NCBI GenBank assembly: GCA_044892505.1
Contig: CM097882.1
Span: 161,696,001-161,760,000 of the forward strand
Direction: 5' to 3'
DNA: 64,000 nt
From: Schmidtea nova
Lineage: Eukaryota
In this document: piece by piece, positions 1 to 64,000 of the stretch
Layout of the letters: the number at the start of each line of letters is the position of its first letter
Position numbering within the stretch: position 1 is the stretch's first letter
Made by a program: the position numbers and the translations under genes
Notes under the pieces: model-generated
What the model was told of the DNA's origin: nothing
Databases searched by the model: none
Seen by the model: only the letters and a program-made list of their open reading frames with translations

Positions 1-452
1 AATGTCTTTGTTATGAAATTTGGCAATAAATTGTCTTTGTTTAGTTTTTTGGCATTGAAATGTCTTTGTTATGAAATTTGGCAATGAAATGTCTTTGTTT
101 ACGTTGCATGTGGATTGCAATGTCTTTGTTAATGTTGCATGTGATTGCAATGTCACTGTTAATGTTGCACATGGATTGCAATGTCTTTGTTATGAAATTT
201 AAAATATCGTTGTTAAGAAATTCGGCAATGATTTGTCTTTGTTTAGTTTTTTGGCAATGAATTGTCTTTGTTATGAAATTTGGCAATGAATTGTCTTTGT
301 TATGAAATTTGGCAATGAATAGTCTTTGTTAAGGTTTTTGACAATGAATTGTCTTTGTTAAGAAATTTGGCAATTAAATGTCTTTGTTTACGTTGCACGT
401 GGATTGCAATGTCTTTGTTAATGTTGCACATGGATTGCAATGTCTTTGTTAT
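1..452. repeat. ~24-30 bp minisatellite with core AATGTCTTTGTT
   Basis: About 14 copies of (T)GTCTTTGTT read directly; an inverted homologous array lies at 41230-41870. Confidence 0.9.
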
Positions 453-569
453 GAGTAATCGATGACGTGACTTATTTAAAAATTGAAATGAGTTATCGAT
501 GAGTCATGATGTGAGTCATCGATGAGTCATAATGGTGAGTCATAAGGACGAGTCATCGATGAGTCATAA

Positions 570-2735
570 AAATAAAAAATAAAATTTGTGTTAAAAAAAT
601 TTGTGTTAAAAAAATTGTGTTAAAAAAAATTTTGAAAAAAAATTTTTAACGCGAAAAAAAAAATTTGAAAAAAAATTTTTGGCGCGAAAAAAAAATTTGA
701 AAAAAAATTTTTGGCGCGAAAAAAAAAATTTTAAAAATTTTTTTTTGGGGCGAACCCCCCCCCCCGGAAGGCTCGGTAACTAAAAAGTCTTTGTTTGAAT
801 TTTTACGCCCACACATTTCTTTGTCTTTGACTCCACACGTGTTGCAAAGTTTTCGAAGACTCATATTTGTGTTAAAAAAATTTGTGTTAAAAAAAAAACT
901 TCGTGTTAAAAAAAAATTTGTGTTAAAAAAATTTGCGTTAAAAAAATTTGCGTTAAAAAAAAAATTTGTGTTAAAAAAATTTGTGTTAAAAAAATTTGTG
1001 TTAAAAAAATTGTTAAAAAAAATTTTGAAAGAAAATTTTTGGCGCAAAAAAAAAATTTGAAAAAAAAATTTTTGGCGCAAAAAAAAATTTGAAAAAAAAT
1101 TTTTGGCGCGAAAAAAAAAATTTTAAAAATTTTTTTTTGGGGCGAACCTTTCCCCCGGGGGGGGCTCGGTAACTAAAAAGTCTTTGTTTGAATTTTTACG
1201 CCCACGCATTTCTTTGTGTTTGACTCCACACGTGTTGCAAAGTTTTCGATGACTCATATTTGTGTTAAAAAAAAATTGTTAAAAAAATTTGTGTTAAAAA
1301 AAAATTTGTGTTAAAAAAATTTGTGTCAAAAAAAATGTGTTAAAAAAAAATTTGTGTTAAAAAATTTGTGTTAAAAAATGTGTTAAAAAAAAATTTGTGT
1401 TAAAAAAATTTGTGTTAAAAAAATGTGTGAATAAAAATTTGGGTTAAAAAAATTTGTGTTAAAAAAAATTTGTGTTAAAAAAATTTGTTAAAAAAATTTG
1501 TGTTAAAAAAAAAATTTGTGTTAAAAAAATTTGCGTTAAAAAAATTAGCGTTAAAAAAAAAATTTGTGTTAAAAAAATGTGTTAAAAAAAAATTTGTGTT
1601 AAAAAAATTTGTGTTAAAAAAATTTGTGTTAAAAAAATTTGTTAAAAAAATTTGTGTTAAAAAAATTTGTGTTAAAAAAATTTGTGTTAAAAAAAAATTT
1701 GAAAAAAATTTTGGCGCGAAAAAAAATTTGAAAAAAAAATTTTGGCGCGAAAAAAAATATTTGAAAAAAAATTTTGGCGCGAAAAAAAAATTTGGCTCGA
1801 ACCACCCCCCCGCGGGGGGGGCTCGGTAACTAAAAAGTCTTTGTTTGAATATTTACGCCCACGCATTTCTTTGTGTTTGACTCCACACGTGTTGCAAAGT
1901 TTTCGATGACTCATATTTGTGTTAAAAAAAAATTTGTTAAAAAAAAAAATTTGTTAAAAAAATTTGTGTCAAAAAAATGTGTTAAAAAAAAATTTGTGTT
2001 AAAAAAATTTGTGTTAAAAAAATTTGTTAAAAAAATTTGTGTTAAAAAAAATTGTGTTAAAAAAAATTTGTGTTAAAAAAAAAATTTGAAAAAAATTTTG
2101 AAAAAAAATTTTGGCGCGAAAAAAAAATTGGCTCGAACCCCCACCCCCCCCCCCCCCCCCCCGGGAGGGCTCGGTAACTAAAAAGTCTTTGTTTGAATTT
2201 TTACGCCCACGCATTTCTTTGTGTTTGACTCCACACGTGTTGCAAAGTTTTCGATGACTCATATTTGTGTTAAAAAAAAATTTGTTAAAAAAATTTGTGT
2301 TAAAAAAAAATTTGTGTTAAAAAAATTTGTGTCAAAAAAAATGTGTTAAAAAAAAATTTGTGTTAAAAAATTTGTGTTAAAAAATGTGTTAAAAAAAAAT
2401 TTGTGTTAAAAAAATTTGTGTTAAAAAAATGTGTGAAAAAAAATTTGGGTTAAAAAAATTTGTGTTAAAAAAAATTTTGAAAAAAAAATTTTGGCGCAAA
2501 AAAAAATTTGAAAAAAATTTTTGGCGCGAAAAAAAAAATTTTAAAAAAAAATTTTTGGCGCAAAAAAAAAATTTGAAAAAAAAATTTTGGCGCGAAAAAA
2601 AAATTTGAAAAAATTTTTTTGGCGCGAACCCCCCCCCCCCCCCTTTTCCCCCGGGGGGGCTCGGTAACTAAAAAGTCTTTGTTTGAATTTTTACGCCCAT
2701 GCATTATGACTCATTTCTTTGTGTTTGACTCCACA
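570..2735. repeat. Higher-order repeat: five conserved ~120-bp blocks separated by variable (TTTGTGTTAAAAAA)n and (TTTTGGCGCGAAAA)n arrays
   Basis: The block GCTCGGTAACTAAAAAGTCTTTGTTTGAAT...GACTCCACACGTGTTGCAAAG (last copy truncated) recurs at ~771, 1164, 1821, 2169 and 2659, each preceded by a C-run/G-run. Confidence 0.9.
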
Positions 2736-4651
2736 CATCTACCTACTTTTATATTAATATATATTTGTCACAGTTAAATTTTGATATAATAATTTAATAT
2801 AAGTAATTAATTTGATATAAATAATTTGAAAATTTTATATAAAATCTGATATTTGATATCAGATATAATTCGATATAATAATATATAATATTTATAAAAT
2901 ATAAATTGAATAATGAGAAGATATAATTGATTTAAGATATGGTAGGCCGTATATCGGGTAACGAAACGGAGGGTTTAGAATCTTTTTTTAAAAAAAAACA
3001 TATCCCTCTTGGTATACTATAAACTACGAATTTACATGGGCAGTCGAAATGTAAATGTAGATGTTTGTATGTGGTTGTAGTTGAATGAGACGAGACATAA
3101 TGACTGTGTATTCTATTGTTACTGTCGTGTTTGCGGGTGATTTGTGGATAGGTGGTCGGAACAATTGAGTGTTTGTGAGTGTGGTTAGACTGCTATGCTA
3201 ACTAACATGTCTGTGTGGAATTTCCAGTATGGTTTGCTTGTGTGTATATGATTGTTGAATGCTATTGAATGATACTGTGTATGTGTGTACATTGTGTTTT
3301 AATTAGAGGTTGCTTGTGTATTAGTATGGATGATGCTATTGAATGAAATGGACGTAATTTTTTGCAAATAGGGATGCGTTATGATTTTGAGATATCGTGG
3401 GGGTAGTTATAATATATTATATTTAACTTGTATAAAATATTTTTAGAATAATAATAATAATTTCCACAATACTTTTTATAAATTTCAAATTTATAATTTT
3501 ATGAAAGTTAAATAATGATAAAATTTATAATTTTTGTAATATATATTTTTGAATTTAAATTTTCATATTTTAAGGATATATATATTAATCATAAAATTTT
3601 TCTATAAAATCTCGAATTTGGAATTTTATAAAATGATAAAAATTATTAATATAATAATAAAATTTTGATTTATAATTTTTATGGGGTTTGATATAACTTT
3701 TGATTTACAAATTCTCTGGAATTTTATGAAATGATAAAATTTTTTATATAATAACAATATTTTCGGTTTATAATTTTTCGATATAGTTTTTGATGTGCAA
3801 ATTTCTAGGAAAATTTTTGGTTCACAATTTTTCATTATAAGAATTTTGTAATATAATAAAAAGTCAATTTTTTATTTTTTGATCAAAATGAAATAATAAT
3901 AAATTTCGAAATCCAAATAAGCATTCAATCTAAAAAGTTCTATACCCTGAATAAAAATAAAAATAAAATAAGTTATAAATTCTTCAAAGAATATTTTTCG
4001 ACATCGAGCAAAATGAACTTCGATTTCGTTGAGCATGAATTTCCCAACCAAAGTGCGCACGAATTTTTCGGGACGCTTCACTTAGGAACTTCAGGCTCCC
4101 GAAAACAAGGTTCACCGGAGAAAATTATTTAGGCGATAATGAGTTTAAATCAGATCAAATCAATACTTGTTTTCACAATTCGTTTCATTTCGTGATCATT
4201 ATACTAACTGAGCATTATTTCGAACAATTTTCTTTTCGACATTAGCTTCCAATTTTCTTTGCGTTTCTCTGATTCGTATTGGAGTTACAATATTTCTACA
4301 TCATCATCAAGTGGTTTTCCATCATATTTCAGGTAAAACGGTAATTCAAATGGTAATCTCTTTTTAATCTCTTTGTTATTTGTTGTTAATAATACTTTCA
4401 TCTCTTTCAGTTCTGAATCTGGGAAATTGATTTTAAATTTGCATTTCCTCGGGTCAACACTTGCCCGTTCCATTCGTTTCCATTTTCTCATAATTTTATC
4501 GAATTTTACTGGATACCAAGTGTATGATCGTCTATATTTCTCGATCTCTCTCACTATCAATTTCATTGTTTATATATTTTTACTAATTTCGAAAATCCAC
4601 TTTGCTAATTCAACTACTATTTCACTTTTTTTTGCACCATTTCTTAAGATA

Positions 4652-5435
4652 CGTGGTGCACCCAATAAGTCGTGAGACTAAAATAGAAAGACTTAAGATA
4701 TCAACACAAAACTTTGTATTAAGAACAAGCATGGTAAATAAGCATCATTTATCAAAATAATTTCTTTCTGCACTGACACAAATTTCCCAACGAATAACGA
4801 GGTTTTCGAAGGCATTTTTGAAGAATTCTGGAGGCTTTTCTCCCAGAAAACTCTATACGGCTGCTCTCAAATCATGTTTGTTGGCAAACACCTGGCCCCG
4901 CAGATGCTTCTTAAGATGATTAAACAGGAAAAAATCGGAGCGAGCCAAATCGGGGCTGTATGGTGGACGGGGAAGCAAATTGAGCCCGCAACGCTCAATT
5001 TTAGCCATGGAAACGCTGCTGGTGTGGATGGGAGCATTATCGTATAAAAAATAGAGATCACACACTCTGCTCTTGCGTCGTGCTTTCCCTGCTTGCTGCA
5101 CGATATTGGAGTAGTAAGAAATAGATAATAATACCATTGGCGTCCCAAAACACCGTCAGCATGAGAGCCTTTCGGTGGCAAGTTGAGGACCGCATTTTCA
5201 GTGAGCTGATTTCTCCTGGCAGTTTCCATTCTTGAGACTCTCTTTTAGATTCGGGGACATAAAGGGATAACGGTGTCTCGTCCACAGTGATGATATTATC
5301 AATGAAACAATAATGGATTATTAAAACAAAATACATTTTCTTTACCTATATATGTTGAAGTTTAAATATGTCTGTATCAATTTTTTTACTATTATTATTT
5401 TTATATTAGTCTCACGACTTATTGGGAGCACCACG
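4652..5435 (-). mobile_element. mariner (DD34D) element, internally deleted
   Basis: ~29-bp TIRs CGTGGTGCACCCAATAAGTCGTGAGACT / AGTCTCACGACTTATTGGGAGCACCACG flanked by TA. Transposase motifs ITVDETPL, YDNAPIH and PYSPDLARSDFFLF lie in frameshifted ORFs 5058-5336 and 4853-5137. Confidence 0.92.
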
Positions 5436-6469
5436 TATTAATTAATTGTTCAATCTTTCGTGCTTCTGTTTTTTCTGATTCTTCTGGATTTGTTAGTTCA
5501 TTCTTTTCTTTCGCATTTGGACTCATTTTTACTGCTTCGTCTATGATGATTGTTAATAATTTTTGTGTTACTGCTTCCCGTTTTGATCCGTATAGAGATA
5601 TTCTATTTTTCGCTTGTGCTACATGCATCATCGTCGCTTCTTCGTTCTTTTCTTTTTAGTTGTACCTCTGGATTAACTTCTTCTTTCTCCTTCATCCATT
5701 AATTTTATTGATATTTAAAATTCTTTATCTTTTAGGTCAATCTCCACATCTGATGTTTCATTTATCATATCGTTTACTTTTTCCATGATATTCTTTCAAA
5801 ATTCCATTTTATCTTTTGTGATGGTCTTTATCTAAAAAAGCTTCATCCATTATTTTATTGGCAAATAAGTGTGTGTATGTGTAAATAATTAGTGAAAGTA
5901 CCAGATATTTTTCATTAATATTTTAAAATGTCCAACTTAACATCAAATGGTAATTTTTGATTAATTTTTTACCATTTATTTTAGAAAAACTAATGCAAAT
6001 TTTAATTTCTGATACAGGGGAGCTTTATCAATATTTTTAAAAAGGTTTGATAAACTGGGCACCGGGAATTATACTATTGCAAATATAGATGTCAACCAGA
6101 ATAGATCTCAATGCTGTTTTATTGGATCATTTAAAGACGATTGATAAGGAACTATTGGTACTAATCTATCACGAACCTCGTGTATGTCGACGGGAAGGTT
6201 TCGTTGATCGTTCAGAGAACTATTACGTATGGATTCTAAAAAATAAGTTAAGAGAATATCATTTTTCAACCATTGTAGATAAATGTTAAAATATTGTTGA
6301 TAACTGTTCAACCAGTGATGAAAACTCATGATTAATAATATATGTTTAATTTGTTTTTATGTTCGATTTTTAATTACATGTATTTTATAGTATTTAATTT
6401 TGAAAAAAAATATAAGCTCAAGAGTAATAAATGAGTGATAAAAAGAGTAATACATGACAAATCCAATAC

Positions 6470-6730
6470 AGGTGCATTGCAATTCAGATCAGGGATTTGT
6501 TGAACTCATTCCAAAACGTTGATGCTGTGCTGCAGAAATAATTCCTTCATAATATGCGAAGTATGGATTGGTGCATTATCCTGTTGGAAACTGAGTCCCT
6601 CAATTTCTGGGAGAAAAGGAACAAGCTAATTTTTCAGAATGGCCACTGAGGTCATGTGATTGCCACACTTCAAAAGAGGACCAGTTCCACGAGCTGGGTA
6701 AAGACTCCAAAACATGATCTGAATATTCCT
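6470..6730 (-). pseudogene. Tc1-like (DD34E) transposase fragment
   Basis: Manual minus-strand translation gives IMFWS...FQQDNAPIHTSHIMKELF...E*VQQIPDLN. Confidence 0.7.
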
Positions 6731-6873
6731 ACAATGACTTTCAAATTTACCAACATCTCAAATTTCAATGCTTCAATATGGAAGATTACTGTTTCGATAA
6801 TGCCCACACCAATCAACAATATCTACGAATTCCGAATAACAAAAACGTGGACACTTTGATTTTTTTAATTGTA

Positions 6874-6966
6874 AAACTAGAAGCTAAAACTCCTGGGGTT
6901 GATATTTCATCGATCGGACAAATCGGCGTCGGATCCTATTCAGCATATTTTGAAGCTGACAAAGAG
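6874..6966 (+). pseudogene. HSP90: Hsp90 N-terminal ATPase fragment
   Basis: GVDISSIGQIGVGSYSAYFEADK resembles the Hsp90 motif [21 protein letters not shown]; no other Hsp90 sequence is nearby. Confidence 0.7.
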
Positions 6967-7261
6967 AATCACTTCACTAAATATTTATTTTGGACTTTTT
7001 AATTAATTTTCCACTCGAATTTATTACATTTAAATTTTATTTGTACTCCTCTATAATTTCAACAATTGTCAATTAAATGTTTGCTACTTATTATATATCA
7101 AAAATTGTGTTTTAATAATTTTGCACAGAATTTTTAAAGCAGATTTACCGAACATATCTATGAAAAATCGTTATTGATACGGTTTATTATAAGAGAACAC
7201 GACTGAAAAATTTTTATTTTATAATAGTTCAAATCTTACAAATCCTTTATAAAAAAACTAC

Positions 7262-8556
7262 TTATACGATTTTATTAATTCTTTTAGGAGTTGCTGCTAA
7301 ATCTGGTTTAACATTGGAACATTTAATAAGAAGGCTCTCATATCCCAGTCTTATACAACAGATCAATAGAAATTGTATTGAATATTGTATAACCAAAGCA
7401 CCAAAGCCTTTATATAAACCTCCAGAACCTTCTCCGCGTTCCGTTTCGTTGAGAATGGTATTGAGAGCGTGTCTTGTGCCATAATAAGCAGTTGAAATGG
7501 GTACCATTTCATATGGATTATCCATATTGTCTATAAGAACTCGAGTACCCTGTATACATAGCCTATTTACGATTACTTCCATCGGGAATAATATGACATC
7601 AGCTGTGAAAGACCCTATTACTGTACTGAAAAGTTCACAGTAATATTTATAATAAACATCATCTAGCTGATTGTCTGGTCTATTAGGATTCTGAAATTAA
7701 TTATATATATATATATATTTATTTATTTATTTATTGTGAATGAGTGTGAGTTGTGTAGGAGAAGCTGTAGAACCCGAGAGAGTCGCCTATTAATTGTTGG
7801 GACACTCGGGATGCGTGCTGTGTAATTGCAGAATTTAATAACGACAAAAAATATAATAATAAAATTAATTAATTATTCACAAATAAGTTATAACAATATA
7901 AAGTTCTATTATTACGAGCTATAAAATATTACTTTCACTTTGGGAATAAGTGGGTCGACTTTGATTGGGAAAGGAATTTCGGAATTGAAAAAAAAACTAT
8001 CTATGAATTTTATTTTCTCTGACCAAAACTTCACTCGGGTTAAATTTTAATTCAATTCGTTTGATATTAGACTAGGAATTTCTTGGTAATATTCTTTTAG
8101 TTTTTATCTGATTTGATTCGTTTACTTCTTTCAAAAGAATAATTATATTTTCTATTTCGTTTTTTTCCTCTAGTTGTTTCCTATATTTTCTTTTTCTGTT
8201 TTAATTCCCTCAGTGGCTTCCTAGTATTTTAGAATATAAACTCTTATTTGTTGGGATTTTAGATAGTCCAAATTCCTTTGTGATTCTCTGGATTGTTTCT
8301 TATTTTTTTGTTAGTTGATTTTGATTATTAAAATTTTATTCAAAATAATCAATTTTCAAATTATTGTCATTAGCTTACTATAGTAACTATAGTAAGCTAA
8401 TGACAATAATTTGAAAATTGATTATTTTGAATAAGATTTTAATAATCAAAATCAACTAACAAAAAAATAAGAAACAATCCATAGAATCACAAAGGAATTT
8501 GGACTATCTAATTTGGACTATAGTAAGCTACTGGATTCAAATTGAAAATTTGAATT

Positions 8557-8594
<38 letters not shown>

Positions 8595-8669
8595 CGTAAC
8601 GACACTAATAATAAAAATACTAATAACAAAAAAAAACAAATCATTATAATTAACTTTTGGGTTCACCAC

Positions 8670-8760
<91 letters not shown>

Positions 8761-11700
8761 AAATCTTAATTCAAGATTCATAACATATAAAATTCATCCT
8801 TTTATGAATCTTATTTATTTTCAAAAGACCTCTTTATAATATTTTAATTATTCATTTAAAAATAATAGAAAAACATGGCATCTCAATAAAACGATTTTAA
8901 CACAAATTAGTGGTTAATATACCAAGTATTAATGAAGCTATGTTGAAAAGTAATATAAAAAATCCTAATCTCATATCTTGATTCTAAATAGGGTAGCCAA
9001 CATACGTTCTGACGTCATTACTTACTGACGTCATTACTGACGTCATCATTAAAATTATTACTTCGCCACCAAACTAAAAACTTTTTCGTCAATAATAATA
9101 TTATTCATAACTTGTGTGAGCATCTAGTTTGATCTAATTGCATTTGTTGGGGTTGATATGAAATTATGGAAATAAAAGCGAGGAAAACCAAAAACATCGT
9201 TAGAAGCATCAAAATATTTACAGTACAAAAATTTATTAAAATTTTAGAAAAATTAAAAATTAACATTTTCCGAGGGAAACAAGTATGGTTGAACACAGAA
9301 AAGGAAAAAACTCAAATATAACAAATAAAAATTTAGTGAGGAGTCCTTAGAGAAAGTAATAAGAAAAAAAACAAATTTCAAATTAATTAATCCCATAATG
9401 GGAAGCCCGAGATGTGAAAAGAACCGAGCCCGAGTAATCAATAAAATATTTAATGTCATTTACAGTAAATTACCCAAAGAGCCGACCCGGGAAAATCACT
9501 CCGGAATTTCGGAAATAATTGTCAAACAGCAATCAAAATATTTTGACAGAGACAGTATAAAAAGGGGAGCTGTTGATAAATAAGGCAACTCTACTCAACA
9601 ACCTGATAACAGAGTCGGAACGTATACCATTCAATTACAATGAGTTAGAGGTTGGTAAAATCAGAAGAGAAACAAATTCTTGGTTAAAATATTAACCATA
9701 TTGACGTTCATAAAAGGTGATTTCCCTTGGGTAACCTGCCGTACGTCAATAAACCTTGTTACCGAAAAAGAAGTGCAAATATTGTGACAACCGTGATTTG
9801 TTTTTGAAAAGTCAATAAATTTGTTCTGGTTTTGGTTTTTGTCAATTGATTTATAAAGAAAGGACACATTGAGTCAGAGATTAACCGACTTATTGCATAA
9901 TAACCAAACACATGCATAGATAGCGGTGTACGACATTTAACTATATTTTTATTTCGCATTTCTTTTCATGACGCCATGACTACCAGTTTGAGAACCATAG
10001 GTATATGAAACGTCTTTGGATTTTATTAAAATCATATTATTTCTTAAATTTTAAATTAAATAAACCACCGTAAAATTGCTGTAAAATTTTCTTTATATTT
10101 TTTGTATTTATAAATTATTAACCGCTCCTAATATTTAAAATACTTAATGTATAAATGCAAATAACTACGATTAAGAATTACTTAATAAGTTCAGTTGAAA
10201 TAATTTAATAATAAATTTTCATAAGTAGCCGAGGAGAAATGTTCAAACGCTTCTATTCATCCTTTTTGGCGCGCTAAACCCCTGATAAACAATGGATTTA
10301 GAAAATAATTTGCAACGGGTTGCATATAGATTATATACATCTAGAAATTTCTCTTTTTTAATCTTAAGTAGGCTAAGTACTTCTCAAAAAAATGTTCAAT
10401 GGATCTTTAAAAGAGCATGATCCTGAGCTTGACCAAAATATGAAGAAAGTTTGGAATTTCTTATAATTTTTATAATGTTTTTATAGCTACTTTATAATAA
10501 CTTCTGAATATATTTTAATTTAAAAAAATTTAATTACAGTATTCTAGCTTACAAAAATATTCAATGCTTATATTTTCAATGTATGCTTTCAGGACTCCTC
10601 TATAGTTCCCCCCATTGAATATTGTATAACATTATAATTATAAGATATTATAATTTATTGTAACGGATTATGTTTTAATTNNNNNNNNNNNNNNNNNNNN
10701 NNNNNNNNNNNNNNNNNNNNNNNNNNNNNNNNNNNNNNNNNNNNNNNNNNNNNNNNNNNNNNNNNNNNNNNNNNNNNNNNNNNNNNNNNNNNNNNNNNNN
10801 NNNNNNNNNNNNNNNNNNNNNNNNNNNNNNNNNNNNNNNNNNNNNNNNNNNNNNNNNNNNNNNNNNNNNNNNNNNNNNNNNNNNNNNNNNNNNNNNNNNN
10901 NNNNNNNNNNNNNNNNNNNNNNNNNNNNNNNNNNNNNNNNNNNNNNNNNNNNNNNNNNNNNNNNNNNNNNNNNNNNNNNNNNNNNNNNNNNNNNNNNNNN
11001 NNNNNNNNNNNNNNNNNNNNNNNNNNNNNNNNNNNNNNNNNNNNNNNNNNNNNNNNNNNNNNAAAATAAATATTATTACGTGTAAGTAAACATAGTTCAT
11101 CTATTACTGAATACTTTTCATACAATATTCAATGGTTAAAGAGTAACTTTAAAAGAGCAAGTTCCGGAACCTATTTAATTAGAAAAATAGACCTTTATAA
11201 CATCAAATTTTAGATTATTTTGTATATAAAACTAATTTTACTGTATATTTTTAAAATATTTTAAAAACAAAAAAATAACAGATTACTTTTCTTATTTTCT
11301 TATAAATTTATAGCTTTCAAGTGGCAAGATATATTTACGGGAACAAGAAAGACTAGTTTTTTAATATAATACCCGGAAAAAATTTAAACAGTCTTAAAAA
11401 AATAACAAGAAAGAATTTAAGATGAAATAAAGAAATTTGTTAGATATCAGAAAAATTAAGTTATAAAATTATTTTACAAAAATAATAAAAAACCCGAAAC
11501 TAATATCCTGTGTGTCTTCCTTTGGCTTTGATGTTTATTTAATACTTAATGCTGCTACCNNNNNNNNNNNNNNNNNNNNNNNNNNNNNNNNNNNNNNNNN
11601 NNNNNNNNNNNNNNNNNNNNNNNNNNNNNNNNNNNNNNNNNNNNNNNNNNNNNNNNNNNNNNNNNNNNNNNNNNNNNNNNNNNNNNNNNNNNNNNNNNNN

Positions 11701-14700
11701 NNNNNNNNNNNNNNNNNNNNNNNNNNNNNNNNNNNNNNNNNNNNNNNNNNNNNNNNNNNNNNNNNNNNNNNNNNNNNNNNNNNNNNNNNNNNNNNNNNNN
11801 NNNNNNNNNNNNNNNNNTCTGCTAACGACAAAACAATTTCTATTTCTATTATTATAATTTAAAACATAATCCGTTACAATAAATTATAATGTCTTATAAT
11901 TTGACTGACTTGTGTATTTTGTTAAAAGAGATGCATTCTTTGGTCATCTGACCACAAAATAAGCTAATATAAGATTTTCTACACAAATGTGCAATTTCAG
12001 TCATCCGTATGTTAACTTTTTTTCCACCACTATATTATATATATGTGTGCGTGTGTATTCGAAATTCATTTTTACTGATTGTGTCTAAATATTAAAAATT
12101 TCGGTTTATATAAATATTGTCTGTTATATTGTAAGAAATAAAATATATTTTCATGCATATAACTTTAAATAAATATTTAAAAAGTCTGTAGCAATCCGTC
12201 ATGCATTGTCGACTAACTTACACCTTTTCTGATATAAAATACTGGTCTTTTACTGCATTCCTTTATAAATAGTAATTAATTAAATAATTTAATAAAAAAA
12301 ATACTTGGTAGAAAAGATCGTCTAAATTTATTTATAATTGTGGAAATGCGTTGTTGAAAATCTTTAATTAGAATATAATACAGAATATAATACAGCCATT
12401 TCACAAACTATTTCAAGTTTTGGGTTCATATAAAGAAACATGTACAATTTCAGCTTATTATAGTTTGCTATTTTTTAATTTTCATTTTCAGTAATTCTAT
12501 TTTCAAACATATTTTTGAAGATTTTCCAAATAATTATAATTTTTTCCCCAGAAAAACGTCATCTATTTACAAAAATCAAGCGAAAACACTTTGAAAATAT
12601 AAAATGTTTGTAAATAAATAATTAATTAAGACTATTATTAAGCACACAATTTTAGTTCGCAATTGTGGTTGCTATTATTTAAAAATCAGAACTCATATAC
12701 AGCCGACCAGTTGAGAAGGCATTTACTTTGATTTGACTTTTTCAGGTAGATCACGGTCAGTACTTTGGAAATCTTTCAGGCGAAAAGCTTTCAAAACTAT
12801 TCGAGAAACGACTTATTGTTATATTTGAGCGACTTATAAACAAACGTCTTCTTAGATTTTGTGCGTAAAGATGTGAAGAAACTGAAACCAAATAATGCAA
12901 CAATAGATTTGTAGTTCCATTCCAAATGTCGAGTTCTGTTAGATTGTGAAAAGTATATTTTCAAGGTATTTATTGTTTAGCCGCTCATTCATCCAATAAA
13001 CAATAGCTTTATACTTCCACGAAAAATACGAAGAAACAGCTGCTAAAAAAGTTCAGAAACGTCTTGCATCGAAATGCAGTATTTGAGATCAATGAAAATA
13101 CGAGGCCTTCCGTATTTGACAATATTTTGAAGGATTGGGAAATTAAGCAGATCTGAAAACGTAAGATTTAGTTGTTCAGAAATAATTTAAAGCAAATGTT
13201 GTAAAGTAAATATTTAATTGAAGCCAACAAAGAATGAGAACGGTGATTAGGAGAATTATCGACCTGCAGTTTACTATAAAAATTCTGACAAACATTGACA
13301 TTTGTTAAGGACATCCAATTTAGAAGGGACATCTGTGAACACTGGGTAAGGACGTTCTGAAACTTTCATTAACTATTCCTTTCCAATCTATTTTGTAATT
13401 TGAAGAAATTAGAACTAATCGTGGTGATTTTGACACTTTAAACAACTTATTTTTTTAATGTCACATTGCAGGAGCAGTATATAAGGCTACTCTGAGATCT
13501 ACAACGCAACAGCATTTTTTGGCTAAGCAGTCTATCCACAGGGCATCTATTAGCCTATTGTTTCTTCTAGAGGAATAAAAAAGACAGATTGGAAGAGTAA
13601 GAGAAATATGTTCTTTATAAAAGGTACGTTCTGAATGGAAGCTCTCTCAAAAGATCGTGTAAACCAATTTGAAATGTTTTAACGAGTGAAAGGTATTGGC
13701 ATGAGAAATAAGTAATTGCCGTTTTTAAAATTTTAAAAATTGATGTCTAATGGTGTAAGTTTTCAAAAACCGTGTATTTTCTTTTGTCTTTATTTGACCA
13801 TATCGAACTATTTTGACAACACGAAACAAACATTATTTTGAGTGGAAATCAATGGTAACATAGAAATTGTAGAGAAAATTGAAACATTCAATTTTTATTA
13901 CTTTCTGTCGAAATAAATTCGAAAGTTTAGTACGAGTATAGTTAGGTTATCGATAAAACTAATGATGTTCATTTTAAATTTATGCCATTTGAAAGCGATA
14001 TTTTTCATTTTCACACTACTTTTTTGGATTTTATGGTTGATTTAAATTTTTAGCGTCCTTAAAATGGAATGTCAAGTTGGAAAAATGAGCATTTTCGACA
14101 TTTGTTGCGATTTGCTTTTAATCGTGACACGGAGGATGCGAAAACCGCCGAAGGCTGCTCGCGAAAATTTCGTTGTGTATGAAGAAAGAAAGTTTCAAAA
14201 AATGCTCCTGTTTCCTCGTTGTGTTTGCTGAAGATCGAATGAATCAGCTTCTTTAAAATAAGGATTTAATCGTATAGAGTGTTGGATGAACAAATGACGT
14301 GAATCAAACGACCATCTTTATTCGATGGGAAATCCGAAAAACTCAGCGAATGGGTTCTGCGCGTGTTGAATGAAAACAACAAACTTTAGCGTTAACAAGT
14401 TTGCTTACGCGTCACAAATATACTTATGACTGCAAGTATGGAAATGCTGCATTTATGTCTACATGAAACCGCAAAAAAGATTGTTCCGTCTTAATAAGCT
14501 AGCAACATCGAGAGCAAGACTTTATTCTCGGAAGACGATGTTGCGTGTGTGTTTTGAGATTGTGAAGGCATTATCTAAGATGAACTTCTTGCGAAAAACA
14601 AGACCAATGAATCACAAATTGAACGGTACGACCCGTTGGGGACCTTAGGTTAAAATAAGAAAACGATTCTTCCATGAAATATAGAGACTATATCGAATAT

Positions 14701-17700
14701 CGTATGGCAAATATTTCAACACCTCTTCAGCCGATGAAATGTTACCACTGAACATCGGCAGCAAACAATTGTAAGATCCCTGATAGACTTGTGGTCAATC
14801 CCAGTACCAACTCGCGCTTTAGGTGCAATAATCCGATTATTTATACGATTTTCGGTATTTCGTCTTTTTTATCGTTAGCGCTTAGTTCGTGGGGTGACTC
14901 GACACAAATTCATAGGAGAAAAAGGGCAATCTCAATGTGTGAAAATTTTGGTGAAGTCAATCCTTTTTTCGGGTCAATTCAATTTGAGTTAAAAGATCAC
15001 TATAATACCATAATTAATCAATGTTAGATTCGGCTACAGGTTTATTTTCAATTTTTTAACCCCTTCCTTCTTTATTGTCACATTTACCCAACACCCAAAT
15101 CCCCCATAGTGACGTCATACTTTCTAAATTTATAATTTAATGTTTAATTCCTTTCTAATATTTTGTGCATTTTTTGTCAGGTTTGTTTTTTAAACGAATT
15201 AAAACGTTCATTTTTTCTCATTCTGCAATTAATAGGAGTTATAATATAAAGTATATTGTTTTGTAGTTAGCAGAGCTTATTAAAATAAAATAATAAGTTA
15301 ACAGTGTTAAGCCTTCTCCGCAATGTTTATTAATATGAAATATTTCGATCTTAAAAAGATCCCGATCACTCCAATATGAAATTCTTTCCAATTGACTTTC
15401 TACTTCTTGCTGGATATTTTCTTTCTCCTGAATTCTGATTTAATATTAATTATTGAAACGATAGCTCCAGAGAAATTTAAAGTTGAAAATTTCTTTAATA
15501 AATAATTTTGAGATATTTAATAAAGAACATTTTATTAAAAATTTTGAATTTTATGTAATTGTTTTTTTAATTTCTTGAAAATTTTTAATTTTGTATTTTT
15601 TAAATTTGTTAAAAAATTGTTTTTAAATTTTTTGAAAAATATAAATTTTAATTTTTTAACATGTTCGAATTTGAAGATTTTTAAATTTTAAAAACAAATA
15701 TTTTCGAGATATTTAATATAGAGAACATTTTATTAAAATTTTTGAATGTTATATGTAATTGTTTTTTTATTTTTTGAAAAGTTTTAAATTGTATTTTGTA
15801 TTTTTTAATTTTTTAAAAATATAAATTTTAATTTTTTAACATGTTCAAATTTGAAGATTTTTAAATTTTAAAAACAAATATTTTCGAGATATTTAATATA
15901 GAGAACATTTTATTAAAATTTTTGAATTTTATGTAATTGTTTTTTTTAATTTCTTGAAAAATTTTAATTTTGTATTTTTTAATTTTTTGAAAATTTTTAA
16001 TTGTATTTTTTAATTTTTTGAAAATTTTTAATTTTGTATTTTTTAAATTTGTTAAAAAATTGTTTTTAAATTTTTTGAAAAATATATTTTTTAATTTTTA
16101 ATTTTTTAACATGCTCAAATTTGAAGATTTTTAAATTTTAAAAACAAATATTTTCGAGATATTTAATATAGAGAATATTTTATTAAAATTTTTGAATTTT
16201 ACATGTAATTGTTTTTTTAATTTTTTGAAAAGTTTTAAATTGTATTTTGTATTTTTTAATTTTTTAAAAATTTAAATTTTTGATTTTTTAACATGTTCAA
16301 ATTTTTTATTTAAAAATTTTAAAAATAAATATAATATAGAGAACATTTTATTAAAATTTTTGAATTTTACATGTAATTGTTTTTTTAATTTTTTGAAAAG
16401 TTTTGAATTGTATTTTGTATATTTTTATTTTTTGTTTTTAAATTTTTTGAAAAATATAAATTTTAATTTTTTAACATGTTCAATTTTGAAGATTTTTATA
16501 TTTTAAAAACAAATATTTTCGAGATATTTAATATAGAGAACATTTTATTAAAATTTTTGAATGTTATATGTAATTGTTTTTTTTTAATTTTTTGAGAAAT
16601 TTAAATTTAAATTTTTGATTTTTTAACATGTTCAAATTTTTTATTTAAAAATTTTAAAAATAAATATAATATAGAGAACATTTTATTAAAATTTTTGAAT
16701 TTTACATGTAATTGTTTTTTTAATTTTTTGAAAAGTTTTAAATTGTATTTTGTATTTTTTAATTTTTTAAAAATTTAAATTTAAATTTTTTTCTTTTTTA
16801 ACATTTTTAAATTTGAAGATCAAAAAATTTTAAAAATAAATATTGGTTTTTAAAGTTTTTGAAAAATTTTAATTTTGTATTTTTTTAAAAATTTAATTTT
16901 AGTTTTAATTCTTTTAATTTTCAAATTTTAAGATGAAAAGTATTTAAATTTAATTTGTCTCGAGAATGAGTCTTAATTAGTTTATTAAATTTATATTAAA
17001 TTCATAAAGAAGTGATAAGTAAATTGGAAAGAATTTCGTATTGGAGTGATCAGGATCTGTTTAATATCGAAATATTTTAAAAAACTTTTACCTTATTATT
17101 ATAGTTATAATAATGTTCTTTTATTCATTTTACAACTGAAAAATAAACAATGCGTTTTCAATAAATAACCAGCCTAATTACAATGCCAGAAACCTTTGAT
17201 TGTGAATTTAGCAATCACAATAATGACAGCAAATTGATCACTTGTTGGCACATCATTATCCTAATATACCTATCGGAACTATTTTTTTTACCAAAAAAAC
17301 TAAAAAATGCGTGACATCACATTTGATAGAAGTCCCTCACTCCCCTTTGTCACATTTGCAACCTCCCCTCCCCATATATCCGTGACATCATTTAAGTACG
17401 ACCTCATAGCCAATAAAACAAAACACCGCCATCAAAAAGCTAAATTGGGAAATCCTGCCTGAATTGGCTCCGTCGGACTTCCATTTGTACCGATCCCCCT
17501 CCAACGATTTGCAAAGTGTTTCGTTCAATAATGGCATGGACTTTTTATAATCTGATTGGAATAATACTTCAAGTCAAGATTAGATTTTTATTGCTGATGA
17601 ATTGAAAAACTGGTTGAATGTCGGAAAGAAGTCGAAAATAACAACGGAAAACGGATTATTGATTAAATTTCTCATTATTTTGGTTAAAAATAAAGTTTTT

Positions 17701-17837
17701 ATATTTAGTAATACTAAATTAGTATTTATAATTCATTTATTATCAGAATAATAATGTTTTACGGCAAATTCCTAAATGGGATCATAACTTAAACTGTAAA
17801 AGACGTTATTTCATTTAGCATCGGTTAGAATTACTAT

Positions 17838-17896
<59 letters not shown>

Positions 17897-20358
17897 CGAA
17901 ATATTTGCTTACTATAATCTCAGCTGAATTAGGGCTAAGGTAACTATTTGTCATAAACCCAGTGAAGGTTTTAATAGCATAATGCAGCAACCCAAATGAT
18001 GCAACGACTGGAAAAATTTTCCAAATTGGCAAAAGCCTTGAAACTGGTTCCCGAAAGACAATAAACATTCTCCTGAAGCCTTCGAGAAGACATGTTATAA
18101 TACTTGTTGGCTCAGTAGATAAATCTGACTGGATATTTCAAATTTGGGAATAAAACAATTCAAATTGCTTACTTGGACAGTTTCAACAAGACTTGCAGCA
18201 TAGAATGGAGATAAAAGAACTAAAGAAATTCTAAGTCGGTATTATATTACTTTTCGTAAATTCAGCGCTCACCCTTTTAATATAAAGTGTTGACCGATTT
18301 TTTTCAATGAACTATGCTTGGAAATATCTCTGAATAATTAAAAATCATTTAGACTTAATCTTAAATTACTCGCTAGTTAATTTTATAATTTAGATCAGCG
18401 TTTCCTAACCTTTTTGACTTGTGGAGCCCTTTTTAGAATCAATTTCTGTTGCAGAGCTCCTTACACCTTATAAATAAATATTTAACTAGTTACTGGAAAA
18501 GGGGGTAGATAAAATTACATAACAAAACATAAAATAATCTTAAGCGTTTAATGAGACTTCCGTGGTTGTACTTTTTTACGCAGTTTACTTATATCAAATT
18601 TAATCGATGATAATTGCAGGCGAATATCTGGTTTAAGCGATTTCTGGATTTTGTTTTTGTTGCTGTATATGCGAAGAATCCCGATTTACATAAAAACTTG
18701 GTTGAGAAAGGTTGCAATAATAATTTTGCTTTCTCGGACAGAACTTTGAATTCACCTTGTAAATTCAGCGGATGCGGCTCCCCTGAGAAGTGCACGCAGA
18801 GTCTTAAGGGCTCCACGGATCACTGATTAGGAAACTCTGATTTAGATATTTTTAGTTTTTTAACCTTTGATCTATTTTTTACAAATAAGAAATTTTCTTT
18901 TATATAGACTTTGGATCAAAATTCTTTTTATAGCTCACGAATTTTTGGGCAGTCTTTATCATTTGTTATATTTTACTTAATCCTAAATAGTAGGTTTAGA
19001 TTTGATTTGATTTAAATTTAACAATGATTTTATGCAAGTTGAATGTTAATAGGCGGATTGTGTTTTTTGATTTAAGAAGTTTCGGAAGTTAATCTTTTTC
19101 AGGAACTTTTAAATCCGTCTTGTAAAAGTTGGCATTTTGTTTTGTCAATAGACGTGAACGTATTATGAACTTTCTCCAGATGTTCATGATGATTGCTGGT
19201 TTTGTTTTTAATGTGTTCACCAAGTCGAGTGCGGGAAATTCTGTTCGTTTATTACTATGTAAGCTGAGTCACATTTTAGGAGTTTGAGTTTATAAACTAT
19301 ATTTTTCGAAACGCGGAAACTTCTGGCAGTAGAATGACAAAGACAGTCATGTTTAAGCTTGATTATAAAGTTTGCAATTGTCAATTTTATTTTCAAGTTT
19401 AAAAATAGCAGCTATAAAATATTTTTTTGCATATTTTGTTTGAAAAACTGTCAATTATTAAAGGTCTGATTCTGTAATTTAAGTAATTATTTGTCGTAAA
19501 TAATATGCTCAAAATTTTAGATAAATATTTAATTTTGATAAACTACTTACTTCGGAAGGTTAAAGGCTTCGCTCAGCACTGTTTCACTGCCTATTCCCAT
19601 TAGCCAGAGACTTAGTGTACTACTTATCCCTTTCCATAAAGTCGGAAATCCCTAACATTTATAATGAATATCTAAAATTAAGAATCATACTTGGCTCTTG
19701 ACAAGTTTAAATGCAACTGGAATAACGGTAAAAGGTGTCCAGTGGAATCGTGCACTATCATGTCGAATCTATCACATGGAAATTTTATCTCAAAGTAAAT
19801 TTAAGAAACATAAAGTCTACTTGACACTGTCTTCTAATTACAATCCATGGATGAGAAAGAATAATTTGTCCTATAACTCTAAATAAAATAATGTTCAGAT
19901 AAATTCTCTATAATTTATAACATTTTAAATTAAATAAAGTTTTTTATTTCTTATTAATCTTTGTAAAAATTGTTTTTATCATATTTATTATCAAATATAG
20001 ATAATTTAATTACGTAATTTGTATCAAATATTTAATGTGTACACTAAAAATTAGAATTTTGCTATATATACTTGTTGAAACATAATTGTAAAATAAAATT
20101 TGAAATAATAAACTTATTAAACATTCTACTAGATTAAATTATAGCAAACTTGCCCGGAAACTCCAACTAGTATGCCAGCGAATTCATAATAAGATGTATT
20201 AGATTTTTCTAAAAATTTATATATTTTAAATATACTTTTTAATTATATTTATAACCAGATAGTGTATCTCCTTGAGAATTTACTTCATGTTCAATATTTA
20301 TCTCATCGTCTGAACTTTCGTTTTCATATCCTGTTGCTAATTCAGACCATGAAGTCAT
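7262..20358 (-). CDS. SLC25A46: Mitochondrial outer-membrane carrier-family protein SLC25A46 (9 exons, 384 aa)
   Basis: Exons 20358-20256, 20208-20154, 19878-19821, 19768-19691, 19651-19551, 18329-18273, 18230-18173, 18128-17913 and 7690-7262 join in frame at GT/GC-AG sites. Peptides FAGILVGVS, LSHPWIVIRRQCQ, TPFTVI, LWKG, SPFYAASLVETVQ, RLLPIW and FPMEVIVNRLCIQGTRVLIDN...GLYKGFGALVIQY match SLC25A46 as I recall it. Confidence 0.88.
8259..8511. repeat. Near-perfect palindrome, ~125-bp arms, 3-nt centre
   Basis: ...TCATTAGCTTACTATAG-TAA-CTATAGTAAGCTAATGA..., with arms extending to TAGATAGTCCA / TGGACTATCTA. Confidence 0.9.
8557..8757. repeat. (AAT)n and (TA)n microsatellites
   Basis: Read directly. 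Similar tracts occur at ~17845, 37430, 37600, 41725, 42565, 51120 and 55195. Confidence 0.95.
9010..9045. promoter_or_regulatory. Three tandem CRE palindromes (TGACGTCA)
   Basis: CTGACGTCATTACTTACTGACGTCATTACTGACGTCATC; function is not shown. Confidence 0.4.
10637..11900. repeat. ~44-bp inverted repeats bracketing two assembly gaps
   Basis: ATTATAAGATATTATAATTTATTGTAACGGATTATGTTTT at ~10640-10680 and its reverse complement at ~11860-11900. Confidence 0.6.
14045..14660 (+). pseudogene. Degenerate mariner transposase, N-terminal/central part
   Basis: Frameshifted MECQV..K-NEHFRHLL.FAFNR...AA.EI and K.LYSRKTML.V..DCEGII.DELL motifs. Confidence 0.65.
15336..17078. repeat. ~150-270-bp AT-rich tandem satellite enclosed by ~58-bp inverted repeats (foldback/MITE-like)
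   Basis: AAATATTTCGATCTTAAAAAGATCCCGATCACTCCAATATGAAATTCTTTCCAATT at ~15338 and its inverted copy at ~17020-17078. The unit marker AATATAGAGAACATTTTATTAAAATTTTTGAA recurs about 7 times. Confidence 0.75.
17445..17640 (+). pseudogene. mariner transposase C-terminal fragment
   Basis: PELAPSDFHLYRSPSNDLQSVSF, corresponding to the YSPDLAPSDYHLF motif. Confidence 0.7.
18396..18839. mobile_element. hAT-type MITE in an SLC25A46 intron
   Basis: Termini CAGCGTTTCCTAA / TTAGGAAACTCTG and an exact 8-bp TSD ATTTAGAT. Confidence 0.9.
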
Positions 20359-21112
20359 CGTTAAACTGAATATTTTATATGTAGCAATAGTTCTAAACAA
20401 ACTTTCAGATTTTTAGTTATTATTAAAACAAAGGTTTTATTTGTAAGTATTGAACATTTAACAAAAACTTTTAAAATATATTTTAAAACATTTGATACAT
20501 TTGTATTGTGACAAAAATTCTTTTAGAAAATTGTATTTAAATAAATAATTATTAATTTATATAAAAAGTACTTTTGGCAATCATAGTTTAATTTTAGTTT
20601 TGGTATAAAACTGTTGAATTAAAACTTTTGATCGATTACGAAAAAACTAAAATAATTTAGTTTAATGACGTAAAAAACCTCTAAATCTAAACATGCGCAT
20701 GAAGCCAACTTAAAATCTGACACAGACTCCAATTAATCCCTTAAAATATATGACAATAAATATATAGTTAAAATAAAAACACAAATTAAAAAATGCACGA
20801 AGTAACTACGAAATTACATAGAAAATAACACGATAACACATAGACGACTAAGAGCAGGAAGAGACCTCGAAAAACAAAATATTTATTATAGAAATGTGGG
20901 TTATGATAGTTTTATTGATTTTTTGAAGCTAATTTTAGGTGGGAATTTCAAAACAAGAATCGCAAATAATATTTAATTTCAATATGTAAATTTTTTATAT
21001 TTAAATTTATTTTTCTCATTAAATGTATTTAGTCAAAAAATCCAATTCGTGAATTCGTAACAGAATTCTCGGTATTATAACCATTAATATTACTTTTATT
21101 TTCTTTTAAAGG

Positions 21113-22190
21113 TGGTGGGTTGTTGACTGTCAATATGACCTTGACGTTGCTATCGCTCATATCAATAACTTAACATACAAAACCATCTTGTTGTACGTCA
21201 CAATGCAACGTTGGTAATGCAACAAATGTATTTCGCAATTCTATTACATAAAAGTATTCGCAATCAGTGAACGTCGAAAATTTAAAACTATGATTGACCG
21301 AATATCTCCTGGGTCCAAGGGCTACCGATAGAAGGTTTAGTGCCCATTTTTGCCCTTCTACGTTTTTACAATATCTTCTATTAGTTTACACAGATGAATT
21401 TAATTGTCCATATTTTACCCTTAAGATTCTTATGAAACCCGTTTAATCATTTATTCGTTCGCATCATACCAGCCATAACAAGAAAATAATTCAGAATTAC
21501 AGAAAATTTAAAACAATATATGCGAACTACAAAATCATAAATATAATTAACACTGATAACTCAACAAAATAAGTTGTTATCACACAAGTGTAATGTCAAT
21601 TGTCTCGATCGACAATTTGCATAACTGTCCTAGAAGACGCGCTTCTTGTCGACGCTTAACTTCGCGCTCTAACCCCCTTGCTGGGTTTCCAGCGCTTGGC
21701 CTTTACCGGTTGGGAGGTGCTATTATTTCCTCCTTAACCCTCACTGGAAGCAGTTCTTGGGTTGGCAGATTCATTTTTAGCACGACAACCGAAATTATGC
21801 CACTCTCCATCTGCAGTCTTGCGATGGTGGCCTCATTCTCTCGTATGGTGACTGGGTAGGCTCGCAGTCGCATGGTTTCTTCTGCTGCTTCTTGCAGCAA
21901 CATCTGGTTTTGGCGCTGGAGCTTGTCGACGGTCTCTTTATTCGACCAGGTCACCTCCATTTCACGGAAACGGGCTCTGAATTTTTCCATCCTCGATATC
22001 ATTATTCTTAATGCCTCTGCGTTCGCTGTTTTTTCTGTCTTGAGTTTTGCAAAGCACAGGTCAACCAATCGGTTGTGCCTGGGGTTTTCGACGAACATAC
22101 GCAATAGTTCTTCCAACTTTTGATCAAGATTCATTTCTAAAATTTTGTATATGACGTTTAATACGCATTAACTCTAACATTAAATATTTA
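21113..22190 (-). mobile_element. Orphan-ORF TG...CA family, copy C-left (truncated by Gypsy)
   Basis: Terminus TGGTGGGTTGTTGA; about 245 bp match 25503-25738 inverted; carries the coiled-coil ORF 21703-22134. Confidence 0.65.
21703..22134 (-). CDS. Orphan coiled-coil protein (TW-N-E family ORF2); C-terminus RRQEARLLGQL frameshifted at ~21590-21660
   Basis: Aligns by eye with 35931-36317 (RMEKF...TW.N.E...K.Q.Q..ML.....E....LR...I....A.IA.L....GII) and with 24795-25198. Confidence 0.6.
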   Translation of the reverse strand: MNLDQKLEELLRMFVENPRHNRLVDLCFAKLKTEKTANAEALRIMISRMEKFRARFREMEVTWSNKETVDKLQRQNQMLLQEAAEETMRLRAYPVTIRENEATIARLQMESGIISVVVLKMNLPTQELLPVRVKEEIIAPPNR

Positions 22191-22194
22191 ATTA

Positions 22195-24210
22195 TGTAGC
22201 CAAGGGGATAAAGACGAATGACAAGAAGATTAAAGAAATTAAAGATGCAGAGATACCGACATTCGCTAAACAATTGAGGTCGTTCCTGGGTATGACTAAT
22301 TACTACAGGAAGTTCATAAAAGATTACGCAAAGATTGCTGAACCGTTGTACGCAGCCACTTCCGGATGCGGAAAATGATTAATTGGTCAGAAGATTGCAA
22401 TAAAAGTTTTGAATTGCTTAAAACAAAATTATGTGAAGCCTCAATCCTGGATTATCCAAGAGTAGAGGACAAATTTATTCAGGACATAGATGCCAGTTTT
22501 GGAGCCATTGGAGCCGTTCTGTGTCAAGAAAGAGGAGACCATACAGAGGTGGTTATTGAGTATGGGTCAAGATATTTAATGGCACACAAAAAAGGGTATT
22601 GTGTGACAAGGAACGAATTGCTTGCAATACACGAATATGTCTTATATTTCAGACAATATCTATAAGGGAAGACTTTTTTAGTACGAATAGATCACAAAGC
22701 ACTAGACTTCATGAGATACACCAAGAAACCAATAAGCCCACAGTTTACGACATAGCTAGCTGACCTTTCCGGATATGACTTCGACTTACAATATAGGAAA
22801 GGAGAATAACATGGGAATGCAGACGATATCTCAAGGATCAAGGGGATGTTATGAAAAGGGGAGTTATATAAATTGTTGATTGTTTAAATAATCTAAAGAG
22901 AGGTTTATCTTTAATGCCAGACACAACATGAAGACGCGAAAGAGGAAAAAACAAGAGTTAGACATATTAGTATATTACAGAAGACTTAATCAATGACAAG
23001 ACTATTACACATGTCAAGGGTATTACTGGGAAAAGAGAATGGAGAAAATCTGAACAAGAAGAAATTCCCTTTTAATTTGCTGAAGAACACAAAATTTGAA
23101 AACGTATTATTACTGCTTGAGAAAGACGGAAAGGATGTAGTATTAGTACCATTTGACTACACTAATACATTAGTCAAAGATATACATAGAGAAATGTGTC
23201 ATATTGGAGTGAAGAAATTACCAAGTTACATGAGCGATTTATTTTTTTGGCCGAATATGCAAGGAACAATTCAAAGCTGTTTAAGATCATGTGAAATATG
23301 TTGTAAACGGAAGATAGTACAAGAGAAAACAAAGGAACGACTGATACCGATAATGAGTTCAGATTTCTTAGAACAACTGGTTGTAGATATAGCCCACATG
23401 AAATCTCAGGGAAGTTACAGATATTTATTAGTTATTATTGTCCGTTTTAACAAGATGGTTAGCGTAACTGCACTGGAAACACAAGATGAGAAATCGTTGT
23501 TCAAAGCCATATTAGAGAAGTGGATATATAGATTCGGTAAACCACGAAGTATTTTATCAGACAAAGGTAAGAATTTCGACAGCATGTTCGTGAAGACACA
23601 TCTAGCAAAGTTAAGCATCGAACAACACCTGAGCTCACCATACCAACACCAATCGAATGGGCTGGTGGAAAGGACAATACGAACAGTCAGAGACTTATTA
23701 ACAACTTCTATATTCAGTGGATTAGGGGAGAAAATTGGGTAGATTTACTCCCACGTATAGAATTTTGTATCAATGCAACAACACAGAGTACAACAGGATT
23801 CTCACCATTCGAAATTGTTTTCGGGAGGAAAGTTAATCTCCATTCAACACTACCAAACAAATTTGAACGCAACCGAAATACGCAAGCAGGTTCTAGCAAA
23901 CAGTGAAAGAGCAGCAAAACGAATGAAAGAAACAGAGACGCATAGAAGGACGCATAGAACTTTTGAGATAGGGGAAAAAGTATTGGTTCAGAAAGAACCA
24001 CAAAATCGGGACAAAGATGGCCTTCAGTACGACGTTCCGTTCGTAATATCAAGATTTTTGTCAGAACACCAAGTGGAGCTGATCGATGGAGATTCAAAGA
24101 AACTTCGACTTATCGAATGGCTGAAGAGATGGGCAAATCCTTAAAGAAAGGGGGAGTTATATTAATTGTTGATTGTTTAAATAATCTAAAAAGAGGTGTA
24201 TTTTTAAATA
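22195..24210 (+). mobile_element. Ty3/Gypsy pol relic (RT thumb/connection, RNase H, integrase) with PPT
   Basis: LRSFLGMTNYYRKFI; DASFGAIGAVL...ELLAI; HHCC zinc finger (HREMCH...CEIC); integrase VVDIAH / SDKGKNF / SNGLVERTIRT; GPY/F-like tail; purine tract AAGAAAGGGGGAG at ~24145. Stops and frameshifts are present. Confidence 0.92.
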
Positions 24211-24794
24211 AATTATTATCTTGAAATTTATATTTTTAATGAATTCAGAAGGAGACATAACTATGTGAACTAGAAATTATTCTCAGAAAGTTTTCGAGAA
24301 CATAAAGCTGATTGCTATAAAACCTATAAGCTATATTTATGTTGAGTTTTCACTAAAATTCTATTACATAAATGAAAACTTTACTAGTATACATTAATAT
24401 CATTTGAAAAATAAAGCCATACTGCATAATCTTTTAATAAATCAAAAGAAACTCCCAGAGTAATTGTCATAAGAGATAACATCCATAAATTCATATATTT
24501 CCAAAATCTATGAAAGTACACTCAACCGAGAACGAAGGATTGACTCTGCGAATTATTGATGACGATAATACTTCTTTCGTAGCCATCGGCACAAGAGATT
24601 CACGAGATAATCTTTCTTTGAACGATTATTCCTTAGTCGAAAAAAGAATCATAGTTGGAAAAAAGCATAATAAGGGAAAGCATAGCAGAAGATTGAATTG
24701 TTTTCTTTTCACGAAGATGATAAGTTTTTGCTTCGTTTAGAAGGATAGTGTGAGTGGTTGGCTTCAGTGATGCTCTGATGATTTTTGTAGCTGT

Positions 24795-25738
24795 TAGAAA
24801 TAGGAGTCCACGTGGATAAACGTGGAAGGCACCGAAAAGATGCGGAAGCAGATAAAAATGCTGCAAAATCAGGCCGCAGAAGATGCGTTCTAACTTCGCG
24901 CATTAAATATGACAGTCAAGCAACGGGACGCGGAACTCGCCAAACTAAAGATCGACACATGAATCATCGCAGCAGTGAAACCGAAAGTTGAATTCCCCGC
25001 CCTGGAGTTGTTCCCGGTTCGGGTAAGCGACTCATTCTCAACTCAAGTTCCATCAACAGAAGCTGTTGCTGATCGTCCAAAGAAATGGCGACCCAGCTAA
25101 GGAGTGTGTGCCCGTCGAAGACCACGTCAGAAGGCTCGACTTCTGGGGCAGCTCCGGAAATTGTCAGTCGAAACAATTGAATTATCTATCACTGACTAGT
25201 AATAAACATTCGTATTGTGGATCGTGATTTTTGTTGTTATACGTATTGTATTTTAGTGAGTTACTTCTACGTTGAGTGAGTGTGTCGAAGTGTTATTGTG
25301 TCCGTGTGAATGTTACCTAATGATAGTCAGCAAATTACGAAATTTTATTATACGACAAAGACCTTTTGCTCCGACATCTACAGCTAAGCTGTTTGTTAAT
25401 GCTTCGTTATAGATCTTGAGATGAACTTCAGTGACATGATCTTTCCTTCTTGTGATCGTCGTCTAGAACTTCAACAGCGGATTGTAGGATTAATTTTGAA
25501 TTAAGGGAGAAAATGGGCGCGACACCTTCTATCGGTAGCCCTTGGACCCAGGAGATACTCGATCAATCATAGTTTCAAATTTTCGACGCTCACTGATTGC
25601 GAATACCCACCCATTTGTTGCATTACCAACGTTAAATTGTGACGGGCAACAAGATGGTTAATCTAATATTTTGTATGTTGAGTTGTTGATGTGAGCCGTA
25701 ACAACGCCAAGGTCATATTGACGATCAACAACCCACCA
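24795..25738 (+). mobile_element. Orphan-ORF TG...CA family, copy C-right (degraded ORF2 plus terminus)
   Basis: Manual translation ESTWINVEGTEKMRKQIKMLQNQAAEDAF*LR...AELAKLKIDT*IIAAVKPKVEFPALELFPVR...RQKARLLGQL; AATAAA at 25201; ends TCAACAACCCACCA. Confidence 0.7.
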
Positions 25739-26008
25739 TAATGTTTATCTTGCTATGTTAAAATATATTTATGATTTTATTAAAAATTTAATTATTTAAT
25801 GTTTGAAATTTTTCCGCGTCCCTAGCAACGGGTAACAACCAAAATCCCAAAAAAATTAAATAACCATGTTAAAATTTTAATTAAGTTTTTATGACTTCTA
25901 TTTAGACATCTGAATTTTAGATCAATTTTATATTACGAAAAACTAACTACCAGCTAATTTACAGCTGAAGAAAATAATTGGAAATACGTTTTATTTAACC
26001 CCACAATT

Positions 26009-26900
26009 ATGCCACCAAAGCGAAGTGCCATTAGTCGATCTAAAAATCAAGCAAAAAGAGAAGAGAAGAACGAGCTTCAGAAACAAGTGAGCAGAGAGAA
26101 ACTAGGCAAGAAAGAGATCGAGTTCACACTTCTCTTGCTCGATCATTAGAAACGAGTGAACAGAGGCAACAAGGCAGCAAAGAATCGAATTCACAGTACA
26201 CAGAAAATACGAATCCTCTTTACAATTACAGTCTTCATCCAAGTATAATTATTGAAAAAATGGATAAAAAATGTACGTATTGTGGTGCTCAAAAATTTTA
26301 AAATGAAACACCAGGTATGTGCTTGCAGGTGGAAAAGTAAAGTTAACAGACTTGCGTTCACCACCTGAACCATTATTAACTTTATTATCGGGTGAAACAA
26401 GTCAATCAAAACATTTTTTGAAAAATATACGCAAGTGCAATTCATGCTTCCAAATGACATCGTTCGGAACAACGAATATTGTTAGCGCAAATTATATGCC
26501 AACATTTAAAGTACAAGGGCAAATTTATCATCATGCTGGATCACTACTACCCTTGCCAAATGCTGATCACAAATATCTTCAGATATATTTTATGGGAAAT
26601 ACTGACGAACAAATCAACAGACGGTGTCAACTGAATGTGAGTACTAAACGAGAGATTGTTGCTGAATTACAAAATTTGTTTGAACAACATAATGAATTAA
26701 TTAAATTATTTAAAACCGCTATTGAACAAATGCCATCTGAAGATTACAAAGTTATAATAAAGGCAGATAAAACACAACTATTGGTCAACATCGAAGACAA
26801 TTTAACGCACCAACGATCGATGAAGTGGCAATTGTCATAGTTGATGAAGAATTTAATTCTCTCGAAATAAAGTCTTTCCAAATCAAGCATTGAAAGTTCC
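26009..26900 (+). mobile_element. Helitron RepHel N-terminal fragment
   Basis: MPPKRSAI...CTYCGAQKF*NETPGMC..GKVKL...PPEPLLTLLSG...SKHFLKNIRKCNSCFQMTSFG...FKVQGQIYH..GSLLP...LQIYF. Confidence 0.88.
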
Positions 26901-26991
26901 ACCAATGTAATGAATAGAAGAGTGTATATTCGAGCCAAACCAAACATTAAAAGAAAAATTTAACGTACCAATCTTTGATGAAATAGGGAAA

Positions 26992-27600
26992 GTGAAAGAT
27001 AAATCAGTACCAGTTAGAATAGCTAATTGTGGCACAAAATCAATTCAGATGAAACCCAAAAAAAAGTTGGGGAAACTGACAAAAATAAAAGAAGACGAAG
27101 TGCAAAAGCTACCTCGAAACATTAAAATTTATAAAGAACCCAAAATTACAAGTAATGACTTGAAGCAGGTGCAAAAACAAGAATTTACTGCACTACTAAA
27201 GAGATATAAAAATTGTTTGCAAGACATGAGTATGATTTGAAACTTACTAAAATATACACAAAATACCGTTGGTTGACGAAACGCTTATAAAATTACAACC
27301 TTATAGAATTCCATATGTTCATCACTATTATCGTCGTCAATATTAATAGTGAAAAAGAAAGATGGCGACTTAAGATTTTATGTTGATTATAGAATTTTAA
27401 ATAAAGTCACCAAAAAAGACATATCCTATTTCCGTGCCACAAGAAATGTTCGATAAAATAGGAGAGTTGCAATTCTTTACCGTAATCGATTGTAATAAAG
27501 TGTAAAATCAATTCAAAGTCAAGGAAGAAGATAGAAAGAAAACCGCATTTTCAGATGGGAAAGGTCTGTATGAGTTTAACGTATTACCGTTTGGCTTATT
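26992..27600 (+). pseudogene. Gypsy RT N-terminal relic
   Basis: QPYRIP...IVKKKDGDLRFYVDYRILNKVTKKD...KTAFSDGKGLYEFNVLPFGL. Confidence 0.85.
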
Positions 27601-30600
27601 TATTTTGGATTAATTATACGGCATCCGAGATTTGGCCACAGCACAGGTATTTTAAATAATGGGAAGAACTAGAAAGCGAGATTGGTATAAATTGAAAACA
27701 ATAACTCAGGAAATATGCAGAGAGGATACTCAAGTCGGTATTCATCTATCTCTGGAAGATACTAAAACCATAAAGAAGATATATCAACAAGTGGGAAATC
27801 AATGGATAGATGATATAACACCTTCAAAAAAATTCCATCACGAAGATATTCGTTGGAGGAATACAGAAAATTTCGGGATGTTTCATCGTCAATAGAAATG
27901 GTAATATCGGATGAAACTTTTGTTGTTCCAGAAGAAATTGTAACAACAATCAATGGAAATGAGAAGGCGATAGAAGAAAACACGATAATGGATATTGAAA
28001 ATCAATAAATTGAATTCAAATGGGCAAATAAAGTTTTTCTAAAAACACTAGAAGAAAATATTATTATTATCACACCCAACATTACAATTCAAGGGATTAG
28101 ACCCACTTTGGAATATAGACCAATGCCAGAATTCAAACCAAACCGAAAACGTAAAGCCATACTAAACGTGAATATTGGAGAAGGATAAATAAATGGATTT
28201 AGTTATGAATTTAAACGATCAATTTTCATTTACAAACGTTGTTCTGATAAAGTGAAGATAAAAGTGTCATCATCTTTGTGAAAAACAATACAACCAATCT
28301 TCAAACAAGATCCTGCGACAAGTTCAAACTAAATGATAAAATAAAATAAAACTATATCTATATTTATTAGAATAAGTAATTTTGTCTCCTTTGCCTTTAT
28401 CAATATCCTACATGCTATAACCCGAACTAAATAAGATAAAACAATCTTTATTAATAATATGTTATTATTATTATTATTATTATTACTAGTGTGTTACACG
28501 TCAAAAATGACGAAAGTTTTCGAAATAAATATATTTCAGCTGAAATAAAATTAAAAATTTTAAAGTTTTAAGCTTTGTATTATTTCATTTCGAAAAGATA
28601 CATTTTCTATCTATCATTTTAATTTCACGTAGACGAATTTAATTTTTAAAGTAGAAAGTAGTATTATACATCGTTGGATAGCTTTTGAAAAGACGCTTAT
28701 AATACTTTTTGTTTGAGCTTTCTATTATTTAAAATGAGAGATATATAAAAAAATGTAAAAAAAAACTGTCATGTAAAAAAATTCATCAAAATTGGGAATG
28801 AGATAAAATGTACTATACACTGTTGAAAAGCTTTTGAAAAGATCTTTAAAACAATTTTTGTTTGAGCTTTCTATCTTAAAAAATGAAAAAGTTTTGAGTT
28901 AGCGAAAACAGCGTTACACACAAACATACATCGGAAATAATACACCGGTTTTCATCGTTTAAAAAAACTATGATACAAGTAGGTGTGTACAACTACTTGT
29001 TACTCATAGTTACTTTGTTTAATTTTAATTCATTTACTTAGTCATTTATTTTTCATTTAGCCATTTTTTAAAACTGGCTATCAGGTAATTTTATTTATCT
29101 AGATATCTTTTAAGGGTTCTATTTTGATCTTACAATGATATAAGATCACTATAGAAGCTTTGAAAGTTTATCTATATTCTTCAATATTATTTTTATTTTA
29201 TATTTATTAGCGTTTTACAAAATTATGATTTTTTATGAAGTTTTTTTGGAAGTATTTTACATTAAACGTAAGTAAAAATATTTTTTATCAAAAGTTTATT
29301 AATGAAATTAATCAATCTCCCAATATTTGTATTTTATATGTTGTTCTACACTTATTTTTATTTAATTATTAAATACTTTCTAGAAAATCATGATTTTTTA
29401 ACATTTTTTGGGAATTATATTCATTTAACGTAAGTTAAAAAATTATCTTTAAATAAGAATTATTTTTATTTTTGCAAATAATTTTTGGAAATATACGAAA
29501 TTTTATATTAAAATAAAACCCATGATGTTATCTATGCATTTTCTCGATAACTCTCCTATGAAATATTTACCCAAAAATTTATTATAGCCTTTTTAGATGC
29601 GTAAAAATAGCACCCATAAAAGTTTGCATGTAATTTTCATTATGTGTTGTGTATATTTTATTTTTTCTTACAGAATGTCTACCACAGTAAATCTTTAAAA
29701 CTACGAAAAATCAACAGTTAACATCAACGTAAGTTATGATTTGCTATTGGTTATTTATTTTTATATTATAGATACTTTTATCGAACGAAAACAGGTGCAT
29801 GTTCACTGAATAAGAATATTAGCATTTAATAACCCGTTATTGAGATGTACTCTGCATTAAAATATTTCACATTCTTTTACTTATTACATTCTCGAAGTTT
29901 TATTAGCAAAATACAGTATAAGCAATTAAGACATGTTTTAAAGAGAACAATTTAAGAAGCTGTCGTTTATAATATTTATAAAAACAGGCTGAATATACTG
30001 CTTATAAAAATTTGCTGAATTATGAAGATAATATTTAATGTAATAAATACATTATAGATTGAAACAAAAAACAATTATTAAAAATTACAACTAAAATGTT
30101 GCGATTCAAAAATTAAGACAAATAAGTAGAACATGTATTTTCAACTTTCTCGTAAATTCACTATCACATTAGATATATCCAGAAATCTTTCTTTCGAAAA
30201 TACTCAACTTTCACAAAATCTTGCAATTTACTAACACCAACTTATACAAACTAGTTAGCAAATGCTATATATCATAAAAATCTACAACAAGCAACCTGCG
30301 AAAATCCTCATTCCAAATAACTTTCCGTAAATCAAACAGGTTAGAAAAACTGATAAGCCCCAACCAATGAATATCAAAATTCAGCACCACTATATTAACA
30401 AAACATTGGTTGAATCTCTAGGAATGTTTAAACACTCCAATTGTTATGATCAAATAGGTCGTGATTATAAACTTCAAATATCATTAATCACACAATCATT
30501 AATCGAAAGGGTTCACGTAATTAAAAACAAATGTAAATGCTTAAGGTAAATTTACAAATAAGGGTAAAACAAAATTTCAAAATTTAACCAGACCCAATTG

Positions 30601-30847
30601 ATAGATCTAAAAACCGATTATTTTCAAACATTGTTCCGAAATAAGCACATAAAATATTCAAATAGCTCTCACAATTTTCAAAACTTACAATTATTTTCAA
30701 CACACACACACAGAGAAATTTTAAACTAACACTTTTCGAAAAATTATGGATTAACTTTAATAATAAATCAATCTAATTAAATTCAGTTGATAATTGAGTC
30801 AAATAATTTAGCGTATACTGTTACTGTACAAAAGCACCGGTATGTTG

Positions 30848-32377
30848 TCAATGTCGCTGATTCTGCTGAGGCGTTGGCCGCTGAGAATATACATTGTAAT
30901 CAATTCGGGCAGATTGAGTCGTTATGGGCTTCATACTTGGGGCGGATTTGGCATTTGCTGTCATGATTGACGAAGTGGCGTTACTAACGGGGGCAATAAT
31001 TTCATTGGTACTTTCGATGTCTAATAATTGACCTTCACCTCTGGCCAATACATCTCTGATTCTTGTGTCAAGTTCATTTTCATTTTGATATTCCGCAACA
31101 TATAATCTTTTATCTATATGTTTTGGAATAGCTTTAATTTCAGTATTCAATTGCGTTTCAATATTTTTTAATGCAAATCTATCATCATATGTGATTAAAT
31201 TAACAGCCACTCCTAAATGACCATATCGGCCCGATCGACCAATTCTATGTAGATATGTTTCGGCATATTTTGGAAAATCAAAATTAATCACAACGTTTAC
31301 TGATGGTATGTCTATACCCCTTGTAAATAAATCCGTACAAACCAAATTTCTACAATTTCCATTTCTAAATTCATGAAATACTCTATTTCTATAAACTTGA
31401 TTCATTTTAGCGTGAATATAATAACATGAGTAACCGAGATCCGTTATTTTTTTTGCTAATAATTCAACTCTTTGAGCAGTATTGCAGAAAATAATAGACT
31501 GATTAATTTGCAAACGAGAAAAAAGGGTATTTAAACAGTGGACTTTTTGACGCTCTTGAACATATGCATAATATTGTGAAATTCCTTTTAATGTTAGCTC
31601 ATCCATTAAATTAATTTCATACGGATCTCTCATGTGCTTTTCTAGAAATTGTTGAACAGATTGTGGAAATGTTGCAGAATACAACATAATCTGACGCTGA
31701 GCAGGTAATTTACTGATAATATAATCAATTACTTCTTCAAAATCTGCTGATAATAATTTGTCAGCTTCATCAATGACTAATATTTTACAAAAATTTGTGG
31801 ATACAATATCCCGTTTAATTAAATCATTAACGCGACCAGGAGTGGCTAAAATTATATGGACAGTTTGTTGGAGCCTAACAATATCATCCTTTAAACTTGT
31901 GCCACCCGTAGTAACCATTATCTTAGTTTCTGTGTGTTTAGCAAGTTCTGTACAAATTTGACTAGTTTGTAATGCTAATTCTCGAGTAGGAACTAAAATT
32001 ATTCCTTGGATTTGGTTAATGCTAGGGTCTATTTTTTCTAATAGTGGAATAGAATAAGCACCTGTTTTACCGGTTCCATTTTTAGCTCTGGCGAGAATAT
32101 CGCGACCGATTAATGAAATAGGAATGCTAGCTTCTTGAATAGGTGAAGGCATCTCCCATCCTTTTTCATAAATGCCTTTTAGTATATCTCGTTTTAGACA
32201 AAAATCGTCAAAAGAATTGCCTTGGGTTGCTGTTACATCAACCGTTTTAATACGATTATCTTTTTCAGGAATCTTAAGGTAGTTTTTCCATAATGCTTGA
32301 TCACTTTGTGTGTTAGATACACTGTCCCCACCTTGAATATTCATATTGACGTTGTTTCTATTCATAACTAAAATCAT
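30848..32377 (-). CDS. DDX6: DEAD-box RNA helicase DDX6/Me31B/Dhh1, intronless CDS
   Basis: [55 protein letters not shown]; 509 aa uninterrupted. Confidence 0.97.
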
Positions 32378-33096
32378 ACAAATATATAATGAAATTCAAA
32401 TATTTAAAAAACCGACATTTCTTTGTGTTACAAATACAATTTCGAAAACGAATCAATCAGATTTAAACAAATACAAAATATAAACAATGGAGATACATTA
32501 TACTAATCTTTAAATAATGTTATTTAATTTAATTAAATTAAAAAACTAAATTTATTCAATTGAAAATAAAACTTATAAAGAAAATTCTAAATTTTTAAAT
32601 AATTATTTTAGTTAATTATAGATTGCATTATACATTGCATTATAATAATTTATGAAATCATTAAAGAACTAAAAATTTAATTTATTTTTGTTTAAAAATT
32701 TCTAAAAAGATAAAATAAATTAAAATTTATTTATTTTTAATTTCATTAGAATAAGACATTAACAATATAATCTTTTGATAGTCACATATTATAAAAGTAA
32801 TTACAAGTAGAAATGCTGTTTTGTATTGAAAGAAATTTACAATCTCACTTTAAAAATTTTTAATAATACAAAAAATAATTTAAACCTACCAAAAAATTAA
32901 GTAATATGTATACCGGATTTAACATATATACACTAATATTATTATGCAACCAACCATAAAGTTCAAATATTCTTTACTGATTTATGAAATTCAACATAAT
33001 GTTGGGCTGAGGAAACCGAAAATAAATTCTGTTTAAATTTATCAAAAATTAAATATATACAAAAGGGAACAAGTTTAAAAAACGCACGATAAAGCT

Positions 33097-33594
33097 TTAC
33101 GCAGTAAGATAAGGCAAAAGAAAATAAAACAGTAAAGTATAAAAGTAATCATATGAACCGCATTCTATAAGTCGGTCGAGATAGTGCTTAAACGATAAAA
33201 AAGGCATCTCAAAAGAGAGCCCACAATTTGAGTGCAGGCAGTAATTATACGAAACAGCTGTTCGCATTTCTGCGTCTGCCCTTCGTTGAGGAACCCAACG
33301 CTCAAAATTATTGGTCCGGATCTGGTCCCGTAAATGCTGCTTGATAAACTCGTTAGTCATCGCCCGCATGCATCGGTTCAATTCTGTTTTAGAAGCCGAT
33401 AATTCCGTAGCTTGATCGTCTAATGCCTGCCTTGCCCTGTCTCAACTGGTCAAGACCTCCTTCATGGCTGCCGGACTGAACCACGTTCTCCGCAGCTCGT
33501 ACATCTCTAACTCCTGGTGTTTCAATTTTCCTTCAATTCGTCGCCGCAACTGTCGGGTGTCATCGGTGTTTACTAATTCACTGAGGCTTTCCAT
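33097..33594 (-). pseudogene. ORF2 of element A (one internal TGA at 33442-33444)
   Basis: MESLSELV...LRRTWFSPAAMKEVLTS*DRAR...TNEFIKQHLRDQIRTNNFERWV aligns with 38288-38872 (LKTTWFNPERVKSILQARYRA...TQEFITQQLRPLIRTSTFNRWV). Confidence 0.75.
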
Positions 33595-33836
33595 CTAAAT
33601 GCAGATCATGAGAGAACGTGAAATATTTAGGTTTGAAGCAACATGGTTATGCGACTACCGACTCTCATGACTCTCACCACACTCTTAGACTATTTTATGC
33701 ACTCATCTCTTTCCCTCATTCGATCATCATACACTTCAACTCGTCAAATTCGGAAGAAAACAACAAGTCGATTTATTTATCACTCAAAACACATTCGAGA
33801 TAATTGTCGTTACTAGTGCGTGATCAAAGCTTTGTC

Positions 33837-34482
33837 TCAATGTTCGTACATCCACTCCTGCGAGAAATTACTGCCCTCCTTTCCGATACCATCTGATGAA
33901 TAGAATTCCGGATTAGGCTTCCAGCATAGATTTCCATTATACAGGAAAATCTCTCGAAAGGTAATCGTTGCGGCCCAAGGGGATCGTGCTCTCCACTCGG
34001 TTTGAAATCCTTCTGGTATATTAGAATAATCGGTTTCCTCGCACGTACGGACATTACGAGACTTATCCAATGTGATATACCCGAGTCGGTTCAGTGTCAA
34101 CACATCAATAGGTTGGAAGAAACACCAGCCATCTCGGAGTGCTGGTTTTATCGGTCAGTTCAATAAACCATCTCGGAGGGTTATGCGCGCGAGTCTCACT
34201 TTCGCTTGGCCATCGTGGTTCACCTTCCCAGATGACCTCACTGTTCGTCTGATTTCTCATACTAAAACAGGCGGCTTGCTGGAACTCCTTTCTTCAGTGC
34301 CTAGTGTGTCGATTTATTTTGTCTTGGATTGGTATCGGAACCTGTGGTTTAAATCGTGAACTTCCGGGCACGATCTTCTTGGAATTGACCCGATGGGTCC
34401 GGTGCCTCCCAAAGGTTTTCTTTTTATCAACCACATTTGTTTTCATTTGTCTACATAGAGGAAAATAAATGCATTTAATCAT
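33837..34482 (-). pseudogene. ORF1 of element A (stop plus frameshift)
   Basis: WEGEPRWP...PPRWFIELT...PRWL...LGYITLD...YNGNLCWKPNPEFYSSDG matches element B WEGDTKWP...PPNWFLQMT...PRWI...LGYILMD...YQDKLVWDPCPEIYLSDG. Confidence 0.75.
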
Positions 34483-35799
34483 GGAAACAATTAATTAGGG
34501 GAAGATTCCATCAGTCCTCGTGATTTATTCACATCTCACTCATCAATAACCTCAACATCAAACTACTCCCCCTTGTCATGCATACTTTACCCAAATAATT
34601 CGAACGTCCCAACATTCAGTCATTCTTCGTGTATCAACTCATTTTCACGCTTTAGTTCATTCCGTCAATCGTCCATCATTTAGCTGCATCTATTCTCCAT
34701 ACATTCATGTTGGGTTATTCCTTTCCACCACTCATCCACAGCTCATTCGTCCCTTCCTTTCTCAACCATTCGGTCTATTCGGAAAAATTGTCTCTAGATC
34801 GTTTCGGTTACTTTAAACATCAATATCATATATACGTCTGAGTTCCCTTCATCATTCTTCTGGTTACGGATATCCAGACAATCGTCATAGTGTCATTCAG
34901 TTGACAAGCCGTTCATCCTCAGCTCACTGCATTTGGGTATGTCTTTCATACTTTACTACTTTATTTCTGGCAGACAAACAATGACCCATGTACAATCCCC
35001 TCCCGTCATTAGCAATGGTAAGCCGCATAATTTGCCCGTCGGGACGTGCTCCTAGTGAACTTTACGAAAAACATGAAGGTTTACGAATAATCAAAGCACA
35101 ATAACAATGCATACCTTTATTTCTGCCGTATCAATTCACAAATGATTCAAGCTCAGTTACACTGTAAGATGCACTTGGTAATCAGAGTGTACAGGTAATA
35201 CCAGTAAAAGGTATTAAAGGTATATATCAGGTATATCTCTTGCTGAAAATAACCGCTGTTTATATACTAGCTTGGCTTCCTATTTCAGTCAATCAGGATG
35301 CTTCTACCACTCTGACAATGATTTGTATTTATTTTTAAATGGTTGTCTTTGTGTGTTTATATGGCTATTTTTTCTAGTAATTTATTAATTTGGTTTATAT
35401 TGATTTGTGTTTTTGGTCTGTGACATGTTCAAGTGTCACTTGAGTGGTTGACTCATTTGCTCAGATATTTTTTTTCAAGTGGTAAGTTTATGTTTTATTA
35501 TTCATCAATTGTTATTTTTTCAGGCTTCAGCGATTTCAATTGATTTTATGCTGGTGCATAGTAATTCTACTATTATTTGTTAATTTATGTTTTTATTTTC
35601 AGCATAATTTATATTTTGCTTAGCCCAACAAGAGTAACCGAAGCAAAATGTCTTTATCACTCAATAAGTATTCCATGGTTTACCGATTTCGTTGTATCAT
35701 CATCCAAACAGTCACGATATCAGTCAATCAATCCATTCAAACTTTAAAATAACTAGGTACGTACAATACATATAATTAAAAGTAGACAAGATGAACAAA

Positions 35800-36400
35800 A
35801 ATATATATACATGAATTACAATAACATTGTCGGATTCAATCTTCGGTCGACAAATCGATCGTTTCTGTCCTCGCACCAAGCAATTGGTCCAAGAGTCTTG
35901 CTTCCTGGCACCGTTTTCGTCGGGCTTGTACTATTTTACTCGGCCTCCATTTTTCGGTCGGTCAGTAGTTGAATTGGGTATTGGTCCTTGTGTCGGCATT
36001 GTCTCTCCAGCCCGTATTGGAAATAACTCCAATGCGGAGAATTCAACTTTCGGTTGTAGCGCCAAAATGATACCGGCATCGATCTTCAGCTGAGCGATCT
36101 CCGCGTTCCCAGTTTTTATTGCCATTTTCACCACGCGCAGTTGAAGTGCATCTTCGGTGGTCTGATCTTGTAGCATTTTGATTTGTTTTTGCATCTTCTC
36201 GGTACCTTCTACATTTGTCCATGTAGACTCCAATTTTCGACACCGAGAACTAAACTTTTCCATTCGTTCTGTCATCACTCGGAGCTCTTCCCAGAGGAGC
36301 TTCCTATCCTCCTCCATTTCTGCGACGCGGGATGTTAGATGTCTCTAACTCCAATTCATTTTGGTCATCTGGGCCATCATTTTTAACTTTAAATTTAACT
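35800..36400 (-). pseudogene. Orphan coiled-coil ORF2, copy D (35931-36317 plus C-terminal CQEARLLDQL)
   Basis: Homologous to 21703-22134 and 24795-25198; cut upstream by the Polinton-type terminus at 36595. Confidence 0.65.
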
Positions 36401-36952
36401 CTTTTCATTTTGCTCATTCATACTTATCAGTCACTAAAATTTTTTCGACATCACCACTCGATTCGAGGGTCTAATTCTCAGTAAAATCATTCACGTTTGG
36501 GCATATTTATTCATTGGCAATTTTAAATCTGATTGCTTATTAATTTTATGAATTTTGAATTAAATGTGAATTAAATTCCAGTCCTAGTGATCTCAGTAGG
36601 AAGAAGTGAGCTCACGATGACTCATGAAACAAAGACATTATGCGTCATACATGACCCTCGCCCCGATGACTCATTTTAAACAAAGACTATGACTCATCGA
36701 TGACTCATTTCAAATTTGAATTTTATAACGTCATCGATGACTCATTTCAAATTCAAATTTCAAATTTAAATTTCCAAAGGTCTTGAAGAGGTCTATACAA
36801 TGTTCATACCCTCGAGGGTTTATGGAGGGTCCTAAACCTTCAAAGGGTTAAAAACCTTCAACCTTTTCCCATCCTTATAATATACATAACATTCGAAATA
36901 TAATTGAACGGTGAGTATGATGGTCATACCTTTAAAGATGTATGGTGAGTGC

Positions 36953-37251
36953 CAGTGGCGTACCAAGGATTTCTGGGGCCCTTGTGCAGATTTTAGGACG
37001 CACAAAATATTTGTCGAACGAAGTGATCCGAGGAACCAACTATATCCAATATAGATTCCTAATAATATTAAATGTATAAACCGTCCAAACTGTGGTTGCT
37101 GTCTTAATTAAAAACAAAACAAACGCCCAAGCGATGCTTGGTTTGATGACAATCGGGGAATTTATAATGCTCGAACGTATAAAATTTACTACTTTTTCGT
37201 CCTGGGCCCTTGTGCCGTGCACAACCTGCACAACCTATTGCTACACCACTG
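36953..37251. mobile_element. hAT-type MITE
   Basis: Termini CAGTGGCGTA / TACACCACTG; imperfect 8-bp TSD GTGAGTGC/GTGGGTGT. Confidence 0.75.
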
Positions 37252-37421
37252 GTGGGTGTTCAACCTTCAAAGGGTGCAAAACCTTCAACCATTTCAAACC
37301 TTGTGTGTAATATATCAAACAAAAGGTAATTGAGATGTGCATACAACTGTCATACCCTCGAAGGTGTATGGTGGGTCCTGAACCTTCAAAGGGTGCAAAA
37401 CCTTCAACCTTTTTTCAAACC

Positions 37422-37492
<71 letters not shown>

Positions 37493-37595
37493 TTCGAAAG
37501 GTATCTGAGAGGTTGGTATGTTGGTTACACCCTTGAAGGTCTATGGTGGGTCAATAACCTTCAAAGGGTGCAAAACCTTCAAATTTTTTCAAACC

Positions 37596-37654
<59 letters not shown>

Positions 37655-38287
37655 TTCGAAAGGTATTTGAGAGGTAGGTATGTTGGTCACACCATCGAAG
37701 GTTTATGGTAGGTTAATAACCTTCAAAGGGTGTCCAAAATTAAATATTTTTCAAACTTTACAAGTTATATATCACTCAAAAGGACTTTTGATGGTGAGTA
37801 GGATGGTCATACCCTACAAAGGTTCAAGGTTCAAAAATTTTAAAAGCTTATAATATACATATCAAATATAAGGTATTTGTAATGTAAGTATTGCTGGTGT
37901 GTTGGTTAGATGGACAACTGAGATCATTTGGATTTTATACGTTAGGGTGATCTCTCCAACATAAAAACATATCCCCGCTGACACCCATGATGTATCCCTA
38001 ACTACTCATCATGTTGGTGCTGTGTCAACGTTGTGAAATGACAAGGCAGGTGAGCAACCTTGCGGCTACTATTCCCTTGTTTATTCACGGGTCCACCACT
38101 ACCGATAGAAGGTCTATGTGGATTTCATTCGGTCCCTCTATAATGCGCTCCTTTACTCATTCTAGGGTCAACTCAATTTCGGGGTACCTGTAGCACAAAA
38201 TGAATCGGTTTAATTTACTTTGCTCTTAATTTTTCAAACATACCACAGACAAACAAATCAAGTTGATCAACTATTATACATTTATTT

Positions 38288-38872
38288 TCAGTTCAAGAAT
38301 ACAGACGGGTTGATCACCTCCATCAACTGTTTTTCGGTGAGTCCGCTCAACAAGTCCATTTCAATGCCTAGTCGTTCGGCATACGCTCGGCGCTCGCGTC
38401 GTTTCTTCGCCCCTAAGCGAATTCGGCGCTTTGTCCGCTTTGAACCTTCCACTGGCTTCACTATCTCTGAAGTGGTCGTCGTAGGACTAGACTCTGCCTC
38501 CGCATGTGTACTGGTCGACATTGACGTCATCTCCACCCAACGGTTAAACGTACTAGTCCGGATAAGCGGGCGCAACTGCTGAGTGATGAATTCCTGGGTG
38601 GATGCTTTTAGGTAGTTATGCAGCTCTAGCTTAACTGCGGCCACCTCCCTCGTCTGCTCCTCGGCTATCCGCTCTGCTCGGTATCGGGCTTGTAATATCG
38701 ACTTGACCCGTTCTGGGTTAAACCAAGTGGTTTTGAGGCGCTGATATTCCTCGTTTAATTGGCGCAATCGGCTCTCTAGAACCCTGGAGCGGGCTTTCTG
38801 TTCTCGGGCCTCTCTCCGGTAGTTACGATTATTATCGGGGTTCATATCTAAATAATTATGTTGGTAATTCAA
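38288..38872 (-). CDS. ORF2 of element B, intact orphan coiled-coil protein with basic C-terminus (194 aa)
   Basis: Open frame conserved with element A ORF2; basic tail KRTKRRIRLGAKKRRERR. Confidence 0.7.
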   Translation of the reverse strand: MNYQHNYLDMNPDNNRNYRREAREQKARSRVLESRLRQLNEEYQRLKTTWFNPERVKSILQARYRAERIAEEQTREVAAVKLELHNYLKASTQEFITQQLRPLIRTSTFNRWVEMTSMSTSTHAEAESSPTTTTSEIVKPVEGSKRTKRRIRLGAKKRRERRAYAERLGIEMDLLSGLTEKQLMEVINPSVFLN

Positions 38873-39065
38873 ATTATGTTTGGATCACAAATTCGTGCTT
38901 CCCTTCCCCTTCAGTTTTGTTAGATTATTACCGCTAATCGTCCTGAATTTTTTCACATCCTTCATTCATACTCAGTCATTCGCATACAATCAAGTCATAA
39001 TAAGAAGAACCATTTCACAAAATTTTATTTCCTTCACATCGGATCGGGGTCACAATATCTCCTTC

Positions 39066-39731
39066 TCAGAAAAAAGGCCGGATCTCTTGATCAAGATGTC
39101 GATCCTCTCGTCTTCGGCCATCCGACAGGTAGATTTCCGGACACGGATCCCAAACGAGTTTGTCTTGGTAAGTGGATACCTCCCATAGTCTGAGTTCGTC
39201 GGGTTCCAGGTTCTGTTCCGCGGGCATACCTCCGGGTGCATGTTAGTAGGGTTGGATTTCCCCAGTGTCGCTACACCGAGGCCTATCCATGAGTATGTAT
39301 CCAAGCTTAAAGAACTCTGGGCCGGTGATCGAGGCATCACATAGGATCCATCGGGGTTGACCTGCATCATTGGTCATTTGCAGGAACCAATTCGGGGGCG
39401 TCTTGTGCGATCGGTTCGCGGCCATCGGCCATTTCGTGTCTCCTTCCCACCGGAGTTGAGTTGAAAAGGAACAGGACGGCACCTTGGCAGCGACATTGGT
39501 GTAACGTCGGTTCCATCGACGAAAGTGTCTACTGGCCTCTTGAATGACGGACTTCGGAGCATCCGTTAACCCTCGGAGTTCCATCTTGGGCGTAGTAATC
39601 CGAGGTCTCGGAACCGTCTTTCCATGGGTTGTTCCTGATCTCGCTCTGAATAAACCGCTATGGCATGATGATTTCGGTGGCAATTTGACAGTCGGATTCC
39701 GCGTCATCGTCCTGAATAATTTGCTTTTCAT
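39066..39731 (-). pseudogene. ORF1 of element B (~221 codons, one in-frame TAA at 39243-39245)
   Basis: The frame continues past the TAA with residues conserved against element A (Y...L.W.P.PE.Y.SDG). Confidence 0.7.
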
Positions 39732-41719
39732 TTTATTATTATGACTTTAAAATCAATTGCACGCATCTTTATTGTCACCAACATCTGCGTTGATTTGAAT
39801 TCAATCGGTGTAGGTGTAGATTACCTACTGAGTTCACCCGTTGCTGATCAGATCAGTGAGTCGTACCAGAGTTTGTAGATAGTATATTGATCTCGACTAT
39901 TCACGCATGATGATATTATTTTTAACTCGTTTAATACTTCAATCAACTCTTGTCAACACATTCAGGCATAATCAATCCATTTCAGAACCATTCTCGTCAC
40001 GCATTTATCATCATTCTCTGCATCATACTCAACTAACGATGACCACACTCCTTAAGACAATTTTATGTCGAGACTCAGTGATCTCCGGTTCCCATAAGTA
40101 GCTTACATATGATAATGACAGGGTATGTTGGGATATTAATTCTCTAGCTGCAGCTCTCGTAGCTATTATTGGTTATCGTTACTCTACTGGAACGTGACCT
40201 CTAGATCGATTCGCGATATCCCATGTGCACTCTCCTTCCGATAAACTCAATTTAAGAAACCTAGGGTCTCGCCGCATCAGCACCTCATATGAAAATATGT
40301 TGTGCCGAGAGGCCGAGAATCCCGTCAGACCGTTAGGCCTTCGGGACGATCCTTATTGATTTTAATATTATTATGAGGGTTTAAATTCGATAAAAACAAA
40401 ATTAACAATACCTTTTATTTCGATTCCAAGTTTCGTATACAAACTTCAAAATTTCAGTAAGTTGTCAGTTCTCAACTGCAAATTACACTTGGTAAAAATA
40501 GTGACTGGTAAAAAGTGACCCTCATACTGATTTTGCTTCAGTATTTATACTAAATTGGTGTTGTTGGCCGGCCAATCAGCATCGAGTATGTGTGTATTTA
40601 TTGCTACTCATTTATGTTCGCCAGTCTTTCTGTATAATTTAATTCAGTAAGTTGTTTATTTAACCATGCGTTAATTCTTTGTTATAATTTATTTTTTTTT
40701 AGATGCTCGGTGATGTCCGCCCACGTCCTGTCATATTTTCAGCTTACCTGATTCGCATGGGTGAATTTTTATTGTTACTTTATTTTGATTTATTCTTTTG
40801 TTGTTTTCAGATTCTGCCGCGTATTGCTGACTTATTTGATGACGGTAATTGATTTTTGTTGTTGTTTTTATGTAAATTTATTTCATTGATTTTATATTAC
40901 TTTTCAGATGATGACTGATTTGCCTGGCCCAACAGTATCATGGTCATACTTCAAAGGTTAATGGTGGGTAATGAACCTTCAAACCTTTAAAAACCTTCAA
41001 GGGGTCCAAAATCTTTAAAACTATATAGTATATGTTTAATAAATATATCAAAGTAAAGGTAATTCGAAGGTTTTGTATGATGGTCATATAAAGGGTCCAA
41101 GGTTCAAATTTTTAAAACTATATAATATGTATATCGAACAAAAGCTAATTGACAGATGAGTATAAGAGATGGTGTGTGTGTGTTCGAAAATATTTTTCTA
41201 CCAGTATTTTAAAAAATTTCCTACCCCAATTGCAACAAAGACATTGCAATACAGATGCAAGTTAACAAAGACATTTCAATGCCAAAATCCTTAACAAAGA
41301 CATATCAATGCCAAAATAACTAAACAAAGACATTTCAATGCCAAAATTCCTTAACAAAGACATTTTAATGCCAAAATAATTCTACAAAGCCAATTCAACG
41401 CCAAATTCCTTAACAAAGACATTTTAATGCCAAAATAATTATACAAAGACAATTCAATGCCAAATTCCTTAACAAAGACAATTCAATGCCAAAATAACTG
41501 TATAAAGACATTGTAATACCAAAATACCTTAACAAAAACATTTCAATGACAAAAACCTTAACAAAGACATCTCAATGCCAAAATTATTTACCAAAGACAA
41601 TTCAATGCCAAAAATCTTAACAAAGACATTTCATTGCCAAATTCCTTAACAAAGACATTGCAATGTAGATGTAAGTCAATAAAGACATTGCAAGCCTGAT
41701 TAACAAAGACATACATGCA

Positions 41720-41801
<82 letters not shown>

Positions 41802-42344
41802 TTTGATTAGGCAATCCATGTGCAATCATAACAAAGACATTGTAATCCATGTGCAATCATAACAAAATTTATTATACTTTTATGTATGCCAGATTCTACA
41901 AGAGGGATTCAAAATTTCATTACAAAGATTAGCTTCCTAGACTTTTTACATAAAAAATACAAACCGTCCATCAACATTCAATTCGCACAAAAAAATAAAA
42001 ATAAACATTTTTTTTCATCCAATAAAATCATTATAAAATATAAAAAAATAATTAAGGTTACTATTTAGGACTAAGTTAATATAACGATTGAAATACACGC
42101 TTGATAAAAGCTGTGCCGAAATATTGTGTTATTGTTTATAAAAAATTTTTTTGATCTATAGTCATCATTATGAGAATTATTGATAATAATAATAAAAAAA
42201 GATCGAAGGNNNNNNNNNNNNNNNNNNNNNNNNNNNNNNNNNNNNNNNNNNNNNNNNNNNNNNNNNNNNNNNNNNNNNNNNNNNNNNNNNNNNNNNNNNN
42301 NNNNNNNNNNNNNNNNNNNNNNNNNNNNNNNNNNNNNNNNNNNA

Positions 42345-42510
42345 TAGATCAAATTTTTTTTTTATAAACAATAACACAATATTTCGGCACAGCCTTTATC
42401 AAGTGTGTATTTCTTGATAAAGGCTTGATAAAACACTTGATAAAGGCTGTGCCGAAATATTGTGTTATTGTTTATAAAAAAAAATTTGATCTATAGTCAT
42501 TATGAGAATT
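42345..42510. repeat. Palindrome next to a gap; right arm also duplicated at ~42100-42209
   Basis: ATAGATC...CAATATTTCGGCACAGCCTTTATCAAG...CTTGATAAAGGCTGTGCCGAAATATTG...GATCTAT. Confidence 0.7.
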
Positions 42511-42559
42511 ATTGATAATAATAATAATAAAAGATCAAAGGTGAAAAAAGATAATTATG

Positions 42560-42628
<69 letters not shown>

Positions 42629-42782
42629 ATTTCTTGAGAATTTTTTTGAAATATTTTTTCTGAATAAATTAAGATAAATTTAAAATTAAAATTCCATAAA
42701 AATTTATAATAATAATGAAAAATTCCAGATTTATAATTTTTATAAGTTTAATTTGAATTTTAAGTTTTTTCAGGATATATTC

Positions 42783-43190
42783 AGCGCCGGTACTATCACC
42801 CCGATGCAAGTTCCTGTTTAGCGCCCTGAATAAAAAAATATATCAACAAACTCAAATACAAATTAAACTATATTGATTATTGTATATTATTTGAAATTAA
42901 ACATTTATTTGTTATCAATTGTAATTAACAGATATCAATTATACATAAAATAAATTGCACGATGAATTCAAAATTTTATTTTTCTTGCTTTTATCGAAGC
43001 AAATTCATCCAAAATATCATTAATTTTTATTTCTTCGCAGATATCGCTTTCAATTGCAATCATTGCCAACCCAACTAATCTCTCTTGAGAAATACTTGAT
43101 CGCAAATATGTCTTAATTAGTTTAAGTCTAGAAAATGATCTTTCGCCACTTGCGACAGAAACTGGTAGAGTTAATAGTATCCGCAAAGAT
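42783..43190 (-). mobile_element. hAT transposon 3' fragment (C-terminal dimerisation domain)
   Basis: LLTLPVSVASGERSFSRLKLIKTYLRSSISQERLVGLAMIAIE; terminus-like CAGCGCCGG at 42783. Confidence 0.88.
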
Positions 43191-43204
43191 ATAATACGAT
43201 ATAA

Positions 43205-43908
43205 AAATAATACGATATGAAAGGTCGTGGATTTAGAGTATAATATAGAAAAAAGAAAAATTTGCTAAATCTAAAAATTCTATTATTTTATAAATTTTAT
43301 AAAAATTTTAAAATGTATTCTGATTCACATAGGAAAATTACAAATTGAAAAATTTATTCTAATATGAATTTGGTATTATAAATTTACTATTAGAAATAAT
43401 ATATCATATATTATTTCTAATCAGCGGCGGAACTACTGGACGCAGGACCCTGCGTTGCGGGGGGGCCTACCAGCTATAGGGGGCCCTCATATAAAAAAAA
43501 TTATACTATCAATAATATTTATACTATAAAACTCTTTTCCGCAGGTCTAGTGGGCCCTAAAATATAAAACTTGGTTAAAAAAAATGTCATCCATCGTATT
43601 AAAATATATTGTTCAAAAATTTATATAAATAAATATCTATTTAATATGTGAAGCTTTATTTTTTTAAAAAAAACATTCTTTTGCGGGGGGGCCCAAATTT
43701 TGAAGTTCCGCCACTGTTTCTAATAGTAAATTTATAATATCAAATTCATATTAGAATAAATTTTTCAATTTGTAATTTTCCTATGTGAATCAGAATACAT
43801 TTTAAAATTTTTATAAAATTTATAAAATAATAGAATTTTTAGATTTAGCAAATTTTTCTTTTTTCTATATTATACTCTAAATCCACGACCTTTCATATCA
43901 TATTATTT
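43205..43908. repeat. ~200-bp-arm palindrome with a hAT MITE inserted near its centre
   Basis: 43205-43396 is the near-exact reverse complement of 43717-43908; centre TAATATATCATATATTA. Confidence 0.9.
43422..43716. mobile_element. hAT MITE
   Basis: TIR CAGCGGCGGAACT / AGTTCCGCCACTG and an exact 8-bp TSD TTTCTAAT. Confidence 0.92.
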
Positions 43909-46596
43909 CAAATAATAGGTTTTAGCAAAATTTAATTTCGATCGTATGTGAATTCTCCAAGGAAAGTGTACACAAATATTTTGAGACACTTCACTTGAAG
44001 GCTTCAAATACTCGAATTTATAGTTCAAATTAAACAATTTTTATGAATAATTTTATGATTAAAATGAAGTTTGACTACTTAAAATCGATTATTATTGATA
44101 TAATTTGTTATGATCTAAACATTTTTATAACTTTTTGAGCTGATATTTTTAAGATTTACATAAATTCGATTTTTCAAAATGACTGCAATTTTTTTCGCGA
44201 TGAGGTAGTAAAGATGTTCATGTGATCGAAGGTGAATTACGAGAAACTGCATAGTTAAATATCTTTCCTTATGTCAACATTTTGTGTAATCGTAAATACT
44301 CAGTAGGTTTTGTATAGATAAAAATAGTTACTGTATTATAATATAAATAATTTTATTTTGAACAACATTGCGCTTGGCCAAGCCACTACTCCTCATATAG
44401 CCAGATATGAGATAAAGCATTGTTGATTGTTTGCGCTCACTTCAATGAAAAAATGGATCAGAACACTAGAAGAACCCCAGTTAACTAATGATTCACCAAA
44501 GCGACTAATGATGGTACAACGACTAGGTGGACCATCATCAGACGTATGGAAAAATTATTAATATATAAAAATTATATTGCAATAAATGATATTAATAATC
44601 TGAGTTAGTTAAATTTGTGTTTGATAATATTGAGTAGGATAAAATGTGACAAAATCTTGAACTCGTTAATTAGAGAAGTTTTTTGATAATAAATCCCTTT
44701 GGATTAGTCTATAAAATGAGAACATGATATAATAGATGAAATATATAATTATTAGAATACAACATGTAGAAATCATAACAAATATTTATCATAACAATTA
44801 AGAATTAAAATCTTTAATAACAATGTGACAAAATCCCATAATAAAAATTATAAATAAAATACTAGACAGGAAACAATCGATTGGAATGATCTCAATGGTT
44901 CCCTGCCCTCCCTTTAAAAGAATGATCCTTACGTATAGAATATTCACTGGGTTCTCTCCGAGTATGGTAGTCGATGCAATCAAGTGCTGTTTCTCTTAAA
45001 AGCAAAAAATTTTCTCAACGGGGTTCCTTGAGTCTCTATAAGTCAGTTGGTTTTCTGAAAATTCTTGTCCTTTCGGGGAACAATTGAATTAAAATAAAAT
45101 GGTAGAGTTCTCTCTTCAAGTTAGTAGAATGCAAATTCTGAATTTTATAATTTTTATGACGGTACATATAATTGTTTCAGATTGTTATTTTTGTTGGGCA
45201 AAAACTGAGAATTGTTTGAATGAAGCGGTAACTCAGCACGTAGAAAGCGCGCAAGTAGTAGGATGCGTCTCCGCCAGATACAGTACCGCCGACGATTACA
45301 TAATAATTGACCTTTCACATATAATAGCGTAATAATTGACCTCGATGGCGTAACAATTGACCCAATTATGTCATATTTAACACAATTACGTCATACTTGG
45401 TCCCTATTACATTCACACTTAACCCCCCATACGCCACACTTAACCCCACCTACGTCACATTTTGACCCCAATTACGGCAAACCAGATCCGTATCTTCGGT
45501 AAAAGGATTGGCTCTTAAGACCGGATATAACCGGCTTAGTTAAGAAGTCAGTTGGTATAGAATTGAGCTGTTTTGAGGCAACTTGAAATGGTACTTTTTT
45601 AACTGGTTGATGGGCAAATTTTGCTTTGGTTGTTAGTCTTCGGATTAATGATCGTCGTTGTACACTAAAAGGTCAACTTAGAACTGGCACGGACTAATTC
45701 GATCTGGACCCGCAATAAAAGAATTGGCTCTAGAGACCGGGTATGGTGGTTGTTGGTTTTCGGACTCGCGGCTAGGCATTGGGTGACCGCGGGTCAATCT
45801 AGAAGGGGTTCGGATCAAGTTAATCTGACTGTATTGTAAAATCGCGAAAGCTGAATAGCCGGAGTAATTAGAGTTATGACTCCCTTTTAATGTATCTTGT
45901 GTGACTTACTTGCTTACGCACACATGGTAACTAACTGTACCACTGTACCACAGACCCACTGTACCACTGTATCACTGATCTCAACTATGCTCAAAAACGC
46001 AGTTGATCAAACTAATTATTATCACTAGTTCAAAATCTGTGGTATTAATTAAGATCTTCTTATATAAGTCTTAAGTTCTATAAATGCATAATCATATATC
46101 TACATTAACTTTCATATTATTTGCACAAGGATCATGAAAAATTAATACATGTATAAAATTTTGAAATAAAAATTTATTTAATCAAAGTAAATTAATAAAT
46201 CAATCATTTGATTTGTATAAAATATCCACAAATCATCTGAATAATTATATTAATAAGTTTTTAAAATCATTCTACTGATTAAATTAGCAGTAGCAATGAA
46301 AAGACTTTTTAAATTAAATATTTTTTCAATAAATATTTAAATAAAACTTTCTATTTATATCAAATTCAATACGCTGAATTCGATTCCTTACTAAAATTTT
46401 CATAAAAACGAAAAATTAAAAAGATTATGTCACCTTGGGAGTAGAACCTGGGCCTCTCACATATAAAAAATTTTAAATTATTTTCTCGACTAATACTTGT
46501 CAGATTTTAACCAAAATTTCTATTTATATCAAATCCAATAAGCTGAATCCGATTCCTTAACAAAATTTTCATAAAAAACGTTAAAGAAAAAATTAT

Positions 46597-46670
46597 TCCA
46601 CCTTGGGAGTTGAACCTAGGATCTCACAATTAGAAATCCATAGCCTTTCCAACTAAGATACATTCCACAC
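46597..46670 (-). pseudogene. tRNA-Arg(UCU)-like degenerate sequence in a ~165-bp tandem duplication (partial copy ~46425-46460)
   Basis: Minus strand: A-box-like TCTTAGTTGG, anticodon arm GGATTTCTAATT, B-box GGTTCAACTCC; no proper acceptor stem. Confidence 0.45.
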
Positions 46671-49587
46671 TTTTAATAATCAAAATTTTAACATCTTTAG
46701 TTCTTCTAATCTTTGCAGGATCACTATGATTTCCAGTAAAATGATAGAAATTTCCTTTTTTGTGTATAATCTTTGAATACTTTAAAAGAATATTAATGTA
46801 GTAAGTGATTTCATTGGTTTAATACCTCTTTCAATATAAAATGGAAAAACAGATTTTATCGTTATATCCTTAACTTTCTTCAATACACGTTCTTTACCAA
46901 TAAAAGAAAAAATAATGATTTTTCCTGGAAAATTTTAAATTCATTCACTAGAAATTCAGTAGAAAAAAGTTGTCTTTGAGTATCATTATTTTGATAAAAA
47001 TTACTTAAACTCTACAAATGGATACGTTATTATTTTTAAAGAAATATCAAATTTTTATCTTCAGGTAAGTTTAATTCTAATTGACTTTTTCGTGACCAAT
47101 GTTTGATGATTTTAAAAGACATTTTGTTTCCAAGATATATTCAAACCATTTTTTATACCATTTGCAAAAAAGGTAATACAAACATAATTTGCATTTCCAT
47201 GACAATTTATCAATTTCATAAGTTAGATACTACTGTATAATGATATTTCTCATTATCTTATAGATAGATTTCACTCAAGTGATGTTTGTGATAACTTATT
47301 TGAATGTTTCACTACAATCATATTTAATTTATTTCAATATACATTCAATATATATTCTAATTGATTCATTAATATTTAATAGAAATTATTTAGATTTTAA
47401 TGGGTATGTAGTATTATCTGAAAATTTTTAAATAATTTTGATTTTTTATTTAGTAATAAAGGAATGTCTTCACAAAATATAAATGAACATTATTTAATTC
47501 TACATTAAAATTAAATTCAGTAATCATCATGCAAATTAATTAATTCTAAATTAAAATTGAAATCATAATATCATAATTATATTTAGTTACCATGACTTTT
47601 TATTCGGCGATAATTCAAATAAACTTTTTTCGAAATAAACTAAATATTTGCTAAAATCAAATACAATTTATTCTAACTAAATTTAAACATAATTAATATT
47701 TTAGAAATACACACTGATTCCATTTTAAATTCTTTTTTTTAAATTACCGACTTATTTTCTCTCAATTAATATTTTATGCAAATTATTTATTTCAGTAAAT
47801 TTAAAATATATTTAAGATTGAAATTAATGTCAATTTAATCAAAGGTTATGACTAAAATTTAGATTATTACAGTGATTATAATAATTTTAGAGCAAACTAA
47901 TAAAAATTCAAATAAATTCCAAAAGAATTTCATTACAATCTTTAAGTAAATTAGGGAAAATTTATGATGATAATTGAAAGAATTTAGATGTAAAATAAAT
48001 TTAACAGGTACTTTATGTAATTAATTGGTTTTATAGAATTCAATGAGGTTAAGGATTAATATAAAAAATGATGGTAATTTGAAAAGTATTTTACCGTTAA
48101 TAATTTTGTGTTAATTCAATATTCTTTGTTAATTAAATGGTCGAAACTGTTAATTCAGATTATATCAAATTTTAGGATTATTTATTGATTACTTTTATGG
48201 TAAAATTTGAAAAACAAAGCCACTAAGCATAGTCAGTATCAGTTATAATGACTTGAATATTGAGTATTGAATGATTTGTTGTGATTCTTATGTGATTTTA
48301 AATTATATATGACAAAATAGCTTTTTGTCATGATTTGACTGATTTTGGGTCATTTAAGGTCATTTTTATGGGATTTTAAAATATATATGACAACATAGAT
48401 TTTTATTAACAATTTAATTAATTTACTGATTTTTTAAATTACCAGAATAATAATGTAATTTTCAATGATGGATTATGTGATAATTTAGTACTTACTCAAA
48501 TATGTCGCTAATTTTGAAATAACTCTTAAGAAACCGCATAAAATCCCCAATTAAAACGTGAAAATTTAATCAATTCTCANNNNNNNNNNNNNNNNNNNNN
48601 NNNNNNNNNNNNNNNNNNNNNNNNNNNNNNNNNNNNNNNNNNNNNNNNNNNNNNNNNNNNNNNNNNNNNNNNNNNNNNNNNNNNNNNNNNNNNNNNNNNN
48701 NNNNNNNNNNNNNNNNNNNNNNNNNNNNNNNNNNNNNNNNNNNNNNNNNNNNNNNNNNNNNNNNNNNNNNNNNNNNNNNNNNNNNNNNNNNNNNNNNNNN
48801 NNNNNNNNNNNNNNNNNNNNNNNNNNNNNNNNNNNNNNNNNNNNNNNNNNNNNNGACCATATGGTGATTATATTAAAAAATTAGAAAAGGTATTGTTATC
48901 TCCATTGTCAGCTTTTGAAAGAACGGCTAATTACCACCTTTAAAAGACGAAACCACATTATATTTTTACTACATGACTTAATTTTAAATAACCATATAGA
49001 TAAAGGTATTGTAGATTCTCTTTGGCCTCGGGAGTCAAAACCTGTTAATTATATCTTTCCTCAAATCATTGAAACGAAGTTTGTCAAATTATTAATTTAT
49101 AATATTTTAAGATATTAAAAAAAGTTTCAATTTTATTGAGTTTCTAAATTGATTTCTATCTGTCAAATTAGTGTCAACCAGTCGTAACTTTAATGAAGAA
49201 TATCGATCAGCAATTTATAAATCAATCACTGTAATTAATTTCAAAATCAAATCACAGTTATACTGTAATTAAATGATCTGACTTATTCAATTACATTCGA
49301 TCAATAATATTAGGATCTGATCAACTTAGACTCGAGTGACAGCAAAAAGTGCATTTGATAAATATTTTTAATAATGAAGCTCCAAATAATGTAGTAATAT
49401 TTAAAAATATTTTGTAACATTTAAAATATTATAATTATCTTTTGGTTTCACTTTTGATCTGTTTTTAATTCAATAATTTTCATATTAATTTTTGTAAGAC
49501 TAGATCAAAATTATTTTTGGTTGGATTTTTGATTAATTGAACTGTAAGGAATAATTAGATAATAATATAATTATTATACACTTATTA

Positions 49588-49618
<31 letters not shown>

Positions 49619-51115
49619 TATTATTATTATAATAATTATATTATTATAATACGTTATAATAATTCAAAATAGTAGTTTCAAGATTAGAGGTTATTTATGA
49701 TGCTTGATTGTTGTTTGAATGCTGGCATAAATGTGTGTTTGCGAGAATTCTGTATCAATAATGAGTAAACCAATAAACTCGCTTTTGAAATATTATGCTA
49801 TGAAGAGATATATAAGTGCGTGTTGTATATTTGTCGTCAGAATATCTTTTGGTGTATTTATGTCTCTTTTTAACACTAAAAACCAAAAAAGATTTTGATT
49901 TAGAGTTTTTCAAAAATTAATATGAAAATTATTGAATTAAAAACATTTACTATGTTCAATAATTTTCATAATATTTTATGTAAGACTATAAATTAAAATT
50001 TCTTTAGTTTTTAGATACACGATGTTTCAGCTCAGCCTTCATGAAAAATGCATATTGTAAATACACACTTGGTAAAGGCTATGCCCAAATATCGTGAATT
50101 TAACAACCAAAAAAATCAAAGGTGAAATTTTAAATAAAATAGACTTGATTATAGCAAGGGTTATAGGAGAAACATACAAAGGCTAAAAAAACTTTCAAAT
50201 AAAATCATAATAAAACTTAAACTAAAATTTACTATTTTGTTTACAGTACGACAGAAAAATTGTATCTTCTTTTTTCAACTGGTAATTACGAAAATTTTTA
50301 AAATCTGAGTGTTCAAAATTACGACAGTTTTGTTTCTACCACTTAAATATTTTGAAAAATTATTGAAAAATTTAAATTTGACAGAGGGCAATTTCGCAAC
50401 TCTATTAATGTTATTATAGATAGTCAAGAGTCTACTGTAATAAATTAAAACATTAGAAATTTATTAATTATAATATTTACTAGTTTGCTGTTAGTAACGT
50501 CATTTCTGAAACCATTGTAATATACTCATATAATTGTACAAGATGTCTTAAAGCATGTCATTGAATGAGTAAGTATGTATAATGATGTTGGGTTGTTTGA
50601 TTTGTGTCAGTTTATTATCTGACTCCTCGTGCTCCTAAAATTGAGAAATCACCAACGCCCAATACAATACATGTTATTAAATTCCACTTATTAACACAAC
50701 GACAAATAAATCAATACAATATTTATTTTCTTCACGAACACTCAGAACCCTCTCTTCAAGGGTAGACTGCCGCACAATAAATCTTCACTTTATATACCAA
50801 ATATGCTCCCGATAATTTTTTGCTTCAACCAAAATGACGATTTGCTGTTGTTTGATGTTTCTTTTATAGTTTTCCATTACAATTACAATTTAATTTACCT
50901 GAAATGGAAAAAATAATCATATTATTTTACTTTCTCTGGTTTCTAATTTAATTATCGCAGATCCAAATTGGTTATTGCTCCTTCTTATTTTATTTATTTT
51001 GGTTTGTGATCATGATAATTTAATTTTGAATCTGGTTTTCCTTTGTTTTCCATATTCTCGGGTTTTCTACATAACTAATAAATTATTCATTAATTTTTAA
51101 TTAATTTTTATTTAT

Positions 51116-51164
<49 letters not shown>

Positions 51165-52414
51165 GGGGACCTCCTATCAATATTTTATTCTCACATTTGT
51201 ACTTGTCTCCCCATTTGCCATCCGCACATACCAATTTCCCCCGCAATATGTCAATTTTTAATTAATTTTTTTACTTATTTATCAAATGTGAATTTAACAA
51301 ATTTTAGCCTTTTTAGTGATTTTCAAAATCCCCAAATCTCCCAATTTTATTTTCTTTTTTAAATATAATACATATTACTATACAAAGTACTCTTTTTTTC
51401 AGAAATTTTCACTTATTTTTATTAAAAGTATAGATCAAAAATTTATTTAGTTTTTTTATTTAAAAAAAATATATTTTTTGTAATTGTGTTTTAAATGTAA
51501 AATTAATCAAAGTATTCCAAAGCCATTATAATTACGAGTAAAAAAAATATTTGCTTCATATATTCTAATTTTGAACAATAAATTATGACAAGACAGAGAT
51601 AGTGTTGACAAATGTGGATTTTGTGCGAACATCAATTAACCAAACTAAATTTGTCTCTCGTCTTTTGACACTATCTATCCGCAATCTAAATAATTATTAT
51701 TAGCTGGTGAAACATTAGCCGATTCCAATTTAGATACAATATCCGAAAGAGAAATGGAGCATGCTGATTTTAAGTCTATCACGGAATTAATAATACAATC
51801 ATTTCAGATATTTTATTAAGCATTTATAATTGTAATTAAATTAGATTAAATTATAATTGGAAAATATATATTTATAAAAGTAAATTACTGTCCCTTGAGT
51901 AAGAATGTCTGACGACAAACATTTTCTAAAATAAGTTTATTTCCTATAATAAATCTTGAATTTTCAACAAAAGGCGCCAGGATAATAATTAATTGCATAG
52001 TATTCTGACATGTCAGTTGATAAATTGAAATTTATAAAATCTTAATGATTACGAAACAATTAAATAGTTTACTGAAAAATCCAGAGATTTTATTAATTAA
52101 ATATATTTTATTAAGTAACATTTTTATGGTCTTCTCAAATCTATTATTAAATTTCAAAACTCATGAAATTTAAAGTTTTTAATAATGCTTCAATTTTTAA
52201 ACTGCTCAACTAATTTNNNNNNNNNNNNNNNNNNNNNNNNNNNNNNNNNNNNNNNNNNNNNNNNNNNNNNNNNNNNNNNNNNNNNNNNNNNNNNNNNNNN
52301 NNNNNNNNNNNNNNNNNNNNNNNNNNNNNNNNNNNNNNNNNNNNNNNNNNNNNNNNNNNNNNNNNNNNNNNNNNNNNNNNNNNNNNNNNNNNNNNNNNNN
52401 NNNNNNNNNNNNNN

Positions 52415-53829
52415 ACCGGTCCGTTCAAAGTAATAACTATTCAACCAGGCAACAATACGATAACGATTCTCCTTGAAAATTTTCACAGAACCGTAAACTT
52501 ATGCAAAGTAAAACCTTGTTACAACATTGAGGATGATTGAGTTGTTTCCATTTCTAACAGTTATTTTTGTCTCTCTTTTCTTCTTCCGATTTTCAGATCG
52601 TTCCACTTCTTATGTTGGGGGGCTGTATGTGGTGACCTTTTATCTGCTAAATCTTAATTCTTAATTATTAAAAATTGATTAGATAAAATTATTAAAATAT
52701 ATTTATAATTAATCATGCATTACCAACATTGAAAAAGAACTAACTTTGTTTTAATATTCTAGATGGGAAAAAAATGGAGGAAAATAAAATTGTATTAAAA
52801 CTAAATGTTGTTCATTTCAATTTTCAGTTCTATCTTTTATTAAACAAAAACTGAACAATGGTTTCAGAAGAAAAAAACTCAAATTAAAAAGCATTTTTGC
52901 ATCGATAATTGCAAAAAAATTGATCAAAAAAATTTCTATCAATGTCGATCTGATAATGAAAAATAACAGAAAATGGCTACAAGAATGCACAATGGTGGTC
53001 AATACCAACTTCCACTATCACTATCACAGATCCAGCTTGCTCAACAGCAACAATCATCATTGGCAGTCAGCAAAATATCAATTTCGATAATGGAATCTCA
53101 AATGCAAATCAGCAACTTTTGCAATCATCGTATGGAAATATCATTCGACAGTCGATGGAAAGAATTATTTTATCGGAGATTAAAAACGGGTTGGATTTTT
53201 TTCAATTGTTGCTTAATGCACATTATTTTAAGTAAATTTAAAATAAATTGTAATTTAAATTTTTATGTAGAATTTCCTAATCGTAAAATAATACATTATA
53301 ATGTTAAAAACCCCTCATTAGCGCTTAGCTCTGTACTTCCTTTAGATGGCATAGGAGATTGTTATTGCACTTCGAATGGAAGGACTATTTCTCTCGATAA
53401 ATCATTTCGTGATAATGAGATCGCTTCTGGATCTATGATTCGTATCCTCCCACGCTTGAGAGGGGGCACCAACTATGATGTAGATAATGACAATCGAGCT
53501 TATACAAATTACACCGGTCCGTTCAAAGTAATAACTATTCAACCAGACAACAATACGATAACGATTCTCCTTGAAAATTTTCACAGAACCGTAAACTTAT
53601 GCAAAGTAAAATCTTGTTACAACATTGATGATAATTAAGTTGTTTCCATTTCTAACAGTTATTTTTGTCTCTCTTTTCTTCTTCCGATTTTCAGATCGTT
53701 CCACTTCTTATGTTGGGGGGCTGTATGTGGTGACCTTTTATCTGATAAATCTTAATTCTTAATTATTAAAAATTGATTATTAAAAATTATTAAAATATAT
53801 TTATAATTAATCGTGCATTACCAACATTG
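52415..53829 (+). repeat. ~315-bp direct duplication (52415-52725 / 53513-53829): Gypsy integrase GPY/F tail, PPT-like GGGGGG and TGT LTR-like start
   Basis: The two copies are nearly identical, encode TGPFKVITIQP and contain TATGTTGGGGGGCTGTATG. Confidence 0.75.
52973..53638 (+). CDS. Chimeric ORF: Q/S-rich N-terminus, ubiquitin-like domain ending RLRGG, then Gypsy integrase tail fragment
   Basis: 53261-53467 reads FYVEFPNRKIIHYNV...NGRTISLDKSFRDNEIASGSMIRILPRLRGG, which follows the ubiquitin-fold pattern; YTGPFKV follows. Confidence 0.55.
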   Translation: MATRMHNGGQYQLPLSLSQIQLAQQQQSSLAVSKISISIMESQMQISNFCNHRMEISFDSRWKELFYRRLKTGWIFFNCCLMHIILSKFKINCNLNFYVEFPNRKIIHYNVKNPSLALSSVLPLDGIGDCYCTSNGRTISLDKSFRDNEIASGSMIRILPRLRGGTNYDVDNDNRAYTNYTGPFKVITIQPDNNTITILLENFHRTVNLCKVKSCYNIDDN

Positions 53830-53890
53830 TATTATTCATGTTAATAATAATAATAATAATAATAAAAATAATAAAAATTTTGGGATGATA

Positions 53891-54118
53891 CGTGGTGCGC
53901 CCAATAAGTACTGTCACTCATAAAGAAAGGCATTAGCAAAACTCATGGTATTTTGAGGATTCAACAGGCACCCAATATAGAGTCTATTACTCAAACTAAT
54001 TTATATGCTGGTTCATACACGTTTTACAGCGAGATGCGAGTTCCAGGAAGATTTTCTGAAGAATTCTTGAAACTTATTCTTGAAGAACTCCTCCACTGAA
54101 CACCGAAGATATTCTTTG
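53891..54118 (-). mobile_element. mariner 3' end truncated by the Polinton insertion
   Basis: TA-CGTGGTGCGCCCAATAAGT TIR (same family as 4652); C-terminal KEYLRCSVEEFFK is cut exactly at AGTAGG. Confidence 0.75.
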
Positions 54119-54400
54119 AGTAGGCAGTTATGTGCCATCTGACTCATCATTATTACGTAATTATTACGTAATATATTACATAACAAAAGACTATTACGTA
54201 ATCGATGGCCCCTCCCTCCCCCTTTTTTTTACACACACACAGACGATGAGTCATAAAAATTTTTTTTAAGGTCAAATTTTGAGGTTACTTTAAGGACATT
54301 TTAAGGTCAAATTTTGAGGACACATTAAGGACCAGTTAAGGTCAAGGTCATCATGATGTCAAGGTCATGCTAAGGTCAATTTTTAAGGTCAAAAATTCAA
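54119..54400 (+). repeat. Polinton terminal region with TTACGTAA x3, TGACTCA/TGAGTCA and AAGGTCA x7
   Basis: Read directly at 54140-54395. Confidence 0.75.
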
Positions 54401-54516
54401 AAACATAAAAAACATAAAATTTTACAAAACATTTTTTCAAAAACACAAAGTGAGAATTAATCAACATTTATTAATAAATACACATATATATATATATGAC
54501 AACAATGTTATTCCAA

Positions 54517-54960
54517 CTATGCAATTCTTGCGCTTTTTATCTTCCAAATTGGAGACATTGATTCTTTTTGATCGATTTTATATCCTTGGATGGATATATC
54601 AATAAACCAATTTTCATTATCCGTATGTTCAACTGATTGAAATGCATCATGAAATTCAGTGTTCCTGTTGTTGATGAATATAGTTTCATTGCAAGATAAT
54701 TTCTTGTTGATTTTCGTCAACACTTTATTGATTGCAACAACATCTTCTTTATAAATCTGACCAATCAAGTTGGAATATTGCGAAGTCGAAAGCTTTACCG
54801 GATTTGGGACCTTGAAAGAGATTTCGTTTACCAAGAAAAACATTTGGTAATCGTGAAACATCTGAACCGGTCGTAAATCAAATTTGTTTTGAGTTGATTT
54901 GTTATCGTTCCTAACTGGTTTCATTTTAATTGGACTCAATTTACTGAAAAGATTTTGCAT
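54517..54960 (-). CDS. Polinton hypothetical protein (147 aa), possibly an OB-fold ssDNA-binding protein
   Basis: Intact ORF with upstream TATA (GAGTATAAATA) and CCAAT motifs. The SSB idea rests only on the beta-rich C-terminal pattern DISIQGYKI...PIWKIKS. Confidence 0.6.
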   Translation of the reverse strand: MQNLFSKLSPIKMKPVRNDNKSTQNKFDLRPVQMFHDYQMFFLVNEISFKVPNPVKLSTSQYSNLIGQIYKEDVVAINKVLTKINKKLSCNETIFINNRNTEFHDAFQSVEHTDNENWFIDISIQGYKIDQKESMSPIWKIKSARIA

Positions 54961-55187
54961 TTTATGAACAATTCTATTTTTGTTTTCTTATTTATACTCG
55001 TCATCGTCTGTGTGCAGCCAATCAGATTCTTGCACATGTCTTGTAAATCAATTGCACATGTCTTGCTAATCAATTGGCTATGTATTAATAATTGACTTTG
55101 TATACATGTTGATGATTATCTACTGCAATTTCTTTCTATATATGTTGTAAGTTATTTACATATCTATCGCAATTTTATTGTCTATCC

Positions 55188-55256
<69 letters not shown>

Positions 55257-55418
55257 TACTAAAATTATTTTCTATTATAATATTCAATAAATATTCAACA
55301 TCAACATTTTATAAAAATTAATTTTAACTACAAAACATCTTTCATAACTCGTTTTAAGAAAATAAATACTTTATAAAATTTTGTACACAGATATCTTGCG
55401 TGTGTGTGTGTGTTTGAT

Positions 55419-55613
55419 ACAAATAAAAGTACGCATTGAACGCGCGTGAAACGCGCGTTCTTCTTCCCTTGTTGTTTGAGACAAATAAAAGTACGCATTG
55501 AACGCGCGTGAAACGCGCGTTCTTCTTCCCTTGTTGTTTAAGACAAATAACAGTATGCAATGAGCGCGCGTGAAACGCGCGTTCTTCTTCCCTTGTTGTT
55601 TAAGACAAATAAC
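55419..55613. repeat. Three 62-bp tandem repeats, each with the hairpin AACGCGCGT-GAA-ACGCGCGTT (third imperfect)
   Basis: Units start at 55419, 55481 and 55543. Confidence 0.92.
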
Positions 55614-56320
55614 AAAAATTATAAAAATTCCAACAATCAAAAACTAAAATTTAAATTAATAACATTTATTAAATAACATTTGTAAAATAACATTTATGCA
55701 TATCATGCACTGTCAATAATAATAATAATTTATAATAATAAAGATGTTATTAATAATAAAAACTAAGACATAATAATTAAAACTGAGAATAAGTTATAAC
55801 TTATATTCAAATATTTTACAAATAAAAATGTTAACACAAAATTTATTCACAATTTGCATTGATTAATATGTGGATTGATTGATTGATTGAAATGTGGATT
55901 GAGCTTCTAAATAATTTTACGAATTGTGTATGTTGTAAGGTTTCTGTTTTATTGATTACTGTTTTGATTTCTGTTTTATTGATTGAATGATTGTTTGATN
56001 NNNNNNNNNNNNNNNNNNNNNNNNNNNNNNNNNNNNNNNNNNNNNNNNNNNNNNNNNNNNNNNNNNNNNNNNNNNNNNNNNNNNNNNNNNNNNNNNNNNN
56101 NNNNNNNNNNNNNNNNNNNNNNNNNNNNNNNNNNNNNNNNNNNNNNNNNNNNNNNNNNNNNNNNNNNNNNNNNNNNNNNNNNNNNNNNNNNNNNNNNNNN
56201 NNNNNNNNNNNNNNNNNNGTTGACGGCTCATTTTGCAATTGTCTTGCTCGCCGTTCCAGGTATTCGGTTATTCTCCTGGACTCTTGGTCTTGATCAATCG
56301 GAGGATCATCTATAAAAGTG

Positions 56321-59068
56321 TCACCCCCCCCGATAGTGCCCATATGCCAAAGATTTATTTTTAGCAACCCAGTTGCGTTTGTCATCGTTACATGTCAGTG
56401 CTGTTTTGTGATTATTTATGCTGTATAGTTGATGATTTTTGCTGATGATCCTAAACTGTGGAACTGTATATATTTTATTATTATTATAACAGTCAAAGTA
56501 ATTCGCATGATGAAGCCCCGCATCTTTCAATGTTATTCCCTTTGCTTTTATACATTCCTCATCACCCAGCAAGCTATAACATTTTGGTCGTAAAAATACC
56601 CACTCATCGTATTTGAGTCCTTTATTCTCGTCTTTGAATTTTCCAATGACAGAATCAAGGCTCCTCGAATACAATGGATGATTAGGGTCATAATTGGATG
56701 TATCTAATAATTCATCCCTAATCATCGCGGACAAAAGAATATTTAGTTTGCAGTTTTTGATTTCCAAAAAGAAGGAATCAGTGTCTCCAGCTACAATATT
56801 TATTACGCAGTTAAATTGTTCGCGATATTTTTGCAGCTCATTATATTGTAGCTGGTACATTCTCAGTTTAGATAGATCTAGTACAGTCTGACCGATGTAA
56901 CTAGGTCTATCTAAACACACTGATTGCTTCCTTAGCAAGACTGAAATCAAATTATGATCAATTTTGGTAGTACTACGGAAATATGGACTACTACAATATG
57001 TCATTAATTTTGTTGTAGAATTGCACAAACGTAAATTAATGCGTTTCTTTAAATTTTCAACAGTCTTGCCGTAAAGACTGTTGTTTAATAATTTATAAAA
57101 GTCTTTATCTATCTTTGTGGTGGATGAAGCTCTTAAATTTGTGTTGGTGTCCACATAATCTTTGAACAATTTACTTTGTGAGAAACGAATTGCTCTGTGT
57201 GTTTTTGTGACTATAACACCTAATTGTAAAAATATTTGTAAAAGTCTCCAATGGAGAACATAATTTGTTTTTGAATAATGTGTTAACATCAATTTTTCAA
57301 CCTTTGAACCAGGAGCACACATCTTTTCAGCGGCTAGTGGAAGATCATCCACGTAGTCGTGAATAGATGCCGGTATTTCTAAGTCTACTTCTATGGTATA
57401 ACCATAGCTAAGCAGACTTAGATCTACCGTAGTGCATTCAATTAATATATTATTTAATAATTGGTCATCCGTGACCCAAACAAAGTCTCCGTCCGGTAAA
57501 TTTTGAGATAAAGCCCAGCCATACAGGTTGTTGATATCTATATACAACAGCTCTGTATCTGAACTTGATTGAACAAAATGTTTATTTACGAAAGTTAACC
57601 CTCCTCTGATACCACCCTCAAAGAAGTTATACATCTCCATGTCAGTTAACAGTGTAATGGGATGTTCCAAAGTCATAAGAGCCGAACTCCAACTCATACC
57701 TGGAATTCCCAGAAAATTTAGTGGCTCGAGTTTATTGTGTGCGATACTCCTTGCACGAAATTGTTGGAAATAATCTGCCAAAAGAAATACGTCGAGTTTC
57801 AAATAGACCATCATGTAATCGAAAAGCGAATTACAATTGGTCTCTCTCCATATTCTTTTAGCCATTTCATAATCAGAATCGGTCACACCACTCCAAATTG
57901 GTGGTAATTCAGAAGTTGACCTCAAAACTTGCAACGATGTAGCAGCATCATATGGGAAAACTCCCTTAGATGTTATTATTGAACCCGTGAATTCAGATGA
58001 AGTCAAAGGAAATGATGTTAATGTTTTCACAGCTGTATCGAGAGATTTATTGACAAACTGATAAGAATCAATGAATTTTACAGTCAGTGAACCAATTCTC
58101 GCGTAAAGACTGAGAAATTTCTCACTAGTTACTGGGACACAGCTTATATTCCATTTCTCATATTTAGACAAGCCAAATTTGAGGATATGATGGAGATCAT
58201 ACCCTCTCAAATTGTGAAACACAACTGGCAGATTGTGACGAATTTGTCGCGAAAGATTGCATTTTGAGCAAGCTGCTCCAAGATACTTCCCGTTATAATG
58301 ATCATGATCCATAACAGGTTTCTCAATTAATTTTTTACATAAATAGCAATGAGTGGATGTACAAAAATTTTCAATGACCTCGTCGGTTAAAATAATAAGT
58401 TTATTAAAATTATTATAGTAAAAAGGTGATACAATATTTTTACTAATTTTCTCAATTTCATGGAGAAATTGATCTACACATTCCGATCCGTAAAAAGATT
58501 TATAAAATTTATCTCCAGTGAGATTATTAATACACAAAAGCCCTGCTGAAATGGGTAAGTGTTTCTGATAATATTTAGAGTCCTTAGGCAATATTGCTTC
58601 GAAATCAGCATAGATTACAAAGGGAGGAGTGACAGTTTTCTTCCAGTCATCAAATTCGAGAAGGGGATTTTCGGGTAAGGTATACAAGGTTGTACCTAAT
58701 TGGTTTTTATCGCAAAGACCACGATGACGAAGAAAAGTATCATTATTTCGAAAGCCGTTAAGACACCTAGGACACCATTTACAAGAAATTCTCACTTGGG
58801 TAATTGAAGCATTTTTACAATTTAAAAATTTGTTTATATCATTTATACCAGTGTAATGAAATTTATCTTTCTTTTCCAATAATAATAAATTTATAGGTGT
58901 GGGAGAAACAATCTTACTTTTATAAATTATGTCGATGAATGGATGTTTCAACACCTCGTCTTTATTTGTTAAATCAATTAATGCTTTTTCATTATACGAC
59001 AAAACATTAATTGATAACCCAGGATTTTGCAGTTCAAATTTAGCAATGTTCTGAAGTTTCATGGGCAT
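56321..59068 (-). CDS. polB: Protein-primed family B DNA polymerase, core (915 aa)
   Basis: ExoI YADFE, ExoII FHNLRGYD, KGVFPY, GIRGG, PolA YIDINNLY, PolB KLLNNSLYGK, PolC AGDTDS, GKFKDE, RPKCY; endonuclease VII-like insert C..C...DHDHYNGKYLGAACSKCN. Confidence 0.97.
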   Translation of the reverse strand: MPMKLQNIAKFELQNPGLSINVLSYNEKALIDLTNKDEVLKHPFIDIIYKSKIVSPTPINLLLLEKKDKFHYTGINDINKFLNCKNASITQVRISCKWCPRCLNGFRNNDTFLRHRGLCDKNQLGTTLYTLPENPLLEFDDWKKTVTPPFVIYADFEAILPKDSKYYQKHLPISAGLLCINNLTGDKFYKSFYGSECVDQFLHEIEKISKNIVSPFYYNNFNKLIILTDEVIENFCTSTHCYLCKKLIEKPVMDHDHYNGKYLGAACSKCNLSRQIRHNLPVVFHNLRGYDLHHILKFGLSKYEKWNISCVPVTSEKFLSLYARIGSLTVKFIDSYQFVNKSLDTAVKTLTSFPLTSSEFTGSIITSKGVFPYDAATSLQVLRSTSELPPIWSGVTDSDYEMAKRIWRETNCNSLFDYMMVYLKLDVFLLADYFQQFRARSIAHNKLEPLNFLGIPGMSWSSALMTLEHPITLLTDMEMYNFFEGGIRGGLTFVNKHFVQSSSDTELLYIDINNLYGWALSQNLPDGDFVWVTDDQLLNNILIECTTVDLSLLSYGYTIEVDLEIPASIHDYVDDLPLAAEKMCAPGSKVEKLMLTHYSKTNYVLHWRLLQIFLQLGVIVTKTHRAIRFSQSKLFKDYVDTNTNLRASSTTKIDKDFYKLLNNSLYGKTVENLKKRINLRLCNSTTKLMTYCSSPYFRSTTKIDHNLISVLLRKQSVCLDRPSYIGQTVLDLSKLRMYQLQYNELQKYREQFNCVINIVAGDTDSFFLEIKNCKLNILLSAMIRDELLDTSNYDPNHPLYSRSLDSVIGKFKDENKGLKYDEWVFLRPKCYSLLGDEECIKAKGITLKDAGLHHANYFDCYNNNKIYTVPQFRIISKNHQLYSINNHKTALTCNDDKRNWVAKNKSLAYGHYRGG

Positions 59069-59763
59069 ATCTTGTGGGTCAAAACGAAGAGAAGAAAGAT
59101 TATAAGAAGAAGGTTGATTGCGTAAATCATCATCAATTTCGTCATATTTTATGACTGATAAAACACTATATAGGAAACATAGTTCATCGGTGTTAATAAC
59201 ATTAACTATGCAGTTTTTACGTTTAAGTGAAGTCGGCGTATCAATAAATTGTCAGCCGCTTAATCGTGAAATTTGTGAAAATTTAGTTAATACAAAACTA
59301 ATATATTCAATTTTATTAATTACCCAATTTGAACCCTTTTCATTCATTTGGGTTATTTTTTCATTAAGAAGTGTAATACCTTCATCAATGAAAGTATTAC
59401 TCCAAAGCCGGGCAGAATTTGAGATGATGAATGATTGATATTCATTATCCTTCTCAAATTCTACCTTTATACAAAATTGAATTTTAACTGATTGCATTTT
59501 TATAACAACATCATTTAATTTATTTAAAAGGATAGTCGGAACAGATAAAGATTTAAAGTTGAAACGCGAGACATCCATCTTTATAATTATATGCAATTTA
59601 TTTAAATCAGATTCAATCTCTACAAGACCAGATCCAACCTGATTAATACAAGGTATTATTTCTTCATCAGACGAAATGACAATTTCCTCATCACTGATGA
59701 CAATAACTTCTTCGTCATCACTGATTTCAACTATTTCAATTAATTTGTTGGGAACGCAGTCCA

Positions 59764-59809
<46 letters not shown>

Positions 59810-60285
59810 TAATAATTTGGGAACGCAGTCCACATTAATATTATTATTATTATTACTTAATAATTTGGGAACGCAGTCCACATTATCGGTCATTGTTTCC
59901 TTATTGTTTGTGGTTTTAATTAATTTTGTGGGAACACAATCCACATTATCATTTAGTTTTCTTTTATTTATTTTGATGGGATCGCAGTCCACATTAGTTT
60001 TTGATGAAATATATTCTTTTGGTAAATTTTGTTGTATATTAGTTTGTAAAACATTTTTTGTAATATTAATTGAGTTAAAAAGATTCTTTTTTGATGGTTT
60101 AAATTGAGATAGATGATTTTTATGATTATTGTAAATTTCTGTATAACCTATTGTTTCTTCAGTTTTACATGTGGGACATATTAGGTGGGTGACACTGTTA
60201 TATTTTAGCGAATAGTACTTTTCCATAACTACATGACAGTTATTATTATGAAAAGTACTATTGCAATATGCAGTATAAAGACGGC
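59069..60285 (-). CDS. N-terminal part of the same pPolB frame, separated from the core by one TGA (59252-59254)
   Basis: EKGSNWVINKIEY...RLSG*QFIDTPTSLKRKNCIVNVINTDELCFLYSVL resembles the conserved Polinton PolB N-terminal block and is in frame with 59068 (183 nt apart); splice acceptor TTTTAATTCAG at 60286. Confidence 0.8.
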
Positions 60286-60835
60286 CTGAATTAAAATACA
60301 ATAATAAAAATATTTATCAAAATATTTTAAAATAACAATTATTTTATTCTATTACTAAACTAATATTGAATTTATTNNNNNNNNNNNNNNNNNNNNNNNN
60401 NNNNNNNNNNNNNNNNNNNNNNNNNNNNNNNNNNNNNNNNNNNNNNNNNNNNNNNNNNNNNNNNNNNNNNNNNNNNNNNNNNNNNNNNNNNNNNNNNNNN
60501 NNNNNNNNNNNNNNNNNNNNNNNNNNNNNNNNNNNNNNNNNNNNNNNNNNNNNNNNNNNNNNNNNNNNNNNNNNNNNNNNNNNNNNNNNNNNNNNNNNNN
60601 NNNNNNNNNNNNNNNNNNNNNNNNNNNNNNNNNNNNNNNNNNNNNNNNNNNNNNNNNNNNNNNNNNNNNNNNNNNNNNNNNNNNNNNNNNNNNNNNNNNN
60701 NNNNNNNNNNNNNNNNNNNNNNNNNNNNNNNNNNTTACTAATAAGATATCTTATATTTAAATTATAAAAACATTAACACTTAATAAAAACTTAAAATTTA
60801 ATAAAAATTTATATAAATAAATAAAAATTACTTAC

Positions 60836-61302
60836 ATTTTTGTCTACCATTAAATCGCTCATCAAACACATCATTGATTTCTGCTCCATTTTCATATTTA
60901 TTTTCTACATTTTCTTGCTTATTTACAAGATTATTTTCTTCATTTTGGTGATTATTTTCTGCTATAAAATTAATTGTAAATTAATAAAGAAAATATCAAA
61001 TATGAAATTATTACCATCTATATCCACATTTAGTTTCTCATTTCAACTTGCAGCATAGAACTGATTTGAGAATTCGACATTTCTAACTAAAATGTAAATA
61101 ATAATAATTTATTATTTTTAAAAATATAAAATTTTTTACCATTTGCATTTTTATTTTCGATCATAGGGACGTTGACGACATTCATTGTAGAATTAAAGTT
61201 AACTGAAAAATTATATATTTATATAAAAATAATTAATAAAATAGATTAAAAATTACCATTTTTCTTCATCATATTTTTGATATCTCTTGAAAGGTTCTCC
61301 AT
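60836..61302 (-). CDS. Four putative 5' mini-exons (61302-61257, 61202-61140, 61086-61015, 60961-60836), probably of the pPolB gene; one TGA at 61043-61045
   Basis: GT-AG introns of 54, 53 and 53 nt, all phase 1. Exon 4 ends at a GTAAGT donor, and the acceptor at 60286 is also phase 1 (a gap lies between). Confidence 0.65.
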
Positions 61303-61655
61303 TTTTCTTTGTAAAATAATAATTTTAAAATGTTTTTAAATGATTTGTTTTAATTGTGATGAAATAATGAAAACATATAGTATATATATCACGTTTATTA
61401 CAAACTTTATTACAAACTTTATTCAAGAGCCAATCAGATTCGATATAGGGTAGAAAAAGTATGTTACGCTCACACACACATAGTATTTGTATTAACATAC
61501 ACACACACATGTTATACACTATGTAACGTTATATATATAATATTTACTAACACATGATTAATCATGCACGATGAATGCAAGGGTCATGCATGATAACTGC
61601 AGGGGTCATGCATCTTTTATTGCAAAACAATTATTTTTAATTAAAAAAAAAAAAT

Positions 61656-62075
61656 TTAAATTTTCAAATAATCTAAAACCCCCACCAAGCAACCTTTATA
61701 AGCACAGTTTGTGTGATCCCGATATGGACATGAAATATTGTCAGGAAAAACTTCTACTTCCTTAACATTATACTTAATTAATTTTAGGGACGGAAAATAT
61801 CTTTTTAAAACAGTAAGTTTATCTTGATCAGTCACATAGAAAATCGCATCAACATCTTCAATTTCTTTCGAAATACATGTTGGACAAAAGTGGTCTTCCC
61901 CTTCATACCATTCTAATCTGTCATGTTCACCAATTCCAGCCCAAAAAGGAACATCATTATATATCCAATATCTTGGTCGAAAAATATTATTAACATTCAT
62001 AATACATAATTCTTTAATAACAATCCCTCCGCAATTATCATTATAACCATAAATATCAATAAAATAACAAGTCAT
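61656..62075 (-). CDS. Polinton hypothetical protein (139 aa), DnaQ/DEDD-fold-like N-terminus with Cys/His C-terminus
   Basis: FIDIYG...IKEL...LEWYEG...C.P.RDH.NCA motif pattern, recalled from insect-virus/Polinton orphan families. Confidence 0.55.
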   Translation of the reverse strand: MTCYFIDIYGYNDNCGGIVIKELCIMNVNNIFRPRYWIYNDVPFWAGIGEHDRLEWYEGEDHFCPTCISKEIEDVDAIFYVTDQDKLTVLKRYFPSLKLIKYNVKEVEVFPDNISCPYRDHTNCAYKGCLVGVLDYLKI

Positions 62076-62106
62076 TTTTCTAATAATATTTATTAAACTA
62101 AATTGT

Positions 62107-62490
62107 TTATACTTTTAACATAGAATTAAGCCATGCAAGGCAATATTGTCCACATGTAATTGTTAATGGATGCTGATACCGAATTTTATTATATACAATC
62201 GGTTTACCCAATGTTTGCAGTTTACTAACTAATAAACCGGGATAATAACATCCGAAGGGATCGAATGCATATACATTGCTTGGTTTCACATATACAGCAA
62301 TCCAATGTTCTCCGCCTAGAGTAGATGATTGAGTATTGACGACTATGGCTTGGTTGACATCTAAATAAGGGATTTTATCTAATGGATAGACTCCAATAAA
62401 TTGATTTCCTAACAACTGTTTTCCAATTCGATTAACCTGAATAGAACTATATAAATAAATATATTTGATAAATAATAAAACTTACTCCAT
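62107..62490 (-). CDS. Adenain-like (C5) cysteine protease, 2 exons (62490-62486, 62446-62107), 114 aa
   Basis: GGEHW (His), FDPFG (Asp), YQ (oxyanion Gln), TCGQYC (Cys). Splicing out 62485-62447 gives MDSIQVNRIGKQLLGNQFIGVYP. Confidence 0.88.
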
Positions 62491-62557
62491 GACAAATTGT
62501 TAATTTTAACTTGTACATTTATAATGATAGTTTGAACCAGTAATGTCTGAGCTCTGC

Positions 62558-63778
62558 TCAAACTAATACTGTTCGATTAGCAGTAATTTGAATTTCATTT
62601 TCAAAAACTCCATATATTATTACATGTACTGGTTCTTCAATGGCTTTAGCAAACTTGATATCCAATCTCAAATTTCCATTTTGAGGTAATTGACTTTGAT
62701 TTAAATCGAAATCCGGAGCCAAAACAAATGTAAAGAATGGATATTTGTTTTTAAAATCAGCAAGATTTATACCACAATTTAAGTTCTTATCTAAATATCC
62801 CATATTTCTGACCATCGATTGCATATATGTAGTACAATAATTATCATTTTCGAAATCTTGAGTATATGTTTCTCGATAATCAGTGTTTTTCGATAAAGAT
62901 AGAGAAGTTACATTGAAATGTTTGAATTTCGAACTTGATGCAGTATATGATCCATTGTATTGAGTTTCACTTTGAAATGCGACCAGAATAAAATTTGGCA
63001 TTCTTCGATCTCCAAATATTTGTTCCTTGTAGAAAGATGATGCACCTTTACCAATAGCAAATTGTACTATTTCTTTGGTTTTCATTGGATAAATAGCGTG
63101 TTTTGAGTTAAGTCCAACTTGATGTCCAGCTAATACAGAGGGTTCAACGCGAACGCGACGAATCATTAACTTTGCATCAACTAATTGACATTTTGGTGCA
63201 CCGTTTTTTGAATAAAGTGATAGTGAAGAATCAGATCGCTTCAGTCTGATGTGAACATTGACACCTGGTAATAAATATTTCGGTTGATCCATGAAATCCA
63301 GTTGTAGAGATGAACACATTGTAAATAGCTTTGAGCCTTTGATCCACGCTTTTCTCTCGTCAGAATCTCCATATCCCATTGGAGTAAGACAAATTTCTTT
63401 AGTATCACCATTATAATTTAAAATAGTTTCGATTATTGCTTTGTGTGCATATGTATTGTTTCCACCTTCAATTTTGATATTATTAAAACCAAGAATCGCG
63501 TCCTTGAATAGAGTATGAAACATAAAATTGTTTGGTATAACATCATCAGTTGCAGACAAATCTTTTTTATCGGCATTTACAACTTTTATTTGAACTGTTA
63601 GTAAAGTATCATTCAAATCCAAATATTCAGATTGAGATCCGTTAATGTAAAATTCCACATCATTTCTACCGTCTGTAATAGAATTCATGGGAAATACTTC
63701 TTCAAATGCACCATATTCAATGACTGCTTGAGGAGATGGTCGGTCGAAAAGACATAATTCAGATTTACCACAAATCAT
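62558..63778 (-). CDS. Double jelly-roll major capsid protein (Polinton/adintovirus hexon), 406 aa, intact
   Basis: KSELCLFDRPSPQ...EF.ING...YLDLNDT.L...QPKYLLPGV...GNLRLDIKF pattern of Polinton MCPs; lies adjacent to the protease gene. Confidence 0.9.
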   Translation of the reverse strand: MICGKSELCLFDRPSPQAVIEYGAFEEVFPMNSITDGRNDVEFYINGSQSEYLDLNDTLLTVQIKVVNADKKDLSATDDVIPNNFMFHTLFKDAILGFNNIKIEGGNNTYAHKAIIETILNYNGDTKEICLTPMGYGDSDERKAWIKGSKLFTMCSSLQLDFMDQPKYLLPGVNVHIRLKRSDSSLSLYSKNGAPKCQLVDAKLMIRRVRVEPSVLAGHQVGLNSKHAIYPMKTKEIVQFAIGKGASSFYKEQIFGDRRMPNFILVAFQSETQYNGSYTASSSKFKHFNVTSLSLSKNTDYRETYTQDFENDNYCTTYMQSMVRNMGYLDKNLNCGINLADFKNKYPFFTFVLAPDFDLNQSQLPQNGNLRLDIKFAKAIEEPVHVIIYGVFENEIQITANRTVLV

Positions 63779-63999
63779 TTTGCAAATATAATTCCATGTC
63801 CTTTCATTCGATTGTTTATATACCTTCGATGCTTTATACGTCTAGGCCCCACTTGTTCCGGTTCAGGTTCAGGCTCATCTTTATTAATCATACTTGCAAC
63901 ATTAGGAATCATACTAGTCACAGTAGGCAGTACTTTGCCAATAGCAGACAAGGCATTTGTTTTCAATGATCGTAGTATTTTCTGATCATTCATGATCAC
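63775..63999 (-). CDS. Small virion-protein candidate upstream of MCP (may start beyond the window)
   Basis: Amphipathic helix ALSAIGKVLPTVTSMIPNVASMI, basic patch, MKGH/G motif; the stop overlaps the MCP start (ATGA). Confidence 0.6.
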   Translation of the reverse strand: MIMNDQKILRSLKTNALSAIGKVLPTVTSMIPNVASMINKDEPEPEPEQVGPRRIKHRRYINNRMKGHGIIFAK

Positions 64000-64000
64000 A

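What the first reader, a model, noticed from the sequence alone, without database searches (positions are those of the whole stretch)
21113..40934. Five-copy family of TG...CA-bounded units encoding conserved orphan proteins and no mobilisation enzyme
Seen: elements A (33000-35630) and B (37892-40934, 4-bp TSD GTAT) each carry ORF1 (Trp/Pro-rich: WEG..WP, PP.WF, PRW, LGYI, W.P.PE.Y.SDG) then ORF2 (coiled coil with TW-x-[NS]-x-[EA]) on the minus strand. Three partial copies (21703, 24795, 35931) carry a more distant ORF2 subfamily. Protein motifs are kept while the DNA looks highly diverged, which implies past purifying selection. Known: TG...CA ends with a 4-bp TSD typify Gypsy LTRs and also Ginger DNA transposons. 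Inference: giant solo LTRs whose U3 encodes antisense accessory proteins, or a new non-autonomous integrase-mobilised element class. I recognise neither protein.
Basis: partly seen in the sequence, partly recalled or inferred. Interest (0 to 1): 0.85.

Follow-up and report, generated by a model that had tools for sequence, protein, structure and literature searches.

The report
Planarian retroelement LTRs carrying orphan genes
The flagged units are most likely leftover long terminal repeats of planarian Gypsy-type retroelements that carry one or two selection-shaped protein genes of unknown family inside the repeat itself, an uncommon but not unprecedented arrangement.

Summary
The window comes from a dugesiid planarian: its DDX6 gene is 95% identical to the Dugesia japonica protein. 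Unit B (37892-40934) is a true insertion. It has TG...CA ends and a GTAT duplication of a site that occurs once in intact satellite units. Unit A (33000-35630) has 9-bp inverted ends but no duplication. A and B share two minus-strand genes that match only at protein level and only in the gene frames. Three fragments carry a diverged ORF2-like gene, with pN 0.13 against pS 0.75 between two of them. No enzyme domain lies in any unit. ORF1 and ORF2 have no relative in Pfam, PDB or the protein libraries searched; those libraries seem to hold no planarian genome. Best reading (0.55): solo or fragmentary LTRs of long-LTR Gypsy retroelements, in the size range reported for Burro elements, carrying an accessory gene cassette. 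Four clues point that way: a shared CCAAT/TATA block, poly(A) signals, an A-rich strand, and one fragment lying downstream of a pol end and polypurine tract. No paired copy around gag-pol could be examined. New variant of a known kind; moderate interest.

The parts
37892..40934 (-). Unit B: complete insertion, 3043 bp, TG...CA ends, GC 43% against about 30% in the flanks. Strand given is that of its genes.
37888..37891 (.). Left copy of the 4-bp target site duplication GTAT of B
40935..40938 (.). Right copy of the target site duplication GTAT of B
39066..39731 (-). B ORF1: basic, Pro/Ser-rich N-terminal part followed by a Trp-rich domain. Broken by 1 in-frame stop.
38288..38872 (-). B ORF2: intact, 194 aa, pI 10.2. 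Predicted antiparallel helical hairpin with the TW motif at the turn, then a Ser/Thr linker, an Arg/Lys-rich helix and short C-terminal helices.
40542..40576 (-). B promoter-like block on the gene strand (ATTGG, CCAAT, TATAAATA), about 385 nt from the high-coordinate end. Conserved in A.
38281..38286 (-). AATAAA directly after the ORF2 stop of B. A second AATAAA lies at 38080-38085.
38099..38113 (+). Exact 15-mer shared with the terminal fragments at 21322-21336 and 25524-25538
40647..40907 (+). Three intron-like stretches of 50-63 nt (GT...T-rich...AG) on the strand opposite the genes
33000..35630 (-). Unit A: 2631 bp, perfect 9-bp inverted ends, no target duplication, older and more decayed
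33837..34482 (-). A ORF1: broken by 1 stop and at least 1 frameshift
33097..33594 (-). A ORF2: broken by 1 stop
35259..35296 (-). A promoter-like block (ATTGA, CCAAG, TATATAAA), about 365 nt from the high-coordinate end
35482..35602 (+). Two intron-like stretches of 42 nt on the strand opposite the genes
21113..22194 (-). Fragment c21113: terminus plus ORF2-like gene (21580-22134, 1 stop). Abuts the truncated Gypsy pol.
24167..25738 (+). Fragment c25738, a candidate 3' LTR. It runs from TGTTGATTG after the polypurine tract, through the ORF2-like gene (24710-25199, at least 5 stops and probably 1 frameshift), to the terminus. Its left boundary is uncertain.
35631..36610 (-). Fragment c35931: ORF2-like gene (35836-36317, 1 frameshift) with an upstream CCAAT/TATA-like block. 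Neither terminus is present.
22195..24144 (+). 5'-truncated Gypsy pol fragment (RNase H and integrase domains, several breaks), followed by a polypurine tract at 24145-24156
36764..37887 (.). Satellite of about 160-175 bp that B inserted into. It resumes at 40939-41150.

Best explanation
A and B are solo LTRs. The three partial copies are LTR fragments of a related one-gene lineage. All would derive from planarian Ty3/Gypsy-type retroelements with unusually long LTRs, in the Burro size class.

Shown: B was inserted by a cut-and-join reaction that leaves TG...CA ends and a 4-bp duplication. The units hold no enzyme. Their genes diverged under purifying selection.

Inferred: a retroviral-type integrase supplied by a full-length element inserted a provirus, and LTR-LTR recombination later removed its interior. 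Each LTR holds its own small transcription unit on the element's sense strand. That unit is a CCAAT/TATA promoter about 370-390 nt from the LTR start, a long leader, ORF1 (A and B only), ORF2, then a poly(A) signal and a 200-500-nt terminal stretch. A provirus would therefore carry the cassette twice, and a solo LTR would keep it.

Both proteins are strongly basic. ORF2 looks like an oligomerising helical hairpin followed by an arginine-rich helix and a short hydrophobic/acidic tail. I therefore guess it is a nucleic-acid-binding regulatory or accessory factor of the element, similar in logic to retroviral accessory proteins. ORF1's Trp-rich domain is of unknown fold.
For: - Host: a dugesiid planarian. 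Such genomes hold thousands of Gypsy elements, including giants whose LTRs bring 25-kb interiors to over 30 kb (PMC6431247).
- Insertion signature: TG...CA ends, a 9-bp inverted repeat in A, and a verified GTAT duplication for B.
- No internal direct repeats in A or B and no Pfam domain in any open segment.
- Coding constraint: only the gene frames match between A and B. Codon-phase identity is pos2 > pos1 > pos3, against a flat control. c35931 against c24795 gives mismatches of 18/5/36 by codon position and pN 0.125 against pS 0.753.
- Sense orientation: a conserved CCAAT/TATA block on the gene strand in A and B. AATAAA follows ORF2, and none lies on the other strand near its exit. The non-coding parts are A-rich on the gene strand, like the pol sense strand.
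- The c25738 fragment lies downstream of a pol stop and polypurine tract, with its gene in pol's orientation. TGTTGAT at its candidate start mirrors ATCAACA near its end.
- Small introns on the opposite strand can only persist through retrotransposition if that strand is antisense (inference).
- ORF2 fold. Charge.
Against: - No full-length element with two such LTRs, and no primer-binding site next to any end, is in the window.
- No planarian reference LTR could be fetched, so 'LTR' rests on signature and size.
- A 10-nt spacer separates the polypurine tract from the TGTTG start. A 62-nt copy of that junction also sits inside pol, so the left boundary of the candidate 3' LTR is unsure.
- c21113 lies inverted against the same pol fragment, which no simple model explains.
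- A lacks a target duplication and the terminal 15-mer.
- Promoter, poly(A) and splice signals are motif matches only.
- ORF length alone is barely beyond chance.
- The protein functions are guesses: no homolog, and no usable ORF1 model.
Confidence: 0.55

Rival explanations
1. Same solo LTRs, but: the element's sense strand is the plus strand, and ORF1/ORF2 lie antisense inside U3. Sense transcription would leave through the high-coordinate end.
For: Five of the window's 12 plus-strand intron-like stretches cluster in the last 150-290 nt of A and B, so a spliced plus-strand transcript probably crosses that end. The ends of A, B and a third repeat at 45192 all read ...GCCCAACA. That could be a conserved U5 end next to a primer-binding site.
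Against: The plus strand has no AATAAA between the putative start and the end. Its TATA matches are weaker than the TATAAATA / TATATAAA on the gene strand. Constitutive small introns in a sense R-U5 would be lost on copying. Strand composition and the pol/polypurine-tract adjacency point the other way.
Confidence: 0.2
2. A and B are complete non-autonomous elements rather than LTRs. They would be two-gene units with integrase-recognised ends, inserted in trans by a Gypsy integrase.
For: B is a single TSD-flanked unit. The genes were kept under selection across diverged lineages. No partner LTR or interior is seen in 64 kb.
Against: Solo LTRs look exactly like this. No route is evident by which a unit without LTRs, primer-binding site and polypurine tract would be copied. 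The related fragment sits downstream of a pol end. The size matches reported giant-element LTRs.
Confidence: 0.12
3. Non-autonomous Ginger-type cut-and-paste DNA transposons.
For: TGT...ACA ends and a 4-bp duplication.
Against: The terminal inverted repeats are only 9 bp (A) and about 6 bp, offset (B), not tens of bp. No DDE integrase remnant is present. Conserved accessory genes are not expected in deletion derivatives.
Confidence: 0.05
4. The ORFs are not genes: they are chance open frames in repeat DNA, and the protein matches merely reflect DNA homology.
For: ORF lengths are only marginally longer than in shuffles. All copies but one are broken. No homologs were found anywhere.
Against: There is frame-specific conservation without DNA-level similarity, a codon-phase pattern absent from the control, and pN/pS of about 0.17.
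Confidence: 0.05

Closest known systems
Solo LTRs of Ty3/Gypsy (Metaviridae) retrotransposons, especially the giant Burro/GYPSM1 elements of Schmidtea (PMC6431247)
   Same: TG...CA ends with a short inverted repeat, a 4-bp duplication, no enzyme inside, kilobase size, a planarian host, and accessory ORFs as a theme of these elements.
   Different: Ordinary LTRs are non-coding. Coding LTRs are not mentioned in the Burro account I could read. Identity with any Burro LTR could not be tested because no reference was reachable.
Retroviral genes lying in or overlapping the LTR (MMTV sag in U3; spumavirus and lentivirus 3' accessory genes reaching into U3). From my own knowledge.
   Same: A protein-coding sequence inside the repeat in sense orientation, so it is duplicated at both ends. 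A possible separate promoter for accessory genes.
   Different: No sequence or fold similarity. Here there are up to two whole genes, apparently with their own promoter and poly(A) signal inside the LTR, in a Gypsy-type element of an invertebrate.
Antisense retroviral genes driven from the 3' LTR (HTLV-1 HBZ). From my own knowledge.
   Same: The intron-like stretches on the strand opposite the genes suggest a spliced antisense transcript leaving the LTR. ORF2 combines a coiled coil with a basic region.
   Different: HBZ is coded outside the LTR. There is no similarity in sequence, and ORF2 did not match bZIP in Pfam.
Ogre elements of plants (PMC6431247)
   Same: Very long LTRs (1.9-6.5 kb) and extra ORFs of unknown function.
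   Different: Ogre's extra ORFs lie in the interior, not in the LTR. The host kingdom is unrelated.
Ginger DNA transposons
   Same: TGT...ACA ends and a 4-bp duplication.
   Different: The inverted repeats are too short, and there is no integrase gene or remnant.

Membership tests
LTR of a Ty3/Gypsy retrotransposon (solo LTR) | TG...CA termini with a short terminal inverted repeat | tested here: met
   A has a perfect 9-bp repeat. B has TG...CA and shares its last 8 nt with A.
LTR of a Ty3/Gypsy retrotransposon (solo LTR) | 4-6-bp target site duplication | tested here: met
   B: GTAT on both sides, present once in intact satellite units. Not met for A.
LTR of a Ty3/Gypsy retrotransposon (solo LTR) | Occurs as direct pairs around gag-pol, with a primer-binding site after one copy and a polypurine tract before the other | tested here: inconclusive
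   No pair is in the window. One fragment follows a pol stop and polypurine tract after a 10-nt spacer. No primer-binding site was seen.
LTR of a Ty3/Gypsy retrotransposon (solo LTR) | Promoter and poly(A) signal in one orientation inside the repeat | tested here: inconclusive
   Motif matches on the gene strand are conserved between A and B. There is no expression data.
Burro / GYPSM1 giant planarian Gypsy elements | Sequence identity of the unit with a Burro LTR | not testable with these tools
   No planarian repeat library or genome is in any reachable collection. Only size and host fit.
TRIM / LARD non-autonomous LTR elements | Two direct terminal repeats around a non-coding interior | tested here: not met
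   No direct repeats lie inside A or B.
Ginger DNA transposons | Terminal inverted repeats of tens of bp and a DDE integrase gene (in autonomous copies) | tested here: not met
   The inverted repeats are 9 bp or less. No rve or other enzyme domain lies in the units.
Known gag / ORF1p / retroviral accessory protein families | Significant profile or fold match | tested here: not met
   Pfam: none. PDB by sequence: none. Foldseek against PDB and BFVD: none with E<=0.001. Protein libraries: none.
Penelope-like elements | Hammerhead ribozyme motifs in the terminal repeats; RT and GIY-YIG genes | tested here: not met
   Rfam finds nothing in the window at gathering scores, and there are no such domains.

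The most novel reading that the evidence does not exclude
The LTRs of a planarian endogenous-retrovirus-like lineage are self-contained gene cassettes. Each would hold its own promoter, two orphan basic proteins and a poly(A) signal, plus a spliced antisense transcript leaving the LTR. Every solo LTR scattered through the genome would then remain a potential expression unit for retroelement regulatory proteins, and ORF2 would act as an oligomeric RNA-binding regulator.
Probability: 0.3. Interest if true: 0.65.

Novelty: new variant of a known kind. Interest (0 to 1): 0.45.

Why it matters
Planarian genomes are crowded with Gypsy-type elements that are de-repressed in specific tissues when PIWI is lost (PMC8532177), yet their long LTRs have been treated as non-coding. 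If these LTRs encode conserved proteins, three things follow. The accessory-gene repertoire of invertebrate retroelements is wider than annotated. Solo LTRs could be a dispersed source of expressed basic proteins and of new host genes. The arrangement would also be an invertebrate Gypsy parallel to LTR-embedded genes of vertebrate retroviruses. If they prove to be ordinary solo LTRs with dead ORFs, the locus is a routine transposon nest.

Tried and rejected
**Searches that found nothing**
- Exact look-up of seven window proteins.
- Word-index searches with ORF2-B and with the first piece of ORF1-B.
- An exhaustive HMMER profile search of ORF2 against 1.84 billion representatives.
- Two metagenome scans.
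- These blanks are weak evidence. The same libraries return no planarian copy of the window's DDX6 except one UniRef entry from D. japonica.
- PDB sequence searches, and Foldseek against PDB and BFVD.

**Models and alignments that failed**
- The AlphaFold model of the ORF1 piece has pLDDT 38 and was not used.
- I did not fold or search ORF1 as a whole. The tools take no read-through by reference, and I did not type letters.
- MAFFT stacked the gene pieces on top of each other, so no full-length profile of ORF1 or of the ORF2 subfamily could be made.
- Profile comparison of the two ORF2 subfamilies is weak.

**Literature**
- The Grohme et al. 2018 genome paper is not held. Literature searches for coding LTRs found nothing.

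**Models rejected**
- An inversion of one element as the origin of the inverted fragments around pol: their genes are only about 38% identical.
- Nested insertion of A into c35931: no duplication and no continuation on the other side.
- Penelope, DIRS, LINE and Helitron readings: wrong ends, no ribozymes, no matching domains.

- The pieces I sent to tools end at breaks. No break position is written in the notes or in this report.


Full report
**Setting**

The window is AT-rich (GC 16-46% in 2-kb bins). It holds satellites, transposon debris and seven N runs, which I left untouched. An intronless DEAD-box gene at 30848-32377 (minus strand) is 95% identical over 99% of its length to the Dugesia japonica DDX6-type helicase. 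The next hits are 75% or less. The source is therefore a dugesiid planarian other than D. japonica itself.

Published accounts describe such genomes as over 70% A/T and full of Gypsy elements (PMC11410931). These include giant Burro elements, whose interiors of up to 25 kb exceed 30 kb once the LTRs are added. Those elements have been argued to be integrated proviruses (PMC6431247).

**Checking the observation**

- **Unit B** (37892-40934) begins TG and ends CA, with GTAT on each side. It sits in a satellite of about 160-175 bp. Aligning its two flanks separately against intact satellite units shows a single GTAT at that position in the intact units. The duplication is real, and B is a discrete 3043-bp insertion. 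Its GC is 43%, well above its surroundings.
- **Unit A** (33000-35630) has perfect 9-bp inverted ends, and its last eight bases equal those of B. Its flanks are not duplicated.
- **No DNA match, but a protein match.** A and B give no nucleotide match at E<1e-5. Translated comparison of every open segment of 20-42 kb against the window finds them similar only in the two minus-strand gene frames:
  - ORF2: 36.5% over 104 aa, E 2e-15.
  - ORF1: 24-42% over 33-78 aa.
- **The three further copies** (near 21703, 24795 and 35931) share an ORF2-like gene at 39-58% identity.
- **No mobilisation enzyme.** No open segment of any unit matches a Pfam family, so this claim holds.

**Are the ORFs genes?**

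ORF length alone is weak evidence. Dinucleotide shuffles reach the longest open segment of B in 6 of 300 trials and that of c21113 in 4 of 300. The pattern of divergence is the stronger evidence.

| Comparison | Measure | Result |
|---|---|---|
| c35931 vs c24795 (frame-blind blastn) | mismatches by codon position | 18/75, 5/75, 36/74 |
| c35931 vs c24795 | pN / pS | 0.125 / 0.753 (saturated) |
| A vs B, ORF2 (frame-blind MAFFT) | identity by codon position | .52 / .60 / .37 |
| A vs B, ORF1 C-terminal core | identity by codon position | .53 / .63 / .35 |
| A vs B, ORF1 N-terminal core | identity by codon position | .45 / .53 / .40 |
| A vs B, non-coding control | identity by codon position | .52 / .52 / .52 |

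The lineages that produced these copies therefore diverged under purifying selection on both proteins.

The copies themselves are decayed:

| Copy | ORF1 | ORF2 or ORF2-like gene |
|---|---|---|
| B | 1 stop | intact |
| A | 1 stop and at least 1 frameshift | 1 stop |
| c21113 | no ORF1 | 1 stop |
| c35931 | no ORF1 | 1 frameshift |
| c24795 | no ORF1 | at least 5 stops and probably 1 frameshift |

**One family or two?**

Profile comparison of the A/B ORF2 with the three-copy subfamily is weak (P 0.009 over 27 columns). Even so, three features occur in the same order in both:

- the TW-x-[NS]-x-[EA] motif;
- a basic stretch;
- a short C-terminal motif of the form L-[SG]-[IVF]-E-[TM]-x-x-L.

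In addition, B and both terminal fragments share an exact 15-mer about 210 nt from the same terminus (3 hits, 0.08 expected) and similar terminal bases. I accept distant homology. The picture is of two-gene units (A, B) and a one-gene relative, which in the window is present only as fragments.

**What the proteins look like**

Neither protein has a relative in any library I could search:

- Pfam;
- PDB by sequence;
- the word-indexed protein search;
- an exhaustive profile search of 1.84 billion representatives;
- two metagenome scans.

These blanks are weak, because the libraries evidently lack planarian genome proteins.

AlphaFold models ORF2-B as two long antiparallel helices, with pLDDT above 90 over about 90 residues and the TW motif at the turn. 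After these come a short helix, a disordered Ser/Thr-rich linker, an Arg/Lys-rich helix and small C-terminal helices. Foldseek finds nothing meaningful in PDB or BFVD. Both proteins are very basic, with pI 10.2 and 10.6. The ORF1 piece gave a useless model with pLDDT 38.

**What the units are**

Several features together are the signature of a solo LTR left by LTR-LTR recombination of a Gypsy-type provirus:

- TG...CA ends with a short inverted repeat;
- a 4-bp duplication;
- no internal direct repeats;
- no enzyme domain;
- selection-shaped genes that the unit could not use to move itself.

The size of 2.6-3.0 kb fits the LTR length implied for giant planarian elements.

Within the window there is only one link to an interior. 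A 5'-truncated Gypsy pol fragment (22195-24144, plus strand) carries RNase H and integrase domains. It ends in a stop, followed by a 12-nt polypurine tract, a 10-nt spacer and then TGTTGATTG. From there the sequence runs without an obvious break through the c24795 gene, in pol's orientation, to the terminus at 25738. The bases just inside that terminus mirror the TGTTGAT start. This makes 24167-25738 a candidate 3' LTR.

That boundary is not secure, for two reasons:

- The spacer is unusual.
- A 62-nt copy of the same junction sits inside pol.

The c21113 fragment lies inverted against the truncated side of pol. Its outer 245 nt are 78-91% identical to those of c25738, although their genes are only about 38% identical. 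This could reflect local gene conversion between nearby inverted copies, or a conserved terminal region.

**Orientation**

Four observations favour the gene strand being the element's sense strand:

- A and B share a block of ATTGG/ATTGA, CCAAT/CCAAG and TATAAATA/TATATAAA on the gene strand, about 365-385 nt from the high-coordinate end.
- In B, AATAAA follows ORF2 at once, and a second copy lies about 190 nt from the low-coordinate end. The opposite strand has none near its exit.
- The non-coding parts of A and B are A-rich on the gene strand (AT skew +0.18, and +0.40 in B's first 400 nt). The pol sense strand is similar at +0.21.
- The pol/polypurine-tract adjacency described above.

There is also a fifth, ambiguous observation. 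Of 12 plus-strand matches to a short-intron pattern in the whole window, five lie in the last 150-290 nt of A and B, on the strand opposite the genes. A spliced transcript probably crosses that end. Small constitutive introns should survive copying through RNA only if they are antisense to the genomic RNA, so I read this as support for the sense model, with an added antisense transcript. I put sense at about 0.7 given that the units are LTRs.

Whether the genes lie in a very long R region, or in U3 upstream of a second start near the conserved 15-mer, cannot be told without transcript ends.

**How it most likely works**

- Shown: insertion with a 4-bp duplication; past selection on both genes; no enzyme inside the units.
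- Inferred: a full-length element's integrase inserted a provirus whose two LTRs each carried the cassette. Recombination then left the solo LTR. The cassette's own promoter and poly(A) signal allow expression from any LTR.
- Guessed from composition and the ORF2 model: ORF2 is an oligomerising, basic, probably nucleic-acid-binding accessory factor. ORF1's role is open.

**Comparison and novelty**

As mobile DNA, these are members of a known kind: Gypsy-type LTRs of a planarian. What is unusual is whole, selection-maintained genes inside the LTR. From my own knowledge, parallels exist in vertebrate retroviruses (MMTV sag; accessory genes reaching into U3). I found none described for planarian or other Gypsy-type elements in the papers I could search. 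I rate the finding a new variant of a known kind, with moderate interest. The central claim, that these are LTRs of a full-length element, is untested outside this window, and the families may already sit unnamed in curated planarian repeat libraries that I could not reach.

Noticed in passing
window 54500-64000 (minus strand): A Polinton/Maverick-like element. It has a 976-codon open segment that looks like protein-primed DNA polymerase B (my reading; Pfam gives only a weak Endonuclease_7 hit), an adenovirus-type cysteine protease (PF00770, E 9e-6), and a 427-codon open segment that could be a capsid protein.
   Followed up: partly
window 30848-32377 (minus strand): An intact, intronless DDX6/Dhh1-type DEAD-box helicase gene, 95% identical to the Dugesia japonica protein. 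It identifies the host as a dugesiid planarian and lies only about 600 bp from unit A.
   Followed up: yes
window 22853-22914 and 24146-24207: A 62-nt stretch holding the polypurine tract and the bases after it occurs twice at 92% identity: once after the pol stop, and once inside pol between the RNase H and integrase regions. It may be a central polypurine tract with extra duplicated sequence, or a rearrangement.
   Followed up: partly
window 35482-35602 and 40647-40907 (plus strand): Five short intron-like stretches (42-63 nt, GT...T-rich...AG) cluster at the same end of A and B on the strand opposite their genes. Only 14 other such matches occur on both strands of the whole window. This is unexplained without RNA data.
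   Followed up: partly
window 45192-45990 (minus strand): Another GC-richer repeat ends in the same eight bases as A and B (GCCCAACA) and holds internal short repeats. It may be a truncated LTR of a related Gypsy lineage.
   Followed up: no
window 42971-43264; 43205-43396 and 43717-43908: A hAT transposase dimerisation-domain fragment (PF05699, E 3e-9) lies next to a 192-bp inverted repeat with 99% identical arms.
   Followed up: no
window 52415-52731 and 53513-53829: A 317-bp direct repeat (97% identical) whose first copy starts at an N run. Each copy includes the 3' end of the 221-aa ORF at 52973-53638. This could be a tandem duplication or an assembly effect at the gap.
   Followed up: partly
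window 1-451 and 41234-41712; 560-2736; 15473-16958: Large satellite arrays. The array with a period of 30/59 bp occurs at both places in opposite orientation.
   Followed up: no
window 7265-7696 (minus strand): An open segment with a mitochondrial carrier repeat (PF00153, E 2e-5), probably an exon of a host gene.
   Followed up: no
window 26307-26837 (plus strand): A 177-codon open segment that reminded me of the N-terminal domain of Helitron proteins. Pfam did not confirm it, so it stays unassigned.
   Followed up: partly

Follow-up and report, generated by a model that had tools for sequence, protein, structure and literature searches.

One end of a Polinton/Maverick element lies at 54119..64000 of the window, by which we mean the whole 64-kb stretch of DNA analysed. 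This call stands: the stretch holds a double-jelly-roll capsid gene, an adenain protease and a protein-primed DNA polymerase (pPolB), together with one terminus. The host appears to have an AT-rich, animal-like genome and may be a flatworm; its DDX6 gene gives 624 bits with human DDX6 and 592 with yeast Dhh1, a difference too weak for placing it. The features of the locus are the following, with the strand in brackets where one applies.

53889..54118 (-): decayed mariner 3' end (TA, terminal repeat, transposase C-terminus), host flank that ends at the Polinton terminus; alignment with the mariner end at 4648-4848
54119..54420 (no strand): putative terminal inverted repeat region, starting AGTAG, with direct repeats of AAGGTCA type and, at 54151-54202, short palindromes, from sequence and repeats; inner boundary approximate
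54517..54960 (-): 147-aa ORF conserved in related elements; tblastn to L002 (33%, E 1e-12) and L021 (28%, E 3e-7)
55411..55612 (no strand): short tandem repeat, ~3 units of ~62 nt; 78 nt align at 91% in self-BLAST
56000..56218: assembly gap, 219 N
56321..60226 (-): pPolB gene, 1,301 codons with one in-frame stop; translation, homologues, fold model and motifs
59252..59254 (-): in-frame stop, codon 325, in the linker that joins the terminal-protein (TP) domain to the vOTU domain; translation and fold model
60377..60734: gap in the assembly, 358 N
60836..61302 (-): putative multi-exon accessory gene, 4 exons, 1 in-frame stop in exon 3; exon map
61656..62075 (-): ORF139, 139 aa, conserved throughout the family at a place downstream of the protease; matched by tblastn in at least 16 loci (best 42%)
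62109..62446 (-): exon 2 of the maturation protease (adenain), which holds the His, Asp, Gln and Cys; Pfam Peptidase_C5 and alignment
62447..62485 (-): predicted GT-AG intron, 39 nt, phase 2 in protease codon 2, 90% AT, position conserved in the clade
62486..62490 (-): protease exon 1 (ATG plus two bases, 5 nt)
62558..63778 (-): major capsid protein (MCP), double jelly roll, 406 aa, open; ORF and fold model
63775..64000 (-): 3' part of a conserved basic ORF that precedes MCP in relatives and exits the window; tblastn to 5 loci, 34-40%

The capsid gene had been described as intact, and it is: its ORF is open, and the fold was confirmed with an AlphaFold model (pLDDT 91.3) that Foldseek matched to iridovirus MCP (E 1.5e-16, TM 0.63) and mavirus (E 2.3e-13), as well as to PBCV-1 and Sputnik. 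Its Atlas match scored 0.98 (PF21738 on 15% of the matched cluster), and a PDB sequence search with MCP gave 0 matches. Pfam returned no match for MCP, the N-terminal piece of pPolB, ORF139 or the 5'-open ORF, and none above cut-off for the 147-aa ORF. ORF139 scored 0.96 in the Atlas to eukaryotic clusters, with Maelstrom (0.86) and an exoribonuclease (0.81) as leads; it possibly has a DEDD-type nuclease fold, which we give as a lead. The accessory gene has three GT-AG introns of 53-54 nt, all phase-1 and 89-94% AT, plus a fourth donor ahead of the gap, and no homologue was found for it among 70 related loci.

MCP, adenain and pPolB had been taken to make the element capable, in principle, of forming virions. 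These three alone do not establish such a capacity; ATPase, penton and integrase lie outside the window, though relatives have them. Within the 64 kb we found no integrase, ATPase, penton, second terminus or target-site duplication. Related loci encode an ATPase, an rve integrase and a penton-sized ORF upstream of MCP; in L002 and L021 the integrase (Pfam rve E 1e-12) and the ATPase (Pox_A32 above cut-off) were recognized, while their penton-sized ORFs had no Pfam match. The pPolB segment sits between the two N gaps, so that its order relative to the capsid module rests on scaffolding; in a mapping that covered 56219-64000, no host contig could be aligned across the N gap. The orientation of pPolB is opposite to that of the window in L002, L007 and L021, and L023 shows the same gene order as the window.

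The element end starts with AGTAG where mariner homology stops; its partner terminus is absent from the window, and the terminus sequence had no match among the 70 related loci. The flank aligns to the other mariner end in the window with 137 identities, 51 mismatches and 26 gap positions. For the mariner body the score is 54, where 300 shuffles reach 32 at most; the DNA to the right of 54119 scores 24, which is the shuffle level; local alignment extends the homology to 54087. The insertion had been described as recent-looking and as cutting a mariner. The 3' end of a mariner relic does adjoin 54119, but the mariner frame is itself disrupted, and this decay means that the relic cannot date the Polinton insertion. 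The other half of the mariner lies beyond the window.

The proposal of a young lineage of this host is supported by abundance and condition, and in three host datasets the family has the look of a young one with many copies. In each of them 6,116-7,586 contigs map to the stretch, and 1,346-1,705 of these match it at ≥99% identity, in a mapping that covered 56219-64000 and in which runs are contigs and summed depth is not a copy number. Changes at conserved columns (MCP 4/121, protease 0/30, pPolB 9/278) are all within the range of the relatives and show no excess damage. Contig pieces with 0-1 differences have a depth of 504-1,843 and diverged pieces one of 5-24, which is a hint only. A soil metagenome run contained a small number of nearly identical pieces (depth 3-4), which is not enough to name a habitat. 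In viral contigs, a single pPolB query found 0 relatives among 6 pattern matches and an MCP alignment query 0 among 18; a pPolB alignment query found 5 among 111, all 26-32% identical.

The polymerase had been described as a 915-aa PolB core. The corresponding ORF (56321-59068) is present, but it is merely the downstream part of a 1,301-codon TP-vOTU-Exo(HNH)-Pol gene with a stop at codon 325. Domain folds and motifs place the TP at residues ~207-320, the vOTU at ~329-466 (Cys350, His457), an exonuclease with an HNH/EndoVII insert at ~626-660, and polymerase motifs A, B and C, so that the TP-vOTU-Exo-Palm layout is present in a gene cut by one stop. In the fold model, the TP-like domain reaches Z 8.0 against a Y-family little-finger fold (rmsd 2.6, 92 aligned), and the OTU domain is recovered with Z 6.5 (rmsd 3.3, 97 aligned); the stop is model residue 131, between the matched ranges 13-126 and 135-272. 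There are 598 homologues, the best with 57% identity over 99% of residues 200-1301, and the closest relatives found are metagenome proteins at 50-60%. Pfam Endonuclease_7 scores below its cut-off (E 6e-4, 20.1 against 23.6), and PF02945 is found on many homologues. PF03175 has no match in the window pPolB, though many close homologues carry it; the PolB of Alpha adintoviruses is of the PF03175 type and that of Beta adintoviruses of a divergent type (PMC8502044). An intron spanning the stop was considered and rejected, as both flanks align with homologues without a gap.

With this stop and a second one in the accessory gene, the copy as assembled is not near-intact, contrary to the original prediction. 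We conclude that the pPolB stop is not programmed, judging from the sequences of other copies: it is absent from all nine host contigs that cover the codon, and codon 325 is open in the four related loci that cover it. Among 120 homologues, 88 align across the position, 86 with a residue and 2 with a gap. A functional stop, used either for programmed read-through or for an adenovirus-like split between TP and polymerase, is therefore extremely improbable, and the next ATG, codon 387, lies past the catalytic Cys350 of the vOTU. In its favour, the bases after the stop presumably resemble a read-through context. The position too is suggestive, as adenovirids and a coral polinton are split in the same TP/vOTU linker, according to bioRxiv 10.1101/2024.03.18.585575. 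The same contigs raise a different doubt: none of those listed carries the stop, so that it may be an assembly error and not a mutation, with the reservation that contigs drop rare variants. In that case the copy would be near-intact and potentially active, and the lack of excess change at conserved columns and the open frames of MCP, protease and ORF139 agree with it. We nevertheless regard this as unlikely. One copy among many is easily lost from contigs, and at many further listed places the window disagrees with the contig depth entirely or almost entirely, as an independently ageing copy would. Further, the accessory-gene stop, absent from most contig depth, is present in 13.5 of 30.3 depth in run X3, and at least that stop is real DNA. 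The copy itself is an ordinary insertion, slightly decayed. Other copies are without the pPolB stop, and for this reason related copies may possibly still be active.

The prediction of a protease with a full catalytic set was correct, with the addition that splicing would be required for its start. Peptidase_C5 matches above cut-off (E 7.8e-6, 26.1 bits against 21.3), and none of the 17 aligned sequences departs from the others in the His, Asp, Gln and Cys columns. The frame has no in-frame ATG, and a start would need removal of the 39-nt intron; unspliced RNA would read Met-x-stop and end at codon 3, so that protease production and capsid maturation would need host splicing. The phase-2 intron occurs in 15 of the 35 protease-bearing related loci, which represent 11 distinct elements (13 loci were found by script and 2, L011 and L012, by eye, having no anchor). 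In 13 of the 14 cases read by script, window included, its acceptor precedes the anchor by 18 codons, and intron lengths are 37-43 nt, mostly not multiples of 3. Gene callers read through the intron in independent ENA/Logan proteins, where the donor signature was present in 2/16 and the acceptor signature in 6/16. No joint matching the protease intron was found among 15 of 145 joints, which come from DNA contigs. Of the 4 introns described in the window, a general intron scan recovered 2; the many candidates that it gave in relatives are uncontrolled, and so are leads only.

Since splicing is here read from DNA only and GT..AG pairs are frequent where DNA is AT-rich (the 54-kb host part has 8 candidates), the 39 nt could instead be an unspliced AT-rich spacer, the protease being made from a non-AUG codon or by another route off the MCP transcript. 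We hold this to be very improbable: in the 11 distinct elements the distance of ATG-NN-GT(A/G)A and the codon that holds the AG stay the same while the intervening bases and lengths differ, a pattern that shuffling reproduced in 37/10,200 trials. Moreover, an exact intronless counterpart exists, in L009 and L054, whose proteins start M-D-S-L-Q, compared with M-D-S-I-Q for the spliced window protease. Splicing of the intron is thus the reading we infer. In an MCP phylogeny (a quick IQ-TREE search, with L054 left out for its too short MCP fragment), every intron row falls inside one 17-row clade with SH-aLRT 100, and this clade contains one exact intronless member. The intron label changes 2 times on the tree, against a shuffled mean of 10.9, and 0/500 shuffles were as low, a test that near-copies inflate. 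The tree points to a single gain of the intron in the ancestor of this capsid clade, with inheritance since, and capsid maturation would appear to depend on host splicing.

Taken together, the stretch is probably one end of a copy that was inserted recently and belongs to a Polinton/Maverick family with many copies and an HNH-bearing pPolB, its own pPolB broken after insertion into an old mariner relic and its protease intron gained once in the clade ancestor. Polintons insert by means of an integrase, replicate from their termini by protein priming and carry a capsid module that an adenain protease matures, and this family would operate in the same way. It would differ in the start of its protease gene, where an exon of 5 nt is followed by a short intron of spliceosomal type that would have been gained once in the clade ancestor and then inherited, and making the protease would require the host spliceosome. 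After insertion, a nonsense change would have arisen in pPolB between its TP domain and its vOTU domain, and another in the accessory gene; as assembled, the broken copy would be unable to make the full TP-polymerase and mobile only with help from other copies. A more speculative proposal, which we think doubtful but worth stating, is that in a whole clade of still-mobile animal Polintons the 5-nt exon and a protease intron of 37-47 nt, retained in elements as far apart as 46-60% MCP identity, form a splicing switch that sets the timing or amount of protease, and hence transposon or virus behaviour, the exact loss in L009 and L054 coming from a spliced, reverse-transcribed copy.

Core genes of animal Polintons are usually described as intron-free, and surveys call copies intact by unbroken ORFs. 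In PMC8097293 an 'intact' Maverick has every core ORF uninterrupted and intronless, and the present copy departs from this by its pPolB stop and its protease intron layout. A conserved protease intron implies that ORF-based screens truncate or miss the protease across the whole clade, and would suggest that the clade has long been transcribed in the host nucleus and has made use of the spliceosome there. Spliced versus unspliced protease RNA would offer a simple read-out for whether animal Polintons switch on the capsid module. Among the papers that our full-text literature searches returned, none describes a spliceosomal intron that is inherited in the protease gene of animal Polintons.

Animal Polintons/Mavericks (vertebrate, PMC8097293; nematode, bioRxiv 10.1101/2022.07.12.499685) are the adintoviruses (PMC8502044) or Eupolintoviridae. 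The window shares with them the double-jelly-roll MCP, the adenain protease, a pPolB with an N-terminal OTU domain and a putative terminus starting with AG, and its close relatives share the rve integrase, the A32-like ATPase and the penton-sized ORF. It differs in that an intron is present throughout the clade in a core gene, that of the protease, and the pPolB of this copy is interrupted. The HNH/EndoVII insert in the exonuclease region recalls pPolB2-class Polintons of terrestrial nematodes and oomycetes, a likeness by description (bioRxiv 10.1101/2023.08.22.554363). The TP and OTU domains on either side of the stop match the layout given in bioRxiv 10.1101/2024.03.18.585575, and the break falls at the boundary where adenovirids and the Stylophora polinton have the TP split from pPolB. 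Unlike theirs, the split in the window is not common to other copies and has no proper start after it, and for these reasons it reads as damage and not as architecture. Spliceosomal-type introns inside polinton-like viral elements are also known from dinoflagellates, where introner transposons are their source and most of them arose after integration (PMC12166617). In contrast to those introners, the intron of this clade is old, short, AT-rich and inherited at a single shared position, in elements whose MCP is 46-60% identical to that of the window.

The stretch 54119-64000 is a real Polinton end, as originally predicted, with all genes on the minus strand. Its parts, from the window's end inwards, are as follows.

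Outermost, at the window's end (-): tail of a basic ORF, which precedes the capsid gene in relatives
Next inward (-): 406-aa major capsid protein (MCP), protease, ORF139 (a conserved 139-aa ORF), small gene (putatively multi-exon), N gap, protein-primed DNA polymerase (pPolB)
Past pPolB: N gap, 147-aa conserved ORF, repeat-rich terminal region
54119: start of the repeat-rich terminal region, AGTAG

A capsid model built from 110 sequences (pLDDT 91.3) matched an iridovirus double-jelly-roll capsid (E 1.5e-16, TM 0.63), and also those of PBCV-1, mavirus and Sputnik, bearing out the predicted MCP gene. The protease, for which a full catalytic set had been claimed, indeed scores above the Pfam adenain cut-off and keeps its His, Asp, Gln and Cys. 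In many related metagenome loci (L006, L014, L009, L002) the MCP stop overlaps or closely precedes the protease ATG, suggesting that their translation may be coupled; the spacer in the window is ~70 nt. On its left, position 54119 adjoins a mariner 3' end, alignable with a second mariner terminus elsewhere in the window. The mariner body at the junction scored 54 (maximum of 300 shuffles, 32); the DNA to the right was at shuffle level. Of the recent insertion proposed to cut a mariner, the mariner end is present at the junction, but this mariner is decayed and therefore gives no date. Its other half and any target-site duplication fall beyond the window.

Protease exon 2 has no ATG ahead of the catalytic residues. 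Upstream of it, the sequence from 62490 runs ATG, two bases, GTAAGT and then an AT-rich stretch up to an AG at 62447, a layout that we read as a putative phase-2 intron of 39 nt, whose removal would give a protein starting M-D-S-I-Q. Querying metagenome contigs with the capsid alignment yielded 70 loci, 35 of which extend to the protease. By script, 13 of these 35 have the intron layout, 20 are intronless with the ATG in place and 2 lack the anchor, a reference point downstream of the acceptor; in these two (L011, L012) we read the layout by eye, with an intron of ~47 nt. After merging four near-identical pairs, the 15 intron loci represent 11 distinct elements. Intron length in the scripted cases is 37–43 nt. 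Counting the window, 13 of 14 have the acceptor 18 codons ahead of the anchor, and L023 has it 16 codons ahead. When the upstream 100 nt were shuffled, the pattern arose in 37 of 10,200 trials. With a GT(A/G)A donor in phase 2, translation of unspliced RNA would give Met-x-stop in all of them. Among 16 protease homologues from other sources, the donor had been read through in 2, and an acceptor signature followed intron-like residues in 6.

The capsid tree, from a quick IQ-TREE search on 35 rows (L054 excluded as too short), places all intron rows in one clade of 17 (SH-aLRT 100), which includes the intronless L009, and the intron label needed 2 changes versus a shuffled mean of 10.9. In L009 and L054 the protease begins M-D-S-L-Q, which corresponds exactly to the start predicted after splicing. 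The intron would have been gained once, long ago, by this clade and kept since, with one exact loss, and its retention predicts that protease production needs the host spliceosome. That it serves as regulation we consider rather unlikely, and it may be a tolerated neutral gain. The small gene (61302-60836) contains three further putative introns of 53–54 nt, all in one phase. Uncontrolled candidates for short introns were also seen in L023, at 3029 (ORF139 homologue) and 3639 (pPolB start), and, several of them, in the 5' part of pPolB of L009 (2582-3190), whose protease has none. The clade is not uniform in gene order. In the window and in L023, pPolB lies after the capsid module with the same orientation; in L002, L007 and L021 the two converge.

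In PMC8097293 the genes of intact vertebrate Mavericks showed no introns, consistent with Kapitonov and Jurka 2006, and bioRxiv 10.1101/2022.07.12.499685 describes core genes as intronless and cargo as intron-bearing. Dinoflagellate polinton-like elements are reported to contain introns derived from introners, most of which arose after integration (PMC12166617), and group I introns are mentioned for cryptophyte PLVs (PMC12220804); bioRxiv 10.1101/2024.03.25.586562 mentions splicing and introns once each, and 10.1101/2025.02.07.637071 mentions neither. Full-text literature searches turned up no account of an inherited protease intron in animal Polintons. The putative clade-wide protease intron sets this Polinton family apart.

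The pPolB frame runs from 60226 for 1,301 codons, with a single stop at codon 325. The predicted 915-aa PolB does exist as an ORF, but it starts at codon 387 of this interrupted gene, so the description of the element as near-intact is contradicted as assembled. A pPolB query with X at the break retrieved 598 homologues, the best with 57% identity over 99% of residues 200-1301; among the 120 listed, 88 span the break (86 with a residue, 2 with a gap) and the remaining 32 start later. A structure model of residues 195-524 (pLDDT 90.6) shows two domains, matching the little-finger fold of Y-family polymerases (model residues 13-126; Z 8.0, rmsd 2.6, 92 aligned) and OTU proteases (135-272; Z 6.5, rmsd 3.3, 97 aligned). 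These Z values are middling but agree with the modelled domains being the terminal protein (TP) and OTU-type protease (vOTU) domains that bioRxiv 10.1101/2024.03.18.585575 describes for polinton pPolBs. The linker between them contains the stop, at model residue 131. Since that preprint reports that TP is naturally split off at this point in adenovirids and a coral polinton, we tested the stop as a possible family feature. This was ruled out: the frame is open in all four related loci that span the site, and nine of nine covering contigs (3, 5 and 1 in three host datasets) differ from the window. Because no listed contig carries the stop, it may be an assembly error. An HNH/EndoVII-like insert in pPolB, whose Pfam match is below cut-off, recalls by description the pPolB2 class (bioRxiv 10.1101/2023.08.22.554363). 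The N-terminal region (59740-59996, -) holds about five imperfect short Cys-Val-Pro repeats and a poly-Asn run.

About 70% of sampled words occur in four sequencing runs from a single organism (three samples of one study) and 8% in a soil metagenome run, none of them recorded as RNA; the assembly may derive from these runs, and the tool's depth is not copy number. Contigs placed on 56219-64000 numbered 7,586, 6,116 and 6,692 in the host datasets and 43 in a fourth dataset, with 1,705, 1,346, 1,527 and 3, respectively, at least 99% alike, which points to many related copies, some probably very close to that of the window, and upholds the proposed young lineage as a young multi-copy family. The window's proteins are no more altered at conserved columns than those of relatives (MCP 4/121, relatives 0–11; protease 0/30, 0–3; pPolB 9/278, 4–26). 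A second stop, in exon 3 of the small gene, is missing from most depth and supported by 13.5 of 30.3 in one run. The picture would be that of a young copy with a few private changes.

Polintons integrate by an rve integrase and are copied by protein priming from their termini, the TP being cut off by vOTU and the capsid module matured by adenain (PMC8502044). From this copy, as assembled, TP alone could be made and, at most, a polymerase missing both TP and the vOTU cysteine; the element would thus depend on other copies to move. In L002 and L021, ATPase and integrase lie upstream of the capsid gene, where the window ends. Planarian Polintons are silenced by piRNA, according to PMC8532177; how far this applies here depends on the host.

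Next to the ATPase, L002 (2175-2618; Pfam TBP, E 2e-17) and L021 (2420-2866; E 5e-18) encode a TBP-like protein, which L001 seems to carry also, in two frames. Genes for a ubiquitin-conjugating enzyme (L021:225-722, E 2e-12) and a dual-specificity phosphatase (L018:919-1260, E 1e-20) lie at the edges of related elements and are possibly cargo.

The window is AT-rich eukaryotic scaffold with seven N gaps, containing mariner relics, satellites and an intronless DDX6/Dhh1 RNA helicase gene (30848-32395, -). Together with the type of element, these features suggest an animal-like host. The repeats of the window are these.

1-2600, 15500-16900, 41195-41670: satellite arrays
8259-8511: near-perfect 126-nt hairpin
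21254-25606: 104-nt inverted pair flanking an integrase region, presumably gypsy-like
43205-43908: 192-nt inverted repeat pair, 99% alike

A mariner at 4648-5438 has an internal deletion and retains its two terminal repeats together with a DDE fragment. A 221-aa ORF (52973-53638, +), of which a part recurs at 52415-52731 (97% identity), contains a ubiquitin-like segment ending in what we take to be an LRGG-type motif.

Follow-up and report, generated by a model that had tools for sequence, protein, structure and literature searches.

Analysis of a 64,000-nt stretch of a Schmidtea nova contig (CM097882.1, positions 161,696,001 to 161,760,000; hereafter the window) uncovered a Polinton from a young, high-copy family in which the family B DNA polymerase of the protein-primed type (pPolB), the integrase, and the adenain-type protease all appear to be interrupted by introns, although such genes were previously described as intron-free. 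Judged from sequence, it is highly probable that replication genes of this element carry host-spliced introns, that one of these was gained within a Cys codon, and that leaders upstream of it have been exchanged between families. Because polymerase, integrase, and protease are all interrupted by host-style introns, the element likely needs the host splicing machinery.

Gene set of the element and its family

The window locus is a complete Polinton of about 15.7 kb belonging to family A, which has at least 150 copies in the genome; sister copies are 97–99% identical to one another, and by hand count about 85 of 150 still have a frame open over 1,300 codons or more. The flanks, read directly, carry the 6-bp target-site duplication TCTTTG on both sides of ends reading AGTAG...CTACT. 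These AG...CT termini, the long terminal inverted repeats (TIRs), and the 6-bp duplication are those of Polintons/Mavericks. Beyond the window, in locus L021, lie a probable minor capsid ORF, the integrase, the ATPase, an ORF resembling TBP, and the right-hand TIR.

54119–55378, no strand: left TIR, 1,264 nt, beginning AGTAG, 98.5% identity between element ends
61656–62114, minus strand: 152-aa ORF, no Pfam match
62107–62490, minus strand: adenain-type protease, with a predicted 5-nt exon (62490–62486), a 39-nt phase-2 intron (62485–62447), and exon 2 from 62446
62558–63841, minus strand: 427-codon ORF, likely the major capsid protein, a label taken from size and position
L021 1818–1775: integrase intron, 44 nt, GT-AG, predicted, inside a conserved motif
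L021 4590–5851, beyond the window: right TIR copy

A search with the window polymerase found 1,317 homologues, many with PF03175 and one named adintovirus PolB. The protein shares 32% identity with the PolB of a coral adintovirus, and its translation displays the catalytic motifs of protein-primed family B polymerases that characterize Polintons/Mavericks; a Pfam search of this protein gave no match to PF03175. The accompanying hallmark genes are a retroviral-like integrase (PF00665, E 7.7e-08, in exon 1, and a chromo domain in exon 2), a packaging ATPase (PF04665, E 1.5e-06), and the protease (PF00770, E 9.4e-06). Capsid-sized ORFs of 427 and 353 codons stand in the expected place and have no Pfam match. 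No relative was found among the viral contigs searched, and a PDB sequence search returned nothing useful. The phylogenetic tree comes from a quick search, with branch support by SH-aLRT only.

Predicted exon structure of the polymerase gene

The polymerase reads leftward from an ATG at 61302 through four predicted mini-exons into one large exon, as follows.

61343–61435, minus strand: likely promoter, by motif matches only, with a GATTGG (61435), a TATA-like element (61388), and TCATT (61370 and 61343)
61257–61302, minus strand: predicted exon 1, 46 nt, ATG at 61302
61203–61256, minus strand: predicted intron 1, 54 nt, GT-AG, phase 1
61140–61202, minus strand: predicted exon 2, 63 nt
61087–61139, minus strand: predicted intron 2, 53 nt, GT-AG, phase 1
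61015–61086, minus strand: predicted exon 3, 72 nt, with a TGA at 61045–61043 in the window copy
60962–61014, minus strand: predicted intron 3, 53 nt, phase 1, with a second in-frame AG 3 nt further
60836–60961, minus strand: predicted exon 4, 126 nt, or 114 nt from an alternative in-frame donor at 60847
60286–60835, minus strand: predicted intron 4, 550 nt, phase 1, GTAAGT donor, CAG acceptor, microsatellite core, splitting a Cys codon
56321–60285, minus strand: large pPolB exon, with a Cys/His motif, a linker, terminal-protein-like and OTU-like regions, and exonuclease and polymerase motifs; stop at 59254–59252
About 60285–60110, minus strand: Cys/His motif at the start of the large exon, followed by a low-complexity linker
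About 59610–59270, minus strand: terminal-protein-like domain in the large exon
59179, minus strand: OTU-like Cys in the large exon

The motifs upstream of 61302 are ones that we take to be CCAAT-box-like, TATA-like, and initiator-like; their layout is similar upstream of the polymerases of three further families (B, C, and D). The initial annotation had proposed this start codon, the 46/63/72/126-nt exons, the 54/53/53-nt GT-AG introns, and the acceptor at 60286, and these coordinates are correct. Its claim of phase 1 at every junction is borne out, since the cumulative leader coding length of 307 nt places all four junctions in that phase. The large exon, described there as open except for a single TGA, reads as 344 plus 977 codons around the TGA at 59254–59252, and none of 28 sister copies has a stop at that codon; for exon 3, whose TGA had also been flagged, 17 of 19 sisters have an open frame. 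Both window stops are lesions at the level of the individual copy.

A two-state segmenter that ignores reading frame was trained only on 18 hand-picked candidate host chaperonin introns (44–62 nt, median 50), themselves chosen from sequence alone, without RNA verification; the three mini-introns fall within this size range, as had been claimed. Applied to the window, the segmenter returned exactly exons of 46/63/72/126 nt and introns of 54/53/53/550 nt, and it recovered an identical arrangement in 16 of 18 sisters whose loci include the large-exon start, the two deviations being one in-frame alternative donor and one false extra intron. The three short introns score 14.5–19.0, with a GC content of 2–8% against 26–32% in the exons, and false calls in plain ORF (14 in 8,501 nt) score 7.0–12.3. 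When letters were shuffled within exons, none of 20,000 shuffles was stop-free in register, although this is a weak null. The GT-AG ends and host-like size and composition of the predicted introns are those of U2-type introns. Elsewhere the segmenter performed less well: it chose the final acceptor of family B (an AAG/GT boundary) in none of the 10 runnable loci of that family, gave the integrase a 63-nt intron that breaks the frame, and was wrong at loci L099 and L087. Junctions that it missed were placed through homology or by hand, with the frame known. Because family-A sisters are so nearly identical, splice-site conservation among them says little. Four sequencing runs from one study were judged to be DNA because their contigs continue through the introns, and among the joints listed none of 15 is a predicted junction. 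Taken together, the sequence signals make it very likely that the predicted introns are spliced.

A gene or coding exon within intron 4 was rejected, and with it the possibility raised earlier that the mini-exons splice to a gene inside the N-gap. In sisters, the interval before the large exon spans 517–1,191 nt of mostly TTA microsatellite (GC 4–6% in 17 of 18, 11% in one).

Translated, the mini-exons would place some 102 residues rich in Asn and Glu ahead of the Cys/His motif, which is present in all 11 aligned sequences and, going by the motif, is likely zinc-binding. Sister copies have the terminal-protein-like region in one frame with the polymerase, and a Ser and a Trp within it are nearly invariant in alignment A2. 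Candidate vOTU motifs, DELCFLYS and KFHY, are seen in the window translation. A structure model of an intron-free relative (L080, folded in place of the window protein; pLDDT 83) gave weak matches to Y-family polymerases (E ~2e-3) and matches to adintovirus proteins (E 4e-6). A terminal protein encoded by the mini-exons was rejected; the terminal-protein-like domain sits in the large exon. Among 15 candidate longer proteins, none includes the 80 residues with which the large exon begins, which is weak evidence.

Probable intron gain and leader exchange among families

The last leader intron splits a Cys codon, and all seven relatives without this intron have Cys at the position. The split codon and the position of intron 4 are common to four families (A, B, C, and D), with a T/GTAAGT donor (exon T) and an AG/GY acceptor boundary that recur in families B, C, and D. 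Related elements bear introns at other sites or none, and an intron-free integrase family is present in the same genome. The intact Cys in intron-less relatives, the intron-free integrase family, and the variable intron sites support the suggestion made in the initial annotation that a virus-like element gained introns. Metagenome contig L091 carries a visible tandem exon duplication (53 of 66 nt alike); the window mini-exons are only weakly alike, two of six pairs beating shuffles, which is too little to establish duplication in family A. Introns 1–3 of the window, compared with each other, are no more alike than shuffles; on this comparison among the three, an introner origin was rejected.

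In families B, C, and D the upstream exons cannot be aligned to the window leader, intron 4 is kept, and the polymerase bodies are 64–69% identical to that of the window at the protein level. Leader exons measure 52/54/105 nt in 8 of 9 pattern matches from 18 family-B loci and 7/60/240–261 nt in both of two from family C. Family D combines a UTR intron with one coding leader exon; of its 13 pattern matches (20 loci), 10 keep the frame and are open, and the other three are out of frame. Over 3.65 kb, the bodies of families B and C share 96% identity although their leaders cannot be aligned, and loci L157 and L163 join a B-like leader (88–89%) to a D-like body (95–97%), the switch falling within the long intron; one further locus matches L157 across the whole junction. 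Near-identical bodies with different leaders, and B leaders on D bodies, indicate that whole leaders appear to have been exchanged by recombination in intron 4. The chimeric loci themselves may be dead recombinants formed after insertion.

The integrase and protease are interrupted as well. No integrase frame longer than 180 aa occurs in any of the 150 family-A matches, and of 29 copies checked, 28 have a 44-nt GT-AG segment. Its removal restores the motif QTDLGKEF, found uninterrupted in family E and in metagenome contig L085; the ends of this intron resemble the flanking exon ends. For the protease, a 5-nt exon and a 37–39-nt intron recur in families A, C, and E and in L085. A 49-nt phase-0 intron called by the segmenter was rejected here because the 5-nt exon arrangement fits all four lineages.

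One alternative is that the polymerase starts at an internal Met (60226) on an unspliced or other-start transcript, and that the mini-exons are a small gene of their own or a piece captured from the host. Gene callers place the start of P0001 and P0004, the closest database proteins, at the matching Met, and the leaders match nothing between families. A start there, however, would remove both the first and second Cys and the His of a motif that all 11 aligned sequences possess, and the Met looks structural because six of seven relatives that start further upstream have it. The four unrelated leaders all join the same split codon in phase, and the integrase and protease need splicing regardless; we therefore regard this start as improbable. 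Less probable still, and very unlikely, are chance AT-rich decay or post-insertion insertions, such as introner-like ones, in dead copies. The window copy does have two stops, the splice model does give false calls in AT-rich ORFs, and introners in dinoflagellate Polinton-like elements are described as mostly inserted after integration (available text of 10.1101/2025.03.18.643946). Against this, the interruptions run through the whole of a family that amplified recently, their positions are conserved across diverged families, and the window introns are dissimilar to one another.

Splicing could also be regulated, with exon skipping, the alternative exon-4 donor, or a retained intron yielding several N-termini or turning the polymerase off by cell type, a reading in line with the alternative N-termini raised in the initial annotation. 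We hold this to be possible at a low probability, and it would supplement the preferred reading rather than replace it. All internal exons are multiples of three, an in-frame alternative donor (114-nt exon 4, junction Cys lost) and a tandem acceptor exist, and any retained intron meets a stop within 2–17 codons. The need to keep the frame would nonetheless be enough to explain same-phase exons, only one leader exon codes in family D, and leaders are unconserved between families. What the DNA does display is N-termini that differ from family to family and the apparent exchange of entire leaders.

In the preferred reading of host-spliced introns with exchanged leaders, the host spliceosome would remove the short AT-rich GT-AG segments, making the element dependent on nuclear transcription and host splicing. 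An ancestor of the families in this genome would have gained a phase-1 intron a few codons past the start, in the Cys codon; exons later added or duplicated upstream would have been restricted to multiples of three, a constraint that would produce the all-phase-1 series and make alternative splicing unnecessary as an explanation. Recombination in the long AT-rich intron would then exchange promoter-plus-leader modules between families. The spliced product would consist of the Asn/Glu-rich tail, the likely zinc-binding motif, the terminal protein, the OTU-like protease, the exonuclease, and the polymerase; if the published TP-vOTU model applies, this tail would remain part of the terminal-protein piece that is bound to the DNA ends. 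Since the tail looks weakly constrained, the swapped promoter and intron may matter more than the peptide. A more speculative and rather doubtful extension is that the phase-1 pPolB intron acts as an exon-shuffling socket, in which cassettes are swapped, alternative splicing picks leader exons, and tails on the genome-linked terminal protein set the place and time of replication or the encounter with host defence. Were this true, splicing would be a control point through which the nucleus and cell type of the host constrain these viruses.

Relation to known systems and significance

The element resembles animal Polintons/Mavericks (adintoviruses) in its TIRs, 6-bp duplication, pPolB, rve integrase, ATPase, adenain-type protease, and capsid-sized ORFs. 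Unlike in those elements, pPolB, integrase, and protease are here interrupted family-wide, so the intronless core genes of the descriptive literature, a trait outside the gene-set definition, are absent. The adenovirus E2B region belongs to a related protein-primed replication system that likewise uses host splicing. Its polymerase shares the upstream exon of pTP. The start of pTP lies in a predicted 9-nt upstream exon according to the available text of PMC9499273 and PMC2397415, an exon resembling the 5-nt protease exon here. The adenovirus terminal protein is a separate gene with a leader of a few codons, whereas here the terminal-protein-like region lies in the polymerase frame behind up to four coding mini-exons, whose introns are host-sized and which vary between integrated-element families.

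Core genes are described as intronless in vertebrate Mavericks (PMC8097293) and nematode Mavericks, the latter having introns only in cargo genes (10.1101/2022.07.12.499685), in the available portions of both sources. The order of a putative TP-like Ser beside Gly before the last strand, followed by a candidate OTU-like Cys/His region, resembles the TP-vOTU-exonuclease-palm architecture of pPolB in the available parts of 10.1101/2024.03.18.585575, from which the window protein differs in its extra Cys/His motif and spliced low-complexity leader before the terminal-protein domain; the strings 'intron', 'splic', and 'zinc' are absent from the main text of that source. Dinoflagellate Polinton-like elements also contain spliceosomal-type introns, which the available text describes as repeated mobile introners, about 90% consistent with insertion after integration (10.1101/2025.03.18.643946), whereas those here are mutually unrelated, fixed in amplifying families, and common to lineages. 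Ginger1 transposons, whose integrase-type transposase has 1–4 GT-AG introns (available text of PMC2836005), illustrate that DNA transposons can gain introns, although they are cut-and-paste elements without polymerase or capsid genes. Searches of openly available articles and preprints turned up no description of animal Polintons whose core genes are spliced, and the accessible portions of 10.1101/2023.08.22.554363, PMC6431247, PMC8532177, PMC8502044, PMC12220804, and PMC5718144 do not mention such introns. PMC8532177 does report that Polintons become de-repressed on piRNA-pathway knockdown in a planarian.

Polinton surveys call genes with ORF finders that ignore introns, as described in the accessible text of 10.1101/2025.04.19.649669. 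Such pipelines would cut these polymerases short and treat the integrase as defective, with the risk that families still active are taken for fossils. In this lineage, intron gains in mobile genes are recent enough to be dated, sister families without introns occur in the same genome, phase 1 is strongly favoured, an exon duplication can be seen, and leaders are swapped; with these features, the origin of new spliceosomal introns and exons becomes testable. Should splicing prove necessary, transcription of these elements would have to take place in the host nucleus, which would bear on whether Polintons behave as transposons or as viruses.

Predicted splicing of the window polymerase gene

The polymerase gene lies within a complete Polinton of ~15.7 kb, which runs from 54119 to position 5851 of L021 (the DNA beyond the window's right edge) and has 1,264-nt terminal inverted repeats (TIRs), a TCTTTG target-site duplication, and protease, integrase, ATPase, and two capsid-sized ORFs. 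Judged from its sequences, this family (A) is young: at least 40 scored matches to the leader, the mini-exons upstream of the large polymerase exon, are 99-100% identical, and at least 150 scored large-exon matches are 97-100% identical. By hand count, about 85 of 150 scored large-exon matches remain open for 1,300 codons or more.

Other features in and around the element (window positions unless L021 or locus L022 is named)
22990-23742 (+): retroelement integrase fragment
30848-32395 (-): DEAD-box helicase ORF, single frame, 515 aa
54517-54987 (-) and L021 4981-5451 (+): two copies of a 156-codon ORF, one within each TIR; Pfam gave no convincing match
55411-55612: 62-nt unit repeated three times in tandem along the inner side of the left TIR; every unit holds a CGCG-rich near-palindrome
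59740-60000 (-): large-exon linker with NVDCVP-like repeat units between poly-Asn runs, whose length varies among copies
L021 3542-3916 (+): TBP-like ORF (PF00352, E 5e-09), broken here by an AT dinucleotide run; also at 10318-10779 (-) of the metagenome relative L085; TBP-like genes are named in a figure legend of PMC8502044
L021 ~4199-4553 (+): small ORF adjoining the right TIR; its first exon is predicted to span 22 nt and to be followed by a phase-1 intron of 54 nt
L022 ~1900-6700 (+): decayed family-B polymerase copy ~6 kb past the element's right end, with the same spliced-leader layout

The initial annotation proposed a polymerase assembled from mini-exons, and its structure was borne out. 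From an ATG at 61302, exons of 46, 63, 72, and 126 nt are separated by three GT-AG introns (54, 53, and 53 nt), and the last acceptor is a CAG whose final base is 60286. Every junction is phase 1, and exon 3 and the large exon hold one stop each. Exon 3 is open in 17/19 sister copies and the main-exon stop recurs in 0/28; thus, the window copy is broken while family A is intact. The suggestion that the mini-exons might instead join another gene in the assembly gap did not hold, as there is no room for one: in 18 sisters the interval ahead of the large exon spans 517-1,191 nt of very AT-rich sequence with a TTA microsatellite.

A splice and composition model that ignores reading frame was trained on 18 candidate introns (44-62 nt, median 50) picked from host chaperonin genes. 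This model returned the exact reported structure at the window locus and an identical one in 16/18 sister loci. It is not very specific, since 8,501 nt of plain ORF yielded 14 false positives (scores 7.0-12.3); by their scores of 14.5-19.0, the three short window introns rise above this noise. Stop-free exon shuffles numbered 0 of 20,000. These sequence analyses argue that the predicted mini-exon structure is a real feature. The sequencing runs compared with this locus behave as DNA. Alternative splicing of the leader, which would be compatible with host-spliceosome-dependent expression of the core genes, is possible but rather unlikely.

Introns across families and metagenome relatives

Because the sisters are too alike to reveal selection, diverged Polinton families from the same genome were compared. 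The last polymerase intron splits a T|GC codon, and at this codon families B, C, and D share its donor and carry an AG|GT acceptor. In all seven relatives that lack the intron, the start of the gene lies a few residues further upstream, and a Cys fills the split-codon column of a Cys/His-rich motif. A polymerase beginning at the internal Met 60226 would have half of this conserved motif deleted, and we consider such a start very improbable. Against the shared intron, the frame-blind model failed to choose the weak family-B acceptor, which was placed by homology.

Leader layouts in families B, C, and D
Family B: 52/54/105 nt; 8/9 pattern matches among 18 loci
Family C: 7/60/240-261 nt; 2/2
Family D: UTR intron, then a single coding exon; 10/13 matches among 20 loci are in frame and open

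Conservation family-wide and across families speaks against a chance pattern or introner insertion, which is extremely unlikely.

Other core genes also contain candidate introns. None of the 150 scored family-A matches has an uninterrupted integrase; the interruption, a 44-nt GT-AG segment, is present in 28 of 29 copies checked. This segment falls within a motif, QTDLGKEF, which another family of this genome and L085 carry unbroken; the frame-blind model favoured an out-of-frame acceptor here. Recent amplification of a family whose integrase is interrupted seems hard to explain without splicing, although family E may instead supply integrase help in trans. At the protease start, families A, C, and E, as well as L085, have an exon of 5 nt followed by a phase-2 intron of 37-39 nt.

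Polymerase 5′ ends were read for 11 of 75 metagenome loci, with L093 left unclassed. Four (L080, L084, L088, L090) have no coding intron there, whereas between one and four short introns (1-4) lie at other positions in L105, L099/L085, L091, L087, and L092. Up to 21 polymerase intron positions, not independent and with a shared intron counted once, are all phase 1; six (in L099 and L087) were placed by hand after model miscalls. Two adjacent L091 exons are identical at 53/66 nt, a tandem exon duplication. L087 (718) and L092 have a common 43-nt phase-1 intron deep in the gene, right after the terminal protein (TP)-like domain. In a quick 42-row tree with SH-aLRT support only, families A-D form one clade (95), and a neighbouring clade mixes intron-free and intron-bearing contigs, which fits repeated intron gains, with losses possible.

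Leaders, predicted product, and partial elements

The leaders of families A-D do not align with one another. Polymerase bodies of families B and C are 96% identical over 3.65 kb and carry unrelated leaders. In two chimeric loci (L157, L163) the leader is of B type and the body of D type, the switch falling within the long intron; the L157 junction is matched throughout by one further locus. The shared phase-1 intron therefore appears to serve as a site at which promoter-plus-leader cassettes are exchanged.

The four mini-exons are predicted to contribute ~102 residues (99 whole codons, including 25 Asn and 17 acidic). A structural model of the intron-free relative L080 contains a confident alpha/beta domain, with weak matches to Y-family polymerases and adintovirus proteins, as expected for the pPolB terminal protein described in 10.1101/2024.03.18.585575. 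Since this domain corresponds to the large exon, the leader would be a low-complexity tail ahead of the Cys/His motif, which likely binds zinc. If the published model of cleavage at the OTU-like protease region (vOTU) holds, the tail would remain on the DNA-linked piece.

Partial elements also occur in this genome. A 13.4-kb palindrome (L247/L248, C1 ~253,453,070-253,466,460) carries polymerase alone in each arm (arms 99.7% alike), and a 14.2-kb palindrome (L245/L246, C1 ~216,887,049-216,901,280; arms 99.8% alike) carries an ATPase, an intron-free integrase, capsid-sized ORFs, and a protease in each arm, with polymerase absent. Both families form inverted pairs at many places and end in AGTAG, their ends being otherwise without similarity; they are possibly a two-part Polinton system. 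At L064 (C2 246,203,400-246,213,399), family-B polymerase copies stand head to head in a palindrome whose arms are 96% alike, and the sequence between them lacks any ORF of at least 70 aa. Separately, a C-terminal chaperonin segment (PF00118, profile positions 346-488) occurs in dozens of scattered copies, often ~4.6 kb apart, which suggests a captured fragment within a repeat.

Known systems and a proposed mechanism

Unlike the window family, with predicted introns in polymerase, integrase, and protease, Mavericks of vertebrates (PMC8097293) and nematodes (10.1101/2022.07.12.499685) have core genes described as intronless. Searches of freely accessible main texts turned up no account of splicing in the core genes of animal Polintons. 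Nearby precedents are the spliced adenovirus E2B region, where the first exon of pTP is predicted to be 9 nt long (PMC9499273, PMC2397415); introners in dinoflagellate Polinton-like elements (10.1101/2025.03.18.643946); and introns in Ginger transposases (PMC2836005).

The comparisons very probably point to Polinton core genes whose expression would depend on the host spliceosome. A founding phase-1 intron would have arisen near the start codon, exons would then have been added upstream with the frame preserved, and leaders would be exchanged by recombination.
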